Source: Acidobacteriota bacterium (lineage in GTDB: Bacteria; Acidobacteriota; Polarisedimenticolia; Polarisedimenticolales; JAIQFR01). From it: DNA of 64,000 bases. Location of the stretch: NCBI GenBank assembly GCA_041494445.1, contig JBGQAU010000005.1, positions 4,030-68,029 on the forward strand. The letters run 5' to 3'. Position numbers and translations under genes: made by a program. Positions within the stretch are counted from its first letter, which is position 1; every line of letters starts with the position of its first letter. The notes under the pieces were generated by a model. It made no database searches, was not told the DNA's origin, and saw only the letters and a list, made by a program, of their open reading frames with translations. This document shows, piece after piece, positions 1-64,000 of this stretch.

Positions 1-728
1 ACCGGGAGGCGCGAATGGCCGGTGCGAAGCAGCGCCTTCCTCGCTTCCGACACCGTGCTGTCGGCGGGAAGGGCCGCAACGTCGGTCCGCGGGGTCATGA
101 TCTCGCGGACCCGCGTCTCGCCGAGGTCCACGATCCCCCGGACCATCCGGCTTTCGCCTGCCTCGAGGATCCCCTCCCGCTCCCCCACCTCCAGGAACGC
201 CTCGACCTCGCCATCGTCTTCGTCGGTTTCGGATTCGCCCTGGCCGGCCCTCGCGGAGAAGCGCCGCACCAGGGTCTCCATCGGCTTTGCCGCGGGGAAG
301 AACGTGCCGTGGATCGGCGGCGCGAGGAAGGCGGTGGCTCGGATGGCGGCCCGTGGCGCTCGCAACGCGAGCACCCGAGCCACGAGCCCCTCGAGCAGGA
401 GCACGCCGAGGACGATCCCGCCCGCGACGCCCAGGAGCCACGGATGGGACAGGCCGCTCCCACGCGCCGCCAGCGCCAGGGAGACGCTCGCGCCGAGGAG
501 GCAGGTCTCCCGCGCGGCATGGAGGGAGATTCGGCGGCTCGACTGACCGTTCCGCACCTCTTCCAGGAACCGCAGCCGGCGGTCCTCCGCGGCGAGCCGC
601 CGGACCGCCACGCGGCTCAGGCTCGAGACGGCCAGCAGGAGCACGGCGATCGCCGTCTCCACGAGGAACAGGAACGCGGCGAGGCCGAGCGCGGCTGCGA
701 TCAGCGCCGCCGGCGCACCGCCGTTCAC
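1..728 (-). CDS. CorC/TlyC-type hemolysin-family protein (DUF21 membrane domain + CBS), N-terminal part; gene runs off the left edge
   Basis: Own minus-strand translation from GTG at 728: VNGGAPAALIAAALGLAAFLFLVETAIAVLLL... (TM helices), then ...EREGILEAGESRMVRGIVDLGETRVREIMTPRTDV, the linker/CBS-entry signature of this family. GTGA start/stop overlap with ybeY. Classic phoH-ybeY-corC order. Absent from the ORF track because there is no stop in the window. Confidence 0.75.
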   Translation of the reverse strand, partial: MNGGAPAALIAAALGLAAFLFLVETAIAVLLLAVSSLSRVAVRRLAAEDRRLRFLEEVRNGQSSRRISLHAARETCLLGASVSLALAARGSGLSHPWLLGVAGGIVLGVLLLEGLVARVLALRAPRAAIRATAFLAPPIHGTFFPAAKPMETLVRRFSARAGQGESETDEDDGEVEAFLEVGEREGILEAGESRMVRGIVDLGETRVREIMTPRTDVAALPADSTVSEARKALLRTGHSRLP

Positions 729-1186
729 GCACTCCCCCGGGACCGCTCCCCGAGGAGCCGCCGGATCAACCGCCGTTCCATTCGCGACATCTCCCCGCGA
801 TCCCTCTCGTGATCGTGGCCGAGCAGATGCAGGTACCCGTGAAGGGCCAGGATCCGAAGCTCGCGTCCGAGCGTATGCCCCGCCTCACGCGCCTGGCGCG
901 CGGCCCGCGGGACGGACACCGCGATGTCCCCCAGGTCGAGCCGCCCCTCGAGATCCCGGGTCCCGCCGCCGGGGAAGGCCAGGACGTCCGTGGTCGCGTT
1001 CCGGCCCCTAAAGGCGCGATTGAGCTCACGCATCGCGGCGTCGGAGAGGAGGCAGAGCGCCACGCGCGCGCCGCGCGGAGGAGGGGCCTCGACCGCGAGC
1101 CGCTCCAAGAAAACCCCGAGCGCGCCGGCGCCCGCCGTCCTTCGGCGCGGCCGGTCCACGACCGCGACCTCGAAAGGCGGCGGCAC
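725..1186 (-). CDS. ybeY: Endoribonuclease YbeY (rRNA maturation factor)
   Basis: C-terminal part of track ORF 725..2569: ...NATTDVLAFPGG...ILALHGYLHLLGHDHERDRGEMSRME, the H-x3-H-x5-H zinc motif. Start placed at in-frame GTG 1186 (alternative GTG near 1159). The remainder of the 614-aa track ORF is antisense to pgpH. Confidence 0.85.
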   Translation of the reverse strand: MPPPFEVAVVDRPRRRTAGAGALGVFLERLAVEAPPPRGARVALCLLSDAAMRELNRAFRGRNATTDVLAFPGGGTRDLEGRLDLGDIAVSVPRAARQAREAGHTLGRELRILALHGYLHLLGHDHERDRGEMSRMERRLIRRLLGERSRGSA

Positions 1187-1224
1187 GGGGAGGCCGGATC
1201 CCGCCCCGCCCCCTCTCCGCGGGC

Positions 1225-3585
1225 TCACCTTGCAGCGCTCCGCGCGGCGCGCCGCTCCGGGGCGGCCCCGCCGGCCTTCCCGTTCGGCCGGGGACGGCCG
1301 AATTCGAACCCGGGGTAGTCCAGCCGGTGGTGGTACATGCTGGTCAGGGTGCGCAGGAACGCCTCCTCGATCCTCTCGAGGTCCGAGAAGGTCAGGTCGC
1401 ACTCGTCCAGCTGGCCATCGAGGACGATGGCGCCGCTCATTTTGTGGATCAGCTCTCCCAGGCGTCCCGGCGTCGGCTCGTCCAGGGTCCTCGCCGCGGC
1501 CTCGACGGCGTCGGCGAGCATGAAGATCGCGGTTTCCTTGGTCTGCGGCTTGGGGCCCGGATAGCGGAAGTCCGCCTCCGAAACCGGGCCGAGCAACGGG
1601 TCCGCCGTCTTCAGCGCCTTGTCGTAGAAGTACGTCATCACCCGCGTTCCGTGGTGTTGCGGGACGACGTCCACGATCTGCTCCGGGAGGCCGGCCTCCC
1701 GGGCCAGGCGGATCCCATCCTTGACGTGCGCGGCGATGATCAGCGCGGACATGAACGGCGAGAGCCGGTCGTGAGGGTTCGAGCCGTGCTGGTTCTCGAC
1801 GTAGTACTCGGGCTTCCTGATCTTCCCGATGTCGTGATAGAAGGCGGCGACGCGGCAGTACAGCGAGTTCGCGCCGATCGCCTTCGCGGCCTCCTCGGCC
1901 AGCGTCCCCAGGACCAGGCTGTGGTTGTAAGACCCCGGCGCCTTGACGGCGAACTCGGACAGGAGGGGCTGGTTGACGTTGGACAGCTCCAAGAGGCGGA
2001 TGTCGGTGAGCACCCTGAAGAGCCCCTCGAACAGCGGCAGGGCGAACGACACGAAGAGCCCCGTCCCCACCGCGCCTCCCACGAACGCGAGGCCCGCCTC
2101 GTAGAGGCCCCGTGAGATCGGGACCAGGCCATCCCTCACCGCCGCGACCGCTAGCGCCGCCACCCCGCCGGCCACCCCCGCCACGAAACCCGCGCGGAGG
2201 AGCGCCGCGCGCTCGCGATAGGTGGTGATCGCGTAGATCCCGGCCCACTGGACCAGGAGCGCCCAGGTCATCGCGAAGGTGTTCCAACCGTTCATCGCCG
2301 CGAAGAGAAGCGCGGTGAATCCGGAGTACACCATCGCGATCCGGCCGGTGGCGAGTAGCGCCACGAGGATCGACCCGCCTGCCAGCGGAATCAGGTAGGT
2401 GTAGCTGGCGGGATCGTTGAAGGGAGGCGAGAGATCGTCGACCAGCCCCGTCGCGATCCAGAGCATCGCGCTCGACAGGAGGAGCATCGAGAGCAGCACG
2501 AGGGCGAGCAGCGCGTGGAGATGTCGGATCTTCCTGAAGGCACGCTGATGGTAGCGGGTGTACCGCCACAGGAAGAACGCGAGCAGCGAGACGATGACCA
2601 GGGTCCCGGCCAGGCCGGGGAGGCCAACCCGTTCGCGCTGCCCCCCTCTCGACGCCTCGATCCGAGCGCGGATCTCCGCCGTCACCCTCTCGCCTGCGTG
2701 CGCCAGGGCGGCGCCCCCGGGCACCGTCCGGACCACGGGCTGCGCGGCGGCCACCGCGGCCTCGCGTCTCGCCGCCGTGGCCTCGGGATCGTAGGCCACG
2801 TTGACGTCCACGAACGATGCGACCAGCTCCGCGAGCGGAGCGCGCTGCTCCGGGGGGACGGAGCGGCTCGCCTGCACGGCGGCGCGCGCCTGCCCCCTGG
2901 CTTCGTCGAGGTCCAGCACCCTCCCCGCCCCCGAGAGCCGTTCCTCTTCGCCCCCCGGCACGTGGACGAGCAGCACCGCGGGAGCGTTCTCGAGAAGCGC
3001 CTTGCTCCCGACGATCAAGCCCTCCATGACCTCTTGCACGATCGCGCCCAGCTCGCGCTCCACCTGGCCGGAGAATCCGAGGCGGGCCAGGGCGTCGATC
3101 TCGGGGTCCCGCAGGATCCCGCGCAGCGCTTCTCGCGCCTCCGCCGAGGTCTCCGCGCGCCCCCCCGCCCCGGCCTTAGGGAGCGCGTCCCGTCCCGCCT
3201 CGAAGATCGCGCGCAGCTTGTCCGCGAGGCGCTCGCCGCGCGCCCGGTCGTGGAGGTAGACATCGGGGACGGCCTCGGCGGCGGCGTGGCGGCGCGCCTC
3301 GGTCTGCTGTGCGTCGGGTATCGCGGTCTCCGCCCGCGCGACCACATCGTGATCGAGGAGCTCGCCGACGGCCGGAAGGCGCTCGGCGCCCGGGCCGCCG
3401 ACGGCGACAAGCAGGGTCACGATCGCGATGAGCAGGCCGCTCCAGAAAAGGTCCGCGGCGAGCAGCCGGTCGGCCGCGCGCCGCGCGAAATTCCTCGCCC
3501 GCAGAGGCAAGCTCAATTTCCGCCCCGCCGGAGCGACCGGCTCGCCGCCCGCGCGCGCCTTCGAGGGCGCGGAATCGTCGCTCAC
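1225..3585 (-). CDS. pgpH: 7TM-HD membrane phosphohydrolase (PgpH/YqfF-like, putative c-di-AMP phosphodiesterase)
   Basis: 786-aa ORF with an N-terminal extracellular region, seven hydrophobic helices (LLAFFLWRY..., ILVALLATGRIAMVY...) and a C-terminal HD domain (NHSLVLG...FYHDIGK...VPQHHGT). GTGA overlap with the phoH stop. Standard pgpH position in the phoH-pgpH-ybeY block. Confidence 0.85.
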   Translation of the reverse strand: MSDDSAPSKARAGGEPVAPAGRKLSLPLRARNFARRAADRLLAADLFWSGLLIAIVTLLVAVGGPGAERLPAVGELLDHDVVARAETAIPDAQQTEARRHAAAEAVPDVYLHDRARGERLADKLRAIFEAGRDALPKAGAGGRAETSAEAREALRGILRDPEIDALARLGFSGQVERELGAIVQEVMEGLIVGSKALLENAPAVLLVHVPGGEEERLSGAGRVLDLDEARGQARAAVQASRSVPPEQRAPLAELVASFVDVNVAYDPEATAARREAAVAAAQPVVRTVPGGAALAHAGERVTAEIRARIEASRGGQRERVGLPGLAGTLVIVSLLAFFLWRYTRYHQRAFRKIRHLHALLALVLLSMLLLSSAMLWIATGLVDDLSPPFNDPASYTYLIPLAGGSILVALLATGRIAMVYSGFTALLFAAMNGWNTFAMTWALLVQWAGIYAITTYRERAALLRAGFVAGVAGGVAALAVAAVRDGLVPISRGLYEAGLAFVGGAVGTGLFVSFALPLFEGLFRVLTDIRLLELSNVNQPLLSEFAVKAPGSYNHSLVLGTLAEEAAKAIGANSLYCRVAAFYHDIGKIRKPEYYVENQHGSNPHDRLSPFMSALIIAAHVKDGIRLAREAGLPEQIVDVVPQHHGTRVMTYFYDKALKTADPLLGPVSEADFRYPGPKPQTKETAIFMLADAVEAAARTLDEPTPGRLGELIHKMSGAIVLDGQLDECDLTFSDLERIEEAFLRTLTSMYHHRLDYPGFEFGRPRPNGKAGGAAPERRAARSAAR

Positions 3586-4592
3586 CGGTCCCCCTCCGCC
3601 GGAGGGCCGCCGCTCCGGCCGGGGCGGCCCTCGCGTCGCGAGGCCGCTCGCCGATCGTAGGCCAGGATGATCTGCTGGACCAGCGGATGCCGCACGACAT
3701 CGGTCTCGTCGAAGTGGACGAATTCGATCCCCGAGATTCCCGACAGCACCTCCCGCGCCTCGACCAGGCCGGACGTTCGCTCCACGGGAAGATCGATTTG
3801 GGTGACGTCGCCGGTCACCACCGCCTTGGAATCGAAACCGATACGGGTCAGGAACATCTTCATCTGCTCCGAGGTGGTGTTCTGCCCTTCGTCCAGAATC
3901 ACGAAGGAGTCGTTCAGCGTCCGGCCGCGCATGAACGCCAGAGGGGCGACCTCGATGATGCCCCGGTCGAGAAGGTTCTCGATCCGGTCGCGCTCGAGCA
4001 TGTCGTAGAGTGCGTCGTAAAGCGGCCGCAGATACGGGTCCACCTTGGCGGCGATGTCACCCGGGAGAAACCCCAGCCGCTCCCCGGCCTCCACCGCGGG
4101 CCGCGCGAGGATGATCCTCTGGACACGCTTCTCGTTGAGCAGGGTGATCGCCATCGCGACGGCCAGGTAGGTCTTCCCCGTTCCAGCGGGCCCGATGGCG
4201 ATCACCAGGTCGTTTTCCCGGATGGCCTCGACGTAGCGCCGCTGATTGGCCGACTTGGGCACCACGGCCTTTTTCGCGGACGGCTTGAGGCGCGCGTGGA
4301 CGAAGTGGTCCGCGAGCCTGACGTCGGGGTCCCGCTCCAGGAGCCCGATGGCCGTCCGGATGTCCTCGCGCCTTAGGGCCAGGCCGCGCTCGTGAAGCGC
4401 GGCGAGTTGCCGGAGAAGACGCTCCACTCGGTCCTCCCTCCCGCCGCCCTCTTCTCCGTCTCCTTCCACGGTGATCCGGTCGCCGCGCGCCGACACTCGG
4501 ACCCCGAAGCGCTGCTCGATCAGTCGGAGCGTCTCGTCGAGGCTTCCCACCAGGACTTGGATGGCCCTCGCGTCGAGGATGATCGTCTTCAT
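3582..4592 (-). CDS. phoH: PhoH-like ATPase (YbeZ)
   Basis: Walker [16 protein letters not shown] and ILDEGQNTT Walker B-like motif. Start taken at ATG 4592 ([12 protein letters not shown]...), 1 nt after the upstream lipoprotein stop. The first 44 codons of the track ORF overlap the upstream gene. Confidence 0.9.
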
Positions 4593-4593
4593 G

Positions 4594-5172
4594 TCAAGGT
4601 CGCCCGGCCGCCTCTCCGGGCTCCTGGAACTGCCTGGGTCCCGCGAGCGCGGCGGCCCGGGCCCGCTCCGCGTCCTCGGCGGCGCCGCGGGCGAGGGCGA
4701 CCGCCCGAGGGTAGGCGCAGGCATCGCCGCTCATCCGCCGCGCCTCCGCGAGCAAGCGCGAGGCGGCGTCGAGATCCGGGGAAGTCCGGCCGCCCGCCTC
4801 GGCCTCCCTCGCCCGAGCCACCGCCGACTCGGCCGACTCGAGGGCGCTCTTAGCCTCGGCCAGGGCGACGTCCTTCACGGATTCGACCCGCGCCGATAGC
4901 GCGAGCACTTCGGGCAGGATCGGCTCGGCGACGCTCCGGGCCCTCGCGCACCTTCGCCCGTCGGCCAAGCGGTTCATCTCGTCGATCCGGGCCTCGAGGG
5001 AGGCCAGGTCCCGCGGAGCATAGATCGTGGCGCACGCGTCCTTCGCGCGACCCAGGGCGAGGTTGACCTCGACGATCGACCGGGGCGGCCTGCGGCAGCA
5101 GCCCCCGCCAGCGAGGGCGAGCGCCATGGAAGCGACGAGCGCGACGATCGAGGGCGATCTTCTCGGACGCAT
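4594..5172 (-). CDS. Putative lipoprotein, helical (DUF4398-like?)
   Basis: 192-aa ORF with a signal peptide and lipobox-like ALALAGGGC. Ala/Glu/Arg-rich helical body. Tightly packed upstream of phoH. No catalytic motif recognised. Confidence 0.5.
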   Translation of the reverse strand: MRPRRSPSIVALVASMALALAGGGCCRRPPRSIVEVNLALGRAKDACATIYAPRDLASLEARIDEMNRLADGRRCARARSVAEPILPEVLALSARVESVKDVALAEAKSALESAESAVARAREAEAGGRTSPDLDAASRLLAEARRMSGDACAYPRAVALARGAAEDAERARAAALAGPRQFQEPGEAAGRP

Positions 5173-5204
5173 ACGAGCCCGCCCCTCCTCAACACCCGCC
5201 GCAC

Positions 5205-5234
5205 GCTATAGCACAAGCGCTTCACGAGGGTCAA
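5205..5234 (-). promoter_or_regulatory. Candidate sigma70-type promoter for the lipoprotein-phoH-pgpH-ybeY-corC operon
   Basis: Minus strand reads TTGACC (5234..5229), 18 nt, TATAGC (5210..5205), followed by GAGGAGG RBS and ATG 5172. Hexamers only. Confidence 0.3.
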
Positions 5235-5252
5235 CGCGGGCCGGCGCGCCGG

Positions 5253-7040
5253 CTACTCCCGCTCGTCCACGCGCAGGTGGAGATCCCGGAGCTGCCCCGC
5301 ATCGACCGGCGCCGGCGACGACGTCATGAGGCAGGACGCGCTCGTGGTCTTGGGGAAGGCGATCACGTCGCGGATCGAGTCCGCGCCCGCCAGCATCGCG
5401 CAGATCCGGTCGAATCCCAGCGCGATCCCCCCGTGCGGCGGCGCTCCGGATTCCAGCGCCCGGAGGAGGAATCCGAACCTCGCAACGGCCTCTTCCGGCG
5501 AGATCGAAAGCGCGCGGAACACCCTCTCCTGGAGGTCCCTCCGGTGGATTCGGATGCTCCCGCCGCCGATCTCGGTGCCGTTGAGCACCAGGTCGTAGGC
5601 CTGCGCGCGAACGGATGCGGGGTCGGACTCGAGCCGGTCGAGGTCCTCCCATCGGGGCGCCGTGAAAGGGTGGTGGCAGGCCACGAAGCGCCGCTCTTCA
5701 GCGTCCCACTGGAGCAGCGGAAAGCGCTCGATCCACAGCAGGTCCCAGCGGTTCGTCGGCACGAGCTTCAGCTCCGCCGCGATCCTGAGCCTCAGCGCCC
5801 CGAGCACGCGGTTACACGCCTCGCGGGTGTCCGCGACGAAGAGCGCGGCGTCGCCTGAAGAAGCGCCGACCGCCGCGGCCGCCGCGCGCGCCCTGTCCTC
5901 TCCCAGCGCCTTGAGCGCAGGCGAGGCGACACCTCCTCCGGGCTCGAGTTTGACGGTCACGAGCCCTTTCGCCCCCGCCTCCCGGGCCCAGGCGGTCCAG
6001 GTGTCCAGCGCTTTCCGCGAGGCCGCGCCCCCTCCCGGAACGGCGATGCCGCGCACCGCGCCCCCGGCGGCGAGGGCGGAGTCGAACACGGCGAAGCCGC
6101 TCCCCTCCGCGGCGCTTCCGGCGTCCCTGAGCTCCAGGCCGAAACGGGTGTCCGGGCGGTCGCTCCCGAACCGGTCCATCGCCTCGCCGTAGGGTAGCCG
6201 CCGAAATGGAGCGTGGACCTCCACTCCGATCTCCCGGAGCATCCGGACCAACAGCGGCTCCGCCACGTCGTAGATCGTCTCGGGCTCGGCGAAGGACATC
6301 TCCATGTCGATCTGCGTGAACTCGGGCTGGCGGTCGGCCCGGTTGTCCTCGTCGCGGAAGCAGCGCGCGAACTGGTAGTAGCGCTCGAACCCCGCGACCA
6401 TCAGCAGTTGCTTGAAAAGCTGGGGCGACTGGGGCAGCGCGTAGAACTTTCCCCGGTGGATCCGGCTGGGCACGAGGTAGTCCCGCGCCCCCTCCGGGGT
6501 CGAGCGCGTGAGCATCGGCGTCTCGATCTCGACGAAGCCGAGGTCGTCCAGCACCTTGCGTGTCGCGACGGCCAGGCGGTGCCGCAACCGCATCGCCGCC
6601 TGAAGACGAGGCCGCCTGAGGTCTACGTACCGGTGCGTGAGCCGCGCCTCCTCGTTCGCCTCGATCTCGTCGTCCACCGGGAACGGGACCGACAGCGCGC
6701 GATTGTGGACCATGAGCTCCGCGGCACGGACCTCGACGCGGCCCGTCGGATGGTCGGGGTTGACCGCCTCGCGCGGGACCGCCACTCCCCGCACGCCCAC
6801 GACGTCCTCGGCATGGAGGTGCTGCGCCGCGGCGTGGGCCTCGGGAACGCTCGAGGGGTCGAACACCACCTGCACGCGCCCCGTGGCGTCCCGGATCTCG
6901 ACGAAGATGAGGTTCCCGAGGTCCCGGCGGCGGTGCACCCATCCGGTAAGGATCACCTCACGTCGCGACGCCGCGTCGTCCTCCGTGACCCGGCCGCAGC
7001 CCACGGTGCGATGCAGCAGCCGCGGCACGTCATTGCCCAT
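5253..7040 (-). CDS. aspS: Aspartyl-tRNA synthetase
   Basis: 595-aa ORF with N-terminal OB anticodon-binding domain (GWVHRRRDLGNLIFVEIRDATG), class II motifs (FYALPQSPQLFKQLLM, FRDEDNRADRQPEFTQIDMEMSF, GGGSIRIHR, GIALGFDRI) and a GAD insertion. Confidence 0.95.
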   Translation of the reverse strand: MGNDVPRLLHRTVGCGRVTEDDAASRREVILTGWVHRRRDLGNLIFVEIRDATGRVQVVFDPSSVPEAHAAAQHLHAEDVVGVRGVAVPREAVNPDHPTGRVEVRAAELMVHNRALSVPFPVDDEIEANEEARLTHRYVDLRRPRLQAAMRLRHRLAVATRKVLDDLGFVEIETPMLTRSTPEGARDYLVPSRIHRGKFYALPQSPQLFKQLLMVAGFERYYQFARCFRDEDNRADRQPEFTQIDMEMSFAEPETIYDVAEPLLVRMLREIGVEVHAPFRRLPYGEAMDRFGSDRPDTRFGLELRDAGSAAEGSGFAVFDSALAAGGAVRGIAVPGGGAASRKALDTWTAWAREAGAKGLVTVKLEPGGGVASPALKALGEDRARAAAAAVGASSGDAALFVADTREACNRVLGALRLRIAAELKLVPTNRWDLLWIERFPLLQWDAEERRFVACHHPFTAPRWEDLDRLESDPASVRAQAYDLVLNGTEIGGGSIRIHRRDLQERVFRALSISPEEAVARFGFLLRALESGAPPHGGIALGFDRICAMLAGADSIRDVIAFPKTTSASCLMTSSPAPVDAGQLRDLHLRVDERE

Positions 7041-8298
7041 GCTTTCCTCCCAGCCGGGCCAGAAGGCCCGGCTCGTCCACCGTGACCTGCTCCCCGGTGG
7101 CCAGGTCCTTGAGCCCGTAACGGCCGGCCGCCAGCTCTCCGTCCCCGATGAACAGCGCGTATCGGGCCCCGACGCGCTCCGCCCGCTTGAGCTGCGCCCC
7201 CATCGGCCGTTCCACCAGCGGCATCGTCACGCTGACGCCGGCGGCCCGGAGGCGCCGCGCCAGACCGATCGAAGCGCGCCAGGCCTCTCCCCCGAGGCAG
7301 ACCAGAAGGAGGTCGGCGCCGGGCCCGCGCCCGCGCTCCGCCGGGAGCAGGAGGATCAAACGCTCGATTCCCATCGCGAAGCCGAACCCCGGCACGGGCG
7401 GCCCGCCGATCTCTTCCACGAGCCCGTCGTACCTTCCGCCGCCGAGGATCGCGTTTTGCGACCCGAGTCCGCTGGAAACGACCTCGAAGACCGTCCGCTG
7501 ATAGTAGTCGAGGCCGCGGACGATCCGGGGATCGAGTCGATACGGAATCCCGTAGGCGTCGAGGGCCGACCGCACTTCGGCGAAGTGCGAGGCGCAGCCC
7601 TCGCACAGGTGGTCCAGCGCGCTCGGCGCCTCCTCCAGCAGCTTCCGGTCCTCCTCCACCTTGCAGTCGAACACGCGGAGGGGGTTCTCGACCATGCGTC
7701 GCTGGCAGTCCTCGCACAGCCGCTCGCGCCGCGGGGCGAGCCAGCCGAGGAGCGCTTCGCGGAAGCGGGGGCGGCACGCCGCGTCCCCGACGGAGTTGAG
7801 CGTCAGCTCACGGTCTCCGATCCCGAGCGCTCCGAGGAACGCCCAGAGCATCTCGATCGTCTCGGCGTCCGCGAGAGGCTCCGCGGAGCCGAGCACCTCC
7901 GCGCCGATCTGGTGGAATTGCCGCTGTCTTCCCTTCTGCGGGCGCTCGTAGCGGAACATCGGGCCGATGTAGTAGTAACGCTCCGGGAAGCCGGCGGCGA
8001 CCGTCCGGTGCAGAGCGTGCTCCACGAACGCCCGCACCACGGGCGCCGTGGCCTCCGGGCGCAACGTCACGGGCTCGTCCCCGGCAAGGAAGGAGTACAT
8101 CTCCTTGCGCACGATGTCCGTGGACTCCCCCACCGACCGCGCGAACAACTCCGTGGACTCGAGGACCGGCGTCCTGACCTCGCGGAAACCGTAGCGCTCG
8201 AAGATGTCGCGGGCTGTCCGCTCCACGAGCTGCCAGCGTCCGACCTCGTCGGGGAGGATGTCCCGCGTGCCGCGAATCGCGTGGTACCGGCTCTTCAT
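7030..8298 (-). CDS. hisS: Histidyl-tRNA synthetase
   Basis: C-terminal 422 aa of track ORF 7030..10251, from ATG 8298: MKSRYHAIRGTRDILPDEV...MFRYERPQKGRQRQFHQIG...GGGRYDGL...GFGFAMGIERL. 11-nt overlap with the aspS start. The upstream 650 codons of the track ORF are artefact. Confidence 0.95.
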   Translation of the reverse strand: MKSRYHAIRGTRDILPDEVGRWQLVERTARDIFERYGFREVRTPVLESTELFARSVGESTDIVRKEMYSFLAGDEPVTLRPEATAPVVRAFVEHALHRTVAAGFPERYYYIGPMFRYERPQKGRQRQFHQIGAEVLGSAEPLADAETIEMLWAFLGALGIGDRELTLNSVGDAACRPRFREALLGWLAPRRERLCEDCQRRMVENPLRVFDCKVEEDRKLLEEAPSALDHLCEGCASHFAEVRSALDAYGIPYRLDPRIVRGLDYYQRTVFEVVSSGLGSQNAILGGGRYDGLVEEIGGPPVPGFGFAMGIERLILLLPAERGRGPGADLLLVCLGGEAWRASIGLARRLRAAGVSVTMPLVERPMGAQLKRAERVGARYALFIGDGELAAGRYGLKDLATGEQVTVDEPGLLARLGGKHGQ

Positions 8299-8454
8299 GG
8301 CTCGGCGGATCCTCCATGCCTCCACCCGAGATTCCGGAGCTTGTAGCACATAAAGCCTGTAGGAGCAAGTGGTTGCGCGAGACCGTCTGGGCGGTGGGAG
8401 CCGATGCGGGCTACAATCGGCCCCTCGTGCGGAGCGGCTCCGCGGGGAGGCCCC

Positions 8455-9357
8455 ATGTTGAGCAACGGTGCGCGCCGGACCGGCTGGGGAATCGCCACGG
8501 CCTTCCTCGTCGCCTCGTCCGCCCTCGCGCAGACCCTCCCTCCGACCCCGGAGACGCCCAACGACTACCCCTCCGCGCTCCCGCCCCGAAAGAACCCTGC
8601 CCCGCCCGCCATGCTGTTCAAGCTCCTCGGCGAGGTGGCGTTGCCCGGCGTCCCCACCGGCCGCGCGCTGGCGCTGGACGGCGCGAGGATCCTCGTCCCG
8701 TTGGAGGGAGGCACGGCGGCGGTCGAGCTTTCGGTGCTGGCGGCGACCCTCGCGGAAGTGGCTCCGGCGGGAGCCGAGGGCCCGTCCGCGTGGGTGCTGT
8801 CCGAGGACGGGCGCTGTCGCGTTCGCACGCTCCCCTCGGGACGGGTCGAGGCGGAGAAGATCGGCGTGTTTCGCCGGAGATTCCGGCCCGCGTGGAAGCT
8901 GCGGGTGCCCGGTGCGACCCCCGCCCCTGCCCTCATTTCGGGACGGCGAGTGTTCTTCGGCTCGGTGGACAACCAGGTCTACTGCGTGCGACGCAAGAAC
9001 GGGCACCGACTCTGGGCGGCGGACCTCGAGGACCGGATCTCGAGCGCCCTGGCGGCGTGGCGCGGGACCCTCGCCGAGGGCGCAGCGGTCGCGGGAAAGG
9101 CCCCACGACCGGAGGTCGAGATGGTGCTCGTCGTGCCGGACGCCGGCGCTTCGCTCGTCGCCCTCGACGCGTACGACGGCACCCGTCTCGCGACGTTCGA
9201 GGTGCCCTCCACCCAGGGGATGCTCGCGACCGGACCCTTGGTTCTTCCCGACGGCCGCGTTGCGGTGGCGCGCAAGAGTTACGCCTCGAGCGGGGCCGCG
9301 CTCCTCCTGCTGCGGCCCGCGGTCGCGGAAGGAGCGTCCAAAACCGGACCAAAATGA
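8455..9357 (+). CDS. Secreted PQQ-like beta-propeller repeat protein
   Basis: GGGGAGG RBS 4 nt before ATG 8455. Signal peptide MLSNGARRTGWGIATAFLVASSALAQ. Repeat signature FFGSVDNQVYCVRRKNGHRLW, typical of PQQ/BamB-like blades. Confidence 0.5.
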   Translation: MLSNGARRTGWGIATAFLVASSALAQTLPPTPETPNDYPSALPPRKNPAPPAMLFKLLGEVALPGVPTGRALALDGARILVPLEGGTAAVELSVLAATLAEVAPAGAEGPSAWVLSEDGRCRVRTLPSGRVEAEKIGVFRRRFRPAWKLRVPGATPAPALISGRRVFFGSVDNQVYCVRRKNGHRLWAADLEDRISSALAAWRGTLAEGAAVAGKAPRPEVEMVLVVPDAGASLVALDAYDGTRLATFEVPSTQGMLATGPLVLPDGRVAVARKSYASSGAALLLLRPAVAEGASKTGPK

Positions 9358-9453
9358 TCTATGATGGGAGACGCCCGCGGGGGGACGGCGAACCAACGGG
9401 GTGGGAGCGTGCACCGGCGACCGCCTGACCGGCGCCCTCGCCAGGAGAATGCC

Positions 9454-11559
9454 GTGGCCGGGAACACCGAAGCGCCCGCCTTGAGAGGTCTCGACCGCAA
9501 CGCCCTGCTCGGCGTTCACCGCACGATGCTGCTCTCTCGAAAGGTGGACGAAAAGGAGATTCAGCTCAAGCGGCAGAACCGGACGTACTTCCAGATCCCC
9601 GGCGTCGGGCATGAGGCCCTGGGCGCGGCAGTCGGGCTCGTGTTCCGGCCGGGTCGTGATTGGTTCTTTTTCTACTACCGCGACCGCGCGGCGTGCATCT
9701 CGCTCGGCATGAGCCCGCGCGACATGTTCCTGCAGGCCGTGGGCTCGGCCGAGTGTCCACAAACCGGCGGACGCCAGATGCCCTCGCACTTCTCTTCGCC
9801 GGCGCTCCACGTGGCCAGCGTCTCCTCCCCCACCGGCACGCAGTTCCTCCAGGCGGTCGGGTGCGCGGAGGCCGGGCGCTACGCCGCCTCGCGCGGCGCG
9901 CTGCCCGGGGTCCCGTTCGTCGAAGACGAGGTCGCGCTCGTCACCTCGGGCGACGGGACGACCAGCGAGGGCGAGTTCTGGGAGGCTCTCTCGACGGCAA
10001 GCAACCTCAAGCTCCCCGTGGTGTTCCTGATCGAGGACAACGGCTATGCGATCTCGGTTCCGGTGGAGGTCAACACGCCGGGCGGGAGCATCAGCCGCCT
10101 CGTGGCGAGCTTTCCCGATCTCCTGATCCGCGAGGTGGACGGCTGCGATCCGCTGGCATCGTACGACGCCCTGTGCGCCGCGGCGGCGCACTGCCGCGCG
10201 CGCCGCGGCCCCGCCCTCGTGCACGCGCACGTGATCCGGCCCTTGAGCCACTCTCTTTCCGACGACGAGACGCTCTACCGCCCGCCCGAGGAGCGCGAGG
10301 CGGAAGCGAGGCGCGACCCGATCCGTGCCTTCGCCGATCTCCTCCTGGCCGAGACGATCGTGGACGCCGGCGTCCTCGAGGCGATCGAAGGGCAGGTGGT
10401 GGAGGAAGTGAACGCGGCGGCGGATTCCGCCCTCGCCGCCGCCAGGCCCGAGCCCGCGTCCGCCTTACGGTGGGTCTACTCGGAGGAAGTGGACCCGACC
10501 TCGGACGCGTTCGCGAGCGCACCGGCGCTAGAGGGAAGCCCGACCACCATGGTCGATCTGATCAACGCGTGCCTCCGCGACGAGATGCGGCGGGACTCAC
10601 GAATCGTCCTCTTCGGAGAGGACGTGGCGGACGTCTCGCGGGAGGCCGCGATCCCCAGGGTCAAGGGAAAGGGTGGGGTGTTCAAGGTCACCTGGGGCCT
10701 CCAGCGCGAGTTCGGGTCCGATCGCGTGTTCAACTCGCCCCTGGCCGAGGCCAACATCGTCGGGCGGGCGATCGGGATGGCCCTGCGCGGTTTGAAGCCC
10801 GTCGTGGAGATCCAGTTCTTCGACTACATCTGGCCGGCCTACATGCAGATTCGAGACGAGCTGGCCACGATGCGGTGGCGTTCCAACGGAACCTTCAAGG
10901 CGCCCGTCGTGGTCCGAGTCGCCTACGGGGGTTACATCCGCGGTGGCTCGACCTACCACAGCCAGTCCGGCGCCGCGTTGTTCACCGCCAACCCGGGGCT
11001 CCGCGTGGTCTGTCCCTCGAACGCCCTCGACGCCAACGGCCTTCTGCGCACCGCCATCCGCTGCGACGACCCCGTGATCTTCCTCGAGCACAAGCACCTG
11101 TACCGCCAGACCCACAATAAGTCGGTCTACCCCGGGCCCGACTTCATGGTGCCGCTCGGGCGCGCCTCCCTCGTGCGCGAGGGGACGGACCTGACCGTGA
11201 TCACCTACGGCGCCACCGTGCAGCGCGCTCTCACCGCGGCGCGCAAGGCGGAGGAAGCGGGCGTGTCCACCGAGATCCTCGACCTTCGATCGCTGTCCCC
11301 CGTCGACTGGGAGGCGATCTCGACCTCGGTGCGCAAGACGAGCAAGGCCCTGGTGCTGACCGAGGACTCCCTCTCCTGGGGGTACGGCGCGGAGATCGCG
11401 GCGCGGATCGGAGAGGATCTGCACTCGGACCTCGACGCGCCGGTGCGGCGCGTCGCCGCGACCGACACGTTCGTCGCGTACGCGCCCGAGCTCGAGGATT
11501 TCATCCTGCCGCAAGTGGAGGACATCCTGGAGGCGATCCGCGACCTGGCGGCGTGGTGA
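9454..11559 (+). CDS. 2-oxoacid (branched-chain) dehydrogenase E1 component, fused alpha-beta subunits
   Basis: Alpha part (TPP-binding): [10 protein letters not shown]..., [37 protein letters not shown]-like DNGYAISVP. Beta part: FGEDVA..., [19 protein letters not shown], transketolase C-terminal region. Start set at in-frame GTG 9454, preceded by AGGAG at 6-nt spacing. The ORF opens at 9361. Confidence 0.85.
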
Positions 11560-11572
11560 GACGAGGAGAGGA

Positions 11573-12751
11573 TCAGAACGACGAGAGGATCGCCGGGTCG
11601 CCCGTCCACCGCCCGCCCCGCCCCTGAAACGTGCGGCCCCGTCCTCCCCCCCTCGCTCCGAGAAGCTCGGAGAGCTTCCGGCCGGTGACCGAGACGTCTT
11701 CCGGCCCCGCCGGACCGGCCTGGACCAGGAAGGTCACTTCCCCGCCGTCGGGCGCCGCGCCGACCAGCGTCACGACCGCCTCCGGGCGCAAGGCGGCCAA
11801 CGCCGAGGCGATCTCGCGCAGGAAGTCCGGCCCTGACTCCCCGAGGAACCGGGCGAGCCGCGGCCCGGGCTCGGCGGCCATCTCGGCGGCGATCCGCGCG
11901 GCGAGGTCGCGTTCCAGGCTCTTCGCCCGGCGCGCGAGAAGCTTCCGCTCCGCCTGCCAGCCTTCGATCACCCCGGCGAACTCCTCTCGCGCCGTCCCGA
12001 TCCGCGCCTTGAGCGCCTCCTCGACCGCCGCCGCCTCGCGGAGCTCCCGGAGCACGCGGCCCCCGGCGAGAAACCGGATCCGGGCTCCCCCTCGCGCCGC
12101 CTCTGCGTCCACGACCCGCAGCATCTGGATCTCGCCGAGGCGCGCGACGTGGGTGCCACCGCACGTGTTGAGGTCGAGCGCCTCGATCTCGACCAGGCGG
12201 ACCTCTCCCACGTGCCCCTCGGGGAGGCCCCGGGTTCGGACCGGGAGCGAGTCGACGGCTTCCGGCGGGACCCACCGGGCCGAGACCCGCCGGTCGTGCC
12301 GGATTTCCAGGTTGGCCTCCTCCTCGAACGCGAGGAGCCGCTCCGGCGACGGGACCGGTCCTTGGACCTCGATCGCCGTGTACCGCTCGCCCAGGTGAAA
12401 GGCGGTGGTCGGGAGCCGGTGGCGATCGGCGAGCAGCGAAGTGAGCAGGTGCTGCGCGGTGTGCTGCTGCATCCGGTCGAAGCGGAGCGCCGCGTCGATC
12501 TCCGCGGTCGCCGGTCCGAGGGGAACCGGGCGCGCGAGGTAATGCAGGATCTTCTCTCCTCGGGTCCTTACATCCAGGACCGGGACCCCGCCGATCTCTC
12601 CGCGGTCGGCGGGCTGGCCGCCTCCTTCCGGATAGAAGATCGTCTCCTCGAGGCGTACCCAGGGACGGTCCGCTTCCACCCCCGCCTCGACCACGGCGGT
12701 CGCGAGGCGATACAGGCTCGGGTCCTCGTGGAACCTCTTCCGGTCGGGCAT
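11573..12751 (-). CDS. alaX: AlaX-type alanyl-tRNA editing protein (AlaRS second additional domain)
   Basis: From ATG 12751: MPDRKRFHEDPSLY...ETIFYPEGGGQPADRGEI...MQQHTAQHLLT...LNTCGGTHV (HxxxH...CxxxH zinc editing motif). 1-nt TGATG overlap with the upstream BCCP-like gene. Confidence 0.8.
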   Translation of the reverse strand: MPDRKRFHEDPSLYRLATAVVEAGVEADRPWVRLEETIFYPEGGGQPADRGEIGGVPVLDVRTRGEKILHYLARPVPLGPATAEIDAALRFDRMQQHTAQHLLTSLLADRHRLPTTAFHLGERYTAIEVQGPVPSPERLLAFEEEANLEIRHDRRVSARWVPPEAVDSLPVRTRGLPEGHVGEVRLVEIEALDLNTCGGTHVARLGEIQMLRVVDAEAARGGARIRFLAGGRVLRELREAAAVEEALKARIGTAREEFAGVIEGWQAERKLLARRAKSLERDLAARIAAEMAAEPGPRLARFLGESGPDFLREIASALAALRPEAVVTLVGAAPDGGEVTFLVQAGPAGPEDVSVTGRKLSELLGARGGGRGRTFQGRGGRWTGDPAILSSF

Positions 12752-13347
12752 CAGCGGACCACGATCAGGATCTGCCCTGCGCGAACCTCCTCGGAGTCGG
12801 CGCAACGGATCTCTGCGACCACCGCCTCCTCCGGAAACCCCGGGCCGCCGAACGCGATCTGATTGAAGGTCTTCATGACCTCGACGAGGCCCACCGGATC
12901 CCCCGTCCGGACGCGCGCGCCCGGCTCCACGAACGGAGGCGACGCCGGCGAGGGACGGCGGTAGAAGACCCCGTCCGTCGGCGAGAGCACCGCCCACGAC
13001 CCCGGCGCCAGCCCCGCTCCCGCGGGATGACCGGGCCTGTCCGCATCGGCGGACAGTCCCTGGCGCTCCCCGGCGTCCAACGGCGCAAGCTCGAAGAGCA
13101 CCTGCCCGTGCTCGACCGCGAGCGCGCGGTCGCGTGGAAGCCCGACCGCGACCTTCCCGGCCGCCCCTTCGGGGAGGACCAGGGCGAACCGGCGGCTGAG
13201 GTGCGCGAGGAAGCCGATCCGGCTCCCGGGGCCGAGCAGCGCACCCGGGTGGGGATGGTCCGTCCAGATCCCCACGAGGGGAGAGACCACCAGGGCCCGC
13301 CCGTCCTCGCCGCGTTCCGCCCTGGCCACGAGGATCGGCTCGTTCAT
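12751..13347 (-). CDS. Biotin carboxyl carrier-like protein (biotinyl/lipoyl hybrid-barrel domain, with degenerate N-terminal duplicate)
   Basis: C-terminus SPTDGVFYRRPSPASPPFVEPGARVRTGDPVGLVEVMKTFNQI...AGQILIVV carries the E-V-M-K biotinylation motif. Start at ATG 13347 (AAGGGG RBS about 7 nt upstream). The ORF-opening ATG 13398 has no spacing to any SD. Confidence 0.75.
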   Translation of the reverse strand: MNEPILVARAERGEDGRALVVSPLVGIWTDHPHPGALLGPGSRIGFLAHLSRRFALVLPEGAAGKVAVGLPRDRALAVEHGQVLFELAPLDAGERQGLSADADRPGHPAGAGLAPGSWAVLSPTDGVFYRRPSPASPPFVEPGARVRTGDPVGLVEVMKTFNQIAFGGPGFPEEAVVAEIRCADSEEVRAGQILIVVR

Positions 13348-13407
13348 CCCGTCACCCCTTCCGGCCGCATCCTGTCGCGGCTCCGGTAAGTCTAGCATCC
13401 CCGCGAC

Positions 13408-14637
13408 TTAGGCGAGCCGCCTTTCGCCCGCTGCCTCCCCCGAGGCACCCGCGGCAGCCGAAGTGTCCGTCTGAGTGTCCATTTCGCCGAACACCCGGTC
13501 AATCGCGCCCACCGCCCGGCGCAGGTGGCCCGGTTGTAGGGTCGCGTACCGCTGCGTCATGGCCGGGGTGGAGTGTCCGAGGATCTGTTGCAGCTCGTAC
13601 AGGCTCGCCCCGTCCTGAATCGTCCAGCTTGCGAACGTGTGCCGGAGCGTCGCGAAGGAGGCATCCGCGATCCCCGCTTTCCGCATGACTTTCTTCGTGG
13701 ACACCGTGACGACGTGCCGGGCCTTCTCGCTCGCGTAGTCCTCCCCGGTGCCGTCCACGAACACGAACGGGGAACGGACGTGCCGCACCCGGCCGTCCAG
13801 GATCGCTCGAACGGTCGCGTTCATGGGGACGGTACGGGAGCCCGTCTTGCTGTCCTCCGAAACGTGGAGCATCCCGGCGGCCTTGTCCACGTCCCCCCAT
13901 CCCAAGAGCAGGACTTCCTTGAGCCTCAACCCGGTACTGACCGCCATTCGCAGGATCGGCTTGAGCCACGGCGCCGCGGCGGTCTCAAGGGCCGTGTACT
14001 CCGCCTTCGTCAAGTACCGGGTCCGCGGCTTCGCCGGGCTCGGCTTCGGAAGGTCGGCGGCCGGGTTGTTTTCGATCACGCCCCACCGCGCCGCCATCTT
14101 AAACACCCGCCCCGCCGTCCGCAGGGCCTTTACGACGGTGGTGGGGCTGTACGGACGCCCCCGGGCGCAGCGCATCGTGCTCAGGTGGACCCGGAAAGCG
14201 TCCAGGTCCCCCCGGGTAATGTCCCGGATCGCCCGCTCTTGGAAGTAGGCGATCAGCGGGCGCGTGCTCGTGACGTAGTGATTCGAACGCCGCTTGCCGG
14301 GGTGCTCCCGGAGAAACCGCGTCACGAACTCGCCGACGGATGGCCCGCGGTCCGCCTCCGCTTTCCGGCGCGCCTTCTCCTCGCGGAGCTTGCGGTCTCG
14401 CGGGGTCTCGAACGTCCCGGTTCTGACCTCGTGCCGCCGCTGTTCCAGGAGCGCGCGCGCTTCGGTCAAACCGAGCCCGGCGTACTCCCGGATGCGCCGA
14501 TGGTGCTGGTCCCGGAAGTCAATCCGGTAGTACTCGGTGCCGTCTGAGCGTGTCACCTTGAACACGCAGCGGACGGGCCTCCCCCTACTGTCCTTAGCCT
14601 GGACGATACTCGGTTGTCCTCTCGCTTCGCTTGCCAC
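13408..14637 (-). CDS. int: Tyrosine recombinase / phage-type integrase
   Basis: 409 aa, GTG start with GGGAGG RBS. Catalytic signature: ...STGLRLKEVLLLGW (Arg), LRHTFASW (H-x-x-R), ILGHSTPAMTQRYA (His...Tyr). N-terminus VRCVFKVTRSDGTEYYRIDFRD looks like a small beta-sheet arm-binding domain. Confidence 0.9.
   Translation of the reverse strand: MASEARGQPSIVQAKDSRGRPVRCVFKVTRSDGTEYYRIDFRDQHHRRIREYAGLGLTEARALLEQRRHEVRTGTFETPRDRKLREEKARRKAEADRGPSVGEFVTRFLREHPGKRRSNHYVTSTRPLIAYFQERAIRDITRGDLDAFRVHLSTMRCARGRPYSPTTVVKALRTAGRVFKMAARWGVIENNPAADLPKPSPAKPRTRYLTKAEYTALETAAAPWLKPILRMAVSTGLRLKEVLLLGWGDVDKAAGMLHVSEDSKTGSRTVPMNATVRAILDGRVRHVRSPFVFVDGTGEDYASEKARHVVTVSTKKVMRKAGIADASFATLRHTFASWTIQDGASLYELQQILGHSTPAMTQRYATLQPGHLRRAVGAIDRVFGEMDTQTDTSAAAGASGEAAGERRLA
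13463..13482 (-). repeat. Island motif copy 1 (ATGGAC-ACTCAG-ACGGACAC read on minus strand), left terminus, inside int 3' end
   Basis: Plus strand reads gtgtccgtctgagtgtccat. Its reverse complement fits TGGAC-N6-ACGGACAC. A further GTGTCCG lies at 13573-13579. Confidence 0.7.
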
Positions 14638-14640
14638 GGC

Positions 14641-14940
14641 TTACCTCCCGCGCGCACGTCGGCGCGCCTGTTCGGCATTCTCGATTGCATGCTCCCACCG
14701 CTCCCGCAGTTCCCCGGCCGGGCAGAGGTCGCCCCGTTCCAGTCCCTCGACGCAGCTCTCGTGGAGCCCGAGCGCCTCCGCCAGCTCGGGGAGCGTGAGC
14801 CCGGTCCGCTTCCGCCGGCAGACAAGATGCCTTCGCCACGGTTCCATCATCCCCTCCGTGGGGGACGTGGCGACACACTCTCGGGGCTTGTCCGATCTTC
14901 TTGGTTTGGTAGGATTGGCGAAGCCGCTGGGCGTGTCCAC
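14641..14940 (-). CDS. XRE-family helix-turn-helix regulator
   Basis: 99 aa, GTG 14940 with GGAGG 6 nt upstream. RKRTGLTLPELAEALGLHESCVEGLERG is a canonical HTH_3-type helix-turn-helix. Sits 3 nt upstream of int. Confidence 0.65.
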   Translation of the reverse strand: MDTPSGFANPTKPRRSDKPRECVATSPTEGMMEPWRRHLVCRRKRTGLTLPELAEALGLHESCVEGLERGDLCPAGELRERWEHAIENAEQARRRARGR

Positions 14941-15041
14941 TCACGTCCTCCGGTTAGGGGCCGTCCGGCGTTTGCGCGTCGGGCGGTCCCGCTTGTTCGC
15001 CTACCTTCTACGCCCATCGGTGGCACCCGTCAACCCCTACC

Positions 15042-15060
15042 TGGACACGCCCACGGACAC
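15042..15060 (+). repeat. Island motif copy 2 (TGGAC-ACGCCC-ACGGACAC) in the divergent XRE / cargo-gene regulatory region
   Basis: Read directly from the sequence. 15046-15061 (CACGCCCACGGACACC) is an exact 16-nt repeat of 16714-16729. An inverted half-site GCGTGTCCA lies at 14931-14939. Confidence 0.75.
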
Positions 15061-15206
15061 CCTTTCCGGCTTCCCGCAGCCGGGCTCGCCGGTCCGCTCG
15101 ATTTCGCGCCGAGCATCGGCCCCCGGGGCGGATACGGCGCTCCCCTTGCCACCGTTGCCCCTCTGGGCGTACATCTACCGCAGCATTGCCCGAGGAGGGA
15201 TTCACG

Positions 15207-16058
15207 ATGAGAAACGTCCTCTTTCCTTTGCTCGTCCTCGCCGTCTTCTTGCCCGCCGTTGCCAGCGAGCCGGGGCAGCCGATTGATTGCAGCGATTGGG
15301 TGATCGTGAAACCGGGTATTACGTGTCGGGACATCCCGATCCCGACTCCGGCTCCTTGGTACTCTAGGCCGGGCGCAAACCCGGCCGACAACGAGAACTT
15401 CCTTATTGGAATCGTGTCGGTTAGGGGCTTCCCATTGGATTGCGGCTTCGGGCCTATCGAACAGCGGTACGAACTGCGACGCTTTAACGGAGTGAACGAC
15501 GAATTGGTCGCCTATGTGCAGGCGCGGTGTGGTCCCAGCGGATCCGCGGCAGATACACCAAATGTCGAAGGGATCTTCGGCTTTACATATAACAATGGGT
15601 TTCTCTACGTCGTGGGTACAGATGAGTGCTGGGGGGACGGGGTTAGCTGTGCGTACACTGCACAGAGTTGGCTCATTCGCTTCGAGGGTTTCACGACGGA
15701 GCTTGACGTGCTTCAGACGTTTACGTCTCAGGCGCGGCAAGTCGGCTTCCACGTTCCGGTCATGCCCGAGGGTATGGCCGCAGCCGACCATTTCGACACC
15801 TACTGGGGCGACCTCTCCGCGGTCGGCAACTGGTCGCAGGCGCACGGGCTGCAATGCCACTACCCCGACTCCCCTCCCACCCGCGGCGACTACCTGACCG
15901 TGGCCGACACGCTGCCAACCCCACAGCCCGGCCACGGCTACTACTACGTCACCGCCGCGACGTACCAGGGGCAGACGAGGTACGGGAGAAAGACGACGAA
16001 CAGGACGCTGAGCGGGAGGGATCCGGCGCAACTGCCGGCGTGCTCGCCCTTGAGGTAG
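15207..16058 (+). CDS. Secreted Cys-rich protein of unknown function (island cargo)
   Basis: GAGGAGGG RBS before ATG 15207. Signal peptide MRNVLFPLLVLAVFLPAVASEP. 8 Cys in the mature part. Visibly lower GC than its surroundings (15.3-15.7 kb). The only plus-strand gene in the island. No motif recognised. Confidence 0.6.
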   Translation: MRNVLFPLLVLAVFLPAVASEPGQPIDCSDWVIVKPGITCRDIPIPTPAPWYSRPGANPADNENFLIGIVSVRGFPLDCGFGPIEQRYELRRFNGVNDELVAYVQARCGPSGSAADTPNVEGIFGFTYNNGFLYVVGTDECWGDGVSCAYTAQSWLIRFEGFTTELDVLQTFTSQARQVGFHVPVMPEGMAAADHFDTYWGDLSAVGNWSQAHGLQCHYPDSPPTRGDYLTVADTLPTPQPGHGYYYVTAATYQGQTRYGRKTTNRTLSGRDPAQLPACSPLR

Positions 16059-16084
16059 CCTACCCATAGGCCGCTCGGCCGCCG

Positions 16085-16261
16085 TCACCGCTCCCACCTC
16101 TCCTCTTCGGTCATCGACCGCACGAGGTAGCAGCCACACTCGACACAGCACGGCGGTCTGCATCGGTGCTGCCGTACCGGGACGATCAGATATCGCCGCG
16201 TCTTCCCAATGCCCATCTCGATTCGCTGCGGGTGGCAATCCACGAGCCCGCGCACGGCCAT
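16085..16261 (-). CDS. Possible small Cys-rich protein (58 aa), below the ORF-track size cut-off
   Basis: Own translation: MAVRGLVDCHPQRIEMGIGKTRRYLIVPVRQHRCRPPCCVECGCYLVRSMTEEERWER. High GC3. Convergent with the cargo gene (26-nt gap). Its ATG lies only about 14 nt after a terminator-like hairpin, so expression is uncertain. Confidence 0.3.
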   Translation of the reverse strand: MAVRGLVDCHPQRIEMGIGKTRRYLIVPVRQHRCRPPCCVECGCYLVRSMTEEERWER

Positions 16262-16274
16262 GCGTCACCTCGCG

Positions 16275-16318
16275 AAAAAGAACCCGGCCGCCAGTTCCGG
16301 CCCCCTGGCTGGCGGAGA
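16275..16318 (-). terminator. Terminator-like hairpin + U-run closing the long island operon
   Basis: Minus-strand RNA reads CCGCCAG-N14-CUGGCGG (inner alternative GGCCG/CGGCC), then ccggguUCUUUUU. The U-run is 3-8 nt from the stem, so the geometry is imperfect. Confidence 0.35.
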
Positions 16319-16359
16319 CGACCGGGAGGGTATCCGCCCTTCCCCATGCGGACCGTGGC

Positions 16360-16629
16360 CTAATCCTCGATGGCCTCCGCGGCGCCCGACGCGATCAGGT
16401 CGCCCGCGGGATCGGCGAGAGCGCGAACGAGCGGCACGAGCACCGGGTTTTCGATTGCCTCGATGGCCGCGACCGCTGCATCCCGTGCGGTGGCATCGGC
16501 GACCAGGACGTACACCTCGAACGCCGCGCCTCCCGGGACCTCGAAGACCCCATCCGCCTCCGCCCGCCCGGCCCAGCCGTGATCGCGCCCCGTATCGACC
16601 GCTGTCAGGAAGTGCAGTTGCTTCGACAT
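16360..16629 (-). CDS. Hypothetical protein (89 aa), island
   Basis: ATG 16629 preceded by AGGAGAGAG: MSKQLHFLTAVDTGRDHGWAGRAEADGVFEVPGGAAFEVYVLVAD... The upstream 54 codons of the track ORF cover a motif-containing gap and look non-coding. Confidence 0.5.
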   Translation of the reverse strand: MSKQLHFLTAVDTGRDHGWAGRAEADGVFEVPGGAAFEVYVLVADATARDAAVAAIEAIENPVLVPLVRALADPAGDLIASGAAEAIED

Positions 16630-16705
16630 GCTCTCTCCTATGCCCCCGCGAGGCCGGCCGTCAGCGGCCGTGGCAACCACTGGCGCCCGGCCCGCGAGAA
16701 CGAGC

Positions 16706-16728
16706 TGGACGGCCACGCCCACGGACAC
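16706..16728 (+). repeat. Island motif copy 3 (TGGAC-N10-ACGGACAC), upstream of the 89-aa gene
   Basis: ctggacGGCCacgcccacggacacc equals copy 2 with a 4-nt GGCC insertion. 16-nt exact identity with 15046-15061. Confidence 0.75.
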
Positions 16729-16800
16729 CGCGGAGGGTCGCGGGAGCCCGGGCGCGCCGTCCCGATCTGTTTTCACCTTCGCATCCGCCATACCAGCGGA

Positions 16801-17307
16801 TCAGCGCCGCTCGGGCTGCCGCTTCGTCCAGTAGGCGAGCCCCGCTTGGAACCGCGCCTGCGGATCGTCGTCCTCCCGGCCCAGCGCGAGGGGGACGCCG
16901 CGCCTCACCGGCGTCTCCCCCCTGGCCGCCGAGAACCGCGCCGGGTCCTTCGCGCGGATCTGCATGAGCGCGTCGAGGTACGAGACCTCGCCGGAGGCGG
17001 AAAGCCGCATCGCCTCTTCGTGGATCGTCTGCGTTTCGCTTTTCATCGGATGGCCCTCCGCGGGATCGCGGTGGAGGTGGAGCGGGGCGCCGTGGACGCG
17101 CCCGGATTCGGTCGCAGCCCCGAGGGACGCGAGCAGCCGTTCGGCGAAGTCTCCGGGCATGTCGAGCCGCGCGGTCTCGAACAACTCGGGCGAGTCGTCA
17201 ATGACTTTCGTCAGCGCCTCGACGAAGCCCATGCCTTTTTGCTCGTGGGCGTAGATGGCCTGAAACAACGGCCGCGTCCGTTCGGTCGATTCGATGTAGG
17301 GAAGCAT
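16801..17307 (-). CDS. Hypothetical protein (168 aa), island
   Basis: ATG 17307 (MLPYIESTERTRPLFQAIYAHEQKGMGFVEAL...), 2 nt after the upstream gene's stop. No recognisable motif. The longer track ORF extension overlaps the upstream gene. Confidence 0.55.
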   Translation of the reverse strand: MLPYIESTERTRPLFQAIYAHEQKGMGFVEALTKVIDDSPELFETARLDMPGDFAERLLASLGAATESGRVHGAPLHLHRDPAEGHPMKSETQTIHEEAMRLSASGEVSYLDALMQIRAKDPARFSAARGETPVRRGVPLALGREDDDPQARFQAGLAYWTKRQPERR

Positions 17308-17309
17308 GG

Positions 17310-17831
17310 TCAGTACTCCATCAGGCCGCTGGCGACCTCGGAAAACGCGGCCGTGATCGCCGAGGTCGCGTCCCCCGCGATGTTCGGCACGGACATGCCC
17401 GGCGCGGCGTTGGCCGCGGCCGAGAACTCGGCACCGGCCCGGAGGACCTCGGCGACCGCCTCCCGGACGGCCTTCCCGCGGAGAGCGGCCGCGATGGCGC
17501 TGGACAGTCGGCCCCGGGCGTCCCCGTGCTCGCGTTCGAGGCCGGGACTCGCGGCCGCGCCCCAAGCCTCGCGCGCCTTGCTCTCTTCGTCGGCCGCGAC
17601 CTGGTACGCCGCTGCCAAGATGCCCGCGTGCTCCCGGGCGTGGGCGGTCTCGCCGGCCAGGGCGTTCAGTCGCGCCAGCGGCAGGCCGGGGTCGTACCGA
17701 GCGCGCTGCAATTGCTCGTGCTTGTCGTGCGCCTCGCCCGTGGCCGCGAGCAATTCCGCCCGCCTCCGCCCGGCTGCGTCGGCCGTCGCCCGAAGGTCGG
17801 CGACCTTGGTCTCAGAAGCGAAATTCAACAT
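17310..17831 (-). CDS. Hypothetical Ala-rich helical protein (173 aa), island
   Basis: ATG 17831 with GGAG about 9 nt upstream. MLNFASETKVADLRATADAAGRRRAELLAATGEAHDKHEQLQRA..., predicted all-helical by composition. No known motif. Confidence 0.55.
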   Translation of the reverse strand: MLNFASETKVADLRATADAAGRRRAELLAATGEAHDKHEQLQRARYDPGLPLARLNALAGETAHAREHAGILAAAYQVAADEESKAREAWGAAASPGLEREHGDARGRLSSAIAAALRGKAVREAVAEVLRAGAEFSAAANAAPGMSVPNIAGDATSAITAAFSEVASGLMEY

Positions 17832-17846
17832 GGTAGTGATCTCCGA

Positions 17847-17865
17847 TGGACTGCGCGACGGACAC
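17847..17865 (+). repeat. Island motif copy 4 (TGGAC-TGCGCG-ACGGACAC), immediately upstream of the RBS of the 173-aa gene
   Basis: Read directly from gatggactgcgcgacggacaccc, in the 78-nt gap between genes. Confidence 0.75.
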
Positions 17866-17909
17866 CCGCGACCCTCGCGAGCAATTCGGCGCGTGTTTAT
17901 TGACTTTTC

Positions 17910-18155
17910 TCAACATGGCATCGGCTCTTGTGGCGGGTGCGCCTCCGCGGCCTCCACGTCGAGCCCGACTTCCGGCGCCGGGCCGAACGTCCAGCGCAAC
18001 GTGGCGGAGCCCCCACAGGCGGGGCAGGTTCCGTCGTGCCGCGTCCCATCTGGGAACGTCCAGCCAAGCCGGACGCCGTGACAGGTGGAGCACTCGCCGA
18101 GGCGGAAGCGGCGGACGTGATCTTCAAGGCGTTCCAGGCGGCCTCGGATGCTCAT
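17910..18155 (-). CDS. Small Zn-ribbon protein (81 aa), paralogue B
   Basis: MSIRGRLERLEDHVRRFRLGECSTCHGVRLGWTFPDGTRHDGTCPACGG..., i.e. CxxC...CxxC. ATGA overlap with the upstream paralogue. Confidence 0.5.
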   Translation of the reverse strand: MSIRGRLERLEDHVRRFRLGECSTCHGVRLGWTFPDGTRHDGTCPACGGSATLRWTFGPAPEVGLDVEAAEAHPPQEPMPC

Positions 18156-18415
18156 GAGGGAATCCCCCCGGGGATCCTGACGTGCCTCGCTCTCCCGACC
18201 TCGCGCCCGCACCGCGCGCACCGGCCGGCCGCGTCCAGCTCCACGTCGGCCGCCTCGCGCACTGAGTAGGCTTCAGGGAGGCCGGTCGCGGCGACGGGTA
18301 CCGGCGTACCGTCCGAGAGGAGAACGACGAACGGGACGGCGCCGGGCGCCTGACACGGGCAAGCGTTGCCGCCGAGGCGCCGTTCAATCGAGTCAAGGCG
18401 TGATCGGACTCTCAT
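18152..18415 (-). CDS. Small Cys-motif protein (87 aa), paralogue A
   Basis: MRVRSRLDSIERRLGGNACPCQAPG...GRCARCGREV, i.e. CxC...CxxC. Same N-terminal RL-x2-hE-x-(R/H)h heptad as paralogue B. ATGA overlaps on both sides. Confidence 0.5.
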   Translation of the reverse strand: MRVRSRLDSIERRLGGNACPCQAPGAVPFVVLLSDGTPVPVAATGLPEAYSVREAADVELDAAGRCARCGREVGRARHVRIPGGIPS

Positions 18416-18831
18416 CGTTGCTCCCCTTGTGCCAACCGCGCCTCAAGCGCGTCGAGCCGGGTTTCAAGGATCGCCAGCTCGTGAATACGGACCATGCTTT
18501 CCAGAACCGTTCGGCACGCCCCAAGCGCAACGGGCTCGTTCGCGGAGGACACGAGCTGAGTGAGGCGGGCAAGAACAGCGTCCGCGAGCCCGGCGAGCCC
18601 GGCCGCCGTCACCGCGAGGCTTCGACCGCGGACCCGGTTCAACTGCTCCCGGAACGCGGGATCGCGCATCCGGCGCGCGACGGTGCGGGGCGAGACCCCG
18701 GCCGCCACCGCTGCTTCCGCCCACGTGGCCCCGGTCGCGAGCGCCGTCAAGAGCGCCTGTTCGCCGGGGGCTCCGGGTCCTCTACGCGCCACGTGACACC
18801 TCCGGCCCCCCGTGGACGCCTGGACGGACAC
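18412..18831 (-). CDS. HTH DNA-binding protein (139 aa), island; possibly small-terminase-like or regulator
   Basis: GTG 18831. LLTALATGATWAEAAVAAGVSPRTVARRMRDPAFREQL is an HTH, followed by a helical C-terminus ending ILETRLDALEARLAQGEQR. Lies directly downstream of the ori. Confidence 0.55.
   Translation of the reverse strand: MSVQASTGGRRCHVARRGPGAPGEQALLTALATGATWAEAAVAAGVSPRTVARRMRDPAFREQLNRVRGRSLAVTAAGLAGLADAVLARLTQLVSSANEPVALGACRTVLESMVRIHELAILETRLDALEARLAQGEQR
18813..18831 (+). repeat. Island motif copy 5 (TGGAC-GCCTGG-ACGGACAC), overlapping the start codon of the 139-aa HTH gene
   Basis: Read directly from cgtggacgcctggacggacacc. The terminal CAC is the reverse complement of the GTG start. 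Confidence 0.7.
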
Positions 18832-18973
18832 CGGCGCGCCCGGGCTCCTGGCCGGTTCGTGGCGCCGCCGTTTCTCGTGGGGAGCATCGGCCCGTTGAGC
18901 GCATGGGGCGCGGTTGCCACGAGTCCGGGCGGCCCCCCGGAGCCCTAGCGGGGGGGGCCGCCTCGTGGCGGTG

Positions 18974-19108
18974 GAGGTCGTGTGCGGTCGTGCTGCGGTC
19001 GTGCGGTCGTACCGTCGTACAACAACCGCATTTTTCTTTAAGGGGTGCAGCAGTCGTCATTCAGGCTCCCATATCCGCCGTGCAGTCGTTTGCGGTCGTT
19101 GCGGTCGT
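18974..19108 (+). repeat. Iteron cluster with central AT-rich spacer: candidate origin of replication of the island
   Basis: Same-orientation copies of GC(G/A)GTCGT: GAGGTCGT 18974, GCGGTCGT 18984, 18995 and 19003 (the last two tandem), CCGTCGT 19012. AT-rich patch catttttctttaa at about 19029-19041. Then GCAGTCGT 19050 and 19082, GCGGTCGT 19092 and 19101. Abuts and overlaps the 3' end of the helicase gene. Confidence 0.6.
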
Positions 19109-20556
19109 GGGCTCCCGGTGAGGAAGTACCGCATCTGTTTGCCGTCCTTCCGGCGTTCGATCCGACCTCGCTTTCGGAGCGCCCCGAGGGCGCCATCCGC
19201 CGCCCGCTCGGAGTACCCAGAGCGGCCGATGATCTCGCCCCGAAGGAGCCCCGAGCCGGCGGCCTCCTCCAACAAGGCAACGATGGAGTCCTGCACGCGA
19301 TCCGAGGCGCGGTCCACGTTCCCGGCGTACTCCACGCGGACGGGACCGTTATCCTCCGCGTCCGGTTCCAGCCCGGTCAGTTCCAGGAGGAACGGTGCCG
19401 GGAGCGCGGAGTGTCTGGTTTTCGTCGGGATCAGCGCGAGCCGTTCTTGCCGGCGTTCAAGGCCGAAGTGCGCGTCTGCCCTGTTTCGCTTGTCGAGGCT
19501 GCCCCGAAGCGCCTGGTCCGGTGCGTCGAGGTCCGGTTCTCCCGTTACTTTTCGCGTGTGGTCGGTGAGGATGATCCCGCACCCCAGCTCGACGCGGAGC
19601 GGGTCAAGCGCCTGAGTGAACACGGCCGAGATATCTTCGGACGTGTTCTCACGCGCGGTCGTCGCGCGGCGGAAGCTGTCCACGATCAGGAACTCAGTCC
19701 GCCACTCACCGAGGCTCGCGATCAGTCGGCCGAGGCTCTTGGGGTCGTCCAGTTGCAGCCGGCACCGAATGAGCTGGACTCGCCCCGCGAGTTTCTCCGC
19801 GGTGATCTCTTCGCCGAGCGCGAGTCGTTGCAGGCGGCCGTCCGTTTCCCACGGCCGCGATTCGAGGTCGAGGATCGCGACGCGGTAGGGCCGCGTCACC
19901 TCGAAACGGCCCCAGAGCGTTCGACCCGTCGCGAGGCTCAGACTCGCCGAAAGCACGAGCCAGCTTTTTCCGATTCCGCCGGGACCCGTTACCAGAACAA
20001 CGTCACCTTCGGCGATGGCCTCGCGAGCGGCCCACGGGACCGGCGGGGTCGGTCGTGGGAGCACGTCGGCCGCGTCCTCGGCTGGGAGGAGCGCGGCGCC
20101 GGCGCCGAGGCGGATCGCGCCGAGAGCGTCACGCGCGACCCCGAGGAGCGCCGACAGCTCGACGTCGGTTGTCCCGTTCGCCGCGGCCTCCGTGATCTCG
20201 GCGCCGATGCGTACCGCGTCGCGGCGGTGCGCCCGGTCGCGGACGATCCGGGCATACGCTTCCGCGTTCCTGGAATGGGGACACGCGGAGTCGAGGTCGG
20301 CGACATACGCGGGGCCGCCGGCCGCTTCCAGCTCGTGCGTCCGTTCCAGCTCTGAGCAGACGGTGCGGAGGTCGAGCGGGCCGCCGGCGTCTGCTACGGA
20401 CAGGAACGCGCGCCAGATGATGCGGTGTGGCCCGACGTAGAAATGCGAGTCCGAGAGGATCGCGCGGGCCGCATCGAACGCTTCACGCGAGAGCAGCGCG
20501 GCGCCGAGGACAGCGCGCTCAGCGTCGCGATCGTGGGGGAGCGCGCCGGGGATCAT
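19057..20556 (-). CDS. Replicative helicase-like protein: DnaB N-terminal domain + RecA/RepA-type (AAA_25-like) ATPase + C-terminal winged-helix
   Basis: From ATG 20556. LPHDRDAERAVLGAALLSREAF...HRIIWRAFLSVADAGGPLDLRTV...GGPAYVADL parallels the host DnaB N-terminus at 46274. Walker A VVLVTGPGGIGKSWL, Walker B EFLIVDSF. C-terminus LLRGEIIGRSGYSERAADGALGALRKRGRIERR is wHTH-like. The upstream 151 codons of the track ORF overlap other genes. Confidence 0.85.
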   Translation of the reverse strand: MIPGALPHDRDAERAVLGAALLSREAFDAARAILSDSHFYVGPHRIIWRAFLSVADAGGPLDLRTVCSELERTHELEAAGGPAYVADLDSACPHSRNAEAYARIVRDRAHRRDAVRIGAEITEAAANGTTDVELSALLGVARDALGAIRLGAGAALLPAEDAADVLPRPTPPVPWAAREAIAEGDVVLVTGPGGIGKSWLVLSASLSLATGRTLWGRFEVTRPYRVAILDLESRPWETDGRLQRLALGEEITAEKLAGRVQLIRCRLQLDDPKSLGRLIASLGEWRTEFLIVDSFRRATTARENTSEDISAVFTQALDPLRVELGCGIILTDHTRKVTGEPDLDAPDQALRGSLDKRNRADAHFGLERRQERLALIPTKTRHSALPAPFLLELTGLEPDAEDNGPVRVEYAGNVDRASDRVQDSIVALLEEAAGSGLLRGEIIGRSGYSERAADGALGALRKRGRIERRKDGKQMRYFLTGSPRPQRPQTTARRIWEPE

Positions 20557-20774
20557 GCTGCACCGCCGATCCGCTCCGCAGGCCGATGCACGTCCACGGA
20601 AACCCGCGTCCGCCTCGCGTTTCCTCGGCTGCGTTTCGCCGGATGTCCGTCCACGAGCCCGAGACGCAGTTGGGCCGCGCGTTCGGTAAGTCTGAGGATG
20701 CCATCCGTATCGAGCCGATCCGCGGACCGCAGGAGAACCGCGAGCAGCTCCGCGCGGAGCGTCGCGGCGGTCAT
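20553..20774 (-). CDS. Hypothetical protein (73 aa), island
   Basis: ATGA overlaps with both neighbours and co-oriented. No motif. Confidence 0.4.
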   Translation of the reverse strand: MTAATLRAELLAVLLRSADRLDTDGILRLTERAAQLRLGLVDGHPAKRSRGNARRTRVSVDVHRPAERIGGAA

Positions 20775-21061
20775 GGCCGGGCCTCGGCGGCCACCGGGGC
20801 ATCGGCGGGGTGGATGATGTTGAGGTGGTACAGGTACTTGTGCGGGCCGAACGACACGAGCCCCTGTGTCCGCCGGATCTCGCGAAGGGTCCCCCTCGCG
20901 TCCCGGTGCTGAAGTGAAACGACGCGGACGCAGCCGACCCGGCCCACGAGCGGCGCGAGCTGCTCTCGCTTGCGCCTGGTCCGCTCGTTCTCTTCGGCTC
21001 GCGCCTCATCGTGGGTGACGCGCAGTCGCTCTAACCTAGCCTCAAGGTCTCTGAGGTTCAT
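20771..21061 (-). CDS. Hypothetical protein (96 aa), island
   Basis: MNLRDLEARLERLRVTHDEARAEENERTRRKREQ... (coiled-coil N-terminus). ATGA overlaps on both sides. Confidence 0.45.
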   Translation of the reverse strand: MNLRDLEARLERLRVTHDEARAEENERTRRKREQLAPLVGRVGCVRVVSLQHRDARGTLREIRRTQGLVSFGPHKYLYHLNIIHPADAPVAAEARP

Positions 21062-21684
21062 GGCCGCACCTCAACGGCCGGGCGCCGAGGACGCCACGAG
21101 GCAAGCCACCGCAAGGCAGCCTCGCGCGGGATCGCGAGCCGCGGCATTGCCGGGTTGCCGTCCTTGATGACCGAGAGTCGGCCGCGCCGGATCGCGCTGT
21201 AGATCGTCGGGAGCGCGGGCGCGGGTGGCCGGGTTACGGCTTGGAGCTGTTCGGGAGTGAAACTCGGGAAGGGCGGGAGTGGTGGGGGTGGGTCGGAGTC
21301 GCCGGTACTTGGGCCGTCGCGAGTCGTGGACGCACGGGACGCGCCAGCGGTGCACCGGGCTTGCCGATGCGCTCCACGGGGCCGCGCTACGCGCTGGACG
21401 GGCCTCCTGGTGCGGAGCGCCGTCCAGCGGGCGAGGCGGACGGCCCGGGACTCTCTCAGGAGCACGGCCGGAAGAACGATCCGCCGTCGCCGCTCCGGCC
21501 GGGTGAACTCGTAGGACCGCTTCAACCGCTCGACGGTTTCAAGGCTCGCCTTGGCCGCCGCGGTCTCGCCGCGCCGGGCGAATCCTTCGGCACGGGCCTG
21601 GTACCGCTTGATGTCTGTCGCGAGGTCCGAGCGTGTGAGCCGCGACCCGACCCCCACGCCGTGCTGAAAGACGAGGATTGCCAC
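21058..21684 (-). CDS. Excisionase-like (MerR/HTH_17-type) DNA-binding protein with N-terminal extension (208 aa)
   Basis: GTG 21684 with GAGGAGG 6 nt upstream. C-terminus LPTIYSAIRRGRLSVIKDGNPAMPRLAIPREAALRWL resembles Xis/AlpA-type HTH. Pro-rich linker. Confidence 0.55.
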   Translation of the reverse strand: MAILVFQHGVGVGSRLTRSDLATDIKRYQARAEGFARRGETAAAKASLETVERLKRSYEFTRPERRRRIVLPAVLLRESRAVRLARWTALRTRRPVQRVARPRGAHRQARCTAGASRASTTRDGPSTGDSDPPPPLPPFPSFTPEQLQAVTRPPAPALPTIYSAIRRGRLSVIKDGNPAMPRLAIPREAALRWLASWRPRRPAVEVRP

Positions 21685-21696
21685 GGTGGTCCTCCT

Positions 21697-21822
21697 CTAC
21701 TCGCCGAGTGCCGATGCGATCAAGCGCCGCACCAGGCTCGACAAGGAGCGGTCCTCGGCTCGGGCGCGTGCCTCAAGCAGGGCCTTGATTTCGTGCGGGA
21801 CAGTCACGTTGAGCGCGGTCAT
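21697..21822 (-). CDS. Ribbon-helix-helix (CopG/Arc-type) protein, 41 aa
   Basis: ATG 21822 with AAAGGAGG 8 nt upstream: MTALNVTVPHEIKALLEARARAEDRSLSSLVRRLIASALGE (beta-strand, helix, helix). First gene of the island operon. Confidence 0.5.
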   Translation of the reverse strand: MTALNVTVPHEIKALLEARARAEDRSLSSLVRRLIASALGE

Positions 21823-21861
21823 CGAGTCTGCCTCCTTTCGTGAAGGGTTTGTCATGAACGA

Positions 21862-21891
21862 ACAGTAACGCCGACGCGCCGCCATTGTCAA
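21862..21891 (-). promoter_or_regulatory. Candidate promoter of the island operon
   Basis: Minus strand reads TTGACA (21891..21886), 18 nt, TACTGT (21867..21862), about 40 nt upstream of the RHH start. AGTG-N6-CACT dyad just upstream. Hexamers only. Confidence 0.35.
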
Positions 21892-21971
21892 GAGTGATTC
21901 AACACTTTGGCAGCCCGCCGGCTGCACCACTACCACACAGCCACGGGACCCCGCGAGACCGGGCGCCGCGT

Positions 21972-21990
21972 GTGTCCGTTTTCTGTCCGT
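21972..21990 (-). repeat. Island motif copy 6 (CGGAC-AGAAA-ACGGACAC read on minus strand), right terminus
   Basis: Plus strand reads gtgtccgttttctgtccgt. Same orientation as copy 1. N5 spacer instead of N6. Confidence 0.7.
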
Positions 21991-22060
21991 CCGCTGCGTA
22001 ACTATGCGTCCGGGGTGCTGATGTTTCGGGAATGCGCGTGATCGGCCCGAAACCCCCTGA

Positions 22061-22100
22061 TAAACGAAAAGCGCGGCGAGCCGTGAAACCCGCCGCGCTT
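22061..22100 (-). terminator. Rho-independent terminator downstream of the carboxyltransferase gene
   Basis: Minus-strand RNA reads AAGCGCGGCG-ggguuucacggc-CGCCGCGCUU (10-bp perfect stem; arms at 22069-22078 and 22091-22100), followed by UUUCGUUUA. Second hairpin GTTTCGGG/CCCGAAAC at 22023-22053. Confidence 0.6.
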
Positions 22101-22151
22101 CACTGTCAAAGTTATGCTTATCGAGACAATGGGCTCCGCTCGTTCATCTTC

Positions 22152-23876
22152 TCACCCCGCGAGGACCGACAGATCGTGCAACGACCAGATCCGAGGGTTC
22201 TTCACCCGCCGGTAGCCGATCGACTGGTACGCCATGGCGACCGCGGACTCGATCCAGAGCCTAAGCTCCCCGGGGCGGACGATCTCGTCCACGTCCATGC
22301 GGGAGGCGGCGAGCACCGGGTCCATGTCGCGGCTGATGCGCGCCTCGACCGCCTCCATGCCTCTCCGGGTCTCTTCCGCCTCCTCGGGGGTCTTCGCCAC
22401 GATGTTGAAGTGGTCGTCGAGCTTCGCGTTGTAGGCCCCGATCGCCAGCGTCTTCCCCTCCATCACGGCGAGCCGCGTCATCGGGGTCGCGAGCTGGAGC
22501 ACTGGCCGATACGGAAGCCCCGAGAGGGCGTAGTACCCCGCTCCCGACGCCTTCCGCAGGAGCACCGTGAACATCGGCACGGCGTTGGCCGAGTTCGTGT
22601 AGATCAGGCTCGACCCGTAGCCGAGAAGCCCCTCCCGCTCGGCCTCGGGGCCGATGTCGAAGCCGGAGATGTCCTGGAGCCAGATGATCGGGATCCCGTC
22701 GTCGTTCAGCGCGCGGGAGAACTGCGAGACCTTGGCAATCCCCTCCCGATAGAGGATCCCTCCCGGGCGCTTCGCGTCGCGCTTCACGGGATCGTCCGTC
22801 AGGAGCGGATTGTTCGCGATGAACCCGGCATAGAGGCCGCCCACCCTCCCCACGCCGCAGATCATCTCGGGACCCACCCCGGGAAGCACTTCCCAGAACA
22901 GCGAGTGGTCGACGAGCCGCGCCAGGACATGGCGCATCTCGAACCCCATGCGGTGATCGACGGGAAACAGGCCCTCCAGCTCCGATGGCGGATACGCGGG
23001 GGGCGCCGGGTCGGCGCCGTAACGGTAGTACTCCCAGGCGGGACTCGGGAGCTTCGCCACCTCCGCGCGCAGCCGGTCGAGGAGCACCGCGTCGTCGGGA
23101 ACCCGGTGGTCGGCGCAGCGGCTCTGATGGACGTGGACGTCGGGCCCGCCGATGGACAGCGACGTGATCTTCTGCGACTTGCCCCCCTTCACCAGGGCGG
23201 CGCCCGCGATCACCATGTAGGCCTGCTCGGTCATGTAGACCACGTCGCTGATGATCGGCATGTAGCCGCCGCCCGCGATGCAGTCGCCGTGAACCCCGGC
23301 GATCTGGGGCACCCCCGCCGCCGAGAGGAGCGCGTTCATCCGGAAGATCCCGCCGGCGCCGGTGCGGCCGGGGAAGGTCTGCGACTGCTCCGGAAGGAAG
23401 AGCCCCGACGAGTCCACGAGGTAGATCACCGGGAGGCGGAGGCTGAGGGCCGCTTCCTGCGCCCGCTGGATCTTCTCGGGCGTCCGCGGCCACCACGACC
23501 CGGACGCCACCGTGTTGTCGTTGGCGATCACCACCACCCATCGGCCGTGGACGCGGACGAACGCGGTCACCACCCCCGCGCCCGGGGACGTCCTCGCGTC
23601 CTCGCCGAAGGTCCGCCCCCAGTTCACCAGGGTGCCGATGGGAAGCACCGGACTGTCGGAGTCCTTGAGCCGCTCCACCCGCTCCCAGGTCGGCAGCTTC
23701 CCCTTCTCGCGGACCCTGGCCTCGTACTTCGGACCCCAACCGGCCCGCACCGCCGCTCGCTTGCTTTCCAGCGCGCGCCCTTGCTCTTCCGCCGCATCGC
23801 ACTGCGCCCGCCACACGTCGTCTCGGAGGAAACGCTCGTGCGGCTCGCCGATCGGCTCCAGGATCACCTTGGCCAC
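22152..23876 (-). CDS. Acyl-CoA carboxylase carboxyltransferase subunit (fused CT, GcdA/MccB-like)
   Basis: 574 aa from GTG 23876 (G-rich RBS, 11 nt after the accC stop). [16 protein letters not shown]..., [54 protein letters not shown], close in layout to glutaconyl-/methylcrotonyl-CoA CT subunits as I recall them. Confidence 0.9.
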
Positions 23877-23887
23877 GTTCCCCCCCC

Positions 23888-25246
23888 CTACCCCGTGAGC
23901 CCGCTCCGCTCCAGGAACTGGACGTCGTACCCGCCGCGCGCGAATTCCGGGTGCTCGAGGATCGCCCGGTGGAGCGGGATCGTGGTGCGCACTCCCTCGA
24001 TGCGCAGGCTCGCCAGCGCGATCTTCGCCGCCTCGATCGCGCGCGGCCGGTCCGCGGCGTGCACGATCAGCTTGCCCACCATCGAGTCGTAGTTCGGCGG
24101 AATCCGATACCCCTGGCGCACCGCGGAGTCCCAGCGCACCCGGGTCCCGGGCCCGGCGGCCGTGGGCGGCTCGAACGCGATGATCGTGCCGGGATCCGGC
24201 CGGAACCCATTCGCCGGATCTTCCGCGTTGATGCGAAGCTCGATGGCATGCCCCGCGAAGGTCACGTCCTCCTGACGCAGACGGAGCGGGTGCAAAGCGG
24301 CCAGGCGAATCTGCTCCACGACCAGGTCGACCCCCGTGACCATCTCGGTGACCGGGTGCTCCACCTGGAGCCGCGCGTTCATCTCCATGAAGAACAGCGA
24401 GCCGTCGGCGGCGCGGAGGAACTCCACCGTGCCCGCGTTGCGATAGCCGAGGGACGCCACGGCGTGAGCCACGCGCTCGCCGATCGAGACCCGCGTGGGA
24501 GCGTCCATGACCGGGGAGGGCGATTCCTCGAGAAGCTTCTGATGATGCCTCTGAATCGAGCACTCGCGCTCGCCGAGATGAATCCCCTTTCCGAACGCGT
24601 CGCAGAGCACCTGGAACTCGACGTGGCGCCCCCCGTCGATGTACTTCTCGAGGTAGAGGCCCCCGTTGCCGAAGGCCTTCTCCGCCTCGAGCGCCGCCTC
24701 GCCGAAAGCGCGATCGAGATCGCCCTCGCCCGCGCACAGGCGCATCCCGCGCCCGCCCCCTCCGGCCACGGCCTTGAGCAGGACGGGATAGCCGATCCGG
24801 GCGGCCTCGGACCGCGCATCCTCGAGGCCCGTGAGGACGCCGTCGCTCCCGGGAATCGTGGGGACGCCCGCGGCCGCGAGGGTGCGTTTCGCCTCGACCT
24901 TGTCCCCCACCCTCCGGATCGCCGCGGGACCCGGCCCGATGAACGTGATCCCCTGCTGCTCCGCCCGTGCGGCGAAGACCGCGTTCTCCGCGAGGAAGCC
25001 GTATCCGGGGTGGACGGCCTGGCAGCCGGTCTGCTCGGCGGCTTGCAGGATCGACCCCGCGTCGAGGTAGGACCGGTCGGCGCGCGCCGGTCCGATGCAG
25101 ACCGTGGCGTCCGCCTCGGCGAGCCAGGGGCCGTCGCGGTCCGCCTCCGAGAAGACGGCCACGGTCTCGATTCCGAGCCCCTTCGCGGCGCGGATCACCC
25201 GGAGCGCGATCTCCCCCCGGTTGGCGACCAGGATCCTCCGGAACAC
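23888..25246 (-). CDS. accC: Biotin carboxylase
   Basis: 452 aa from GTG 25246 (GGGGGAG RBS): [26 protein letters not shown]...[10 protein letters not shown]...GGGGRGMR...[14 protein letters not shown]. Confidence 0.92.
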
Positions 25247-25397
25247 CTTTCTCCCCCTTCGAAACGGCCGAGAGAGTCTAACCGGGGTCGCTCCCGCAGG
25301 CAATCTCTCGGCCTGTCGGAGTTCATTCCGATCCGCTACACTGACGTCCCTTCCCAACGCGTGCCCGCCGGCCACGGACCGCGGGAGGAGAGCGAAG

Positions 25398-26612
25398 ATG
25401 CCCCAACCCAAGCGCCTCTCACGACGAGCCCTTGAGATGCCCGCCTCCCCGATCCGCCGCCTCGCTCCGTTCGCTACGGAGGCACGCAAGGCCGGCAAGA
25501 CGATCTACCCGCTCAACATCGGCCAGCCCGACATCCCCACCCCGAAGGAGATCCTGGACCGCCTCCGGAGCTTCGGCGAGCGCAACGTCGCGTACGGCCC
25601 CTCCCAGGGGTTGCCGGAGTTCATCGAGACGCTGCGCGGCTACTACGCGCGGGTCGGCCTTTCCGTCGCCGCCGAGGAGATCTTCGTGACGACCGGCGGG
25701 AGCGAGGCGATCCTGTTCGTCCTGGCCGCGCTCGCGGACGACGGCGACGACGTTCTGGTCTTCGAGCCCTTTTACACGAACTACAGCGGCTTCGCCGCGC
25801 TGATCGGCGTCAGGCTCGTCCCGGTCACGACCCGGGCCGAGGACGGCTACCATCTCCCCTCGCGGAGCGAGATCGAAGCGAAGATCGGGCCGAAGACCCG
25901 CGCGATCCTCATCTGCTCCCCCAACAACCCCACCGGCACCGTCTATACCGACGAGGAAATGGATCTCCTGGGCGCGATCTGCCGCGATCGAGACCTCCAC
26001 CTGATCTCCGACGAGGTCTACCGGGAATTCGCGTACGATGGGCGGAAGCAGCGGTCGGTGCTCACCTTGGAGGGGCTCGAAGACCGCGCCGTCATGGTGG
26101 ACAGCCTGTCGAAGCGCGTGTCGCTGTGCGGCATGAGGATCGGGAACATCGTCAGCCGGAACCGCGACCTCATGGCCGCGGTGCTGAAGTTCGGCCAGGC
26201 GCGGCTGTGCCCGCCCACCGTCGGCCAGTTCGCGGCGTGCGCGCTGGGGAGCGTCCCTCCGTCCTACATCGAAGGGGTGATCCGGGAGTACCAGCGACGG
26301 CGCGACGTGGTCTACGCCGCGCTCGCGAAAGCACCCGGCGTGACCGTGCGGAAGCCGGAAGGGGCGTTCTACCTCTGCGTCAGGCTGCCGGTCGACAACG
26401 CGGAGCGCTTCGCGATCTACATGCTCCGCGACTTCGCGATGGACGGCGAGACGGTGATGGTCGCTCCCGCCGACGGCTTCTACGCGACGCCCGGCCTGGG
26501 CCGGGACGAGGTGCGGATCGCGTACGTACTCGAGGAGGCCAAGCTGGTCCGCGCGATGGCGATCTTGACCTCGGCGCTCGGGGCCTACCCGGGCAAGACC
26601 GTGATGGTTTAG
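25398..26612 (+). CDS. PLP-dependent aminotransferase, class I (aspartate/aromatic type)
   Basis: GGGAGGAG RBS, ATG 25398: ...IYPLNIGQPDIPTP..., NPTGTVY, SLSKRVSLCGMRIG (PLP lysine). Confidence 0.88.
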   Translation: MPQPKRLSRRALEMPASPIRRLAPFATEARKAGKTIYPLNIGQPDIPTPKEILDRLRSFGERNVAYGPSQGLPEFIETLRGYYARVGLSVAAEEIFVTTGGSEAILFVLAALADDGDDVLVFEPFYTNYSGFAALIGVRLVPVTTRAEDGYHLPSRSEIEAKIGPKTRAILICSPNNPTGTVYTDEEMDLLGAICRDRDLHLISDEVYREFAYDGRKQRSVLTLEGLEDRAVMVDSLSKRVSLCGMRIGNIVSRNRDLMAAVLKFGQARLCPPTVGQFAACALGSVPPSYIEGVIREYQRRRDVVYAALAKAPGVTVRKPEGAFYLCVRLPVDNAERFAIYMLRDFAMDGETVMVAPADGFYATPGLGRDEVRIAYVLEEAKLVRAMAILTSALGAYPGKTVMV

Positions 26613-26717
26613 GAGGTCGGCGAACTGGCGGCGGGTTGTCCCCAACGCCTGATTCCGGTACAATCAGGACTCATTTGGGTCGGAATTGACCGCTCCCTGC
26701 GCGGCCGGAGGGAACCG

Positions 26718-27551
26718 ATGCACTCCGTGCTCTCACGCGACGAGCTCTCGCCCAACGTCGTGCGGCTCGTCGTCGAGGCTCCCCGGATCGCGGAGATCCG
26801 CCATCCCGGCCAGTTCGTGATCGTGCGCCGGGCGCCGGGCTGCGAGAGGATTCCCCTAACGATCGCCGACGCGGACGCATCGGCGGGGACCATCACGCTG
26901 GTGATCCAGGCGGTGGGCAAGAGCACCACCGAGCTCACGGCCTTGCGGCAGGGGGACTCGATCCGCGATGTCGCGGGACCCCTCGGGCACACCACCGAGC
27001 TGCTCGAGTCGGGCCGGGCGGTCTGCGTCGGCGGCGGCGTCGGGACGGCGGTCGTGTACCCGATCGCCCAGGAGCTGAACCGGCGCGGGGTGCGCGTCAC
27101 CAGCGTGATCGGCGGCCGCTCCCGCGAGTGGGTGATCTACGAGCAGGAGCTGCGCGGGCAGGGCGAGGTCGTCGTGTGCACCGACGACGGAAGCTACGGG
27201 CGCCCCGGCTTCGTGACGGAGGCGCTCAAGGACGTCCTCGCGTCCGGCGGGGTCGATGCGGTGTACGCCGTGGGTCCGGTCCCGATGATGCGCGCGGTCG
27301 TGGAGATCACCCGGCCTCTTAGGGTCCGCACGATCGTGTCGCTGAATCCGATCATGGTGGATGGGACCGGGATGTGCGGCGGCTGCCGCGTGACGGTCGG
27401 CGGCGAGACGAAGTACGCCTGTGTCGACGGCCCTGAGTTCGACGGTCACCTGGTGAACTTCGACGAGCTCAAGGATCGGCTGACCACGTACAGGGAATTC
27501 GAGCAGGCCGCGCTCGCCAGCCTGGAACACGAGTGCAAGATCGGGCGGTGA
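26718..27551 (+). CDS. NfnA-like / PyrK-like FAD-NAD(P) oxidoreductase subunit with 2Fe-2S site
   Basis: 277 aa. FAD/NAD-binding fold (RIPLTIAD, VCVGGGVGTAVVYP) and C-terminal MCGGCRV...CVDGPEF cluster motif. Immediately upstream of the GltD-like subunit. Confidence 0.8.
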   Translation: MHSVLSRDELSPNVVRLVVEAPRIAEIRHPGQFVIVRRAPGCERIPLTIADADASAGTITLVIQAVGKSTTELTALRQGDSIRDVAGPLGHTTELLESGRAVCVGGGVGTAVVYPIAQELNRRGVRVTSVIGGRSREWVIYEQELRGQGEVVVCTDDGSYGRPGFVTEALKDVLASGGVDAVYAVGPVPMMRAVVEITRPLRVRTIVSLNPIMVDGTGMCGGCRVTVGGETKYACVDGPEFDGHLVNFDELKDRLTTYREFEQAALASLEHECKIGR

Positions 27552-27579
27552 GGCGTCGCCGATCCGGGAGGCCAGGGAA

Positions 27580-29013
27580 ATGTCCGAACCCCGACCGTTG
27601 ACCCCGAAGGAGCGGATGGCCATCGAGCGTCAGAAGATGGTCGAGCAGGACCCCTCCGCGCGTACCAAGAACTTCGACGAGGTCAACCTGGGCTATCCCG
27701 AGCAGCTCGCGATGCTCGAGGCGCGGCGGTGCCTGCAGTGCAAGACCGCCAAGTGCATCGAGGGGTGCCCCGTCGCCGTGGACATTCCGACGTTCATCCG
27801 GCACCTGTCCGAGGGAAACCTGCCGGCCGCCGCGGAGATCCTCCTCAAGGACAACTCCCTGCCCGCGGTCACCGGTAGGGTCTGCCCCCAGGAGACCCAG
27901 TGCGAGGCCGTGTGCATCCGCGGGAACAAGAGCACGCCGGTCGCCGTCGGCTACCTCGAGCGCTTCGTCGCGGATTGGGCGCTGTCCCGCAAGGACGGGG
28001 TGCCCTTCCGCGAGGCTCCGAGGAGCGGCAAGAAGGTCGCCGTGGTCGGGTCCGGCCCCGGGGGGCTCACGGCGGCGGGAGAGTTGATCCAGCACGGCCA
28101 CGACGTGACCGTCTTCGAGGCGTTCCACGCGCCGGGGGGCGTGCTCATCTACGGGATCCCCGAGTTCCGCCTGCCGAAGGACCTCGTGCAGAAGGAGGTC
28201 GACCGGCTGGTCCGGCACGGCGTCAAGATCGAGTTCAACTCCATCGTCGGCAAGACCTACACCCTGCCGGACTTGAGAGCGCGCTTCGACGCGGTGTTCA
28301 TCGCCGTCGGGGCCGGCCTTCCGGTGTTCATGAACGTGCCCGGCGAGAACTACAAGGGCGTCTACTCCGCCAACGAGTACCTGACCCGCGTGAACCTCAT
28401 GGGCGCGTGGGCGTCCGGCGCGGCGACGCCGGTGCTCAAGGGAAAGCGCGTCGCGGTCGTGGGCGGCGGCAACGTGGCCATGGATTCGGTCCGGACCTCG
28501 AAGCGACTCGGCGCCGACGAGTCGATCATCGTCTACCGCCGCAGCCGCGTCGAGATGCCCGCCCGCGTCGAGGAGGTCCACCACGCGGAGGAGGAGGGGA
28601 TCCGGTTCGACCTCCTCGTCGCGCCGGTCGAGGTGCTCGGCAACGAGCAGGGGTGGGTCTCGGGGCTCAAGTGCGTCCGGATGGAGCTGGGCGAGCCGGA
28701 CGCGTCCGGGCGACGCCGGCCCGTCCCGATCGCCGGATCCGAGTACGTCATCCCCTGCGACATCGTCGTCGTCGCCATCGGGACCCGGGCGAACCCGCTG
28801 CTCACGGCCACCTGCCCCGAGCTCAAGCTGAACCGATGGGGATACATCGAGGTGGACGCCAACGGCATGACGAACCTTCCCGGCGTGTTCGCGGGGGGGG
28901 ACATCGTGCGCGGCGCCGCGACCGTCATCCTCGCGATGGGGGACGGCAAGACCGCGGCCAAGGCGATCGGAGCGTACCTCGCGGGGGAGCAGCAGCTCCC
29001 GGTCGTGTCCTAG
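27580..29013 (+). CDS. NfnB-like / glutamate synthase small-chain-type NADPH oxidoreductase (2x[4Fe-4S], FAD)
   Basis: CLQCKTAKCIEGCPV...CPQETQCEAVC, VAVVGSGPGGLTAA, VVGGGNVAMD, VFAGGD. Confidence 0.85.
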   Translation: MSEPRPLTPKERMAIERQKMVEQDPSARTKNFDEVNLGYPEQLAMLEARRCLQCKTAKCIEGCPVAVDIPTFIRHLSEGNLPAAAEILLKDNSLPAVTGRVCPQETQCEAVCIRGNKSTPVAVGYLERFVADWALSRKDGVPFREAPRSGKKVAVVGSGPGGLTAAGELIQHGHDVTVFEAFHAPGGVLIYGIPEFRLPKDLVQKEVDRLVRHGVKIEFNSIVGKTYTLPDLRARFDAVFIAVGAGLPVFMNVPGENYKGVYSANEYLTRVNLMGAWASGAATPVLKGKRVAVVGGGNVAMDSVRTSKRLGADESIIVYRRSRVEMPARVEEVHHAEEEGIRFDLLVAPVEVLGNEQGWVSGLKCVRMELGEPDASGRRRPVPIAGSEYVIPCDIVVVAIGTRANPLLTATCPELKLNRWGYIEVDANGMTNLPGVFAGGDIVRGAATVILAMGDGKTAAKAIGAYLAGEQQLPVVS

Positions 29014-30044
29014 GAGCGGGCGCCGATCGCCTCGTCGAGCGCCGCGATCACCCGCTCCGCGCCGATCTCCCGCATGCAGCGGAAGTGACCGAGCGGGCAG
29101 ACCCGCGGCCCGTGCCGGTCGCACGGCCGGCACGCGAGGGCGGGGTGCTCGACGATCCGATGCGCCTCGCCGAACGGGGTGTAGCCGAACGAGGGGACCG
29201 TCGGTCCGAAGATCGCGACCACGGGAGTCCCGACGGCGCCGGCCAGGTGACCCGCACCGCTGTCGTTGGACACCAGGGCGCGCGCGCGGGCCAGCACGGC
29301 GGCTAGCTCCGGGATCCGGCACCTCCCCGCGAGGTTCGCCGCGCGCGCTCCGGCGGCCTCGGCAACTTCCTCGCAGAGCGCGCGCTCCGCCGCCGACCCC
29401 ACCAGGACCGGCGCCAGGCCGCGTGAGGCGGCCGCGCGGACGACCGCGGCAAAGCCTTCGGGCAGCCAGCGCTTGGTCCCCCAGATCGACCCCGGCGCGA
29501 CCGCGAGAACCGGCTCCCCCTCCCCGATGCCCGCCTCCGCGAGCAGCGCGCGTGCCCGCTCGCGGGCCTCGGGGACGACGCGGATCTCGGGGCGCGGGTC
29601 CGCCGCGCGAGGGTCGCCTCCCGCCGGAAGCGCCAGAGCGAGGTAGCGCCGGACGGCGTGGTCCGAGGGAGTCCACGGGACCCGCTCCGTGTAGGCGAAG
29701 CGCCCCGGCGCGCCGGCGAAACCGATCCTGAGGCCCGCCCCGCTCAGGAGCACGATGAGGCCGGTCCTCGCCGAGCGCTGAGCGGCGACGGCCACGTCCG
29801 GCCGGCCCGCGCGCACGCGCCGCACAACGCCCGCCAGGCCGAGCGGCCCGCGGTCCCCTCCCCTCTTGTCGAGGATCTCGATCGCGTCCACCGACGGATG
29901 GCCCGCGAGCGTTTCGGCACCGACCGGCGTCGTCACCACGGTGAGCGGCGCGGACGGCCTCGCGCGACGCAGCTCCCGGAGGAGCGGGGTCGTGAGGACC
30001 ACGTCGCCGAGAAACGCGGTCTGGACGACGACCGTGCCGGCCAT
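29010..30044 (-). CDS. Glycosyltransferase family 9 (ADP-heptose:LPS heptosyltransferase-like)
   Basis: From ATG 30044: MAGTVVVQTAFLGDVVLTTPLLRELR...APGSIWGTKRWLPEGF...NDSGAGHLAGAVGTP...CRPC. Stop codon overlaps the convergent nfnB-like stop. Confidence 0.8.
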   Translation of the reverse strand: MAGTVVVQTAFLGDVVLTTPLLRELRRARPSAPLTVVTTPVGAETLAGHPSVDAIEILDKRGGDRGPLGLAGVVRRVRAGRPDVAVAAQRSARTGLIVLLSGAGLRIGFAGAPGRFAYTERVPWTPSDHAVRRYLALALPAGGDPRAADPRPEIRVVPEARERARALLAEAGIGEGEPVLAVAPGSIWGTKRWLPEGFAAVVRAAASRGLAPVLVGSAAERALCEEVAEAAGARAANLAGRCRIPELAAVLARARALVSNDSGAGHLAGAVGTPVVAIFGPTVPSFGYTPFGEAHRIVEHPALACRPCDRHGPRVCPLGHFRCMREIGAERVIAALDEAIGARS

Positions 30045-31009
30045 CAGTCTTGGGCGGCGCGCCGCTGCCGCTCGAGAGCGATCGCCGCCGAGAGCAGCGG
30101 AACGTTGATCTCGTGATGGCCGACGAGCGCGAACGCCCGCCCCTTTCCCGCCGTCGGGCGCCGGAGCACGTTCTCCTCGGTGCGGTAGTGCCGGATCATG
30201 TCCAGGTTCGCGGTGGCGAGCCCGGAAACGTCGTGCCCGAGGTTCTCGGCGACCGAGAGCGCCTTGAGGAACACCTCCGGAAGCTGGACCGCCGAGCCGC
30301 AGTTGATCCAGACCCCGCCCTGAAGCCGGCCGACGAGCGTGACCAGCCGCCTGAAATCGGTGTACGTTGCGGCCCCGATCGCGGCCCCGTCGGCGCTGGG
30401 ATGCTGGTGCACGATGTCGCTTCCGATCGCGACGTGGACCGTCGCGGGCACCCCCATCTCCCAGGCGCGGCCGAGGAGGCTCCTGTCGCGGAACGGGCGG
30501 CCGGATTCCACGATCCTCCGTCCGAGGGTCTCGCCGAGACCGTCGCCCCGCGAGGCCGCCTCGGACGCGGCCTCGTTGAGCTCGCGCCCGGTCTCCTCGG
30601 CCATTCCGAACCGGCCGAGGTGGAGTCCCGCCGCGACGTCCTCGGAGGTGGCCCCGATGGCCGCCACCTCCCAGTCGTGGATCGCCCCGGCGCCGTTCAA
30701 GGCCAGCGACGTCAGCGCCCCGTCCTCCATCATCTGGATCATCACGGGGGAGAGGCCGACCTTCACCACGTGCGCCCCGACGGCCCACGCCACCGGGCGC
30801 TGGTGCGCGAGGGCGTCGGCGATCGCGGCGGCGAGGTCGCGCAGCGTCCGGACGGCCAGCACGTCACTCAAACCGCCGAGGAACGCCTCGAGAGAGCCCG
30901 CCGGGTCCACGCGAGCCGCGAACTCCGAGACGGCCACCTTGTTCCGCCGCTCCGCGAGCGGGTACGTGTGCACCTTCGACAGATCGGCCGGGGGAACGCG
31001 ATCACGCAT
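30044..31009 (-). CDS. Hypothetical protein, possibly deoxyhypusine-synthase-like fold
   Basis: GGGAGG RBS, ATG 31009. VGAHVVKVGL..., VHVAIGSDIVHQHP, WINCGSAVQLPE, LVGHHEINVPLL. Only a weak recollected resemblance to the DHS family. 1-nt TGATG overlap with the heptosyltransferase start. Confidence 0.45.
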   Translation of the reverse strand: MRDRVPPADLSKVHTYPLAERRNKVAVSEFAARVDPAGSLEAFLGGLSDVLAVRTLRDLAAAIADALAHQRPVAWAVGAHVVKVGLSPVMIQMMEDGALTSLALNGAGAIHDWEVAAIGATSEDVAAGLHLGRFGMAEETGRELNEAASEAASRGDGLGETLGRRIVESGRPFRDRSLLGRAWEMGVPATVHVAIGSDIVHQHPSADGAAIGAATYTDFRRLVTLVGRLQGGVWINCGSAVQLPEVFLKALSVAENLGHDVSGLATANLDMIRHYRTEENVLRRPTAGKGRAFALVGHHEINVPLLSAAIALERQRRAAQD

Positions 31010-31118
31010 CGGAACCTCCCAGGCTGAAGAATAGCCCCGCTCCTGCGAAAACCCAAGGCGAGGTGCGCGGGTGGCCAGGGGCTTGCAGCGGCGACACGGA
31101 GCCTCTACGCTTCGCGTG

Positions 31119-32213
31119 ATGAGCGTCGCGGAGAACCCGATTGGGGTCCTGTTGCTGAACGTGGGCACGCCGGACGCGCCCGAGACGCGCGAGGTGCGTC
31201 GCTACATCGTGGAGTTCCTCTCCGACCCGCGCGTCCTGGACATGAACCCCGTCGCCCGGTTCCTGCTGCTCCGTCTGGTGATTCTTCCCTTCCGTCCCGC
31301 GCGCTCCGCCGAGGCGTATCGGAAGATCTGGACGGCGGGCGGCTTTCCCCTGCTCGTTCACGGCACCGCGCTTCGCGATGGGCTCGCCGCCAGGCTCGGC
31401 CTGAAGTATGTGGTAGCGCTGGCCATGCGATACGGCAAGCCTTCCCTCGCCGCAGCCATGGAGGATCTTCGCGCGCGCGGATGCGAGCGAATCGTGGTCT
31501 TCCCGCTTTTCCCGCACTACGCCTCCGCCACGACCGGATCCGCCCTCGAGGCGGTGGAGCGGTACACCTCACGCACGCGGAACGCGCCGCCGCTGTCCGT
31601 GGTGCCTCCGTTCTACGCGGATCCGGGGTTCATCGAGGCGTTCGCGAGAAACACGCGCGCGGTCCTCGACGAGGCGCCTTCCGACCACGTGCTTTTCAGC
31701 TTCCACGGTCTCCCGGAGCGTCAGGTCCTGAAAGCCGATACGTCCGGTCGGCACTGCCTCAGGAGCGAGAGCTGCTGCGACGCGATCGGACCCGCGAACC
31801 GGGACTGCTACCGCGCCCAGTGCTTCGAGACCGCGCGGCTGCTGTCCCGCGCGCTCGGTCTCAAGAAAGACGCCTGGTCCCTCGCCTTCCAGTCCCGCCT
31901 GGGCCGGGTTCCTTGGATCGAGCCCGCGACCGACCAGGTGGTCCCGGAGCTCGGCCGAAGTCGGGTCCAGAACCTCCTGGTGGTCTGCCCGGCGTTCGTC
32001 GCGGACTGCCTGGAGACGCTGGAGGAGATCGGGCTCCGCGCGGCGGAGAGCTTTCGAGCAGCGGGAGGTGGGACCCTGCGCCTCGTCCCATCCCTCAATG
32101 CCACGGAGGCGTGGGTGGAGGCCGCCGAGCGGCTGGTGCGCCGCGCCGCCGGATGCGCCCTGTTTGCAGACTCGGGACCGATGTGGAATACTGACCATAG
32201 AGGACTAAAGTAG
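31119..32213 (+). CDS. hemH: Ferrochelatase
   Basis: IGVLLLNVGTPDAPETREVRRYIVEFLSDPRVL..., VVFPLFPHYASATTGS, FSFHGLPE, CPAFVADCLETLEEI. Confidence 0.88.
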   Translation: MSVAENPIGVLLLNVGTPDAPETREVRRYIVEFLSDPRVLDMNPVARFLLLRLVILPFRPARSAEAYRKIWTAGGFPLLVHGTALRDGLAARLGLKYVVALAMRYGKPSLAAAMEDLRARGCERIVVFPLFPHYASATTGSALEAVERYTSRTRNAPPLSVVPPFYADPGFIEAFARNTRAVLDEAPSDHVLFSFHGLPERQVLKADTSGRHCLRSESCCDAIGPANRDCYRAQCFETARLLSRALGLKKDAWSLAFQSRLGRVPWIEPATDQVVPELGRSRVQNLLVVCPAFVADCLETLEEIGLRAAESFRAAGGGTLRLVPSLNATEAWVEAAERLVRRAAGCALFADSGPMWNTDHRGLK

Positions 32214-32271
32214 TCCCCTATCACGACCCGTCGAAGCGCCCATCGGCGCTTACGACGGTCAGGAGGTCCGA

Positions 32272-32892
32272 ATGCGAGTCCGACCCATCCTGCTAGTGCT
32301 CCTCGTCGCGGCGCTCGCCTTCGCGACCCCCGCAGTCCGCGCGGCGGATACCTTCAACGTGGATTCCGCCCACAGCAACATCGGCTTCTCGATCCGCCAC
32401 CTGATCTCCCGCGTGACCGGCCGCTTCACAGACTTCGGCGGAACTGTCGATCTCGATACCGCCGACCCGACCCGGTCCAGCGTCCGGTTCACGATCAAGA
32501 CGACCAGCATCGACACCGCTGAGCCGAAGCGCGACACCCACCTGAAATCTCCCGACTTCTTCGACGCGGCCAGGTACCCCGAGATGACCTTCATGAGCAC
32601 GAAGATCGCGAAGGCCGGCGGGAGCACTTACCAGGTCACCGGCAGGTTCAGTCTCCACGGCGTCACGAAGGAGATCACCATCCCCGTCGAGGTCCTCGGG
32701 ACGGCGAAGGACCCCTGGGGGAACGAGCGAGCCGGGTTCTCGACGTCGTTCACTCTCGACCGGAAGGACTACGGGATCGTCTGGAACAAGGTGCTCGACG
32801 CGGGCGGGACTTTCGTCGGCGACGAGGTCTCCGCCACGATCAATATCGAGGCGATCAAGGCGAAGCCCGCGGCGCCTCCCGCCGCCAAGTGA
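32272..32892 (+). CDS. yceI: YceI-family periplasmic protein
   Basis: Signal peptide, FNVDSAHSNIGFSIRHLISRVTGRF..., RDTHLKSPDFFDAARYPEMTF, HGVTKEITIPV. Confidence 0.85.
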   Translation: MRVRPILLVLLVAALAFATPAVRAADTFNVDSAHSNIGFSIRHLISRVTGRFTDFGGTVDLDTADPTRSSVRFTIKTTSIDTAEPKRDTHLKSPDFFDAARYPEMTFMSTKIAKAGGSTYQVTGRFSLHGVTKEITIPVEVLGTAKDPWGNERAGFSTSFTLDRKDYGIVWNKVLDAGGTFVGDEVSATINIEAIKAKPAAPPAAK

Positions 32893-32909
32893 TCCCGGCC
32901 CCCCGAGCC

Positions 32910-33092
32910 TCAGGGCGCTCGTAGCGGGAACGGGAACATCAGGTAGGAGAAGGCCAGCGCGCCGAGAACCATCGCGGCCCAGATCACGGCCGCGAGGCGC
33001 GCGCGAGCGGCCGGGCTCCGGCGGGACAGCACGGTAAAGAACAGGGACACCAGGGTCGAGTACAGCAGCAAGTGCAGGAAGTGGCTCCGCAT
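32910..33092 (-). CDS. Small membrane protein (60 aa)
   Basis: MRSHFLHLLLYSTLVSLFFTVLS...AVIWAAMVLGALAFSYLMFPF, two hydrophobic helices. 1-nt TGATG overlap with the upstream gene. Confidence 0.4.
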   Translation of the reverse strand: MRSHFLHLLLYSTLVSLFFTVLSRRSPAARARLAAVIWAAMVLGALAFSYLMFPFPLRAP

Positions 33093-33586
33093 CAGCTCTT
33101 CCTCCCCCGCGCGATGTCCCAGACGTCGAACAGAAGAAGGAGATTCATGAGTCCGGCCGTCCAGAGGTACGCGGTGCCGTACGCCGAGACCCCTGAGCGC
33201 GAGCGCTCCCGGAAGATCCGGACGGCTCTCGACTCGAAGGAAGCCGCCACCGCGTCGTCCGGGACGGCGTACGCAGCGTCGCCGTACACCGCGAGGCGCG
33301 CCAGGAGGTCCGCGGGACCCGCTCCCGCGTTTGCCACGACCTGAAGCGTGGTCAGGAACGCCTGGCGGCCGTCCCGGAGGGCGAGCCGGCCGTCGTGAGC
33401 CATCCCCAGCGCAAAGCAACCCATCACGATCGCGGTGAACAACAGGCCGCGCCGCACGTGGCCGAGCACCGCGTGTCCGAGGCCGGGGAGCACCCAGCCG
33501 GCCAGGAGCGCGGATGCGGTCCGCGCCACGCTCGCGGTGCTCCGACCCGGTTCGGGAGCCGGCTCCGGTCCGCCGTCCTTCGCCAT
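33092..33586 (-). CDS. Membrane protein of unknown function (164 aa)
   Basis: Three predicted helices (LLAGWVLPGLGHAVLG, GLLFTAIVMGCFALGMA, AYLWTAGLMNLLLLF). Starts 8 nt after the rplI stop. Confidence 0.5.
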   Translation of the reverse strand: MAKDGGPEPAPEPGRSTASVARTASALLAGWVLPGLGHAVLGHVRRGLLFTAIVMGCFALGMAHDGRLALRDGRQAFLTTLQVVANAGAGPADLLARLAVYGDAAYAVPDDAVAASFESRAVRIFRERSRSGVSAYGTAYLWTAGLMNLLLLFDVWDIARGRKS

Positions 33587-33593
33587 CGCGCTT

Positions 33594-34043
33594 CTACTCG
33601 GCCTCCGCGACGACCTGCACGCTGACCTTCGCCGTGACCTGCCGGTGGATCTTCACGGGGACCTCGAACGCACCGAGAGACTTGATGGGCTCGTCGAGCT
33701 GGATCTTCCGGCGATCCACTTCGATCCCTTTGGCGGCGAGGAGGTCGGCGATCTCGGAACTCGTCACCGATCCGTACAGCGCGTCGTTCTCCCCCGCCTT
33801 TTTCGTGACGACGATCCGCACGCTCTCGAGCCGCCTGGCGAACGACCGGGCGTCCTCGACCTCCTGCGCTTCCCGCGCGATCCACACTCGCTTCTGCAGC
33901 TCGAAGCTGCGGAGGTTTCCCGGCGTCGCCTCCATCGCGAGCTTCTTCGGCAACAGGTAGTTCCTCGCGAAGCCGAGAGACACGCTCACGATCTGTCCCC
34001 GCTCCCCGAGGTGCTCGACGTCCTGGCACAGCACGACCTTCAC
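33594..34043 (-). CDS. rplI: 50S ribosomal protein L9
   Basis: MKVVLCQDVEHLGERGQIVSVSLGFARNYLLPKKLA... Confidence 0.92.
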   Translation of the reverse strand: MKVVLCQDVEHLGERGQIVSVSLGFARNYLLPKKLAMEATPGNLRSFELQKRVWIAREAQEVEDARSFARRLESVRIVVTKKAGENDALYGSVTSSEIADLLAAKGIEVDRRKIQLDEPIKSLGAFEVPVKIHRQVTAKVSVQVVAEAE

Positions 34044-34062
34044 GGGGTCCTCCTCCTTGATC

Positions 34063-34362
34063 CTAGTCGCTCGTGAAGGGCAGAAGCGCGATGTTGCGCG
34101 CGCGCTTGATCGCCCGCATCAGCTGGCGCTGGTGCTTGGAGCACGTTCCGGAGATCCTGCGAGGAAGAATCTTCGCGCGCTCCGGGACGTAGTTCTGAAG
34201 GGTTCGGAGGTCCTTGTGGTCGATCCACGCGGCCTTCTCCTCGCAGAACTTGCAGTACTTCCGGCGGCGGAACAGGAACCGGCGCCGACCGCCGCTTCGC
34301 GGCTGGCGCCCTCGGCCCCCGCCCTCGCCTCCCATCCGGGATCCATCCCTCATCTCGCCCAT
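34063..34362 (-). CDS. rpsR: 30S ribosomal protein S18
   Basis: ...[64 protein letters not shown]. Confidence 0.92.
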
Positions 34363-34397
34363 GTCATCGCTCTCCCGCGTTCACCCTGAGTTCCCGA

Positions 34398-34886
34398 TCA
34401 GCCTCGGTCGTCGCCCTGCTCGTCGGGCTCGACCGACGGGTCCGTCTTCTCTTCGTCGCCGCCGGCGTCCGCCTCGAGGACGGGCGCCCCCGCGATGACC
34501 TCGCCCGCGGCCTCGGCCGCCACCCGGGCGGCTTCCGCCTCGACGCGGGCCGCCGCGTCCCGAACCGCTTGTTCCTTCGCCGCGACCGCCCAATCCTCCT
34601 CGAGCCGGACCGTCAGGTGCCGGAGCACCTTGTCCGAGATCCGGAGGCGGCGCTCCAGCTCCCTGGGGAGCGTCTCGTCGGCGTCGTACAGGAAACGGGT
34701 GTACACCCCGTCCTCGAACTTCTTGATCGGATACGCCAGCCGGCGTCGCCCGAGCCGCTCGTTGGCCACCATGACGCCGCGATCGGCCACGATCTGCGCC
34801 AGGGGCGCGACCGACGCTCGCTCCTCGTCCTCGCTCAGGGTGGGAAGGGTGATGAAGAGAGTCTCGTACGTGGGCACGAATCGCAC
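34398..34886 (-). CDS. rpsF: 30S ribosomal protein S6 (with acidic C-terminal extension)
   Basis: YETLFITLPTLSEDE...ANERLGRRRLAYPIKKFEDGVYTRFLY. No ssb between rpsF and rpsR. Confidence 0.92.
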   Translation of the reverse strand: MRFVPTYETLFITLPTLSEDEERASVAPLAQIVADRGVMVANERLGRRRLAYPIKKFEDGVYTRFLYDADETLPRELERRLRISDKVLRHLTVRLEEDWAVAAKEQAVRDAAARVEAEAARVAAEAAGEVIAGAPVLEADAGGDEEKTDPSVEPDEQGDDRG

Positions 34887-34979
34887 CTCCTCACGGCGTT
34901 CCGCCCCCGGTCGCTCGCCGGGAGCAAGGGGTGCCGGACTTCCGGGCTCGCACGTTCGCGAACCCGCAAAAAAAGGAGT

Positions 34980-35585
34980 CTAACACGGGTCCGGGGTTTC
35001 GGCCACCGTCGGACGTCCGTTGAAGCGGTTCATCGCCGCCGCGAGCCCGTCCTCCAGAACCGCCATCACCGCGTCCGCCCCGAGGCTCACGAGAACGTCC
35101 GCGGCCTCCAGCTCCTCGTCGTCGAAGGCCTCGAGCACGTACTCCATGAGCTCCGCCTCCGCGCGTCCCGCGCCACGCACGCCGAGCTTGACACGAGGGA
35201 ACTCGGACGTCTTGAAGGTCGCGATCAGCGAGCGCAGCCCGTTGTGGCCCCCGGCGCTCCCCGCGGCTCGGACCCGGACCCGCCCGAGGGCAAGGTCCGC
35301 GTCGTCGTGGACGACCAGAAGGTCGCCCGGCGAGGCGGCGTACCTCTCGAGCAGGGCGGCGCCCGCCCTGCCCGAGAGGTTCATGTAAGTCCGCGGCTTC
35401 GCGAGGAGCACCCCCGCTCCCGCGACCACCGCCTCGGCGCTGAGGCAGACCGCTCCGAGATCCCCCGAACGCGCGAACGAGGCGTTCGAGCGCTCGGCCA
35501 GGAGGTCGAGCACGCGGAAGCCCACATTGTGTCGCGTCCGTCGATAGCGGGCGCCCGGATTGCCGAGACCCAGAACGATCTTCAA
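34980..35585 (-). CDS. pth: Peptidyl-tRNA hydrolase
   Basis: KIVLGLGNPGARYRRTRHNVGFRVLD...KPRTYMNLSG...GSAGGHNGLRS. Confidence 0.92.
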   Translation of the reverse strand: MKIVLGLGNPGARYRRTRHNVGFRVLDLLAERSNASFARSGDLGAVCLSAEAVVAGAGVLLAKPRTYMNLSGRAGAALLERYAASPGDLLVVHDDADLALGRVRVRAAGSAGGHNGLRSLIATFKTSEFPRVKLGVRGAGRAEAELMEYVLEAFDDEELEAADVLVSLGADAVMAVLEDGLAAAMNRFNGRPTVAETPDPC

Positions 35586-35601
35586 GGCGCTGTCCGGAGG
35601 G

Positions 35602-36297
35602 CTACTTTTCCTTCGCCCCCTTCTCCCTCGAGGCCGGCTCCTCCGCGGCGCCCGCCTCCTTCCCCTTCTTGATGACCTCGGGCTCCGCGGCGGCCTCCGG
35701 CACCGCCTCGGCGGGAGCCGGTGTCTCCTCCGCGCGCGGCGGCACGACGATCGCGACGATCCCCTCCGGATCGTCGAGGATCTTCACCTTGTCGCTTACG
35801 GGGAGCACCGCCACGGAGACGTGCTGGTTGACCTGAAGCGCGCTGACGTCCACGTCGAAGTGCTCCGGGATGTCCCCCGGCAGGCACTCGACCTCGACCT
35901 CGCGGAGGACGAACTCGATCACCCCCCCCTCGGCCTTGACCCCCTCCGGCACTCCGAGGAGACGGATCGGCACGCGGACCGTGACGCTCTTGTCCAGCTG
36001 CACGCGTATGAGGTCCACGTGGAGCAGGGCGTCGCTCACGGGATCGCGCTGCAGCTCCTTGATCATCACGGCGCCCTTCTGGTCCTGACCGGCCAGCGCG
36101 ACGGTGAAGATCGTGTTCCGGCCCGTCTCGAGGTGGAGCACCTCCTCGAGGCGGCGCGGGCTCAACCCCACGGTGAGGGGCGACTCGTTCGCTCCGTAGA
36201 TCACCGCGGGCAGCATCCCCGCACGGCGACAACGCCGGTTGGCGTTCTTCCCCCGATCGGGCCGGGGCTGGACTTCGACGACGATGTTCTTGATCAT
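35602..36297 (-). CDS. ctc: 50S ribosomal protein L25 / general stress protein Ctc
   Basis: RGKNANRRCRRAGMLPAVIYG...VMIKELQRDPVSDALLHVDL..., plus a Lys/Glu/Ala-rich tail. Confidence 0.9.
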   Translation of the reverse strand: MIKNIVVEVQPRPDRGKNANRRCRRAGMLPAVIYGANESPLTVGLSPRRLEEVLHLETGRNTIFTVALAGQDQKGAVMIKELQRDPVSDALLHVDLIRVQLDKSVTVRVPIRLLGVPEGVKAEGGVIEFVLREVEVECLPGDIPEHFDVDVSALQVNQHVSVAVLPVSDKVKILDDPEGIVAIVVPPRAEETPAPAEAVPEAAAEPEVIKKGKEAGAAEEPASREKGAKEK

Positions 36298-36450
36298 GGC
36301 TGGCTCTCATCCGCCCCGCACCGTCCGCGCCCTGCGGGGACGGACGGGGCCGTTCCGATCGGGGACCCGTGTGGATGACGCCGCCGCGAGGGGCGGCCAC
36401 GGCCTCGCCGGACGGGTCCCTTTGTCCGGCACGACCGCGATGACGATACG

Positions 36451-37395
36451 TCAGACGAACAGCGAGCTCACCGAGGAGTTGCCGTGGATCCGGGCGATCG
36501 CCTCGCCGAGGAGACTCGCCACCGAGAGCACGGTGATCTTCGGATCCGTGGCCTTCTCCTCCGACAACGGGATCGTGTCGGTGACGACCACCCGGTCGAG
36601 GTGCGGGGTGGCGAGCCGGGCCATCGCCGGCCCCGACAACACCGCGTGGGTGAAGCACGCGGTCACCGATCTGGCCCCCTTCTCCTTGAGCGCCCGAACG
36701 GTTCCGGTGAGCGTCCCGGCGGTGTCCACGATGTCGTCGACGATCACGCAACTCCGGTCCTTGACGTCGCCGATCACGTTCATCGTCTCGGCGACGTTCG
36801 CCTCGATCCTGCGCTTGTCGATGATCGCCAGGGCGGCGCCGAGCCGCTTCGCGAAGAAACGCGCCCGCTCCACGCCGCCGGCGTCGGGCGAGACGATGAT
36901 GAGGTTCTCGAATCGCTCCCGCGCGATCCAGTCGAGGAGGACCGGCGCGGCCAGCAGGTGGTCCACCGGCACGTCGAAGAACCCCTGGATCGCCGGGGCG
37001 TGCAGGTCTACGGTGAGCATCCGCTGGACCCCCGCCGCCTGGAGGAGGTCCGCCACCAGCTTCGCCGAGATCGGCACGCGGGGCTTGTCCTTCCTGTCCT
37101 GTCGCGCGTACCCGTAGTACGGCACGACGGCGGTGATCCGAGCGGCCGAGGAGCGCTTGAGCGCGTCCACGACGAGGAGAAGCTCGATCAGATTCTCGTT
37201 CACGGGATGACACGTCGGCTGAATCACGAAGACGTCGGTCCCGCGCACGTTCTCGAGGACCTGGCAGTAGACCTCGCCGTCGCTGAAGCGCGTGAGCTTC
37301 AACTGCCCCAGGGGGATTCTGAGGTAGTCGCAGATCGCCTGCGCCAGGCGGAGGTTGCCGTTTCCCGAGAAGACCTTGAGCTCGCTCTTCATCAC
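36451..37395 (-). CDS. prs: Ribose-phosphate pyrophosphokinase
   Basis: LKVFSGNGNLRLAQAIC..., RFSDGEVY, YYGYARQDRK, VSPDAGGVERA, IVDDIVDTAGTL. GTG 37395 or ATG 37392. Confidence 0.95.
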   Translation of the reverse strand: MMKSELKVFSGNGNLRLAQAICDYLRIPLGQLKLTRFSDGEVYCQVLENVRGTDVFVIQPTCHPVNENLIELLLVVDALKRSSAARITAVVPYYGYARQDRKDKPRVPISAKLVADLLQAAGVQRMLTVDLHAPAIQGFFDVPVDHLLAAPVLLDWIARERFENLIIVSPDAGGVERARFFAKRLGAALAIIDKRRIEANVAETMNVIGDVKDRSCVIVDDIVDTAGTLTGTVRALKEKGARSVTACFTHAVLSGPAMARLATPHLDRVVVTDTIPLSEEKATDPKITVLSVASLLGEAIARIHGNSSVSSLFV

Positions 37396-37423
37396 AGGAC
37401 CGCCCGCCTCGCCGCTCCGGACA

Positions 37424-37498
37424 TGGCTGGGGCGGGAGGATTCGAACCTCCGAATGCGGGTTCCAAAGACCCGTGTCTTACCACTTGACGACGCCCCA
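37424..37498 (-). tRNA. tRNA-Gln (anticodon UUG)
   Basis: Minus strand reads TGGGGCGTCGTCAAGTGGTAAGACACGGGTCTTTGGAACCCGCATTCGGAGGTTCGAATCCTCCCGCCCCAGCCA. Cloverleaf folds by hand. Anticodon loop CTTTGGA. U1-A72 and G73 as in bacterial tRNA-Gln. CCA encoded. Confidence 0.9.
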
Positions 37499-37515
37499 GT
37501 ACGGGACGCACCCCG

Positions 37516-37875
37516 TCACGGCCAGGGCGCGCCCCCCTCCTCGAGCGGATCGTACCCCGCCTCTTCCCCGGGAGGCCCGCTGCCGAGCAGGCGAACGCCG
37601 CCGGGCAGATCCTCGCCACCCTCCGCGAGAACCGCCTTGTACTTCTCGACGATCTGCTCCTCGATCCTCTTGCGCGTCTCGCTGTTCAGGGGATGGGCGA
37701 TGTCCCGGAACATGCCGTTCTTCCGCTTCTTGCTGGGCATCGAGATGAACAGCCCATGGGCCCCCTGGATGACCTTGATGTCGCTGACCACGAAGCAGTC
37801 GTCGAATATGATCGAGGCGAACGCCTTGAGTTTCTCTTCGTTCACGGGGAAAACCCGAACCTGGGTGATCTCCAT
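37516..37875 (-). CDS. spoVG: Septation protein SpoVG
   Basis: MEITQVRVFPVNEEKLKAFASIIFDDCFVVSDIKVIQGAHGLFISMPSKK. Confidence 0.92.
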   Translation of the reverse strand: MEITQVRVFPVNEEKLKAFASIIFDDCFVVSDIKVIQGAHGLFISMPSKKRKNGMFRDIAHPLNSETRKRIEEQIVEKYKAVLAEGGEDLPGGVRLLGSGPPGEEAGYDPLEEGGAPWP

Positions 37876-37899
37876 GCTGAAGACTCCCTTCCCTCGGCC

Positions 37900-38805
37900 T
37901 CAAACGGGCCCACCGGCTGCCATGACTCGGGCCGCGTCCGGGACGGCGCGCGCCGGGAGGAGCCTCCATCCCGGGAAACGCGTCGCCATGCTCTTGAGCG
38001 CCCGCTGCAGCGAGCCGGAATCATCGAACACCCCGAACACCGTCGACCCGCTCCCGCTCAGCAGGGCCATCGAGGCCCCGCCGCGGAGCAAGCCGTCCCT
38101 GAAAGCCAGAAGAGCGGGGCACCGCTCGAAGACCCCGACCTCGAGGTCGTTGACTCCCCAGTGGAAGTCGTTTCCTGGCGATAACTTACCGGCCGTCGCG
38201 CGGTTCACGCTAACACCCTTCGGAGCGAGTGTCAAATCAGCGTCCGCCCACGCGTACGCCTCCGTCGTGGAGATCCCGAACGGCGGAACGCCGAGCAGGA
38301 AGCGGAGGGGACCGGCGAAGGGCCGCGGGGCGATCCGGTCCCCCCGTCCTTCTCCCAGCGCCGTCCCCCCGTGCAGGAAGAACGGCACGTCCGCCCCGAG
38401 CCGGGCGGCGAGCGGCGTGAGACCTTCGACCGCGAGACCGAGGCCCCACAGCTCGGAAAGAGCGAGAAGGGCTCCCGCGGCGTCCGAGCTTCCTCCTCCC
38501 ATGCCTCCCCCGATCGGGATCCGCTTCGTGAGTCTCATCGCGGCGCCAGCGATCACGCCGAACCCCTCCGCCAGCAGGCGTGCCGCGCGCATCACGAGAT
38601 TCGAGGCGTCCTCGGGCACGCCGGGGTCGTCGGACGACAGCGTGATGTCACCGGCGGGCCGCACGAGAAGCGTGTCAGACAGGTCGATCGCCTGGAACAC
38701 CGTCCGGATCTCGTGGTATCCGTCGTCGCGGCGGCCGAGCACGCGAAGCGCGAGGTTCACCTTCGCGGGGCAGCGCGCCTCGAGACACGCCTCGGAGGGG
38801 CTCAT
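37900..38805 (-). CDS. ispE: 4-diphosphocytidyl-2-C-methyl-D-erythritol kinase
   Basis: PAKVNLALRVLGRRDDGYHEI..., KRIPIGGGMGGGSSDAA (GHMP kinase motif). ATGA overlap with the upstream lipoprotein gene. Confidence 0.9.
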   Translation of the reverse strand: MSPSEACLEARCPAKVNLALRVLGRRDDGYHEIRTVFQAIDLSDTLLVRPAGDITLSSDDPGVPEDASNLVMRAARLLAEGFGVIAGAAMRLTKRIPIGGGMGGGSSDAAGALLALSELWGLGLAVEGLTPLAARLGADVPFFLHGGTALGEGRGDRIAPRPFAGPLRFLLGVPPFGISTTEAYAWADADLTLAPKGVSVNRATAGKLSPGNDFHWGVNDLEVGVFERCPALLAFRDGLLRGGASMALLSGSGSTVFGVFDDSGSLQRALKSMATRFPGWRLLPARAVPDAARVMAAGGPV

Positions 38806-39428
38806 GGTCGCTCCGATTCGTCCGCTTCCGACCCGGCCGCAACCGCGCGGGGAAGCTCCTCGAGCGGCCGCTCGAGGACCCCTGGTGGTGCGGTGCCGGT
38901 GCCGGTTCCCGCCGCGATCTCGCCGCGGGTCTCGAGGCGCCTACGCTCGATTCGGAGCCTTCGCCCGCCGCTCCTGATCTCGAGCGCCTGCGGAAGCCCG
39001 GCGACGTGCTCGGGTTGGCGCATCACCTGCACGTCCGCGGGCACCGGATCGGGCGCGACGATGATCCATCGGACCAGATCTTCCAAGGGGACGGGGACGC
39101 CCGCCACCGCCTCGATGGCGGCACGGGAAGCGGGTCCGACGTAGGCCGTCCGCTCGCGGACCAGTGTGACCGCGAGACGACCACCGCCGCCGTCCACGAT
39201 GACCTCGGGCCCCCCGACGGGCGGTAGGAACTCGGCATGCATCCGGTCCGGAAGGGCCGCCCAAAGAAGGAGCCGAAAACGCCTCGTTCTCCCGTCTTCG
39301 GCGCCGACGGAGCCCTTGTAGGTTCCGACGAGCATCGGCTCGGACCCTTCCGGAAACCGAACTCGCCGCTCGTGGCAACCCGATCCGAGGAGGACGGTCA
39401 CGGCGAGCAGCGCCGCGGCGGCCCTCAC
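38802..39428 (-). CDS. Outer-membrane lipoprotein, LolB-like by position
   Basis: GTG 39428 (GTGA overlap with the TPR gene stop). VRAAAALLAVTVLLGSGC lipobox. Position immediately upstream of ispE-prs mirrors lolB-ispE-prs of E. coli. No sequence motif recognised. Confidence 0.5.
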   Translation of the reverse strand: MRAAAALLAVTVLLGSGCHERRVRFPEGSEPMLVGTYKGSVGAEDGRTRRFRLLLWAALPDRMHAEFLPPVGGPEVIVDGGGGRLAVTLVRERTAYVGPASRAAIEAVAGVPVPLEDLVRWIIVAPDPVPADVQVMRQPEHVAGLPQALEIRSGGRRLRIERRRLETRGEIAAGTGTGTAPPGVLERPLEELPRAVAAGSEADESERP

Positions 39429-41440
39429 CGCGGCCCGGGCAGGGCGGCGGGGGGGGCCCCGCGGGACGGATCGGTCCCGCCCTGGGAATGGCCGGCTTCC
39501 CTTCCCGGCTCCGAGGCAACCCGCGCGATCTTGGCCTTCAGCTCGTCGGCGTTGGGAGATCCGCTGTCCAGGGCGCGGCGCCACAGCGCCACCGCTTTGT
39601 CGCGCTCACCGAGCCGGTCGTAGAGATCGCCGAGGTGCTCGAGGACCGTCGCGTCGCGCGGGAACTCCTTGGCGGCGCGTTCCAACGGCTCGCGTGCCTC
39701 GGCGAACCGTCCCGAGCGAAACAGCACCCATCCGAGCGAGTCCAGGTACGCCGCGTTCCACGGGTCCACCTCGAGGGCGCCCCTCACGAAGCCCAGCGCG
39801 TCGTTGAGGCGCCGGCCGCGCTCGGCAAGACTGTAGCCCAGGTAGTTGAGCGCGATCGCGTCCTTCGGGTCGAGGCGGATCGCCTCGCCGAGCTCCCGTT
39901 CCGCCTCGTCGTATCTCTTCTCCCGATCGAGAAACGCCCCGAGGCCGAAGTGCGCTTCCCCGTTGCCCGGCTCCTTCCGAGCCCATTCGCGCAAGAGCTT
40001 CTCCGCTTCCTCCGCGTGTCCCGCGACGCGGTACGCCTCGGCGGCGCGAGCCCACATCGCGGAGCCGAGGCGACCCGCGGCCTCCTCGAACCTCGCCCGG
40101 GCCTTGTCGGGCTTGCCGGACCTCACGTAGGCCTCTCCCTCGAGCGACGCCGCGGGGCCGGTCTCGCCCTTTTCGCGGAGCTTCCCGGCGAGGAGGATCG
40201 CGTCCTTCCATTCCCCGGAATCGAGGGCGACCCTCGCGCGGATCTCCAAGCAGAGAGGCTCATCGGGCTTTTCGAGCGCGGCGAGCGTTCTGGCCGCCTC
40301 GCCGGGCTTCGACCGCCCGAGCCACATCGCCGCGATCCGCCGCCTTATTCCGTCGCGGCGCTCCGTGGCGTCCGGCTCGTCTGCGCTGACCGAGCGGAGC
40401 GCGGCCCGGAACGATTCCAGCGCGCCGTCGAAATCGCCCTGCCGGGAGAGAATCTCGCCCAGGAACAGATGAACTCCCGCCTGCCCCGGCAGGTCTCTCG
40501 CCAGATCGCGCAGGAGACCCGCGGCCTCGGTCAGTCGTCCGACATCGCCATAGGCGCTCGCGAGCTGGAACAGCACGAGGCGGTTCTCCGGCGCGACGGA
40601 CCGCGCCTTCTCGAGCTCGGAAGCCGCCTCTCGGCCGCGGCCGAGGTGGAGAAGCGCCTCGCCCCGCAGCACACGAGCCGCGGGATGATCGGGCAACGAG
40701 GCGAGTACTTTCGAGCAGGCGGCCTCGACCGACGCCCACTCTCCCGCCCCCCCGCCCTCCCGGGCGAGGTCCCCGAGCAGCGGCACCAGCTCCTCCGCGC
40801 CGGGGTTTCCTTCGAGGAAGGAGGCGAGGCCGCGCACCGCCTCGGCCGTCTTGCCATCGCGGTCGAGGTACTGGGCAAGGAGGCGCGCGGCGGACGCGTC
40901 GCCGGGACGACGGTCCGCGAGGGTCCGCACCGCCTTCGCGGCCCCGGCGGAGTCCCCCGCCAGCAGCTTGAGGCGCGCGAGGATCGGGAAGATGTCGTCG
41001 TCCGCATCGGGCGACCGCGCCAGCTGCTCGTAGAGCCGGATCGCTTCGTCGCGGGAGGCGGCGTCGCTGTCCGCCGCGACGGCGCGATGCGCGGCGAGGT
41101 CGGCGAGCACCCTGAGGGCGGTGGCTTCGCCGGGATCGCTCTCGATCGCCTGGCGCGCGAGCCGTTCGGCTTCCGCGCTCCGTCCCAGCGCGAGCAGCAG
41201 CGAAGCGCTCTCCGCGCGAAGCCCAGCGGACTGCGGCATCAGGGCGGTTGCCGTGCGGATCTCGCCGAGCGTATCCGACAGGCGCCCCCGGCCGGCCGCG
41301 AGCCGGGCCTTCATCAGGTGGTAATACGCGTCGCCCTGTTGAGCGACGGCCTCGGCCGAAGCCGTCGGGAGGCCCGCGGGCACCGATCCAGCCCGTGCCT
41401 GGGCGGAGGCGAGAGCCAGGATCAGCACCGAGGAGATCAT
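39425..41440 (-). CDS. Secreted TPR-repeat protein (671 aa)
   Basis: From ATG 41440. Signal peptide MISSVLILALASAQA, then more than 12 Ala/Leu/Arg-rich TPR-like units (..AEAERLARQAIESDPGEA.., ..YDEAERELGEAIRLDPKDAIALNYLGYSL..). Confidence 0.7.
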   Translation of the reverse strand: MISSVLILALASAQARAGSVPAGLPTASAEAVAQQGDAYYHLMKARLAAGRGRLSDTLGEIRTATALMPQSAGLRAESASLLLALGRSAEAERLARQAIESDPGEATALRVLADLAAHRAVAADSDAASRDEAIRLYEQLARSPDADDDIFPILARLKLLAGDSAGAAKAVRTLADRRPGDASAARLLAQYLDRDGKTAEAVRGLASFLEGNPGAEELVPLLGDLAREGGGAGEWASVEAACSKVLASLPDHPAARVLRGEALLHLGRGREAASELEKARSVAPENRLVLFQLASAYGDVGRLTEAAGLLRDLARDLPGQAGVHLFLGEILSRQGDFDGALESFRAALRSVSADEPDATERRDGIRRRIAAMWLGRSKPGEAARTLAALEKPDEPLCLEIRARVALDSGEWKDAILLAGKLREKGETGPAASLEGEAYVRSGKPDKARARFEEAAGRLGSAMWARAAEAYRVAGHAEEAEKLLREWARKEPGNGEAHFGLGAFLDREKRYDEAERELGEAIRLDPKDAIALNYLGYSLAERGRRLNDALGFVRGALEVDPWNAAYLDSLGWVLFRSGRFAEAREPLERAAKEFPRDATVLEHLGDLYDRLGERDKAVALWRRALDSGSPNADELKAKIARVASEPGREAGHSQGGTDPSRGAPPAALPGPR

Positions 41441-41484
41441 CGCAAGCCCCGGTATGGCCGCGCCCGCCCGCGGCGCACGGACGG

Positions 41485-42660
41485 TCAGGCCGCCTTCCGC
41501 AGCGGCTCCGCCGGTCTCGCGGCGCGAAAGTCCTCGATGGCGCGCTTCAGCTGCTCCTCGTCCGCGTCCTCCGGCTTCCCGGCGGGTCGAAGCACCCGAT
41601 CGGGCGACACGCCGTCCCCGTTCCAGCCCCGCCCGCCGACGCTCTCCCACAGCAGGGCGGAAACGAGGAGGCCGGACCCGTCGGGCAGCTCGAACAGCTT
41701 GGGTTCCGCGCCCAGACCGTAGGTCGGCTCCCCGTATACGGTCGCCTGCCGCCTCGATTGGAGGAGCGCCGCGAGCGCTTCCGCGCCTCCCGCCGTCCCG
41801 CCGTTGACCAGAACTCCGATACCACCGTTCCATGCGTCGCCGGCGCCGGACGCGTGCAGCGTCTCGACCGCGCGACCGCTGCGGTCCTTCAGGACGAGAA
41901 GGTCCCCGCGGGTGAACAGGCCGGCGAGGCCGACGACGTCCCTCGGGCCTCCGTCCGCGACGTACCGAAGATCGATGAGCAGCTTCTCCACCCCGCGTTC
42001 GCGAGCGCCGTTGAGGTCGGCGGCGAGATTCTCCGGCGCGACCCTGCGAAGATCGCTCACCGTCAACACACCGACGCCGTCCCGGATCTCGACCCTATCG
42101 GGACGGTCCGTCCGCGCGGCGCGGCGCACCGTGAGCTCCTCGCGCTTGAACGCCTCGCGCGTGTGGAGAACCATCAGCCGAACCGAGGTCCCCGGCGCCC
42201 CGCGCAACAGGCGCAGGGCCTGCTCCATCGAGAGATCGCGCAGGGATCGGCCGTCGATCCGCCGGATCTGGTCGCCTCGGCCGAGCCCCGCCGCCTCGGC
42301 CGGGGAGCCGGGTGCCACCGCCGTCACCTGAAGGGCAGCGTAGGCTTTCACGACGGTGAGCCCGGGATCGGCCGTGCCGGCGCCTTTGGCCTCTTTCCAG
42401 CGGGCGACCTCCTCCGGAGAGAGGTAGGCCCCCTGCGCGTCGAGCCCTCCCATCATCCCGTCGAGGGCCCCCTTGAGCAGCCCTTCGGGAGCCACCGAAT
42501 CGACGTAATTGTCGAGGACCAGGGAGAAGACCTCGGAGAAGAGAACTACCTGGCGGTACGTCCCCTCCGTCGGAGCGACCCTCCCGAGGACGCTCCCTCC
42601 GAGCAGCGTCAGGACGACGAGCCCGGAAGCTCCCAGCAGCGCCAGACGACCCTTGGACAT
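41485..42660 (-). CDS. Carboxy-terminal processing protease (S41, PDZ-containing)
   Basis: FSEVFSLVLDNYVD..., PDZ (VTAVAPGSPAEAAGLGRGDQIRRIDG), LIDLRYVADGG, VLVNGGTAGGAEALAALL. Confidence 0.85.
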   Translation of the reverse strand: MSKGRLALLGASGLVVLTLLGGSVLGRVAPTEGTYRQVVLFSEVFSLVLDNYVDSVAPEGLLKGALDGMMGGLDAQGAYLSPEEVARWKEAKGAGTADPGLTVVKAYAALQVTAVAPGSPAEAAGLGRGDQIRRIDGRSLRDLSMEQALRLLRGAPGTSVRLMVLHTREAFKREELTVRRAARTDRPDRVEIRDGVGVLTVSDLRRVAPENLAADLNGARERGVEKLLIDLRYVADGGPRDVVGLAGLFTRGDLLVLKDRSGRAVETLHASGAGDAWNGGIGVLVNGGTAGGAEALAALLQSRRQATVYGEPTYGLGAEPKLFELPDGSGLLVSALLWESVGGRGWNGDGVSPDRVLRPAGKPEDADEEQLKRAIEDFRAARPAEPLRKAA

Positions 42661-42744
42661 CCGCGAGCCCTTCCCCTCTCCGCTCCCCTGTCGAACGGCC
42701 TTCTCACAACCTACACTTCGCCTCGGACCTTGGCAACCCGCGAG

Positions 42745-43917
42745 TCAGCGGCGGCGGAGCCACGCGCTCGGGTCCACCGGCTTGCCTTCCATCCGCATCT
42801 CGAAGTAGAGGTACGGACCCCGTAGCGAGCCCGTCTCGCCGACCCGCCCCAGGACCTGGCCACGGGTCACGTCGTCCCCCGCCCCCGCCAGCAGGATGGA
42901 GGCGTGCGCGTAGATGGAGACGACGCCGTTGCCGTGGTCGACGATCACGGTGAGCCCGTAGCCGTGAAGCCAGGACGCGAAGATCACTCGGCCGTCGAAG
43001 ATCGCCCGGAAGGCCTTCCCCTCGGGGGCGTCGATGTCGAGGCCCGGGTGCGGGACCACCGTGCGGAACCGCGGGTGGACCGAGTCCCCGTATCGGGCGG
43101 ACACCGGCCCGTCCGCCGGCCAATCGAGGAGGCCGCGGAACTTCCGCACGTCGAGCGCGGGTCCCCTCGCGGCGCCTCCGAGCGTCTGCACGAGCTTTCC
43201 GAGCTCGCGGGATGCCCGCTCCAGGTCGTCGATCGCCTCCTGGTGCTTTGCGCGATCCATTTGAATCGCGTCGAGGAGGCGGGAGCGTTCCGCTCGGCTC
43301 TTCTCGAGCTCCGTCGCCGCGCGCATCGCTTCCGCGCGAGCGAGATCGAGGCCGCGCTCCTCCTTGATCATCGTCTCCGCCTCCGCCCGGAGACGGTTTC
43401 CGTCGTCGTGCCAGCCCCTGAGAAGCTTCGCGTCGCGCTCGCTCAGGAAGGAGGCGTAGCGGAGCCCTTGGAGGTAGTCCCCCACGGTCCCTCCTCCGAA
43501 AAGGCGCCTCAGTTCCACGTCGGTGCCCCGTTTGTAGATCTCCCGGAGCCGTCCGGCGAGGATCCGCCCCCGCGCTTCCTGTGCCGCCTCGAGCAGCACG
43601 ATCCGACGTCTTCGCTCCGCCAGGCCCGCGCGCACTTCCTCGAGTCGGAGGGAAGCCTCCTGTGCCTCGCGCGCCCGGAGGTTCAGGACGGCGCCGAGGC
43701 GGGCCACCTCGCCGAGGAGCCCCTGCTCCCGCCGGCCGAGCGTTTCCATCTCGGCGCGGAGTCGGAGAATCTCCTCCTGCATGGCGCCGCGCCGATCCGC
43801 GCGCTCGGCACCCGGCGTGCGAGACGCTCCGCCGCCGAGGGCGGCCAGGACGAGCAGCGCCCCCGCGAGTGCGCGCGCGCGCCGTGGGACCGGCCGGTCA
43901 GAATAGAGGTCGCCCAT
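42745..43917 (-). CDS. M23 peptidase with N-terminal coiled coil (EnvC-like)
   Basis: Long coiled coil (EEILRLRAEMETL..., KSRAERSRLLDAIQ) and C-terminal HPGLDIDAPEGKAFRAIFDGRV...GYGLTVIVDHG...HASIL. Confidence 0.85.
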   Translation of the reverse strand: MGDLYSDRPVPRRARALAGALLVLAALGGGASRTPGAERADRRGAMQEEILRLRAEMETLGRREQGLLGEVARLGAVLNLRAREAQEASLRLEEVRAGLAERRRRIVLLEAAQEARGRILAGRLREIYKRGTDVELRRLFGGGTVGDYLQGLRYASFLSERDAKLLRGWHDDGNRLRAEAETMIKEERGLDLARAEAMRAATELEKSRAERSRLLDAIQMDRAKHQEAIDDLERASRELGKLVQTLGGAARGPALDVRKFRGLLDWPADGPVSARYGDSVHPRFRTVVPHPGLDIDAPEGKAFRAIFDGRVIFASWLHGYGLTVIVDHGNGVVSIYAHASILLAGAGDDVTRGQVLGRVGETGSLRGPYLYFEMRMEGKPVDPSAWLRRR

Positions 43918-46132
43918 CGACCTCCGGAGGGATCGGCACCCCCAAGGCCTTGAGGATGGTCGGCATGAGGTCCACCATCCGCGGCTCCCGGGTGTTGATC
44001 TTCCGATTGCAGAAGAGAATGCCCCGTACGAGGTCGGGGTCGTTCGAGCAGTGATCGCCCGACCATGCCTTCCGGTTGTCCTCGATGAGATCGGGCGGAA
44101 CGCCCCCCAGGCTCGTCTGCCAGGAGACCCGGTAATTCAGGTTGCTCCCGGCTCTCAAGTCGGGGATCAGGTTCGGATCGAAGCCGGTGTACATCTCCTC
44201 GCGGGTCCAGACCCGCGTCACCGGGTGCTCCCCGGTCTTCTCGTCCACGAGCGTCTCGAGCCCGCTCCGGATCTCGCGGCGCACCTTCTCGTACTCCTCG
44301 CCGGGCAGGACGACGCCGTCGCGCTCCCGACCCGCGAGGTTCACGTAGATGCTGCCGAGGCCGAGCGCGTACGCCTTGGTGCGCGACCAGTCGACGCTGG
44401 CGAAAAGATCCCGGGTATCGAACAGCTTCTCGAGGTTCGTCGTCTCGTTCTGCCCCTTGAGCGTCATGAAGCCGTTTCTCACGAGCCACGTGTTGTAGTT
44501 GACCCCTCTGCGGAACGACGAGAACCCGTGGTCCGAGCAGACGATGAAGATCGCGTCCTTCCCGGCCAGCTCCCGGGCCTTTCCGATCATCTCGTCCATC
44601 CGTCGGTACGCCTTCAGCACCTCGGGCTCGTACCTCGCGGCCTTTTTCGGGTCGAAGAGCGGGTGCCCGGGGTCGAGGAACTGCCAAAAGAGGTGGCCGA
44701 TGCGATCGGTGAAGTAGAAGATCTGGATGTAGAGATCGTCCCTGCGATCCCCGAGGAGCCCCCTCATGATCTCCTCGTCCTTGTCCACCGTGAAGTACAT
44801 GTCCTGGAGGAACAGGCTCTCGTCACCGATCCCGGAAGGGAGGGACCAGGTGTCCTCGGGCCATCCGATGGTCTTGTAGAGGCCGAAGCGCTTGTACAGG
44901 TCCTCGGAGTACGAAGGAGGCCACGAGAACGCAACCGGGTGGCAGCAAGGATGGAAGTTGACCGGCGAGAGGTAAAGCTCGACCTCGGGATCGAGCTTGA
45001 GGAGCTTGAACCGCCCGATCCCTCTGAGCGGGGCCGCGGCGTCGATCAGCCAGTTGACCGGGAAGTCGAACGTGAACCAGTCGCTCCAGTCCCCTGCGTG
45101 CAGCGTCTTCGTCTGGCCCGCGACCGTGATCGTGCAGGCGGTGTCCGTCACATCGAGCACCATCGGAACGTCGATCCTGCGGCGCACTCCGGCGTCGTCG
45201 AGCTCCTGCCGCGCGCGACGCCGGACATCGGCGCGCTCGCCGCCTTTCGCCCCCGCGGTCCTCTGGTCCACGACGTAGTCGTAGAACGGCTTGTTGTAGG
45301 GTCCGATGAGGCGGGTCTCGATCCGTCCCCGGCGCGCCGGGAGCCGGATCAGCTCGAGGCTGAACTCGTTGTCGCCGGGCCGGAAGTCGGGATTCGACGT
45401 GTAGAACGAGGGGGTCCCGACCCGGCCGCGCATGTCGGGCACCCCCAGCCCGGACAGCATGTGCCCGTCCTCGACCTTCTCCGCGGGAAACGTCGCGGGG
45501 ACCCTGATGACCTGCACCTTGAGCCCCGCGTTGGCGGCGAGCTCCCACAGGGTCCGGCCCTTACGATTGTTGATCGCCGTGGGCATCTCCGCGGGAAGAA
45601 AACGCTTCGCCACGAAGCCCACCGGGAGCCCGGCGGCGACCCCCAGCAGCAGACCGACGAGCACTCGGGTGGTCCAATTGAGCTTCGTGAAGAGGAGCAC
45701 GCCGAGCGCCAGCAAGAACACGAGACCGCCGGCCAGGAGTCCGAGCACCGGCCCGTTCCGCTCCCCGAAAAGGAGCGTGCGCCGCCCCTCGCTGTTCATC
45801 GCGAAGTCCGGGAGGTAGTCCTTCGGGTTCCGCTTCAGGAAGTCGAAGATCTCCGTCTTGCCTGGGTTGGTACCCGTGGCGAAAGACGACCAGGAGACCG
45901 GCGTCTGCGGCGGGTTCGTAGGCTGCAGCGGAGCGTAGGTCCCTTCTTCCTGGAGACGGGCGAGATTCGGGAGCGCTCCCCGCTTCACCCATTCTTCGAC
46001 GAGCCGGCTGTCGGCGCCGTCGAACCCCAAGACGACGACCTTGGAGCGCTCGGCCGCAGGCGCCCCGCCTCCGAGCGTCGCACACGCCAGCACGGCCCAG
46101 AGCCAAGGGAGCCTGGACCTTCTTCGATGCAT
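43898..46132 (-). CDS. Alkaline-phosphatase-superfamily (NPP/phosphodiesterase-type) protein with internal TM hairpin
   Basis: From ATG 46132. Signal peptide. VVVLGFDGADSRL...NPPQTPVSWSSFATG (metal Asp + Thr nucleophile region). Two helices VLGLLAGGLVFLLALGVLLF / VLVGLLLGVAAGLPVGF. C-terminal IFIVCSDHGF and WSGDHC metal motifs. 20-nt overlap with the M23 start. Confidence 0.75.
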   Translation of the reverse strand: MHRRRSRLPWLWAVLACATLGGGAPAAERSKVVVLGFDGADSRLVEEWVKRGALPNLARLQEEGTYAPLQPTNPPQTPVSWSSFATGTNPGKTEIFDFLKRNPKDYLPDFAMNSEGRRTLLFGERNGPVLGLLAGGLVFLLALGVLLFTKLNWTTRVLVGLLLGVAAGLPVGFVAKRFLPAEMPTAINNRKGRTLWELAANAGLKVQVIRVPATFPAEKVEDGHMLSGLGVPDMRGRVGTPSFYTSNPDFRPGDNEFSLELIRLPARRGRIETRLIGPYNKPFYDYVVDQRTAGAKGGERADVRRRARQELDDAGVRRRIDVPMVLDVTDTACTITVAGQTKTLHAGDWSDWFTFDFPVNWLIDAAAPLRGIGRFKLLKLDPEVELYLSPVNFHPCCHPVAFSWPPSYSEDLYKRFGLYKTIGWPEDTWSLPSGIGDESLFLQDMYFTVDKDEEIMRGLLGDRRDDLYIQIFYFTDRIGHLFWQFLDPGHPLFDPKKAARYEPEVLKAYRRMDEMIGKARELAGKDAIFIVCSDHGFSSFRRGVNYNTWLVRNGFMTLKGQNETTNLEKLFDTRDLFASVDWSRTKAYALGLGSIYVNLAGRERDGVVLPGEEYEKVRREIRSGLETLVDEKTGEHPVTRVWTREEMYTGFDPNLIPDLRAGSNLNYRVSWQTSLGGVPPDLIEDNRKAWSGDHCSNDPDLVRGILFCNRKINTREPRMVDLMPTILKALGVPIPPEVDGRPLF

Positions 46133-46273
46133 CCCACGCCTCCCGGCGCGGGTCGCTCCCGCGCCTCCCGTAAGGACGCAAGAGTAGCATCGTTGGGCCC
46201 GTCGGTCCCCGCCGCGGGGCCGGTGTGCTAACATCCCCCGGCCGTCGTTCGGTCGGCGGCCATTCCACGGACG

Positions 46274-47617
46274 ATGACGTCGGACCTCGCACCCGAAGCC
46301 CTACCGCACTCCGACGAGGCGGAACGATCCGTCCTGGGCGCGGTGCTCCTCGACAACCAGCAGCTCCACCGGGTACAGGAGCTGCTCCGGCCGGACTCGT
46401 TCTACGTTCCCCGCCACCGCAAGATCTTCCTCACCCTTCTCTCCCTCGCCGATGCGGGTGCGGCGCTGGACCTCGTGACGCTCCGCGCGGAGATGGAGCG
46501 CGCGGGCGATCTCGAGGCCTGCGGCGGCCCGGCCTATCTCGCCGCGCTCCTGGACGGCGTGCCGCGCTCCGGCAACGTCGAGCACTACGCCCGGATCGTG
46601 CGAGAGGCGGCCGTCCGCCGCGAGCTCGTGCGCTCCGCGCAGCAGATCCTCGAATCGGCCTTCCGGTCGGCCGCGGGCACCGACGATCTTCTCGACGAAG
46701 CGGAGAAAGCGATCTTCAGGGTCGCGGAGGACCGGCTGCGCTCCGGCTTCCTCCCGATCAGCGTGGTGGCCGAGAAGGGGTTCGCGGTCATCGACGAGCT
46801 GACCAAGCGGCGCGAGCACATCACGGGAATCCCCACCGGCTTCGGCTACCTCGACGAGCTGACCGCCGGCCTGCAGCCCTCCGACCTGATCATCCTCGCC
46901 GCGCGTCCCGCCATGGGGAAGACCGCGCTGGCCCTCAACATCGCCTCCCACGTCGCGATGCGGCATGGGAAGACCGTCGGGATCTTCTCGCTCGAGATGT
47001 CCCACCAGCAGCTGTTCTTCCGCCTTCTCTGCTCCGAAGCGCGGGTCGACGCGCACCGGCTCCGCACGGGCCGCGTCGACTCGGACGAGTGGCAGCGCAT
47101 CATCAAGACGTTCGGAGAGCTGTCGGCATCCCCCATGTTCATCGACGATACGGCGGGCGCCGCAATCATGGAGATGAGGGCAAAGGCAAGGCGCCTGAAG
47201 CTCGAGAGGGGGCTCGACTTTCTGATCGTGGACTACCTGCAGCTGATGAGCGGGCGCGGCCGGTACGAGAGCCGCCAGCAGGAGATCTCGGACATCTCGC
47301 GCTCTCTCAAGGAGATGGCGAAGGAGCTCTCGATCCCGATCCTGGCCCTCTCGCAGCTCTCGCGTGCGCCCGAGCAGCGCAGCGGCGACAGGCGCCCCCA
47401 GCTGAGCGACCTCCGCGAGTCGGGCGCCATCGAGCAGGACGCCGACGTCGTCCTGTTCCTGTTCCGTGAGGAGCTTTACAAGAAGACCGACCCCGAGCTG
47501 AGGGGCAAGGCGGAGCTGATCATCGGCAAGCAGCGAAACGGCCCCACCGACACCGTGGACCTCGTTTTCATCCGGGAGTTCACGCGGTTCGAAAACCCCG
47601 CCTGGCCCGAGAACTGA
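46274..47617 (+). CDS. dnaB: Replicative DNA helicase DnaB
   Basis: LPHSDEAERSVLGAVLLDN..., AARPAMGKTALALN (Walker A), FLIVDYLQLM, SQLSRAPEQR, IIGKQRNGPTD. Confidence 0.95.
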   Translation: MTSDLAPEALPHSDEAERSVLGAVLLDNQQLHRVQELLRPDSFYVPRHRKIFLTLLSLADAGAALDLVTLRAEMERAGDLEACGGPAYLAALLDGVPRSGNVEHYARIVREAAVRRELVRSAQQILESAFRSAAGTDDLLDEAEKAIFRVAEDRLRSGFLPISVVAEKGFAVIDELTKRREHITGIPTGFGYLDELTAGLQPSDLIILAARPAMGKTALALNIASHVAMRHGKTVGIFSLEMSHQQLFFRLLCSEARVDAHRLRTGRVDSDEWQRIIKTFGELSASPMFIDDTAGAAIMEMRAKARRLKLERGLDFLIVDYLQLMSGRGRYESRQQEISDISRSLKEMAKELSIPILALSQLSRAPEQRSGDRRPQLSDLRESGAIEQDADVVLFLFREELYKKTDPELRGKAELIIGKQRNGPTDTVDLVFIREFTRFENPAWPEN

Positions 47618-47690
47618 CAACGCGCCGCCGCGGTGCGCTCGGATATAATCGTTGCGTCGTGAATACTTGACCTCCCTGGAGGGCCGATCG

Positions 47691-48764
47691 ATGGGCCGGT
47701 GGTTCGCCCGCGCGACGGTGATCCTCGTGGCCCTGCTCCTCGGTCTGGCGCTCAGGCCGCTCGCCTCCTTCGGCGAAGGCTGGGAGGGCCCCCTTCCGAG
47801 CCTCCTGGGAGGCCTCGCCTTCGGGGCCGCGGCGCTCGCGGCCGAGCATCTCCTGCGGGCGTGGGACATCTGGGCGGCTGCGGGCGGGGCCCTGGGACTC
47901 CTGATCGGCGGCCTCGTCGGGGTCGTCGCCGTGCGCGTCCTTCCCGAGGGAAGCGCCGGCCTCCCGACGTTTGCCCTGCGTCCGTTCGTCTACCTCGTCG
48001 CGCTCTACGCCGGTGGCGTGGGAGGCGCGCGCTTCGCGGCGTCCCTGAGGGGCGAGAACGCGGTCGCTCTGTTCGGGAGGGACCCGTCCCCCCGGCCCAA
48101 CCCGAAGATCCTGGACACCTCGGTGATCATCGACGGGCGGGTCGCCGATGTCGCCGAGGCGGGGTTCCTGGACGGGGTCATGGTCATCCCCTCGTTCGTG
48201 CTGCGGGAGCTGCAGTACATCGCGGACTCCCCCGACTCGCTGCGCAGGGCTCGGGGGCGCAAGGGGCTCGAGATCCTCCAGAAGCTCAAGAAAGCGCCGT
48301 CCGCCAGGGTCGTCTTTTCCCAGGAGGAGATCCCGGAGATCCGCGAGGTCGATCTCAAGCTCATCGAGCTGGCCAAGCGGATGGATGCCAAGCTCCTGAC
48401 CCACGACTTCAATCTGAACAGGGTGGCTTCGCTGCACGGGATCGAGGTGCTGAACCTGAACGATCTCGCGAATGCGGTGAAGCCCGTGGTCCACCCCGGC
48501 GAGTCGATGAAGGTCAGCATCCTGAAAGAGGGCAAGGAGGCCGGCCAAGGGGTCGCCTACCTGGACGACGGGACCATGGTCGTAGTGGACAATGCGCGGA
48601 GCCTGATCGGGCGCACCGTGGACATCGTCGTGACCAGCGTGATCCAGACGACGGCCGGGAAGATGTTCTTCGGGAAGCTCTCCGGGGCGGACGGACCGCC
48701 CGCTCCGCAGCCGCGGCCTCCCGGCTCCCCCACGACGCCCTCGGTCCCGAGTTCCGAGAGCTGA
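47691..48764 (+). CDS. PIN/TRAM-domain membrane-anchored protein (YacL-like)
   Basis: From ATG 47691. Four N-terminal helices. PIN domain ILDTSVIIDGRVADVAEAGFLDG...LRELQYIADS. C-terminal TRAM (VAYLDDGTMVVVDNA...IVVTSVIQTTAGKMFFGK). Confidence 0.85.
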   Translation: MGRWFARATVILVALLLGLALRPLASFGEGWEGPLPSLLGGLAFGAAALAAEHLLRAWDIWAAAGGALGLLIGGLVGVVAVRVLPEGSAGLPTFALRPFVYLVALYAGGVGGARFAASLRGENAVALFGRDPSPRPNPKILDTSVIIDGRVADVAEAGFLDGVMVIPSFVLRELQYIADSPDSLRRARGRKGLEILQKLKKAPSARVVFSQEEIPEIREVDLKLIELAKRMDAKLLTHDFNLNRVASLHGIEVLNLNDLANAVKPVVHPGESMKVSILKEGKEAGQGVAYLDDGTMVVVDNARSLIGRTVDIVVTSVIQTTAGKMFFGKLSGADGPPAPQPRPPGSPTTPSVPSSES

Positions 48765-48776
48765 CCCGAGATCGGC

Positions 48777-49922
48777 TCAGATCGGGTAGCCGTCCTCCCG
48801 CCGATCGAGCATCCGGATCTGCCGCTCCCACTGATACTTCAAGATCAGCAGCATCCGGAACGTCAGGTCCGCTTCCTTCCGCGCCGGGCTGCGCCAGTCC
48901 TTCTCGAGCCGCATCAGGGCCGTCCACCTGCTGCTCTCGTTGAGGAGCTTGCCGGCGAGGTTCCAGCGCCCCTCCTTGCTCTGCTGGGCGTGGATCCACT
49001 CGAGGTGCGCCATAAGCTGGGGGTACCGGTTGATCAGTCCGAGGCGGGCAAGCAGCTCGAGGTTGTGCAGGAGCTCGTCCAGACTGCCGTGCTTCTGATA
49101 GTGGTCGACCGGACGCATTCGGATGCCGTTGCCCTTGATGAACGACCCCTTCGCGGTTCGCACGAGCCCCAGATCCGGCGCGAGCCTCTGATAGGTGTCG
49201 GACATCACGTAGTCGAAGATCTTCTTGAGCCGCATCTTCGCCAGCTCCCCTTCCAGGAGCCAGGGGGAGAACGCGAAGACCCGGGCCAGGTACAGGTCCG
49301 GCAGGAAGGGGTAATCCCGCCGCCAGGCCGCGGCGCGGATCAACGGGTGGCTCGCGCCGATCTCCTCGGCGGGGTTCTTCGAAACCGGGTCGTCCACGAA
49401 GCCCGCGGAAAGGTCGAGAAGCTCGAGGACCGCGAGCCGCGTGCGGTCCTCCTCGTATCCTCCCCGGATGAGGAGGCCGAGGGAGAGAATCCGCAGGAAC
49501 CATCGGTAGTAGCGCTCTCGACGGTCGTCCGCCTTGACCACCTTGGCGAACTCGAAGAACTTCAGGTCTTTCTTCGCGGTGAGGAACGTCCGGAGCGTGG
49601 CGGCCGCCTGCTTCACCGGCTTGGTGTCCCGCGACCAGCCGAGCTCGTAGAGCGTGGACAGGCCGTTCTCCAGGCTTCGCTGGAGCTTGCGAGGATCACC
49701 CGCGTGGACCACGCCCCCCCAGCTGCCGTCCTTACGCTGAAGGCGCTGAAGCCTGAGGGCGGGCGGGTACGCCGCCACATCCTGCTTCGCCTTCTGGACG
49801 TCGGGGTCCTCCCGACCGCGATCGAGAATCTCCGTGAGGACCCGATAGCGGATCGCAGGACACGCGTTCTCCAGCAGCCAGGCGGTCGGATCGGCGCGCA
49901 GAGAGGATTTCCAGTCCGTCAT
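48777..49922 (-). CDS. Hypothetical protein (381 aa), Trp/Tyr/Lys-rich, possible alpha/alpha-toroid repeats
   Basis: ATG 49922 in ATGA overlap with the carA stop. RKDGSWGG and SKEGRWN motifs resemble prenyltransferase/squalene-cyclase-type repeats. GC visibly lower than in the neighbours. Confidence 0.6.
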   Translation of the reverse strand: MTDWKSSLRADPTAWLLENACPAIRYRVLTEILDRGREDPDVQKAKQDVAAYPPALRLQRLQRKDGSWGGVVHAGDPRKLQRSLENGLSTLYELGWSRDTKPVKQAAATLRTFLTAKKDLKFFEFAKVVKADDRRERYYRWFLRILSLGLLIRGGYEEDRTRLAVLELLDLSAGFVDDPVSKNPAEEIGASHPLIRAAAWRRDYPFLPDLYLARVFAFSPWLLEGELAKMRLKKIFDYVMSDTYQRLAPDLGLVRTAKGSFIKGNGIRMRPVDHYQKHGSLDELLHNLELLARLGLINRYPQLMAHLEWIHAQQSKEGRWNLAGKLLNESSRWTALMRLEKDWRSPARKEADLTFRMLLILKYQWERQIRMLDRREDGYPI

Positions 49923-51073
49923 GGATGGTCCTCGATCGCAGTCCGGCCCCGATCCCGTTCTTCCGGAATCATGGCCCGGAACTCCCGGAAGAGGTAAAGC
50001 GAGTCGTGCGGGCCGGGCGAGGCCTCCGGGTGGAACTGCACCGCAAGGAGGCTGGCGTCCCGATGCATGAACCCCTCGCAGGTCCCGTCGTTGAGGCTGA
50101 GGTGGGTGACCTCGGCGCCGGCGGGAAGCGACTCCGGAACCACGGAATAGCCGTGGTTCTGCGAGGTCACCGCGACCCGGCCGGTCCTGAGGTCCTTCAC
50201 GGGGTGGTTCGCGCCCCGGTGCCCGAACTTGAGCTTGAACGTCCGCGCTCCCAAGGCCAGAGCGGCGATCTGGTGGCCCAGGCAGATGCCGAAGACCGGG
50301 AACCTGCCGAGGAGGGCACGCACCGCCTCGACGACGTACCCTGCCGATCGCGGATCGCCCGGGCCGTTCGAAAGAAACATCGCCTCGGGCTCGAGCGCGA
50401 GGGTATCCGGGGCGCTCGTGGTCGCCGGCACGACGGTCACGTCGAACCCGTGGTCGTGAAGCAGGCGGAAGATGTTCCGTTTCGCACCGAGGTCGAAAGC
50501 CACGCAGCGGATCCGCCTGCGCCGCACGCCCTCCGTGGGCGCCGGCGCGAAACGCCGGTCCCGCCCTCCGCTCCAGGGGTGCGTCGAGTCGCACGTCACC
50601 TCTCGAACGAGGTCGAGCGTCTCGAGCCGCGGCGCCTCCCGGGCCTTCCGCACCAGAGATTGGGGATCGCGGTCCGTCGTCGAGAGCGCGCCTCGCAACG
50701 CGCCGACCGTCCGGATCCGCCGTGTGATCGCCCGGGTGTCCACCTCGGAGATCCCGACGACGCCGTGCTCCCGGAGGTACTGGTTCAGGTCCTGGTTCGC
50801 GCGCCAGTTGGACGAAAAACGGCTGTACTCCCTGACCGCGAACCCCTCCGCCACCGGCGTGTCCGCCTCGTGGTCCACGGGGTTCACTCCCGTGTTGCCG
50901 ATCTCGGGGCACGTCATCACGACGATCTGCCCCTTGTAGGAGGGGTCGGTCAGGACCTCCTGGTACCCGGTCATCGACGTGTTGAAGACCACCTCGCCGG
51001 CGCGCTCGCCCGGGGCGCCGAACGCGCGTCCGCGATAGACGCTGCCGTCTTCGAGCGCCAGGATCGCCTCCAC
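49919..51073 (-). CDS. carA: Carbamoyl-phosphate synthase small (glutaminase) subunit
   Basis: ALEDGSVYRGRAFGA...FNTSMTGYQEVLTDPSY..., GICLGHQ (catalytic Cys), FHPE. Confidence 0.95.
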   Translation of the reverse strand: MEAILALEDGSVYRGRAFGAPGERAGEVVFNTSMTGYQEVLTDPSYKGQIVVMTCPEIGNTGVNPVDHEADTPVAEGFAVREYSRFSSNWRANQDLNQYLREHGVVGISEVDTRAITRRIRTVGALRGALSTTDRDPQSLVRKAREAPRLETLDLVREVTCDSTHPWSGGRDRRFAPAPTEGVRRRRIRCVAFDLGAKRNIFRLLHDHGFDVTVVPATTSAPDTLALEPEAMFLSNGPGDPRSAGYVVEAVRALLGRFPVFGICLGHQIAALALGARTFKLKFGHRGANHPVKDLRTGRVAVTSQNHGYSVVPESLPAGAEVTHLSLNDGTCEGFMHRDASLLAVQFHPEASPGPHDSLYLFREFRAMIPEERDRGRTAIEDHP

Positions 51074-51074
51074 T

Positions 51075-51926
51075 TCAGGCCCCCGGCTCGGCGGCGCGGG
51101 CGCGGAGTCGCCCGTCCTTCTCCTCGAGTGTCGCGGCCGGCATCTCTTCGTCGTGCTCGAACACCAGGAGCCAGCCGTCGCGCGCGGCCTCGGGGAGAAT
51201 TCGCCGCTTGGTCGCGAGCGTGACCAGCGGCTCGAGATCGTAGCCCATCACGTACGGGTACGGGACGTGGCTCGCCGTCGGCACGAGGTCCGCGAGGAAC
51301 GCCACGGTTCCCTCGGGAGTGACCAGGACGGGAATTTGCATGTGCGGCGTGTGCCCAGGCGCCGGCCGGAGCTCTACACCCGCACCGATCCGCACGGTTC
51401 CATCCACCGGCTCGAGGCGACCCTCGGCGAGGAGCGGCTCGTAGTTCTCCGGGAGATAGGATGCCCGAGTTCGCTCGTTGGCCGACCGCGCGGTTTCGAT
51501 CTCCCCACGCTGAACGACGTATTTCGCGTTCGGGAACGCCGCGACGACCTCGCCGCGCGCGTTCCGCTCGGTGTTTCCCCCGGCGTGGTCGAAGTGGAGG
51601 TGCGTGTTCACCACCAGGTCGATCTGCTCGGGGGAGATCCCGGCGGGCGCGAGGATCTCCGCCGCGGACTTCGGCTCGAGCCCGTAGATGTCTCTTTGCT
51701 TCGCATCCCATTTGGTCCCCGCGCCGGTGTCCAGCAGGACGCGGCGCGTGCCGTCCTCGATCAGGAGCAGGTTCATTCCCAGCCGAATGCGGTTCCGCTC
51801 GTCGGGGGGCCGCTCCTTCTCCCACAGCGGACGCGGAACGACGCCGAACATCGCCCCACCATCGAGCTTCAGGGAGCCCGCCCCGAGCAAGGTGATACGG
51901 AGGTCTCCTCTAAGGAATCGTACCAA
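51075..51926 (-). CDS. MBL-fold metallo-hydrolase
   Basis: VVNTHLHFDHAGGN (HxHxDH), later GHTPH. 283 aa. Confidence 0.85.
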   Translation of the reverse strand: MVRFLRGDLRITLLGAGSLKLDGGAMFGVVPRPLWEKERPPDERNRIRLGMNLLLIEDGTRRVLLDTGAGTKWDAKQRDIYGLEPKSAAEILAPAGISPEQIDLVVNTHLHFDHAGGNTERNARGEVVAAFPNAKYVVQRGEIETARSANERTRASYLPENYEPLLAEGRLEPVDGTVRIGAGVELRPAPGHTPHMQIPVLVTPEGTVAFLADLVPTASHVPYPYVMGYDLEPLVTLATKRRILPEAARDGWLLVFEHDEEMPAATLEEKDGRLRARAAEPGA

Positions 51927-52055
51927 TAAAGGATCCTCTTACTCGGTCGTCGGGTGGCCTTAACACGCCCCGCCCCCCCGGGCGCGCCCTTGAGGTGGGG
52001 TGCTACAGTAGCGAAAGCGCGGAACGGCGTCAACAGAAATCCTCAAGATTCCGCT

Positions 52056-52128
52056 CCGCCGCGGCGAGCGAACTCCTTTCGTTGACACCCCTTGGCCCCT
52101 GTGCTACTTTCGCCGCTCGCCGCGGCGG
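52056..52128. repeat. 15-bp perfect inverted repeat bracketing the putative tRNA-Val promoter
   Basis: CCGCCGCGGCGAGCG (52056-52070) and CGCTCGCCGCGGCGG (52114-52128), 43 nt apart. Confidence 0.8.
52082..52110 (+). promoter_or_regulatory. Candidate sigma70-type promoter for tRNA-Val (and thrS?)
   Basis: TTGACA (52082-52087), 17 nt, TACTTT (52105-52110), about 50 nt upstream of the tRNA 5' end. Confidence 0.4.
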
Positions 52129-52161
52129 TCCAGCTTCGGCCGGTGCGGTGCGGTTTGCAGA

Positions 52162-52236
52162 AGGCGCGTAGCTCAGGGGGAGAGCGCTACCTTGACACGG
52201 TAGAAGTCCGCGGTTCAAATCCGCGCGCGCCTACCA
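52162..52236 (+). tRNA. tRNA-Val (anticodon GAC)
   Basis: AGGCGCGTAGCTCAGGGGGAGAGCGCTACCTTGACACGGTAGAAGTCCGCGGTTCAAATCCGCGCGCGCCTACCA. Hand-folded cloverleaf: 7-bp acceptor, GCTC/GAGC D stem, CTACC/GGTAG anticodon stem, loop TTGACAC, T loop TTCAAAT. CCA encoded. Confidence 0.9.
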
Positions 52237-52321
52237 TGTGACGTGGCTCGATGGCCTTTGCCGGAGGGCGGAGGTCAAAGTGGATGTTCGTCCCGGACGG
52301 GGCGCACGAGGAACACGCGGG

Positions 52322-54253
52322 ATGTTGGGCGGAGAAGACAGGATCGATGTCGAGCTGGCCGACGGGACCGTCCGCCGCGTCCCCCGGGACATCACGCCGC
52401 TCGACCTGGCGAGAGAGATCGGCGGTGACCTCGCCGCTTCCGCCGTGGCGGTTCGTGTGGACGGCGAGCCCGCCGACCTCAAGCGGCCTCTGACGCGCGA
52501 CGCGCGCATCGAGTTCGTCGCTCCACCCGATCCCCTGGCCCTCGAAGTCCTCCGGCACTCCACCGCTCACGCGACCGCCCAGGCGGTGCAGGAGCTGTTC
52601 CCCGGAACGAAGATCGCTCAGGGGCCGGTGATCGAAAACGGCTTCTACTACGACTTCGACCGCGAGACGCCGTTTTCGGACGCGGACCTCGCCGCCATCG
52701 AGGGCCGGGTCGCGGAGATCGTCCGCCGGGACCTTCCGATCGAGCGTCTCGAGCTTCCCCGTGAGCAGGCGATCGCCTTCTTCGAGAAGGAGGGGGAGCC
52801 CTACAAGGTCTACTTCGCGACCACCAAGGGCGGGGAGACGGTCTCGATCTACCGCCAGGGGGAGTGGACCGACTTCTGCCGTGGACCGCACCTCCCCTCC
52901 ACGGCGAGGCTAGGAGCGTTCAAGCTCCTCTCGGTCGCCGGGGCCTACTGGCTCGGCGACGAGCGGAACAAGATGCTCCAGCGGATCTACGGGACGGCGT
53001 TCTTCTCCCGCGAGGAGCTCGAGGCCCACCTCACGCTCCTCGAGGAGGCGCGGAAGCGCGACCACCGGAAGCTCGGGAGGGAGCTGGGCCTCTTCTCGTT
53101 CCACCCGGAGGCCCCGGCGAGCCCGTTCTTCCATCCGAAGGGCGCGCTCGTCTACAACCTCATGGTCGCCTACGTCCGCGAGCTGTACGCCCGGTACGGG
53201 TACACCGAGGTCATCACCCCGCAGATCTTCGACGCGTCCCTCTGGAAAAGGTCGGGCCACTACGAGCACTACCGGGACAACATGTTCTTCACCGAGGCGG
53301 AAGGGCGGGAATACGCGGTCAAGCCGATGAACTGCCCCTCGCATTGCCTGATGTACTCCGAGGGGCGCCACTCTTACCGCGAGCTGCCGATGCGCCTGGC
53401 CGATTTCGGGCGGCTCCACCGCAACGAGCTGTCGGGAGTCACCGCGGGCCTCACCCGCGTCCGCAGCTTCGCCCAGGACGACGCCCACATCTTCTGCACG
53501 CCGGAACAGATCCAGGCCGAGGTGGAGGACCTGGTTCGGATGTACCTCGAGACCTACGCGCTGTTCGGGCTGCCGGAGGTGAGAATCTTCCTCGCGACGC
53601 GCCCTCCCAAGCGGGCGGGCGAGGACTCGTTGTGGGACCGGGCCGAGGCGGCGCTCGAGGGGGCGCTCCGCCGGAGCGGCCAGCCGTACAAGCTGAACCC
53701 GGGCGAAGGCGCGTTCTACGGCCCGAAGATCGACTTCATCGTCCTGGACGCCATCCGCAGGGAGCACCAGCTCGGGACCGTGCAGCTCGACTACGTTCTC
53801 CCCGAGCGGTTCGACCTGCGTTTCATCGACGCCCAGGACAAGGAGCAGCGGCCCGTGATGATCCACCGGGCCATGCTCGGGTCGCTCGAGCGGTTCTTCG
53901 GTATCTTGATCGAGCACTGCGCGGGAGCGTTTCCCCCGTGGCTGGCCCCGGAGCAGGCGCGGGTCCTCCCGATCACGGAGCGGGCGATCCCGTGGTCGAA
54001 CGAGGTGCGGGACGAGCTCGTAGCCAGCGGGCTCAGGGCTCGCGTCGACGCCCGCAGCGAGAAAATCGGGGCGAAGATCCGCGAGGCGCAGCTTGAAAAG
54101 GTCCCCTGGATGCTGGTGGTGGGGGACCGCGAGTCCGCCGATCGGACCGTCGCGGTCCGATCGCGCCGGGGCGGCGACCAGGGGGCCGTAGCCATCGAGG
54201 CATTCATCGAGAATGCGCGGACCATCGTCGCGCAACGGAAGAGCGAGCCCTGA
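52322..54253 (+). CDS. thrS: Threonyl-tRNA synthetase
   Basis: TGS domain ([27 protein letters not shown]), editing HSTAH, class II core (FRNE-like [48 protein letters not shown]). Start ATG 52322 chosen. The ORF opens at GTG 52238, which abuts the tRNA. Confidence 0.93.
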
Positions 54254-54276
54254 CCCGGCTCGCCGGAGCGAAGACC

Positions 54277-54471
54277 ATGCCCAAGCTCAAGACCCATCGA
54301 GGCGCGGCCAAGCGGTTCAAGAAGACCGCGTCCGGGAAGTTCAAGCGCGCAAAAGCCTATAAGAGCCACATCCTGACCAAGAAAACGACCAAGCGGAAGC
54401 GCGGCCTCGACATGCCGGCGCTCGTCTCTCCCGCCGATCGGAAGCGAGTCGCGAGGATGCTTCCGAACTGA
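54277..54471 (+). CDS. rpmI: 50S ribosomal protein L35
   Basis: [36 protein letters not shown]. Confidence 0.92.
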
Positions 54472-54570
54472 CGGGGGACGGCGCAACCGCCCCGCGACGG
54501 CGGGGGAGTTCGAGGCCGACGCATTCCCGCCGCTCGGATCCCTCGGGGTTCGACGGCAAGGAGGACGGCG

Positions 54571-54933
54571 ATGTCCCGGGTGAAACGCGGCAACAAGCGA
54601 CGTCTCAAGCGGAAGAAGATCCTCCGCAGGGCGAAGGGATACTACCTCGCGAAGTCCAAGCTCTACCGGATCGCGAAGCAACAGGTGGAGCGTTCGCTGG
54701 CCTTCGCCTTCCGCGACCGACGTGCCAAGAAGCGCGACTTCCGGCGGCTCTGGATCGTGAGGATCAACGCCGCAGCGCGCCTCCACGAAATGTCTTATTC
54801 GGCGCTGATGCATGGTCTCAAGGTCGCCGGAGTGCATCTCGACCGGAAGATCTTGGCCGACCTGGCGGTCCACGACCCCGCGGCCTTCGCCCGGGTGGTC
54901 GCCGCCGCCCGCCAGGCGGCCGCCGGCGCCTGA
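54571..54933 (+). CDS. rplT: 50S ribosomal protein L20
   Basis: [68 protein letters not shown]. Confidence 0.93.
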
Positions 54934-54943
54934 CGGGGAGTCG

Positions 54944-55969
54944 GTGCGCGACGAGCTGGAGCGGATCGAAAGAGACTTCTCCGAGGCCCTCTCCGGCGCC
55001 CGGGGCAGGCCCGACGCGGTGGAGTCGGCTCGAGTCCGCTTTCTCGGGCGCAAGGGAGAGATCCAGGTCCTCATGAAGCGGCTGGCCGCCTTGGGGCCCC
55101 TGGAGCGCCCGACCGCCGGCAAGGCCATCAACGAGCTCAAGGAGAGGATCGTCTCGGCCCTTAAGTCCGCCTCGAGGGACGCGGACGCAGCGAGACGGGG
55201 CGAGGCGTTCGCCCGCGACCGGGTGGACGTCACCCTCCCCTCTCGGGTTCCCTGGCTGGGCTCCCTCCACCCCGTTACCCACGCCCGGCGCGAGCTGGAG
55301 CGGATCTTCCGCGAGATGGGCTACTCCGTCGCGAGCGGTCCGGAGGTCGAGGACGACTTCCACAACTTCGAGGCGCTCAACCTCCCGCCCGACCACCCGG
55401 CCCGCGACGCCACCGACACGTTCTACGTGGAGGGGGACCTGCTCCTCAGAACCCACACCTCGCCCGTCCAGATTCGCACCATGGAGGGGCAGGCACCGCC
55501 GATCCGGATGATTTGCCCGGGACGGGTCTTCCGGCGCGACCTCGATGCCACGCACCTGCCGATGTTCCATCAACTCGAGGCCCTCGTGGTGGACGAGGGG
55601 ATCTCGATGGCCGACCTCAAGAGAACCGTCGCCGAGCTGTGGCGGAGGTTCTTCGGTAGCGACGTGAGAACGCGGCTCCGCCCGGGCTACTTCCCCTTCG
55701 TCGAACCCGGGTGCGAGTACGACATTTCCTGCCGGGTCTGCGGCGGCTCCGGCTGCCGCATCTGCAAGGGGTCGGGCTGGCTCGAGCTCGGGGGGGCCGG
55801 CATGGTCCACCCCGCGGTCTTCGAGGCGGTGGGGATCGATCCCGAGCGTTATACCGGATTCGCCTTCGGCCTCGGCATCGACCGGATCGCGATGATGCGG
55901 TACGGAATCGACGACCTTCGCCTCCTGATGGAAAACGACGCCCGGTTCCTCGCGCAGTTTCCCGTGTAG
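54944..55969 (+). CDS. pheS: Phenylalanyl-tRNA synthetase alpha subunit
   Basis: GTG 54944 with GGGGAG RBS. FEALNLPPDHPARD, LLRTHTSPVQIR, PGRVFRRD, FPFVEPG, GAGMVHP, GFAFGLGIDR. Confidence 0.93.
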   Translation: MRDELERIERDFSEALSGARGRPDAVESARVRFLGRKGEIQVLMKRLAALGPLERPTAGKAINELKERIVSALKSASRDADAARRGEAFARDRVDVTLPSRVPWLGSLHPVTHARRELERIFREMGYSVASGPEVEDDFHNFEALNLPPDHPARDATDTFYVEGDLLLRTHTSPVQIRTMEGQAPPIRMICPGRVFRRDLDATHLPMFHQLEALVVDEGISMADLKRTVAELWRRFFGSDVRTRLRPGYFPFVEPGCEYDISCRVCGGSGCRICKGSGWLELGGAGMVHPAVFEAVGIDPERYTGFAFGLGIDRIAMMRYGIDDLRLLMENDARFLAQFPV

Positions 55970-56010
55970 GGGGGCCGGGGCGCGCGGCCCGGCTCCGGTG
56001 AGAAGCGCCC

Positions 56011-58074
56011 ATGCTCGTATCGCTGAAGTGGCTCGCCGAGATCTGCGACCTCTCGGGGATCGACGCGCCCGGCGCCGCCGCCGCCCTCACCGCGCGCGGG
56101 CTCACCGTGGATGCGATCCTCGAAGGGAGCGACGGCGCGGTGCTCGACGTGGACGTCCCGGCGAACCGCCCCGACTGTCTCGGACACCTCGGGCTCGCCC
56201 GGGAGCTCTCCGCCGCCTTCGGCCGGCGGCTTCTCCCCCGCCCCGGCGCGCCTGCCGCGTCCGGAGAGCCGGTCACGACCTTCCTCCGGCTGGAGATCGA
56301 CGCCCCGGACCTCTGCCCCTGCTACACCGCGAGGGTGGTCCGCGGCGTCCGTATCGCCGCCTCGCCCGCGTGGGTCTCCGCTCGCCTCGAAGCCTGCGGC
56401 CTGCGCGCCGTCAACAACGTCGTCGACGCGTCGAATCTCGTGCTGCTCGAGCTCGGGCACCCCATTCACACCTTCGACCTCTCCCGGCTCGGCGGCCGCG
56501 AGATCCGCGTGCGACGCGCGGCCGAAGGTGAGCGCCTGACCACTCTCGACGGCATCGAGCGAGCGTTAACGCCCGATATGCTGGTGATCGCCGACGCGGC
56601 GCGTCCCTTGGCGCTCGCCGGCGTGATGGGAGGCGCCGAGAGCGAGATCGGGCCGTCCACCCGCGACGTCCTGATCGAGGCGGCGTACTTCCTCCCGCGG
56701 TCCGTCCGCAAGACCGCGCGGCGGCTCGGCCTCGTGACCGACGCCAGCCAACGGTTCGAGCGCGGAGCCGACCCGAACGGAGTGCTCGCGGCCCAGGACA
56801 TGGCGGTGCGGCTCCTGGCGGAACTCGCCGGCGGCGTCGCCGTGCCCGGTGTCCTCGAGGCCCGTCCCGTTCCGTTCGAGCCGAAAGAGCTCGCTCTGCG
56901 ACCGGAGCGGGTGCTCCGCCTTCTCGGCTTCGACGCGGGACGCGACGCGATCCGTGGCGCGCTCGAGGCACTCGCCCTCTTCCCACGAGACGTCGAGGGC
57001 GGGGCGATCGCCGTGCGTCCTCCGTCGTGGCGAGTCGATCTCCAGCGCGAGGCGGACCTTGTGGAAGAGGTCGCCCGGCACCTCGGATACGACCGGATCC
57101 CGGAGTCCTCCGGCACCGCGGTGGCACCGTCCCCGGGAGGCCCCCGCGAGTCCGCCGAGGAGCGGTGCAGGACGCTCCTCGCCCACCTCGGCTTTCACGA
57201 GGCGTTCAACTACGCGATGCTCGCCGCCGGCGAGGACTCCCCTTTCGTCCCCCCCGGGCTCGCGCCCGCGCTCGCGATCTCGAACCCCATAGCCGAGACG
57301 CTGGCGAAGCTGAGGCGCTCGCTGCTGCCCGGCCTTCTCCGCTCCGCCGATCTCAACTTGCGCCGGGGGGCGTCCGACGTACGGCTCTTCGAGATCGGCC
57401 GCGTGTTCCTGCGCCGGACCGCGGGAGAGTTCCCCGAGGAGCCCTCGAGGGCCGCGATCGCCTGGGCCGGGGCCGCAGCGCCGCGCCACTGGAGCGGGCG
57501 CGGGGTGGAGACGGATTTCGCCGGCGCCGCTGGCATCGTCGATGCGCTGGTCGGCGCGCTACGGCCCGGCCTTTCCGCGGAGCGCCTCCCGGCGGACCTC
57601 GAAGGATTGCACCCGGGGCGCTCGGCCGCGTGGACGCCGCCGGACGGCGAGCCCTTCGCCTGGTGCGGCGAGGTCCACCCCGACATCGCCCGTTCGATGG
57701 ATCTGGCGCTGCCGGTGCATCTCGCCGAGGTGGACCTCTCCCGCCTTCTGCGCCACGCCGGGACCGGGATGCGCAGCGCCCCCCTGCCCCGTGTGCCTGC
57801 GGTCACGAGGGATCTCTCGCTCGTCGTAGGACCGCGGACGGGCTGGAGGCGACTGGTTACCGCCCTCGCGGCGGTTCCTGCCCCGGCCCCCGTCCGGTTC
57901 GAGGCGCTCGACCGGTACCAGGGGGAACCCCTCGCCCCCGGGGAGGTCTCGATCACGGTGCGTGTTATCCTCCAGCCGATGGAGCGGACGTTGACCGACG
58001 TCGAAACGGAGGCGTACCGTAAGGCGCTGGTCGAAGCCGCCGAGTCAGCGCCGGAGGTGAGGCTTCGTTCGTGA
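56011..58074 (+). CDS. pheT: Phenylalanyl-tRNA synthetase beta subunit (short form lacking the N-terminal OB tRNA-binding insert)
   Basis: MLVSLKWLAEICD...VDVPANRPDCLGHLGLARE, B3/4 domain (NNVVDASNLVLLELGHPIHTFD), B5 (WRVDLQREADLVEEVARHLGYD), FDX-ACB C-terminus. 687 aa. Confidence 0.92.
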   Translation: MLVSLKWLAEICDLSGIDAPGAAAALTARGLTVDAILEGSDGAVLDVDVPANRPDCLGHLGLARELSAAFGRRLLPRPGAPAASGEPVTTFLRLEIDAPDLCPCYTARVVRGVRIAASPAWVSARLEACGLRAVNNVVDASNLVLLELGHPIHTFDLSRLGGREIRVRRAAEGERLTTLDGIERALTPDMLVIADAARPLALAGVMGGAESEIGPSTRDVLIEAAYFLPRSVRKTARRLGLVTDASQRFERGADPNGVLAAQDMAVRLLAELAGGVAVPGVLEARPVPFEPKELALRPERVLRLLGFDAGRDAIRGALEALALFPRDVEGGAIAVRPPSWRVDLQREADLVEEVARHLGYDRIPESSGTAVAPSPGGPRESAEERCRTLLAHLGFHEAFNYAMLAAGEDSPFVPPGLAPALAISNPIAETLAKLRRSLLPGLLRSADLNLRRGASDVRLFEIGRVFLRRTAGEFPEEPSRAAIAWAGAAAPRHWSGRGVETDFAGAAGIVDALVGALRPGLSAERLPADLEGLHPGRSAAWTPPDGEPFAWCGEVHPDIARSMDLALPVHLAEVDLSRLLRHAGTGMRSAPLPRVPAVTRDLSLVVGPRTGWRRLVTALAAVPAPAPVRFEALDRYQGEPLAPGEVSITVRVILQPMERTLTDVETEAYRKALVEAAESAPEVRLRS

Positions 58075-58105
58075 CCGGCGCCGCGCCGGGATTGACAATT
58101 GACAG

Positions 58106-58393
58106 ATGAGCGAAACGAAGATTAGACTCTTGGAAGATCGCGTCCTTCAGGCGGTTGCGCGGGTACGGTCCCTCAGGGAAGAGCGCGACCGCGCCGAGGG
58201 CGAGCTGCGAGAGCTGCGCCGGAGGCTCGAGGAACTCGAGGAGGAGGCGGATCGCCTGCGCCACGGACTCGCGCCGGCAGCGGTCGGCCAGGTACGAGGC
58301 GTCCTCGAGGCGGCCGTTTTGGAGCTCCGGGAAGAGGACGACCCGACGGCGGCGCGGAAGGGAGAGCGCCGGCAGGTGGAGCGTGGCGAATGA
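58106..58393 (+). CDS. Coiled-coil protein (ZapB-like?) upstream of zapA
   Basis: MSETKIRLLEDRVLQAVARVRSLREERDRAEGELRELRRRLEELEEEADRL. ATGA overlap with zapA. No SD before the ATG, and promoter-like hexamers overlap the start, so the start is uncertain. Confidence 0.45.
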   Translation: MSETKIRLLEDRVLQAVARVRSLREERDRAEGELRELRRRLEELEEEADRLRHGLAPAAVGQVRGVLEAAVLELREEDDPTAARKGERRQVERGE

Positions 58394-58698
58394 GCGAGAT
58401 GGACAGGGAGGAGGCCCGGCCGACGTCGGTGACGATCTTCGGCCGGACCTACCACCTCCGCGGCGAGGGCGACCCGGTGTACCTCGCCGAACTGGCGGCC
58501 GAGGTGGACCGAAGGATGAACGAAGTCGCCGACGCCACGGGCACGGCGGACACCCTGAAGGTCGCCATCCTGGCCGCGCTGAACATCGCGGACGAGAGGT
58601 TTCAGGCCGGCCGGGCAAGGACCGCGCAGCTGGATGGGGAAGACGAGGCCCGGCTGGACCGGCTGTTGGCCCTGCTCGACGCGGTTCTCGACGAGTAG
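58390..58698 (+). CDS. zapA: Cell division protein ZapA
   Basis: VTIFGRTYHLRGEGDPVYLAELAAEVDRRMNEV...LKVAILAALNIADE. Confidence 0.8.
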   Translation: MSEMDREEARPTSVTIFGRTYHLRGEGDPVYLAELAAEVDRRMNEVADATGTADTLKVAILAALNIADERFQAGRARTAQLDGEDEARLDRLLALLDAVLDE

Positions 58699-58790
58699 GG
58701 CCGGGCGCGGGCCGTGCTGACGCGGCCTGGCGGATCGAGCGCGCGACGAACGATTGGAAGGCGGTAGGACGCGGAGTCGAGGTAGCGAAA

Positions 58791-58970
58791 GGACCCCTGC
58801 GGGGTGCGTGATGGGTCGTTTCCCTTGAGCCAACGTCAGTTCTTCGGGGGCAAAGGCCCGCCGGTGGTGTGCAAGCCCCTCTTGCAAGGGGAAGCCTGAA
58901 GCCGACGAGTCGCTCCCACCTGGTAGGTCAGGTTCAACCGGATCCGCCCACACGGCCCATGCGGGGGTCT
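58791..58970 (+). ncRNA. ssrS: 6S RNA (SsrS) candidate
   Basis: Non-coding gap after zapA, which is the classic ssrS position. 5' arm ...GUUUCCCUUGAGCC and 3' arm CACCUGGUAGGUCAGGUUCAACC resemble E. coli 6S CCCCUGAGCC and CACCUUGAACCAAGGGUUCAAGG (from memory). Ends pair as a closing stem (GGACCCCUGCGGG with CCCAUGCGGGGGUCU). Apical hairpin CCCCU-CUUGCA-AGGGG. Ends accurate to about 10 nt. Confidence 0.65.
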
Positions 58971-59079
58971 TGTATGGCTTCCGCGTTCGCGCCATTTCGC
59001 GCGTGAGATCCATCCAGGCCCCGGCAGCACCCGCTCCGGCCGGTGGGGTTGACGTCCCGCCGGCCACGAGGCGAACAGG

Positions 59080-60627
59080 GTGCTTTCCGAAACGGGCTTC
59101 ATTCTCCCGCTCCTCGCGGGGTTGTTGGGCGGCGCCATCGTGCTCGCCGTGGCCGCCTGGACGGCGAGGCGCATCGTCACCCGGGCGCGCGACTTCTCCC
59201 GAAGCCTCCTGGACGAGGCTCGGCAGGAGGCCGAGAGCAAGGCGCGCGAGACCCTGGTCGGCGCCCAGGAGAAGGCGCTCGCGATCGAGGAGGAGGCCGA
59301 TCGACGCGAGCGCGACCTGGACGCCCGGGAAGCGGCGGTCGAGTCCCGTTCCCGCGAGATCGAGGCGGAGGCGGCGACCGTCGAGCGGCAGCGGAACGAC
59401 CTCGCGCGGCGGCAGGCGGCTCTCGCGCGCAACGAGCAGGCGGTCCAGGAGTCGCTCGACGGCGCCCGCAAGGAGTTGGAGCGCGCGCGCCTTGCGATCG
59501 AGCGCGCCGCGGGGCTGACGGCGGTGGAGGCACGGGCGGAGCTCGTGGCCGCGATCGAGGAGGACGCCCGCAAGGAGGGCGCCCGTCTCGCCCGCCGGAT
59601 CGAGGACGAGGCCCGGGAGATGGCCGTGCGCGAGGCGCTCGGGCTCGTCGTGCGGGCCACGGAGCGGATCAACCTTCGCGAAGCGGTGGAGAGCACCGTC
59701 AGCTTCATCGAACTCCCCAGCGACGAGATGAAGGGCCGGATCATCGGTCGCGAGGGACGGAACATCCGCGCGCTCGAAATGGCCACCGGGATCGACGTCA
59801 TCGTGGACGACACTCCTCGGGCGATCCTGATCTCCTCCTTCGACCCGATTCGTCGGGAGGTGGCGCGCGTCGCCATCGAGCGGCTGATCGAGGACGGTCG
59901 GATCCATCCCGCGCGAATCGAGGAGGTGGTCGCGAAGGTCCGGACGGAGACCGAGACTCTCTCCGAGGAGGCCGGCTCCCAGGCCGCGTTCAACCTGGGC
60001 ATCTCCGATCCCCATCCTCGCCTGGCCCGGCTCGTGGGACGGCTCAAGTTCCGGACCCATCACGGCCATAACCTTCTCCAGCACTGCACGGAGGTCGCCC
60101 TGATCGCCGGGCACATGGCGGTGGAGGTCGGCGGGCGGGTCGAGGTGGTCCGCCGAGCAGCCCTCCTGCACGAGATCGGCCGCGTGGACGAGACCGCGTC
60201 GGGACACACCGTGCTGGCTTCGGCCGACCTGGCGGCGAAGTTCGGCGAGAGCGAGGAGGTGGTTCACGCCATCCAGAGCCTCCACCCCGACGCCGACGCC
60301 GCCACCCTGGAGGCCCTGCTTCTCAGGATCGCCAACCGCGTCTCCGACAACCGTCCCGGGGCGCGCAAGGAGAACCTGGAGTTGTTCATCGAGCGCCTGA
60401 GGCGGCTCGAAACCATCGCGCTCGCCTTCCCCGGGGTGGTGCAGGCCTACGCCGTCAAGGCGGGGAAGGACCTTCGCGTCATCGTGGACACCCGCGAGGT
60501 GAGCGACGAAGGCGCCTACGCCCTCTCCAGGGACATCGCCCGGGCCATCGAGAAAGACGTGACCTACTCCGGCCAGATCCGGGTGAGCGTGGTCCGGGAG
60601 ACCCGCTCGGTGCAGTTCGCGGTCTGA
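59080..60627 (+). CDS. rny: Ribonuclease Y
   Basis: GTG 59080. N-terminal TM helix, long coiled coil, KH (EMKGRIIGREGRNIRALE), HD (HCTEVALIAGHMA...LLHEIGR). Confidence 0.93.
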   Translation: MLSETGFILPLLAGLLGGAIVLAVAAWTARRIVTRARDFSRSLLDEARQEAESKARETLVGAQEKALAIEEEADRRERDLDAREAAVESRSREIEAEAATVERQRNDLARRQAALARNEQAVQESLDGARKELERARLAIERAAGLTAVEARAELVAAIEEDARKEGARLARRIEDEAREMAVREALGLVVRATERINLREAVESTVSFIELPSDEMKGRIIGREGRNIRALEMATGIDVIVDDTPRAILISSFDPIRREVARVAIERLIEDGRIHPARIEEVVAKVRTETETLSEEAGSQAAFNLGISDPHPRLARLVGRLKFRTHHGHNLLQHCTEVALIAGHMAVEVGGRVEVVRRAALLHEIGRVDETASGHTVLASADLAAKFGESEEVVHAIQSLHPDADAATLEALLLRIANRVSDNRPGARKENLELFIERLRRLETIALAFPGVVQAYAVKAGKDLRVIVDTREVSDEGAYALSRDIARAIEKDVTYSGQIRVSVVRETRSVQFAV

Positions 60628-60636
60628 GGCGCTCCG

Positions 60637-61437
60637 TTGCGGATCCTGTTCGTCGGCGACGTCGTCGGCCTGCCCGGAAGGCGCGTGCTGCGCTCCGGGC
60701 TAGCCGTGCTCCGCGGCAAACTTCACCCCGACCTCGTGGTCGCCAACGGAGAGAACTGCGCCGGCGGCAACGGCCTCACGCCCACCACCGCCGAGGAGTT
60801 GTTCCGAGCGGGATGCGACGTGGTGACCACCGGGAACCACGTCTGGGACCGCAGGGAGATCGTTCCCTATCTTGCGGGCCATGAGCGCCTCCTGAGGCCG
60901 GCCAACTATCCCGCGGGGGTCCCCGGGCGCGGGGCCGTCGTCGTCCCGGCGCTCGACGGAACCCCGGTGCTGGTCGCGAACCTCATGGGGCGCGTCTACA
61001 TGCCGGCGGTGGACGATCCGTTCCGTACCGCCGACGCGCTGCTCGCGGATTTCGGCGGCCGGGCGCGCGTCTCCCTCGTGGACTTCCACGCCGAGGCCAC
61101 CAGCGAGAAGATCGCCTTCTGTTGGTACGTCGATGGGCGGTTCTCAGCGGTCGTCGGCACCCACACCCACGTCGCGACGGCTGACGAACGCGTGCTTCCG
61201 GGCGGGAGCGCGTGCATCACGGACGTCGGGATGACCGGCCCGCACGATTCCGTCATCGGGGTCGAGAAGGCCGAGGTGCTCGAGCGGTTTCTCACGCAGA
61301 GGCCCGTCCGCTTCTCCACCGCTCGCGAGGACGTGCGCTTGCAGGCGGTGCTGATCGAGGTCTCTCCATCGGACGGTCGCGCCGGCTCGATCCGGCGCAT
61401 CGAGTTCCGCGAAGGGGACCGGGACGAGGTGCGATGA
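60637..61437 (+). CDS. ymdB: YmdB-family (TIGR00282) metallophosphoesterase
   Basis: TTG 60637. MRILFVGDVVGLPGR...VVANGENCAGGNGLT...TTGNHVWD...DFHAEATSEK...GTHTHV. Confidence 0.88.
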   Translation: MRILFVGDVVGLPGRRVLRSGLAVLRGKLHPDLVVANGENCAGGNGLTPTTAEELFRAGCDVVTTGNHVWDRREIVPYLAGHERLLRPANYPAGVPGRGAVVVPALDGTPVLVANLMGRVYMPAVDDPFRTADALLADFGGRARVSLVDFHAEATSEKIAFCWYVDGRFSAVVGTHTHVATADERVLPGGSACITDVGMTGPHDSVIGVEKAEVLERFLTQRPVRFSTAREDVRLQAVLIEVSPSDGRAGSIRRIEFREGDRDEVR

Positions 61438-62321
61438 TCCTGTCCACCTACCTCGCTCCGAGGCGGCGCCGGGTCGAAGAGGCGCTCGAGCGGCTCCTCC
61501 CCCACCCCTCCGGTCCTTCGGCGACGGTGGCGCGGGCGATGCGTTACGCCGTGCTCGGCGGGGGAAAGCGGATCCGGCCGCTCCTCGCGATCGCGTCGTG
61601 CGAGGCGTGCGGAGGGTCGGTCGACGACGTCCTGGACCCTGCGGCCGCGCTGGAGATGCTCCACACGTACTCGCTCGTCCACGACGACCTCCCCTCGATG
61701 GACGACGACGACCTGCGGCGAGGGCGGCCCACCGTGCACCGCGCCTTCGGCGAGGGCGAGGCGGTCCTCGCGGGCGACGCGCTCCTCACCCTCGCTTTCG
61801 AGGTCCTTGCCGTGGCGCCTCCCGGCGACGCCCTCGCCGCTCGACGCGCCGAGGCGGTGGCCGTGGTGGCGCGGCGCGCGGGAGTGAGCGGGATGATCGG
61901 GGGCCAGATCGCGGACATCGAGGCGGAGCGCACGGCGGCGGACCCCGCTCGCCTCGAGTGGATCCACCTGCACAAGACCGGGGCGCTCATCGCGGCCAGC
62001 GTCCTTCTTGGCGCGATCCACGGCGGCGCGTCGGAAACGGAGCGCGGTGACCTCGAGCGCTACGGCCTCGCGACGGGGCTGGCCTTCCAGATCGCCGACG
62101 ACGTCCTCGACGCGACGTCCTCCCCCGAGGCCCTCGGAAAGACCCCCGGGAAGGACCTCCGCGCCGGGAAGGCGACCTACCCCTCCGCGCTCGGGATCGA
62201 CGCGTCCCGTGCCGAGGCCGTGCGCAGCGTCGGAATCGCGCTCGAGGCGCTCGAGCGCTCCGGACGCGCGACGGAGCCTCTCCGCGAACTCGCGCGCTTC
62301 GCCGTCGAACGATCGAGATGA
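61434..62321 (+). CDS. ispA: Polyprenyl (farnesyl/geranylgeranyl) diphosphate synthase
   Basis: ATGA overlap with ymdB. GGKRIRPLL, LVHDDLPSMDDDDLRRG (first DDxxD), FQIADDVLD (second DDxxD), KTPGKD. Confidence 0.88.
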   Translation: MILSTYLAPRRRRVEEALERLLPHPSGPSATVARAMRYAVLGGGKRIRPLLAIASCEACGGSVDDVLDPAAALEMLHTYSLVHDDLPSMDDDDLRRGRPTVHRAFGEGEAVLAGDALLTLAFEVLAVAPPGDALAARRAEAVAVVARRAGVSGMIGGQIADIEAERTAADPARLEWIHLHKTGALIAASVLLGAIHGGASETERGDLERYGLATGLAFQIADDVLDATSSPEALGKTPGKDLRAGKATYPSALGIDASRAEAVRSVGIALEALERSGRATEPLRELARFAVERSR

Positions 62322-63136
62322 CCCGCCGCGAGCCGCATGAGCGCTTGGACCTTCTCCTCGTCGGACGCGGGCTGGCCCCGACCCGGACCCGGGCCCAGGC
62401 CCTGATTCTCGCCGGGCGGGTGAGTTCCCTCGGGACACGGTTCGACAAACCGGGCCAGAAGATCCCCCGGGACACCCCCCTCGACCTGGCGGACGGGCCG
62501 CGCTTCGTCAGCCGGGGCGGGCAGAAGCTCGACGCCGCGCTACGGTCCTTCGGCGTCCGGCCCGCCGGCCTCGAGGCGCTCGACGTGGGCGCGTCCACCG
62601 GCGGCTTCACGCAAGTGCTGCTCGAGGCGGGCGCGATGCGCGTGACCGCGCTGGACGTGGGCCGTGGGCAGCTCGACTGGAGCCTCCGCAACGACCCTCG
62701 GGTCCGCGTCCTCGAAGGGGTCAACGCCCGTTACCTCACGCCCGCGGCACTCCCGTTTCTTCCCGCGCTGGCCGTGATCGATGTATCCTTCATCTCCCTC
62801 GAGCGAGTGCTCCCCCCTGTGGCGGCTTGCCTCGCTCCCGGCGGGGAGATCGTGGCGCTCGTCAAGCCGCAGTTCGAGGTGGGGCGGGGCAAGGTCGGCC
62901 GAGGGGGGATAGTCCGCGAGCCGGAGCGACGCGCCGAGGTGCTGCACCGGTTGGCGGCGTTCGCGCGCGAGCGGGCGTGGGGCGTCCTGGGCGTCGTCCC
63001 CTCCCCGATCCGCGGCGCGGAGGGAAACGTGGAGTTCTTCCTGCATCTCGCCCCGCTACGTCCCGGCCTCGACGACGCGCCGCTCCGCGCCATGGTCGAG
63101 GAGGCGGTGCGGCGCGGTGCGGAGATCGCGGGATGA
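62318..63136 (+). CDS. tlyA: TlyA-family rRNA 2'-O-methyltransferase (S4 domain + FtsJ-like)
   Basis: RLDLLLVGRGLAPTRTRAQALILAGRV (S4), VSRGGQKLDAAL, LDVGASTGGFTQVLL, DVSFISL. Confidence 0.88.
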   Translation: MTRREPHERLDLLLVGRGLAPTRTRAQALILAGRVSSLGTRFDKPGQKIPRDTPLDLADGPRFVSRGGQKLDAALRSFGVRPAGLEALDVGASTGGFTQVLLEAGAMRVTALDVGRGQLDWSLRNDPRVRVLEGVNARYLTPAALPFLPALAVIDVSFISLERVLPPVAACLAPGGEIVALVKPQFEVGRGKVGRGGIVREPERRAEVLHRLAAFARERAWGVLGVVPSPIRGAEGNVEFFLHLAPLRPGLDDAPLRAMVEEAVRRGAEIAG

Positions 63137-64000
63137 CCCCCCCGTCACGCGCCGGGCGTCCGATCCGGCAGGTCCTCGTCGTCGCCAAGATCGGCCCCGA
63201 GGAAGGCGTCCGCATCGCCGGCGAGCTTCGTGAGTGGCTCCGGCGCCGCGGGATCCGGGTGCGGTTCGACACCGAGACCGCCCGAGCCCTCGGGCGGAAG
63301 GACGGAGTCTCCCGAAAGGCGTTACCCGCCGGGACCGACCTCGCGATCGTGGCCGGAGGGGACGGGACCCTCCTCTCCGTCGCGCGCGCGGCGGCGCCTC
63401 GCGGGATCCCGATCCTCGGGGTGAATTTCGGCGGCCTCGGCTTTCTCACCGAACTCCAGCCCGACGAGCTTTACCCCGGCATCGAGAAGATCCTCCGGGG
63501 AGAGTCGTCGATCGAGGAGCGCCACGCGCTCCGTGTCCGCTTCCGCCGCGGCGGGAGGGTCCTGCGGGAGCACCTCATGCTCAACGACGCGGTGATCACG
63601 AAAGGAGCGTTGGCGCGGATGATCACCCTCGAGGTGCGGGTGGACGGGGAAGAGGTCGCGACCCTGACGAGCGACGGCCTGATCGTCTCCACGGCGACGG
63701 GCTCGACGGCCTACAACCTTTCGGCGGGAGGCCCGATCCTCGACCCGCGGATGGCCGCGTTCGTGATCGCGCCCATCTGCCCTCACACGCTAGCCCAGCG
63801 GCCCCTGGTGGTTCCCGGTTCCGTGAAGATCGACGTTCGCCTCCTCGGAGCGCAGGAGGCCGTCTACCTCACGCTCGACGGTCAGGTCGGCGTCCCGATG
63901 CGGCCGCACGACGCCGTCTCGATCGACCGCCACCCGGCGACGGTGCTTCTCGTGCGCGTCGCTCGGCGCGGCTTTTTCGAGGTCCTCCGCCGGAAGCTCC
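63133..64000 (+). CDS. nadK: NAD kinase (3' end runs off the window)
   Basis: Own translation from ATG 63133 (ATGA overlap with tlyA): ...DLAIVAGGDGTLLSVAR..., GVNFGGLGFLTE, NDAVI, SDGLIVSTATGSTAYNLSAGGPI. No stop before 64000, hence absent from the ORF track. Confidence 0.88.
   Translation, partial: MTPPSRAGRPIRQVLVVAKIGPEEGVRIAGELREWLRRRGIRVRFDTETARALGRKDGVSRKALPAGTDLAIVAGGDGTLLSVARAAAPRGIPILGVNFGGLGFLTELQPDELYPGIEKILRGESSIEERHALRVRFRRGGRVLREHLMLNDAVITKGALARMITLEVRVDGEEVATLTSDGLIVSTATGSTAYNLSAGGPILDPRMAAFVIAPICPHTLAQRPLVVPGSVKIDVRLLGAQEAVYLTLDGQVGVPMRPHDAVSIDRHPATVLLVRVARRGFFEVLRRKL

Follow-up and report, generated by a model that had tools for sequence, protein, structure and literature searches.

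An 8.8-kb block interrupts an acyl-CoA carboxylase operon in the window, the 64-kb stretch of DNA analyzed here, and is an insertion at the junction between the stop of the host carboxyltransferase (CT) gene and the start of the BCCP-like gene. Relatives with a 94% and an 89% identical CT have an empty site with a CT-BCCP gap of 4 nt, so that the insertion is recent on the scale of 89-94% CT identity. The block is flanked by att-like direct repeats (family D10 in a repeat search of the window) which are identical at 22/27 positions and spaced 8800 bp apart. As read from the sequence, the BCCP-side repeat consists of a "GGGGTGA" copy and the genuine BCCP start ATGAACGAGC, and the CT-side repeat of the genuine CT stop GGGGTGA and a ATGAACGAGC copy, which opens a 9-codon BCCP' remnant (22118-22147). 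The BCCP-side repeat was compared with the empty site of relative L023 (7720-7745), and the BLASTN alignment of L023 to the window breaks at 22135.

These repeats replace the limits of 13408-21990 given in an earlier note on this DNA, which had also assigned a terminator near 22061-22100 to the host CT gene. This hairpin belongs to the island, where it lies directly 3' of the CT gene and the truncated BCCP' start. Instead of 17 ORFs, 15 credible genes were counted (Table 1). A block fixed and syntenic in all relatives, which the note named as evidence against its proposal, is not what was found, as close relatives are empty at the site.

Table 1 Features of the island (window positions)
Feature	Position	Strand	Evidence
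Island, 8,800 bp	Between repeats 13332-13358 and 22132-22158		Bounded by imperfect 27-bp direct repeat
att direct repeat, BCCP side (integrase-proximal)	13332-13358	.	Repeat family D10
Tyrosine integrase, 409 aa, last island gene	13408-14637	-	PF00589 E 2.7e-23; phrog_1 E 1.9e-61
Possible XRE-type HTH protein, 99 aa, directly upstream of int	14641-14940	-	HTH_31 E 3.4e-4 and HTH_3 E 0.06, both under Pfam cut-offs
Counter-oriented cargo gene, Cys-rich product of 283-290 aa	15186-16058	+	ORF and translation
o58, Cys/His-rich small protein, 58 aa	16085-16261	-	tblastn homologue in L002
Terminator-like hairpin with T-run, between 89-aa gene and o58	16276-16302	-	Terminator scan
Orphan ORF, 89 aa	16360-16629	-	GC3 0.81
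o168, orphan, 168 aa, cassette second half	16801-17307	-	Homologues P0158, P0162
o173, Ala-rich orphan, 173 aa, cassette first half	17310-17831	-	BLASTP to L024
Zn-ribbon protein (Zn81), 81 aa from internal ATG, CxxC...CxxC	17910-18155	-	Homologue P0157
Zn-ribbon paralogue (Zn87), 87 aa	18152-18415	-	phmmer E 9e-17 to L027 272-544
Small-terminase-like protein, 126-139 aa	18412-18831	-	phrog_2538 E 2e-4; AF2 fold; gene slot
GC-rich perfect hairpin just downstream of iterons	18928-18962	-	Sequence; alignment
Replication origin with iterons	18975-19110	-	Exact iteron copies and TRF arrays
Replication initiator/helicase, 499 aa	19057-20556	-	PF00772 1.4e-27; PF13481 8.9e-26; phrog_19 E 2e-30
73-aa ORF, translationally coupled to helicase	20553-20774	-	tblastn to L002
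Orphan ORF, 96 aa	20771-21061	-	ORF, ATGA coupling
208-aa ORF	21058-21684	-	C-terminal ~45 aa weakly like AlpA/Xis-type HTH_17
CopG/Arc-type ribbon-helix-helix (RHH) protein, 41 aa	21697-21822	-	RHH_1 23.7 bits (cut-off 20.5); RHH_5 E 1.2e-5
Promoter-like site TTGACA-17 nt-TACTGT, upstream of RHH gene	21863-21891	-	Read from sequence
Strong intrinsic terminator	22068-22101	-	15-bp stem, T-run; terminator scan
att direct repeat, CT side	22132-22158	.	Repeat family D10

The RHH gene is the first of a long operon. The promoter-like site upstream of it escaped a consensus promoter scan, as only 3/6 positions of its -10 hexamer agree with the consensus. All ORFs are intact and tightly coupled, with a GC3 excess typical of coding DNA, and their coordinates give five ATGA overlaps (o208/o96, o96/o73, o73/helicase, HTH139/Zn87, and Zn87/Zn81). 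The 208-aa ORF had been read as an Xis-like HTH protein; the ORF stands, and its HTH is at best tentative, with no Pfam match and an hhalign P of 8e-4 (probability 24%) against HTH_17 proteins of relatives. In relatives, this position is occupied by a gene of ~185-212 aa and an HTH_17 gene, and no AlpA-type gene was clearly present in the island. The 96-aa ORF had no match in family searches, and the 73-aa ORF matches the 80-aa gene that immediately precedes the helicase gene of L002 (tblastn E 1.3e-9).

The initiator combines a DnaB_N (DnaB N-terminal) domain with a RecA-type ATPase (AAA_25) and ends in a winged-helix-like tail; it also has an MCM5_C match at E 0.03. In the adjoining origin, three iterons in the 3' end of the helicase gene are followed by an inverted iteron pair, which encloses the AT-rich center CCCCTTAAAGAAAAA, and by three to four further iterons. 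All exact copies of the iteron ACGACCGCA in the window (5/5) fall within 18983-19108, far above chance. This layout is common to seven elements (the island and six relatives) while the iteron sequence differs per element, the pattern expected if initiator and origin co-evolve. The sequence of the hairpin downstream of the iterons is kept in the island, L002, and L020 (alignment columns 240-295).

Directly downstream of the origin lies a gene whose product, with an HTH at its N-terminus and two long helices after it, is likely a small-terminase-like protein according to profile, fold, and gene position. PHROG family phrog_2538 ("terminase small subunit") was matched by 46 of 50 family members (best E 5e-10). 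The AF2 model (pLDDT 94) had as its best PDB matches in Foldseek 2ao9 and the small terminases of PaP3 (6w7t) and NV1 (7joq) at E 0.13-2.2, and the BFVD matches include several "Terminase small subunit" entries. The same slot in L002 holds a Terminase_4/phrog_83 gene (E 9e-40). This assignment supersedes the earlier view that no ORF carries a satellite-type motif.

The next four genes are two Zn-ribbon paralogues and the o173/o168 cassette. Zn81 is 72% identical to P0157 of L027, where the gene order (small-terminase-like C-terminus, Zn90, Zn78, helical protein) matches that of the island; Pfam Zn-ribbon matches were below threshold for Zn81, as was zf-dskA_traR (E 0.011) for Zn87. The o173 product, probably all-helical, had no family match in Pfam, PHROGs, PADLOC, or NCBIfam and aligns in register to a 211-aa protein of L024 (BLASTP E 4e-4, 32% over 68 aa) which directly precedes the o168 homologue. 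Within o168, a helical "...AL..I....P..F..A" motif occurs twice, and the o168 homologues P0158 (48%) and P0162 (40%) each lie directly 3' of a 210-211 aa helical protein. Its AF2 model is all-helical (pLDDT 62.6) and gave no match in a fold search.

Toward the integrase end, an identical gene call for the 89-aa ORF was found in Logan contig L001, and only the self-match appeared among the 150 best matches listed. o58, without a match in family searches, is 73% identical (tblastn E 1e-19) to a 70-aa gene in L002 (14489-14701), with 12 synonymous and 14 non-synonymous codon changes. The counter-oriented gene has a GC content of 0.61 versus 0.69 for the island, and its product carries a signal-peptide-like N-terminal hydrophobic stretch and had no match in Pfam, PHROGs, PADLOC, or NCBIfam. 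The integrase, 28-34% identical to those of related elements, has the same orientation as the BCCP-like gene, which follows 60 nt after the integrase end. The gene reading of the earlier note thus largely held: the RHH gene, the five overlaps, the DnaB-N/RecA-type helicase with its iteron origin, the 139-aa HTH protein, the Zn-ribbon pair with the 173- and 168-aa ORFs, the counter-oriented low-GC gene, and the tyrosine integrase were all recovered. The gene next to int is present as described, its XRE-type HTH being tentative, and the terminator-like hairpin was confirmed, with the conserved o58 gene downstream having been overlooked.

Capsid, portal, large terminase, tail, and lysis genes were not detected in the island with Pfam, PHROGs, NCBIfam, or PADLOC, and a search of the window with the relatives' HK97 capsid, portal, large terminase, and tail proteins gave no match. 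The claim that virion and transfer genes are lacking agrees with these searches. Hidden virion or conjugation genes, the other finding that the note had named as evidence against its proposal, did not emerge, and the sole packaging-related gene among the supposed orphans is the small-terminase-like one.

Through 15 homologues of its helicase (44-54% identity), the island can be placed in a family of elements, 7.5-9.4 kb long, from metagenome-assembled genomes of Acidobacteriota. Three of these (L002, L004, and L005; 7.5-9.4 kb) are bounded by perfect tRNA-derived repeats of 42-48 bp. An HK97 capsid gene follows the terminase-like slot in four of the five relatives in which the slot is readable (L002, L005, L022, and the first L021 element), a count which omits L020 and the second L021 element as their contigs end too early. 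None of the capsid-bearing relatives has portal, large terminase, or tail genes. The island differs from most sister elements in having the Zn-ribbon pair and o173/o168 cassette in place of the capsid gene. The helicase is also shared, at 42% identity, with a 28-kb IMG/VR phage contig. This contig encodes a Mu-like portal and weakly matches a Mu-like protease (PF10123, sub-threshold at E 3e-4), and one of its ORFs, of 533 aa, is a homologue of the L024 large-terminase-like protein.

With its own integrase, origin, and small-terminase-like protein and yet no virion genes, the island is most likely a phage satellite that depends on a helper, follows a PICI-like logic, and probably still functions, a capsid-less variant of an undescribed Acidobacteriota family (probability roughly 60%). 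This is strengthened by the small tRNA-integrated relatives, most of which combine a small-terminase-like slot with an HK97 capsid gene and lack portal, large terminase, and tail genes. The satellite or integrative-replicative interpretation of the earlier note is thus supported, and from it we infer helper dependence, excision, and packaging. The island is outside every described satellite family. Its likeness to PICIs is one of logic; pac-type PICIs carry a small terminase. Weighing against a satellite, canonical PICIs have int as the first gene and the island has it last, and function is assignable for only about half of the island genes. None of a helper phage, an excised circle, an attP junction, or a packaged copy was found, including in a search of IMG/VR for attP.

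An unlikely alternative is that the island is an immobilized or decaying remnant of a capsid-bearing satellite or prophage fragment, which lost its capsid module and became fixed, the transcription at its integrase side being co-opted for expressing the downstream BCCP-like gene. The imperfect att repeat, compared with the perfect ones of L002, L004, and L005, could indicate an old, immobilized insertion, but mismatches are also expected where sequence differences between attP and attB lie outside the crossover segment, and the empty sites of close relatives point to a recent event. The capsid gene of most sister elements is missing, but the region replacing it is no deletion scar, as the module is conserved elsewhere: L027 keeps the small-terminase-like, Zn, Zn, helical protein series, and L024 and L025 keep a pair resembling o173/o168. 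All public copies of the island (n = 3) are integrated at one common site, with identities of 100% or of 90% and above, and the island GC content (0.686) is near that of the host (0.70-0.71). Against decay stand the intact ORFs, which have a GC3 of the coding type and are tightly coupled by ATGA overlaps, and the five iterons that remain exact copies.

Rather improbable is a phage-independent integrative replicating element, that is, an integrated mini-plasmid or mobilizable element spreading by conjugative mobilization, vesicles, or transformation. Integrated plasmids and actinomycete AICE-type elements are likewise built around an integrase, a Rep helicase, and an iteron origin, and such islands commonly have AAA_25 helicases. 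The 139-aa protein would then be an HTH regulator, which its HTH and helical hairpin could also be given the weak statistics for the single protein (PHROG E ~2e-4, Foldseek E 0.13), and no match was found in the INPHARED phage collection. However, the PHROG small-terminase family is matched by 46 of 50 homologues of this protein, the helicase family elsewhere has genes for an HK97 capsid and a small terminase as neighbors or, in one case, lies in a phage contig, and the o168 cassette adjoins a large-terminase-like gene in L024. Relaxase, FtsK/TraB, T4CP, and T4SS genes are absent by Pfam, PHROGs, and NCBIfam. An ordinary small prophage or ICE remnant with structural or transfer genes hidden among the orphans is very improbable, for although seven or eight ORFs are without detectable homology and structure-based searches covered two of these, the largest orphan has only 208 aa, structural proteins of relatives are unmatched, 8.8 kb is too small for a tailed-phage virion module or a T4SS, and similar-sized sister elements are complete between perfect att repeats.

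As a satellite, the island would have its long operon repressed by the RHH protein, perhaps also by the XRE protein, until a helper phage lifts the repression. Int would then excise the island, possibly with the 208-aa protein, and the helicase would bind its own iterons via its C-terminal tail and start replication with the primase and polymerase of the host or helper. The small-terminase-like protein may recognize island DNA and recruit the helper large terminase for packaging into helper-made particles; an 8.8-kb satellite genome would require small capsids or concatemer packaging. Candidate roles of the Zn-ribbon pair and o173/o168 cassette are interference with the helper and control of late genes or of capsid size. 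The counter-oriented, putatively secreted protein would be accessory cargo; in relatives its slot holds other counter-oriented or accessory genes, among them a TIR-domain cargo gene in L021, which carries two elements in tandem.

Comparison with an uninterrupted junction in a related contig (L023) identifies the island as the DNA between two direct repeats of 27 bp (22/27 identical) at 13332-13358 and 22132-22158, spaced 8,800 bp apart. The host operon runs biotin carboxylase, carboxyltransferase (CT), BCCP-like gene, AlaX-like gene, and in metagenomic relatives with CT genes 94% and 89% identical the BCCP-like gene begins 4 nt after CT. The L023 junction reads GGGTGA AGGC ATGAACGAGCCGATT, and its BLASTN alignment to the window ends at 22135, within the repeat. 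In host-operon orientation, the CT-side repeat is ...GCG GGGTGA GAAG ATGAACGAGC GGAGCCC... and the BCCP-side repeat is ...GGAA GGGGTGA CGGG ATGAACGAGC CGATCC..., so each copy takes in the CT stop, four spacer nucleotides and the opening codons of the BCCP-like gene. As the four spacer bases are mismatched, attP and attB are not identical, and crossover must lie within GGGGTGA or within ATGAACGAGC. The predicted attP, ...CGGCCGGAAGGGGTGA-NNNN-ATGAACGAGCGGAGCCC..., had no match across its junction in IMG/VR, a result uninformative about activity. The insertion is recent and site-specific, with an integrase and att-like repeats.

The earlier note had seen the insertion correctly but drawn its limits at 13408-21990; the real island is slightly larger and extends to the repeats. 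With these limits the strong terminator at 22068-22101, which had been given to the host CT gene, belongs to the island. Both host ORFs are intact, yet 8.8 kb of DNA with a terminator now parts the BCCP-like gene from the rest of its operon. The integrase gene, which lies upstream on the same strand, stops 60 nt short of the BCCP-like gene. Insertion exactly at the stop/start junction of a metabolic operon, together with an island terminator, raises the matter of how the downstream host gene stays expressed.

Several smaller features were seen around the site. The CT-side att copy opens a 9-codon remnant ORF (MNERSPLSR*, 22118-22147, minus strand) that mimics the BCCP start, and the island terminator follows directly after it. 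The host genes at 9361-13398 encode a fused E1 alpha/beta 2-oxoacid dehydrogenase (732-aa ORF), the AlaX-like editing protein and the BCCP-like protein; the latter two genes abut in relatives, with a 1-nt overlap in the P0033 contig. Among CT homologues, those at 93% and 77-79% identity carry the labels Acidobacteriia/Terriglobia and Candidatus Polarisedimenticolaceae, which places the host in the Acidobacteriota. A tRNA gene as the target in the window is ruled out, the only two (37424-37498 and 52162-52236) being far from the island. An independent assembly (L001, Logan SRR29605729) is 100% identical to the window over 7,522 bp (11641-19162) and ends at 19162, just beyond the iteron array, which may reflect an assembly break from repeats or a coverage change at the origin.

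The genes that had been read from the sequence, with their five ATGA overlap junctions, were recovered by ORF listing, codon-position GC and family searches; a 58-aa Cys-rich ORF had been overlooked.

Genes and sequence features of the island, in window coordinates
Feature	Position	Strand	Evidence or remark
Promoter-like TTGACA-17-TACTGT	21891-21863	-	read from sequence
RHH protein	21697-21822	-	RHH_1 above its cut-off
208-aa ORF (o208), then 96-aa and 73-aa ORFs	after RHH gene	-	
Helicase, 499 aa	19057-20556	-	DnaB N-terminal domain and AAA_25 ATPase
Iteron region	after helicase	-	
HTH protein, 126-139 aa	18412-18831	-	
Two Zn-ribbon paralogues, then 173-, 168- and 89-aa orphans	after HTH protein	-	
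Hairpin with T-run	between 89-aa orphan and 58-aa ORF	-	
Cys-rich ORF, 58 aa (o58)	16085-16261	-	
Cys-rich protein gene	15186-16058	counter-oriented	signal-peptide-like start; GC 0.61 (lower)
Small XRE-type HTH protein	between counter-oriented gene and integrase	-	
Tyrosine integrase	13408-14637	-	phrog_1 E 1.9e-61

As had been proposed, virion and transfer genes are lacking: Pfam, PHROGs and NCBIfam gave no match to capsid, portal, large terminase, tail, lysis, relaxase or FtsK families, and the capsid, large terminase and portal proteins of the relatives have no homologue anywhere in the 64-kb window. Searches of the island orphans and cargo gene against defence families (PADLOC, NCBIfam) gave no match, and no RNA family was found with Rfam. 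Neither Pfam nor an HMM made from the AlpA-like genes of the relatives gave an HTH_17 match in the island; with hhalign, the C-terminus of the 208-aa protein matched HTH_17 weakly.

By sequence comparison, the island belongs to a family of integrative elements of 7.5-9.4 kb in Acidobacteriota, for which we took as criteria a DnaB_N/AAA_25 helicase at 44-54% identity, a conserved origin layout with ACG-NNN-GCA iterons and in some a GC hairpin, a packaging-protein slot next to it, and int at the far end. About 15 helicase homologues fell in this identity range, almost all metagenomic and two in Acidobacteriota MAGs; helicase-profile scans added one further close relative in genome contigs, two in metagenome contigs and one phage contig in IMG/VR. 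The relatives begin with a gene of ~185-212 aa in four cases (316 aa in L002), followed in most by an HTH_17 (AlpA/Xis-type) gene, then the helicase and the origin. Behind the origin stands a gene of 139-209 aa, which is clearly a small terminase in L002, weakly so in L020 and without assignment in the others, then an HK97 major capsid gene (Phage_capsid, 395-478 aa), a gene of 134-148 aa, accessory genes and a tyrosine integrase. No portal, large terminase, protease or tail gene was found in the capsid-type relatives. Most family elements carry phage head or packaging genes, never enough to build a virion alone. Three of them (L002, L005 and L004; 9,366, 7,478 and 9,350 bp) have perfect repeats at their ends (45, 48 and about 42 bp), which derive from tRNA-Gly(CCC), tRNA-Pro(CGG) and tRNA-Lys(UUU), respectively; a portal, large terminase, protease or tail gene is absent from all three.

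Besides the helicase (53% identical), the window shares with L002 the 73-aa gene upstream of it (E 1e-9), a GC hairpin and the 58-aa Cys/His-rich gene, which is 73% identical (L002 14489-14701). The 12 synonymous and 14 non-synonymous codon changes in this small gene fit a protein under selection. It lies after the terminator-like hairpin at the border of the cargo slot and has no family match. A 28-kb IMG/VR contig (L013) encodes a 42%-identical helicase together with a Mu-like portal, a 533-aa homologue of the large-terminase-like protein on contig L024 and, below the cut-off, a weak match to a Mu-like protease (PF10123, E 3e-4). The occurrence of this helicase beside phage genes indicates that the replication module is common to real phages of the same community.

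Two of the family elements lie in tandem in L021 (1-13812). In the first, a CAP12-PCTIR_TIR domain gene and an OMP beta-barrel-like gene lie between the capsid gene and int, which points to a hotspot for accessory or defence cargo in the slot next to int.

In the origin region, the five exact copies of ACGACCGCA that the 64-kb window contains all lie within 18983-19108, where TRF also places its arrays. Three iterons sit inside the last helicase codons, an inverted iteron pair surrounds an AT-rich centre (CCCCTTAAAGAAAAA), and three to four further iterons are followed by a perfect GC-rich hairpin at 18928-18962. The same layout was found in 6/6 helicase relatives aligned, each with its own repeat: ACGAC(C/T)GCA in the window, ACGAG(G/C)GCA in L002, ACG(G/A)GTGCA in L005, ACG(A/T)GCGCA in L004, ACGTTCGCC in L022, ACG(A/G)CGGCA in L020 and AC(G/A)ACTGCA in L021b. 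A kept architecture with element-specific repeats has the look of co-evolving initiator/origin pairs, and the rep-ori module of SaPI-type PICIs is a close parallel to this arrangement. The helicase C-terminus is winged-helix-like (MCM5_C E 0.03) and conserved in the helicase alignment, making it a candidate for iteron recognition. An element-specific central triplet beside a conserved initiator offers a compact, testable case of initiator-origin recognition.

The GC-rich hairpin (GGCGGCCCCC..GGGGGGCCGCC) is conserved in sequence directly after the iterons in the window, in L002 (about 11620-11660) and in L020, although iterons and small-terminase-slot proteins differ among the three; candidate roles are a terminator, a pac-like site or a replication element. 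A second DnaB-type ORF of 461 aa in the window (46232-47614, plus strand) matches the family helicases at E 1e-11 to 1e-42 and is probably the host replicative helicase dnaB.

The 139-aa HTH protein that follows the origin is probably small-terminase-like, on four agreeing lines of evidence, none of them strong alone. By itself, the protein gave weak matches to PHROG small terminases (phrog_2538 E 2e-4, phrog_4044 E 9e-4). An exhaustive HMMER search places it in a large family of 120-140 aa proteins, and 46 of the 50 members tested matched phrog_2538, "terminase small subunit" (best E 5e-10). The AlphaFold model from the family alignment (pLDDT 94) shows a three-helix HTH followed by two long helices; its best matches among solved structures were the phBC6A51 nonamer (2ao9) and the small terminases of PaP3 (6w7t) and NV1 (7joq), at E values of only 0.13-2.2, and several annotated small terminases were among its fold matches in BFVD. 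Finally, the gene in the same post-origin place in L002 is an unambiguous small terminase (Terminase_4; phrog_83 E 9e-40). No match to the protein was found in INPHARED phages (tblastn), its family showed no relation by hhalign to the proteins preceding the large-terminase-like genes in L013 and L024, and as far as tested there is no homology to SaPI TerS.

Tandem-duplicated forms also occur in this family, for example P0161 (292 aa). A concatenated query of the orphans matched 2,440 representative proteins (E<=1e-3); of the 150 listed, nearly all fall on the small-terminase-like protein; the list is saturated by this family, and weak homologues of the other orphans may be hidden.

Among described systems, the island follows the logic of a pac-type PICI (SaPI-type) and falls outside that group on gene order. 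Like PICIs (about 7-18 kb, with an integrase, att repeats and a specific site), it is below 10 kb, carries a site-specific tyrosine integrase and is flanked by direct repeats. An initiator-helicase has its iteron origin immediately 3', with two iteron sets flanking an AT-rich region and element-specific pairs, a likeness in type of function, as no primase domain was detected in the helicase. The island probably also encodes its own small-terminase-like protein (with weak single-protein statistics), is free of structural, tail and lysis genes, models covering only part of the orphans, and has an accessory-gene slot beside int. In contrast to the canonical PICI order of int, regulators, rep-ori and packaging, with int at the left end beside divergent regulators, int comes last here in one long operon (RHH, o208, o96, o73, rep, ori, small-terminase-like, ..., cargo, XRE, int). 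Further differences from PICIs are the DnaB N-terminal domain of the helicase, the presence of RHH and XRE proteins with no clear Stl/Str or AlpA, and the lack of homologues of Ppi, Cpm, Rpp and Pti. Unlike PICIs, the island has an Acidobacteriota host and a protein-gene junction as its site, and any induction by a helper is putative.

The sister elements L002, L005, L021 and L022 resemble cf-PICIs and SaPIbov5-type (Ccm) elements in carrying an HK97-fold major capsid gene and a gene in the small-terminase slot, and with a capsid gene of their own they make at least part of their own head. According to PMC10690885, the full head and packaging set of cf-PICIs comprises capsid protein, protease, portal, connectors, small and large terminase and HNH; compared with that listing, the sisters carry only a capsid gene, one gene of 134-148 aa and a small-terminase-like gene, and the island has no capsid gene and retains the small-terminase-like gene alone of the set.

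A tiny gene set, no recognisable capsid-remodelling genes and reliance on a helper for all virion parts are shared with PICMI and marine VEIMEs, which are packaged as concatemers, and by analogy concatemer packaging of 8.8 kb is plausible for the island. PICMI lies next to fis, lacks terS, replicates with the help of a primase and needs alpA, int and iolg to be excised (PMC10803314), and some VEIMEs carry small terminases (PMC9618062). The island differs from PICMI in its carboxyltransferase/BCCP site, the lack of a primase and the presence of a small-terminase-like gene, and none of these PICMI proteins is homologous to its proteins. Of the P4-like core (Psu, Sid, Delta, alpha primase-helicase, Eps, AlpA), no member has a PHROG or Pfam match in the island, and its Zn-ribbon proteins gave no match to Ogr/Delta. 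The island is not a PLE.

The analysis supports and sharpens the satellite-type interpretation of the earlier note. The reading we favour, as more likely than not, is a phage satellite of PICI-like logic. A bolder one, to which we give a probability of roughly 0.3, is that the island and its relatives make up an Acidobacteriota satellite lineage not described before, in which the backbone is fixed (small coupled gene, rep helicase, triplet-coded iteron origin, far-end int) and a post-origin "hijack slot" is exchangeable. The slot would hold an HK97 capsid, a 134-148 aa protein and a small terminase in some elements, and in the window a small terminase, two Zn-ribbon proteins and the o173/o168 pair, possibly a new way to exploit a helper. 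With an intra-operon site and the island's own terminator, expression of the BCCP-like gene may depend on transcription from the island. On the favoured satellite reading, the RHH and/or XRE protein would repress the island until de-repression by a helper phage, and Int would excise it, perhaps helped by the 208-aa protein with its weakly HTH_17-like C-terminus. Replication would then be directed by the iterons, the helper's large terminase would be redirected to island DNA, and transfer would occur in helper particles, in small capsids or as concatemers.

Most well-documented phage satellites come from Proteobacteria, Firmicutes and, more recently, Actinobacteria, and small satellite families are now regularly reported. 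Acidobacteriota are abundant soil bacteria, and to our knowledge hardly anything is known of the biology of their phages. The word "Acidobacteri" is absent from the main text of the SatelliteFinder survey (PMC10085698), and a full-text literature search returned no pertinent account of a phage satellite in Acidobacteria. What we rate as new is the satellite-like family and, within it, a capsid-less member with its own unexplained module. Concrete and testable points are the phylum, the post-origin module that can be swapped, the triplet-coded iterons and the site within an operon.

One of the strongest alternatives is that this copy of the island is immobilised, as its repeat is imperfect, a capsid gene is lacking and all three public copies (3/3) are integrated and near-identical. 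No helper-type genes were found elsewhere in the window, which is uninformative about activity.

Movement without phages is also among the strongest alternatives. AICEs such as pSAM2 and SLP1 share with the island a high-GC host, the 9-kb scale and the combination of int with a replication gene. AICEs depend on an FtsK-like TraB translocase and on spread genes, neither of which was detected in the island. Pfam, PHROGs and NCBIfam found no FtsK, relaxase or T4CP domain in any of its ORFs, which sets it apart from AICEs and IMEs. The AICE Rep types (RepSA, RepAM, Prim-Pol) also differ from the DnaB_N/AAA_25 helicase of the island.

A broken or diverged capsid gene as the origin of the 173-, 168- and 89-aa ORFs was rejected, as they match neither the relatives' capsid genes (BLASTP, tblastn, phmmer) nor the 459-aa protein of L004 (hhalign), and the 173- and 168-aa ORFs are two distinct neighbouring genes whose pairing is found again elsewhere.

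A 1-kb contig (L027) preserves the island's order of small-terminase-like C-terminus, Zn90, Zn78 (72% identical) and helical protein. Homologues of the 168-aa protein, at 40-48% identity, always follow a helical protein of 210-211 aa, which aligns in register with the 173-aa ORF (BLASTP E 4e-4). The order in L027 and the recurring o173/o168 pair show that the stretch of genes separating the small-terminase-like gene from the 58-aa gene is not debris. The o168 model is of moderate quality (pLDDT 62.6) and had no Foldseek match in the PDB, nor did a profile search of PDB sequences yield a match; IMG/VR contained no relative of o168 and none of the relatives' capsid protein.

In L024, an o173/o168-like pair lies two genes downstream of a large-terminase-like gene with weak Terminase_6N/TerL_ATPase matches and clear Walker motifs, homologous to the L013 gene. 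The island and L024 settings together associate the o173/o168 cassette with packaging genes in at least two contexts. In the family, one replication backbone comes with a swapped post-origin module, be it capsid plus small terminase, small terminase plus a Zn-ribbon/helical cassette, or others, and these swaps are natural experiments on how little a satellite needs to hijack a helper.

The order in L024 (1-4836) is helicase C-terminus, a 186-aa gene, the large-terminase-like 485-aa gene with no portal after it, a 59-aa gene, the 211-aa helical protein, the o168 homologue and a 112-aa fragment with a hydrophobic stretch. This contig may represent another satellite type, one that carries its own large terminase.

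Follow-up and report, generated by a model that had tools for sequence, protein, structure and literature searches.

The question raised by this locus is why one 8-mer, ACGGACAC, recurs at both ends of an 8.8-kb island and again ahead of its internal genes, and which protein reads it. The window, the whole stretch of 64,000 nucleotides that was analysed, holds the island between a biotin-carrier protein gene and a carboxyltransferase gene. In the explanation that we favour, the end copies are putative arm-type sites of the island's tyrosine integrase (Int), while the internal copies belong to putative regulatory modules bound by the same protein. Our confidence in this combined account is fair, being a blend of high confidence in the end copies and a more tentative view of the internal modules.

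A tandem direct repeat concentrated in the island

ACGGACAC occurs eight times in the window, six of them in the island, at 13463 (minus), 15053 (plus), 16721 (plus), 17858 (plus), 18824 (plus) and 21972 (minus). A preliminary description, made by reading the sequence, had placed six copies of a TGGAC-N6-8-mer motif at these positions and strands, against about 0.3 expected by chance; all six were recovered by the 8-mer count, and the enrichment is real (Poisson P ~1e-6 for six observed versus ~0.3 expected in the island). Over the full 64 kb, dinucleotide shuffles yielded 2.17 copies on average, with at least eight in 0 of 100 shuffles. The two copies outside the island are at 912 (plus), the one in ybeY already reported, and at 45141 (minus), which the earlier reading had missed.

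The motif as first described was incomplete. In full it is GGACAC-N6-GGACAC, a direct repeat in tandem whose period is 12 bp, close to the helical turn originally proposed, except at the right end, where the period is 11 bp. The spacer lengths first given were wrong: the third copy, credited with an N10 spacer, is in step with the usual 12-bp period, its upstream half being degenerate (GGCCAC, 16711-16716). The exact 16-mer shared by two copies, CACGCCCACGGACACC, was recovered as a repeat family, the half-sites noted at 13573 and 14933 are both present, and the four internal copies are joined by a fifth, degenerate one at 20642-20661 (plus). The pattern GGAC-N8-GGACAC has five matches versus 0.22 expected, four of the five in the island, and tandems with at most one mismatch number five in the island versus one in the remaining 55 kb.

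The end copies and the integrase family

The features at the island ends are as follows.

13332-13358, no strand assigned: attL candidate, a 27-nt imperfect direct repeat, 81% identical to 22132-22158
13408-14637, minus: tyrosine integrase, 409 aa (PF00589, E 2.7e-23; phrog_1)
13463-13482, minus: S1, putative P' arm tandem, ATGGACAC TCAG ACGGACAC, about 105-120 bp from the core
13573-13579, minus: extra half-site CGGACAC in the S1 orientation, possibly a third P' arm site
21972-21990, minus: S6, putative P arm tandem, ACGGACAG AAA ACGGACAC, 11-bp period, about 150 bp from the core
22132-22158, no strand assigned: attR candidate, the other copy of the 27-nt repeat

The core common to both repeat copies, GCTCGTTCATC, overlaps the start codon of the host BCCP gene at attL. 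Inside the island from attR lie a 9-codon mini-ORF repeating ATG AAC GAG and then a strong terminator (22101 to 22068, minus strand). S1 and S6 are in direct orientation, and S1 encodes the C-terminal tail of Int, EMDTQTDT. An AlphaFold2 (AF2) model of Int predicts an extra N-terminal beta3-alpha domain (residues about 24-73), three strands and a helix preceding the core-binding domain (pLDDT 85-86). The top PDB match to residues 1-195 is full-length lambda Int, with a poor rmsd, and a structure search with the isolated N-domain model returned no significant match.

Six elements that are otherwise unrelated have this tandem too, placed between att and the catalytic domain of int. Int relatives with 42-58% identity (L002/3, L004/5, L090, L093/4 and L095) carry a perfect GGACAC-N6-GGACA(C/A) tandem 35-100 bp past the RY..L.P.HLR motif, between int and att. 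Int is the sole protein that the island has in common with these relatives, whose attB is a tRNA-Leu or tRNA-Lys gene, whereas the island uses the BCCP start. A position weight matrix built from the relatives alone ranks S1, S5 and S2 as the best three matches in the 64 kb, with S1, which occupies the position homologous to the relatives' tandem, at the top (25.1 bits). The tandem is kept both within the int tail (frame xxG GAC ACx, read as 'DT') and beyond the stop codon in another frame; being conserved whether coding or non-coding and in different frames, it must be constrained as DNA. Elements with another Int N-domain subtype, 29-38% identical in that domain, carry another tandem in the same place with a similar period: CGGCGACCCAGG twice, with half-site GGCGAC, in L097, and GGCCCC-N5-GGCCCC in L096.

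The interpretation of the terminal copies as integrase arm-type sites, proposed at the outset, is thus well supported by a tandem beside int throughout the family, by half-sites that covary with Int N-domain subtype and by the predicted extra domain, and we consider it highly probable. GGACAC-N6-GGACAC would be the arm-type site of a lambda-type (heterobivalent) tyrosine integrase whose small N-terminal beta-sheet domain reads the tandem. In the excised circle S1 would form the P' arm and S6 the P arm, flanking a crossover core formed by the 27-bp repeat over the BCCP start codon, and both would serve intasome assembly.

The leading alternative is a Cox/Apl-type model, in which the tandem would be read by a small bifunctional recombination directionality factor (RDF) that binds head-to-tail repeats in att and at internal promoters to switch transcription and direct excision; the candidates would be the XRE protein beside int or the HTH_17-like C-terminus of a 208-aa protein. 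The sites of RDFs consist of directly repeated units spaced by about a helical turn, and Apl as well as Cox occupies both att and the early promoter region (PMC7498355; PMC11963761). The island repeats, direct, 12 bp apart and present both at att and ahead of operons, fit such a pattern, as does the small HTH gene adjoining int. We nevertheless regard this reading as unlikely. The tandem stands on both arms, a pattern usual for Int arm sites but not for RDF sites, and across elements it follows Int rather than accessory HTH proteins: the HTH_17 protein of L096 shares 46-53% identity with its counterparts in GGACAC-type elements, against only 33-39% for that of L095, so motif type does not track the neighbouring HTH_17 protein. 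No RDF-like protein common to the island and its relatives was found by tblastn, and no homologue of the HTH_17 protein was detectable in the window. The first description also offered the tandem as a possible operator of the XRE, RHH or HTH proteins, which it may be, but a symmetric HTH dimer would fit it poorly, as the repeat is direct rather than inverted.

Internal modules of about 105 bp

Each of the four internal tandem copies forms the 3' portion of a module some 105 bp long. The module occurs five times without indels and consists of a 21-bp quasi-palindrome, AT(C/G)CGC-N7-G(C/G)CGATGC, an A-rich patch and the tandem, which starts exactly 60 nt past GCCGATGC; this fixed pairing had escaped the earlier reading. 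E values are from leave-one-out nhmmer searches, which recovered every omitted module.

15030-15140, minus: M2, between the divergent XRE-int and cargo genes; palindrome 15113-15133 (ATCCGC-N7-GCCGATGC), tandem 15043-15060; E 2.8e-9
16698-16808, minus: M3, 5' of the 89-aa gene; palindrome 16781-16801 (ATCCGC-N7-GCGGATGC), tandem 16711-16728 (GGCCAC/GGACAC); E 0.027
17835-17945, minus: M4; palindrome 17918-17938, overlapping the end of an 81-aa gene; tandem 17848-17865, stopping 1 nt short of the Shine-Dalgarno sequence (SD) of the 173-aa gene; E 3.7e-4
18801-18911, minus: M5, beginning where homology to the ori region of element L172 stops; palindrome 18884-18904; tandem 18814-18831, some 10 nt 5' of the SD belonging to the 126-aa HTH (terS-like) gene; E 1.2e-3
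20562-20672, plus: M6, inverted, within a 73-aa ORF; palindrome 20569-20589, 13-33 nt upstream of the helicase start; degenerate tandem 20642-20661 (ATGTCCGT CCAC GAGCCC); E 0.02, full-length match

The five align without gaps, and the tandem is their best-conserved part, GGTGTCCGT being invariant in four of the five and replaced by GGATGTCCGT in M6. Palindromes with at most one mismatch number five in the island and one outside. Every module lies directly 5' of a gene start, and the genes or groups behind them are the helicase, HTH/terS-like, 173-aa, 89-aa and XRE-int groups. The M5 copy was at first thought to cover the start codon of the HTH gene, which is probably not so: gene callers and an SD (GGAGG, 18800-18804) put the start at GTG 18792, leaving this copy 22-39 nt upstream. 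The modules show no sign of RNA structure, and no sigma-70 promoter tied to them was convincing; a search of the window and of viral contigs turned up no additional copy. The modules are seen in this island only, all available copies of which are at least 99.99% identical. The terminal sites lack the palindrome and are oriented oppositely to the internal copies, so the two classes may be read differently.

Three proteins are candidate binders of the palindrome, which is a better operator candidate for a dimeric HTH protein than the tandem.

14641-14850, minus: XRE-type HTH protein, 69 aa, directly upstream of int (HTH_31, E 1.8e-4, under the Pfam cutoff); candidate palindrome binder or RDF
18412-18792, minus: HTH protein, 126 aa, weakly matching terminase small subunit and sigma factor families; alternative candidate
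21697-21822, minus: RHH protein, 41 aa (PF01402, weak), first in a leftward gene string; alternative candidate

The architecture of the modules suggests that Int also helps control island genes through them, and that they are putative Int-bound regulatory sites is a reading we hold tentatively. The internal copies would then be module elements rather than stray arm sites. Int N-domains would dock on the tandem and a second DNA-binding activity would hold the palindrome, with the intervening DNA bent at the A-rich patch. In one version this second activity is supplied by Int's own core-binding and catalytic domains, making a 'pseudo-att' of the module; in the other it is a dimer of an island HTH protein, XRE for example. 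The looped complex could act as an operator or roadblock on island operons and tie their expression, int included, to the level of Int. As to the direction of this effect, we infer and favour repression, since the M4 and M5 tandems directly abut the ribosome-binding site.

Alternatively, the modules may be ordinary operator or promoter units at which an island HTH regulator reads the quasi-palindrome and Int is inactive, the GTGTCC tandem being inherited or secondary, perhaps a copied piece of an att arm or one element of a non-canonical promoter. In size and symmetry the palindrome, ATCCGC-N7-GCGGAT, matches an XRE-type operator, one module precedes every transcription unit, M2 lies between two weak divergent promoter candidates read by eye, and the Int relatives examined have no internal site set comparable to the island's. 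We find this improbable: a fossil would not hold its spacing and sequence in five copies while the intervening DNA diverged, and it is the tandem that is best conserved, at an exact distance from the palindrome and with the same extended 8-mer as both arm sites.

The modules could also be secondary attL-like recombination sites, with a core-like inverted repeat, a 7-bp spacer and one arm, through which Int would delete, invert or shuffle gene blocks. Core-like palindrome, bend and arm tandem do reproduce the layout of half an att site, the polarity from core to GTGTCC is that of attL, M6 is inverted relative to M2-M5, and the right half of the palindrome, GCCGATGCTC, resembles attL GCCGATCCTC. 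This last resemblance, at 9 of 10 positions of the attB-side core sequence, is a weak one, given that 10-mers of this kind turn up 23 times in the window, and the true att core lacks such a palindrome. The 7-nt spacers of the five modules all differ from one another and from the att overlap, so strand exchange between modules is not expected, and three other assemblies of the island are collinear with no rearranged variants. We therefore consider this reading very improbable.

A chance or compositional origin (codon usage, GC-rich low complexity) is refuted by the counts: although GGAC and TGGAC by themselves show no enrichment in the island and GCCGATGC-like words are frequent across this genome, the 8-mer, the tandem and the full module all lie far above the expectation from shuffled and flanking DNA, and all four exact internal copies fall, on one strand and in one register, in the non-coding DNA that makes up 16% of the island.

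Comparison with known systems

The proposed end sites resemble those of lambda Int (P1/P2/P'1-3) and of IntS of ICEMlSymR7A, which has five P sites (PMC11963761). In each case the core is flanked on either side, at distances up to about 150 bp, by short repeats unrelated to it in sequence, tandem copies are spaced by roughly a helical turn, an additional N-terminal domain is present in the integrase (predicted for the island Int) and the sites covary with the integrase rather than with the rest of the element. The island differs in its 12-bp period, in a P' copy overprinted on the C-terminal codons of int and in five further occurrences of the word far from att (1.6-7 kb), in elaborate modules.

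Repression by Int through arm-type sites is known from KplE1 and P4 (PMC2951348) and from ICEMlSymR7A (PMC11963761). The arm-type sites of KplE1 IntS and P4 Int overlap the int promoter and mediate autorepression (PMC2951348); in the island, M2 lies upstream of the XRE-int operon, and Int would similarly regulate transcription from arm-type sites. However, the KplE1 and P4 sites constitute the attL arm itself and control int alone, whereas the island's putative regulatory copies stand apart from att, are each paired with a palindrome and also precede the helicase, HTH/terS-like, 173-aa and 89-aa groups. Apl of phage 186 and Cox of P2 offer a parallel in which one direct-repeat word at att and internal promoters couples recombination to transcription (PMC7498355; PMC11963761), but there the reader is a small wHTH RDF and the words are confined to one arm, while the island word is on both arms and follows Int N-domain subtype.

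In gene content the island resembles phage satellites of the capsid-forming, PICI-like kind, which combine int with genes for a replicative helicase, a small terminase and a capsid; the comparator was the homologous element L172. The island and L172 share a collinear order of regulators, helicase, ori, terS-like gene, opposite-strand cargo gene, small HTH gene and int, with identities of 53% for the helicase, 73% for a 58-aa Cys-rich protein and 66% (DNA) for the ori region. The island has neither a capsid gene nor a clear terS, and L172 has a different Int family and arm word, no 105-bp module family and internal arm-like copies that are only suggestive. At each end L172 has a 33-nt arm array of its own, the two lying in direct orientation and one of them within the int tail, the same two-arm direct layout as S1 and S6.

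The island, its borders and its gene content

The island extends from about 13348 to 22149 and is limited by an imperfect 27-nt direct repeat, the candidate attL and attR. The identical core of this repeat, GCTCGTTCATC, holds the start codon of a biotin-carboxyl-carrier (BCCP) gene; the carboxyltransferase gene upstream and the BCCP gene are split apart by the island, and no tRNA is involved at its integration site. We propose GATGAACGAGC as the recombination core, and the predicted attB at the carboxyltransferase-BCCP junction is GGGGTGAGAAGATGAACGAGCCGATCC. Every island gene is leftward except that for a secreted protein.

Features of the island and its borders
13332-13358 and 22132-22158: copies of the 27-nt direct repeat
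15207-16058, rightward: gene for a 283-aa secreted protein
16085-16261: gene for a 58-aa Cys-rich protein
16286-16302, minus strand: terminator-like hairpin
18911-19110: candidate replication origin
21058-21684: gene for a 208-aa protein
22068-22149: 9-codon mini-ORF and terminator, just inside attR
22101 to 22068, minus strand: strong intrinsic terminator after the mini-ORF

Gene order in the island
First part, leftward: RHH, 208 aa, 96 aa, 73 aa, DnaB-N/AAA_25 helicase, iteron-rich gap
Middle, leftward: 126-aa HTH, 87 aa, 81 aa, 173 aa, 168 aa, 89 aa, 58 aa
End: rightward secreted "cargo", then leftward 69-aa XRE-type HTH (XRE) and 409-aa tyrosine integrase (Int)

In the mini-ORF, the three opening codons of the displaced BCCP gene recur. 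Together with its terminator, this arrangement indicates that the carboxyltransferase-BCCP operon is cut by the island, and BCCP expression would have to come from the island side. The sole rightward gene, with no family match and a GC dip to 62%, probably encodes the island's cargo. The hairpin between the 89-aa and 58-aa genes would stop leftward transcription ahead of this convergent gene. The C-terminus of the 208-aa protein (PTIYSAIRRGRLSVIKDG...AIPREAALRWL) resembles an excisionase-type HTH_17 domain (E 0.04 against the 85-aa HTH_17 protein of L096, a locus with an Int relative; no Pfam match), making this protein a possible recombination directionality factor (RDF) encoded far from int.

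A homologous element, L172 (7880-17240), is a complete satellite-like element of ~9.4 kb with a small terminase (Terminase_4), an HK97-type capsid gene and a helicase. Because L172 shares with the island the helicase (53% identical), the 58-aa protein (73%) and the ori region (66%, DNA), the island is best read from these homologies as a reduced satellite-like integrative element. The 58-aa protein (CHP...CRPPCCVECGC; L172 14489-14701) is the best conserved between the two (73% protein, 76% DNA), exceeding the helicase. The candidate origin, between the helicase and HTH genes (L172 11504-11649), contains iteron-like GCGGTCGT repeats and a GC-rich inverted repeat, GGCGGCCCCCC...GGGGGGCCGCC, kept in L172; DNA identity over 18911-20110 is 66%, and the breakpoints of two independent assemblies (L001, L007) fall in this region. 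Three other assemblies of the island are collinear and 99.99-100% identical, and hence carry no conservation signal.

A direct GGACAC tandem and the integrase family

The 8-mer ACGGACAC occurs eight times in the 64-kb window, where dinucleotide shuffles predict 2.17, and six of the eight lie between 13463 and 21979. Against ~0.3 expected in the island, six copies correspond to a Poisson P of ~1e-6, and a chance origin is excluded. The positions and strands of the six island copies in the preliminary description were reproduced exactly on recount. Its bipartite TGGAC-N6 unit captured the repeat incompletely: the real unit is a direct GGACAC tandem with a start-to-start period of 12 bp. Neither GGAC alone nor TGGAC alone is enriched in the island, while tandems with at most one mismatch over the two hexamers number five in the 8.8-kb island and one in the other 55 kb.

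Tandem copies at the island ends (S1, S6) and inside it (S2-S5)
S1: ATGGACAC-TCAG-ACGGACAC
S2: CTGGACAC-GCCC-ACGGACAC
S3: ACGGCCAC-GCCC-ACGGACAC
S4: ATGGACTG-CGCG-ACGGACAC
S5: GTGGACGC-CTGG-ACGGACAC
S6: ACGGACAG-AAA-ACGGACAC (11-bp period)

Int carries a tyrosine recombinase catalytic domain (PF00589, E 2.7e-23; phrog_1, E 1.9e-61). In the AF2 model (pLDDT 85-86), strands at residues 24-29, 35-42 and 48-52 and a helix at 57-73 precede the helical core-binding domain. The arm-binding domains of lambda and Tn916 Int share this β-β-β-α topology. For residues 1-195 the closest structural match is full-length lambda Int (1z1b; E 3e-4 over 173 aligned columns, with a poor rmsd), while the isolated N-domain model gave no significant Foldseek match and Pfam no arm-domain match. 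The model is consistent with, and does not prove, an extra N-terminal arm-binding domain. No stand-alone paralogue of the N-domain was found in the island by BLASTP.

Relatives of Int at 42-58% identity are present in metagenomes, a scan of which yielded five loci, three of them useful; in all, seven elements with Int relatives supplied DNA for comparison. Genome-contig scans with Int returned nothing, or relatives of at most 40% identity through generic catalytic motifs, which were excluded. The best matches in annotated phage and plasmid collections were at most 33% identical and did not cover the N-domain. Viral contigs gave no match to the N-domain or the 58-aa protein (p58), and one 42% relative of the helicase, L175, which is without int.

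A perfect GGACAC-N6-GGACA(C/A) tandem is present in the relatives' loci L002/L003, L004/L005, L090, L093/L094 and L095, in the stretch from int to the attachment site, 35-100 bp past the conserved RY..L.P.HLR motif. The sole island protein with a homologue in these loci is Int, and their integration targets, tRNA-Leu or tRNA-Lys, are unlike that of the island. In the window, L090, L093 and L095 the tandem lies within the int C-terminal tail, always in the frame xxG GAC ACx (...DTxxDT...); in L002 and L004 it lies past the int stop codon, in another frame. Since the tandem is coding in some relatives and follows the stop codon in a different frame in others, the constraint is on the DNA and not the peptide, and in the int tails the protein would be overprinted on a DNA-binding site. 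At 13408-13482 and in the tails of L090, L093 and L095, four family members, the P' arm tandem is translated as (E/V)xDTxxDT. A weight matrix built from the relatives' sites only ranked S1 (25.1 bits), S5 (19.8) and S2 (16.5) as the top three sites in the 64-kb window.

The N-terminal 60 residues of Int fall into two subtypes, "..IDFRD..RR(V/I)RE.." and "..IRY....(R/K)xxxE(K/R)..". The first is found in all six GGACAC-type elements, whose N-domains are 42-92% identical to one another; L096 and L097 carry the second, with 29-38% identity to the first group in this domain. At the equivalent position the tandem of L097 consists of CGGCGACCCAGG twice and that of L096 of GGCCCC-N5-GGCCCC, both with a similar period. 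The HTH_17 protein beside int shows a different pattern: the L096 protein shares 46-53% identity with its counterparts in GGACAC-type elements and the L095 protein only 33-39%, and no accessory HTH_17 homologue is detectable in the window. The motif thus tracks the Int N-domain subtype and not the accessory HTH_17/XRE proteins, which favours Int, rather than an RDF, as its reader. Bifunctional RDFs of the Cox/Apl type bind att and promoters alike through direct repeats (PMC7498355), and direct repeats about one helical turn apart (12 bp), at both island ends and in five internal modules, would suit such a protein. An RDF is nevertheless disfavoured, as the motif occupies both arms rather than one and follows the Int N-domain.

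S1 lies ~105-120 bp and S6 ~150 bp from the 27-bp att repeat, giving sites on both arms; excision into a circle would place S6 and S1 on either side of the core in direct orientation. The earlier proposal that the terminal copies are integrase arm-type sites is supported by this two-arm layout, family conservation and N-domain covariation. These comparisons mark the end copies as very probable arm-type sites of an uncharacterised Int family, with Int binding and a role in recombination predicted. P-arm sites were not located in the relatives, for which no att repeat was found in the 10 kb of sequence analysed. Two loci, L004 (8780-8796) and L088 (1922-1939), carry a near-perfect Int-family tandem 44-80 bp past the 5' end of the bordering tRNA-Leu, in the opposite orientation to the int-adjacent copy; the int-proximal copy of L088 is decayed. 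Such a tandem may be a host-side site, a relic of a different element or a junction resembling attP.

This defines a previously uncharacterised integrase family with an arm-site code of GGACAC, GGCGAC or GGCCCC according to N-domain subtype, and a rule for locating the P' arm: in or just past the int C-terminal tail.

Five internal composite modules

When the flanks of the internal copies were aligned on the unchanging 8-mer, a further conserved element, GCCGATGC (GCGGATGC in M3), appeared exactly 60 nt upstream. This element makes up the right-hand side of a quasi-palindrome of 21 bp, AT(C/G)CGC-N7-G(C/G)CGATGC, and an A-rich patch (GAAA) follows it. A pattern search of the window, allowing one mismatch, found five quasi-palindromes in the island and one elsewhere. 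Downstream of the fifth, at 20569-20589 (plus strand), comes ATGTCCGT-CCAC-GAGCCC, again at a distance of 60 nt.

Composite modules (M2-M5 contain S2-S5)
M2, 15030-15140, minus strand: precedes XRE-int
M3, 16698-16808, minus strand: precedes the 89-aa gene
M4, 17835-17945, minus strand: precedes the 173-aa gene
M5, 18801-18911, minus strand: precedes the HTH/terS-like gene
M6, 20562-20672, plus strand: precedes the helicase; inverted, palindrome proximal

The five ~105-bp modules align with zero indels, though the DNA between the conserved elements has diverged. In leave-one-out profile searches the omitted module was the best non-training match, at full length (E 3e-9 to 0.03). Start codons lie 15-193 nt from the tandem, against a constant internal geometry: the centres of palindrome and tandem are ~72-73 bp, or roughly seven helical turns, apart. 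Neither S1 nor S6 has a palindrome, and other GCCGATGC copies in the island are without the rest of the module. No further modules were found in the window or any related locus, and the Int relatives examined showed no comparable internal sites; among viral contigs, the module pattern gave 74 single chance matches, none with the left half of the palindrome or a second half-site. The modules are known from one island only. While the end copies are of a known kind, the five-fold composite module is new.

A structured RNA leader was rejected (RNAalifold covariation term +3.96; single-sequence z-scores -1.6 to +1.5). With no RNA structure signal and no compensatory changes in the palindrome across the five modules, we conclude that the modules are double-stranded DNA sites. 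A scan for sigma-70 promoters found none in the island at its threshold, and hand-picked candidates (TTGACG-N17-TAGAAG after M2; TTGACA-N18-TACTGT before the RHH gene) are weak and were left out of the argument.

Modules acting purely as HTH operators would leave the tandem inert, which its perfect conservation and exact spacing make unlikely. Secondary att or recombination sites are likewise disfavoured: the five 7-nt spacers (CCCGGGG, TGGTATG, CACAAGA, TCAACGG, TCCGCAG) all differ, none equals the att overlap region (TGAACGA), and the island assemblies are collinear and near-identical.

A possible regulatory role for Int and its precedents

Both att arms and all modules carry the same extended word, ACGGACAC in tandem, which comparison across relatives has shown to belong to the Int family. 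Arm-type sites are normally regarded as a local accessory of the attachment site, and we know of Int regulating only its own gene, and only where an att arm overlaps the int promoter. In the reading that we favour, Int N-domains would bind the module tandems, and the palindrome would be held by an island HTH dimer, for which XRE is the obvious candidate, or by the core-binding and catalytic domains of Int itself. Two hints point to Int on the palindrome: the att-like order of inverted repeat with 7-bp spacer, A-rich bend and arm tandem, with attL polarity, and the resemblance of GCCGATGCTC to GCCGATCCTC at attL, such 10-mers being common. The spacing of about seven turns is compatible with a phased loop. 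Because the tandem abuts the ribosome-binding site in M4 and M5, a repressive or roadblock role is favoured, whereby the level of Int would feed back onto the island operons.

If the modules bind Int, arm-binding specificity would be used element-wide as a regulatory code, and one protein level would tie together integration state, replication (helicase), the terS-like operon and int. A further reading, rather unlikely on present evidence, makes Int the master regulator of this satellite-like island, acting through five "pseudo-att" operators, each composed of a core-like inverted repeat, a bend and an arm-type tandem in fixed phase, at which looped, intasome-like complexes would gate each operon without strand exchange. 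If that is true, recombinase architecture has been co-opted wholesale for transcription control. The 105-bp module is compact and easily tested with reporters and EMSA.

Repression of transcription by Int through arm-type sites has been established in KplE1 and P4 (PMC2951348) and in ICEMlSymR7A (PMC11963761), only at att. In KplE1 and P4 the attL arm sites overlap the int promoter, whereas the island's int runs towards attL and has M2, 1.7 kb from attL, as its upstream region; only the principle, Int as regulator, could apply. L172 offers a second comparison. AAAGGTC, its arm word, is present only three times in 21.5 kb, a suggestive count: once in each arm and once more at the start of a 14-nt arm-like site, AAAGGTCGAATCTA, ending 1 nt before the capsid ATG. 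A 14-mer mismatch scan gave a count not above shuffles, and recurrence of the arm word upstream of terS and the capsid gene is a hint only. Although the L172 Int is of a different family (27% identity), with a tRNA-Gly(ccc) target and a 45-bp att repeat, a 33-nt array, CAGGTCGCTG(T/C)AAAGGTCGCAGGTC.., is found close to each end as direct copies, one of them within the int tail, following the same two-arm plan as the island.
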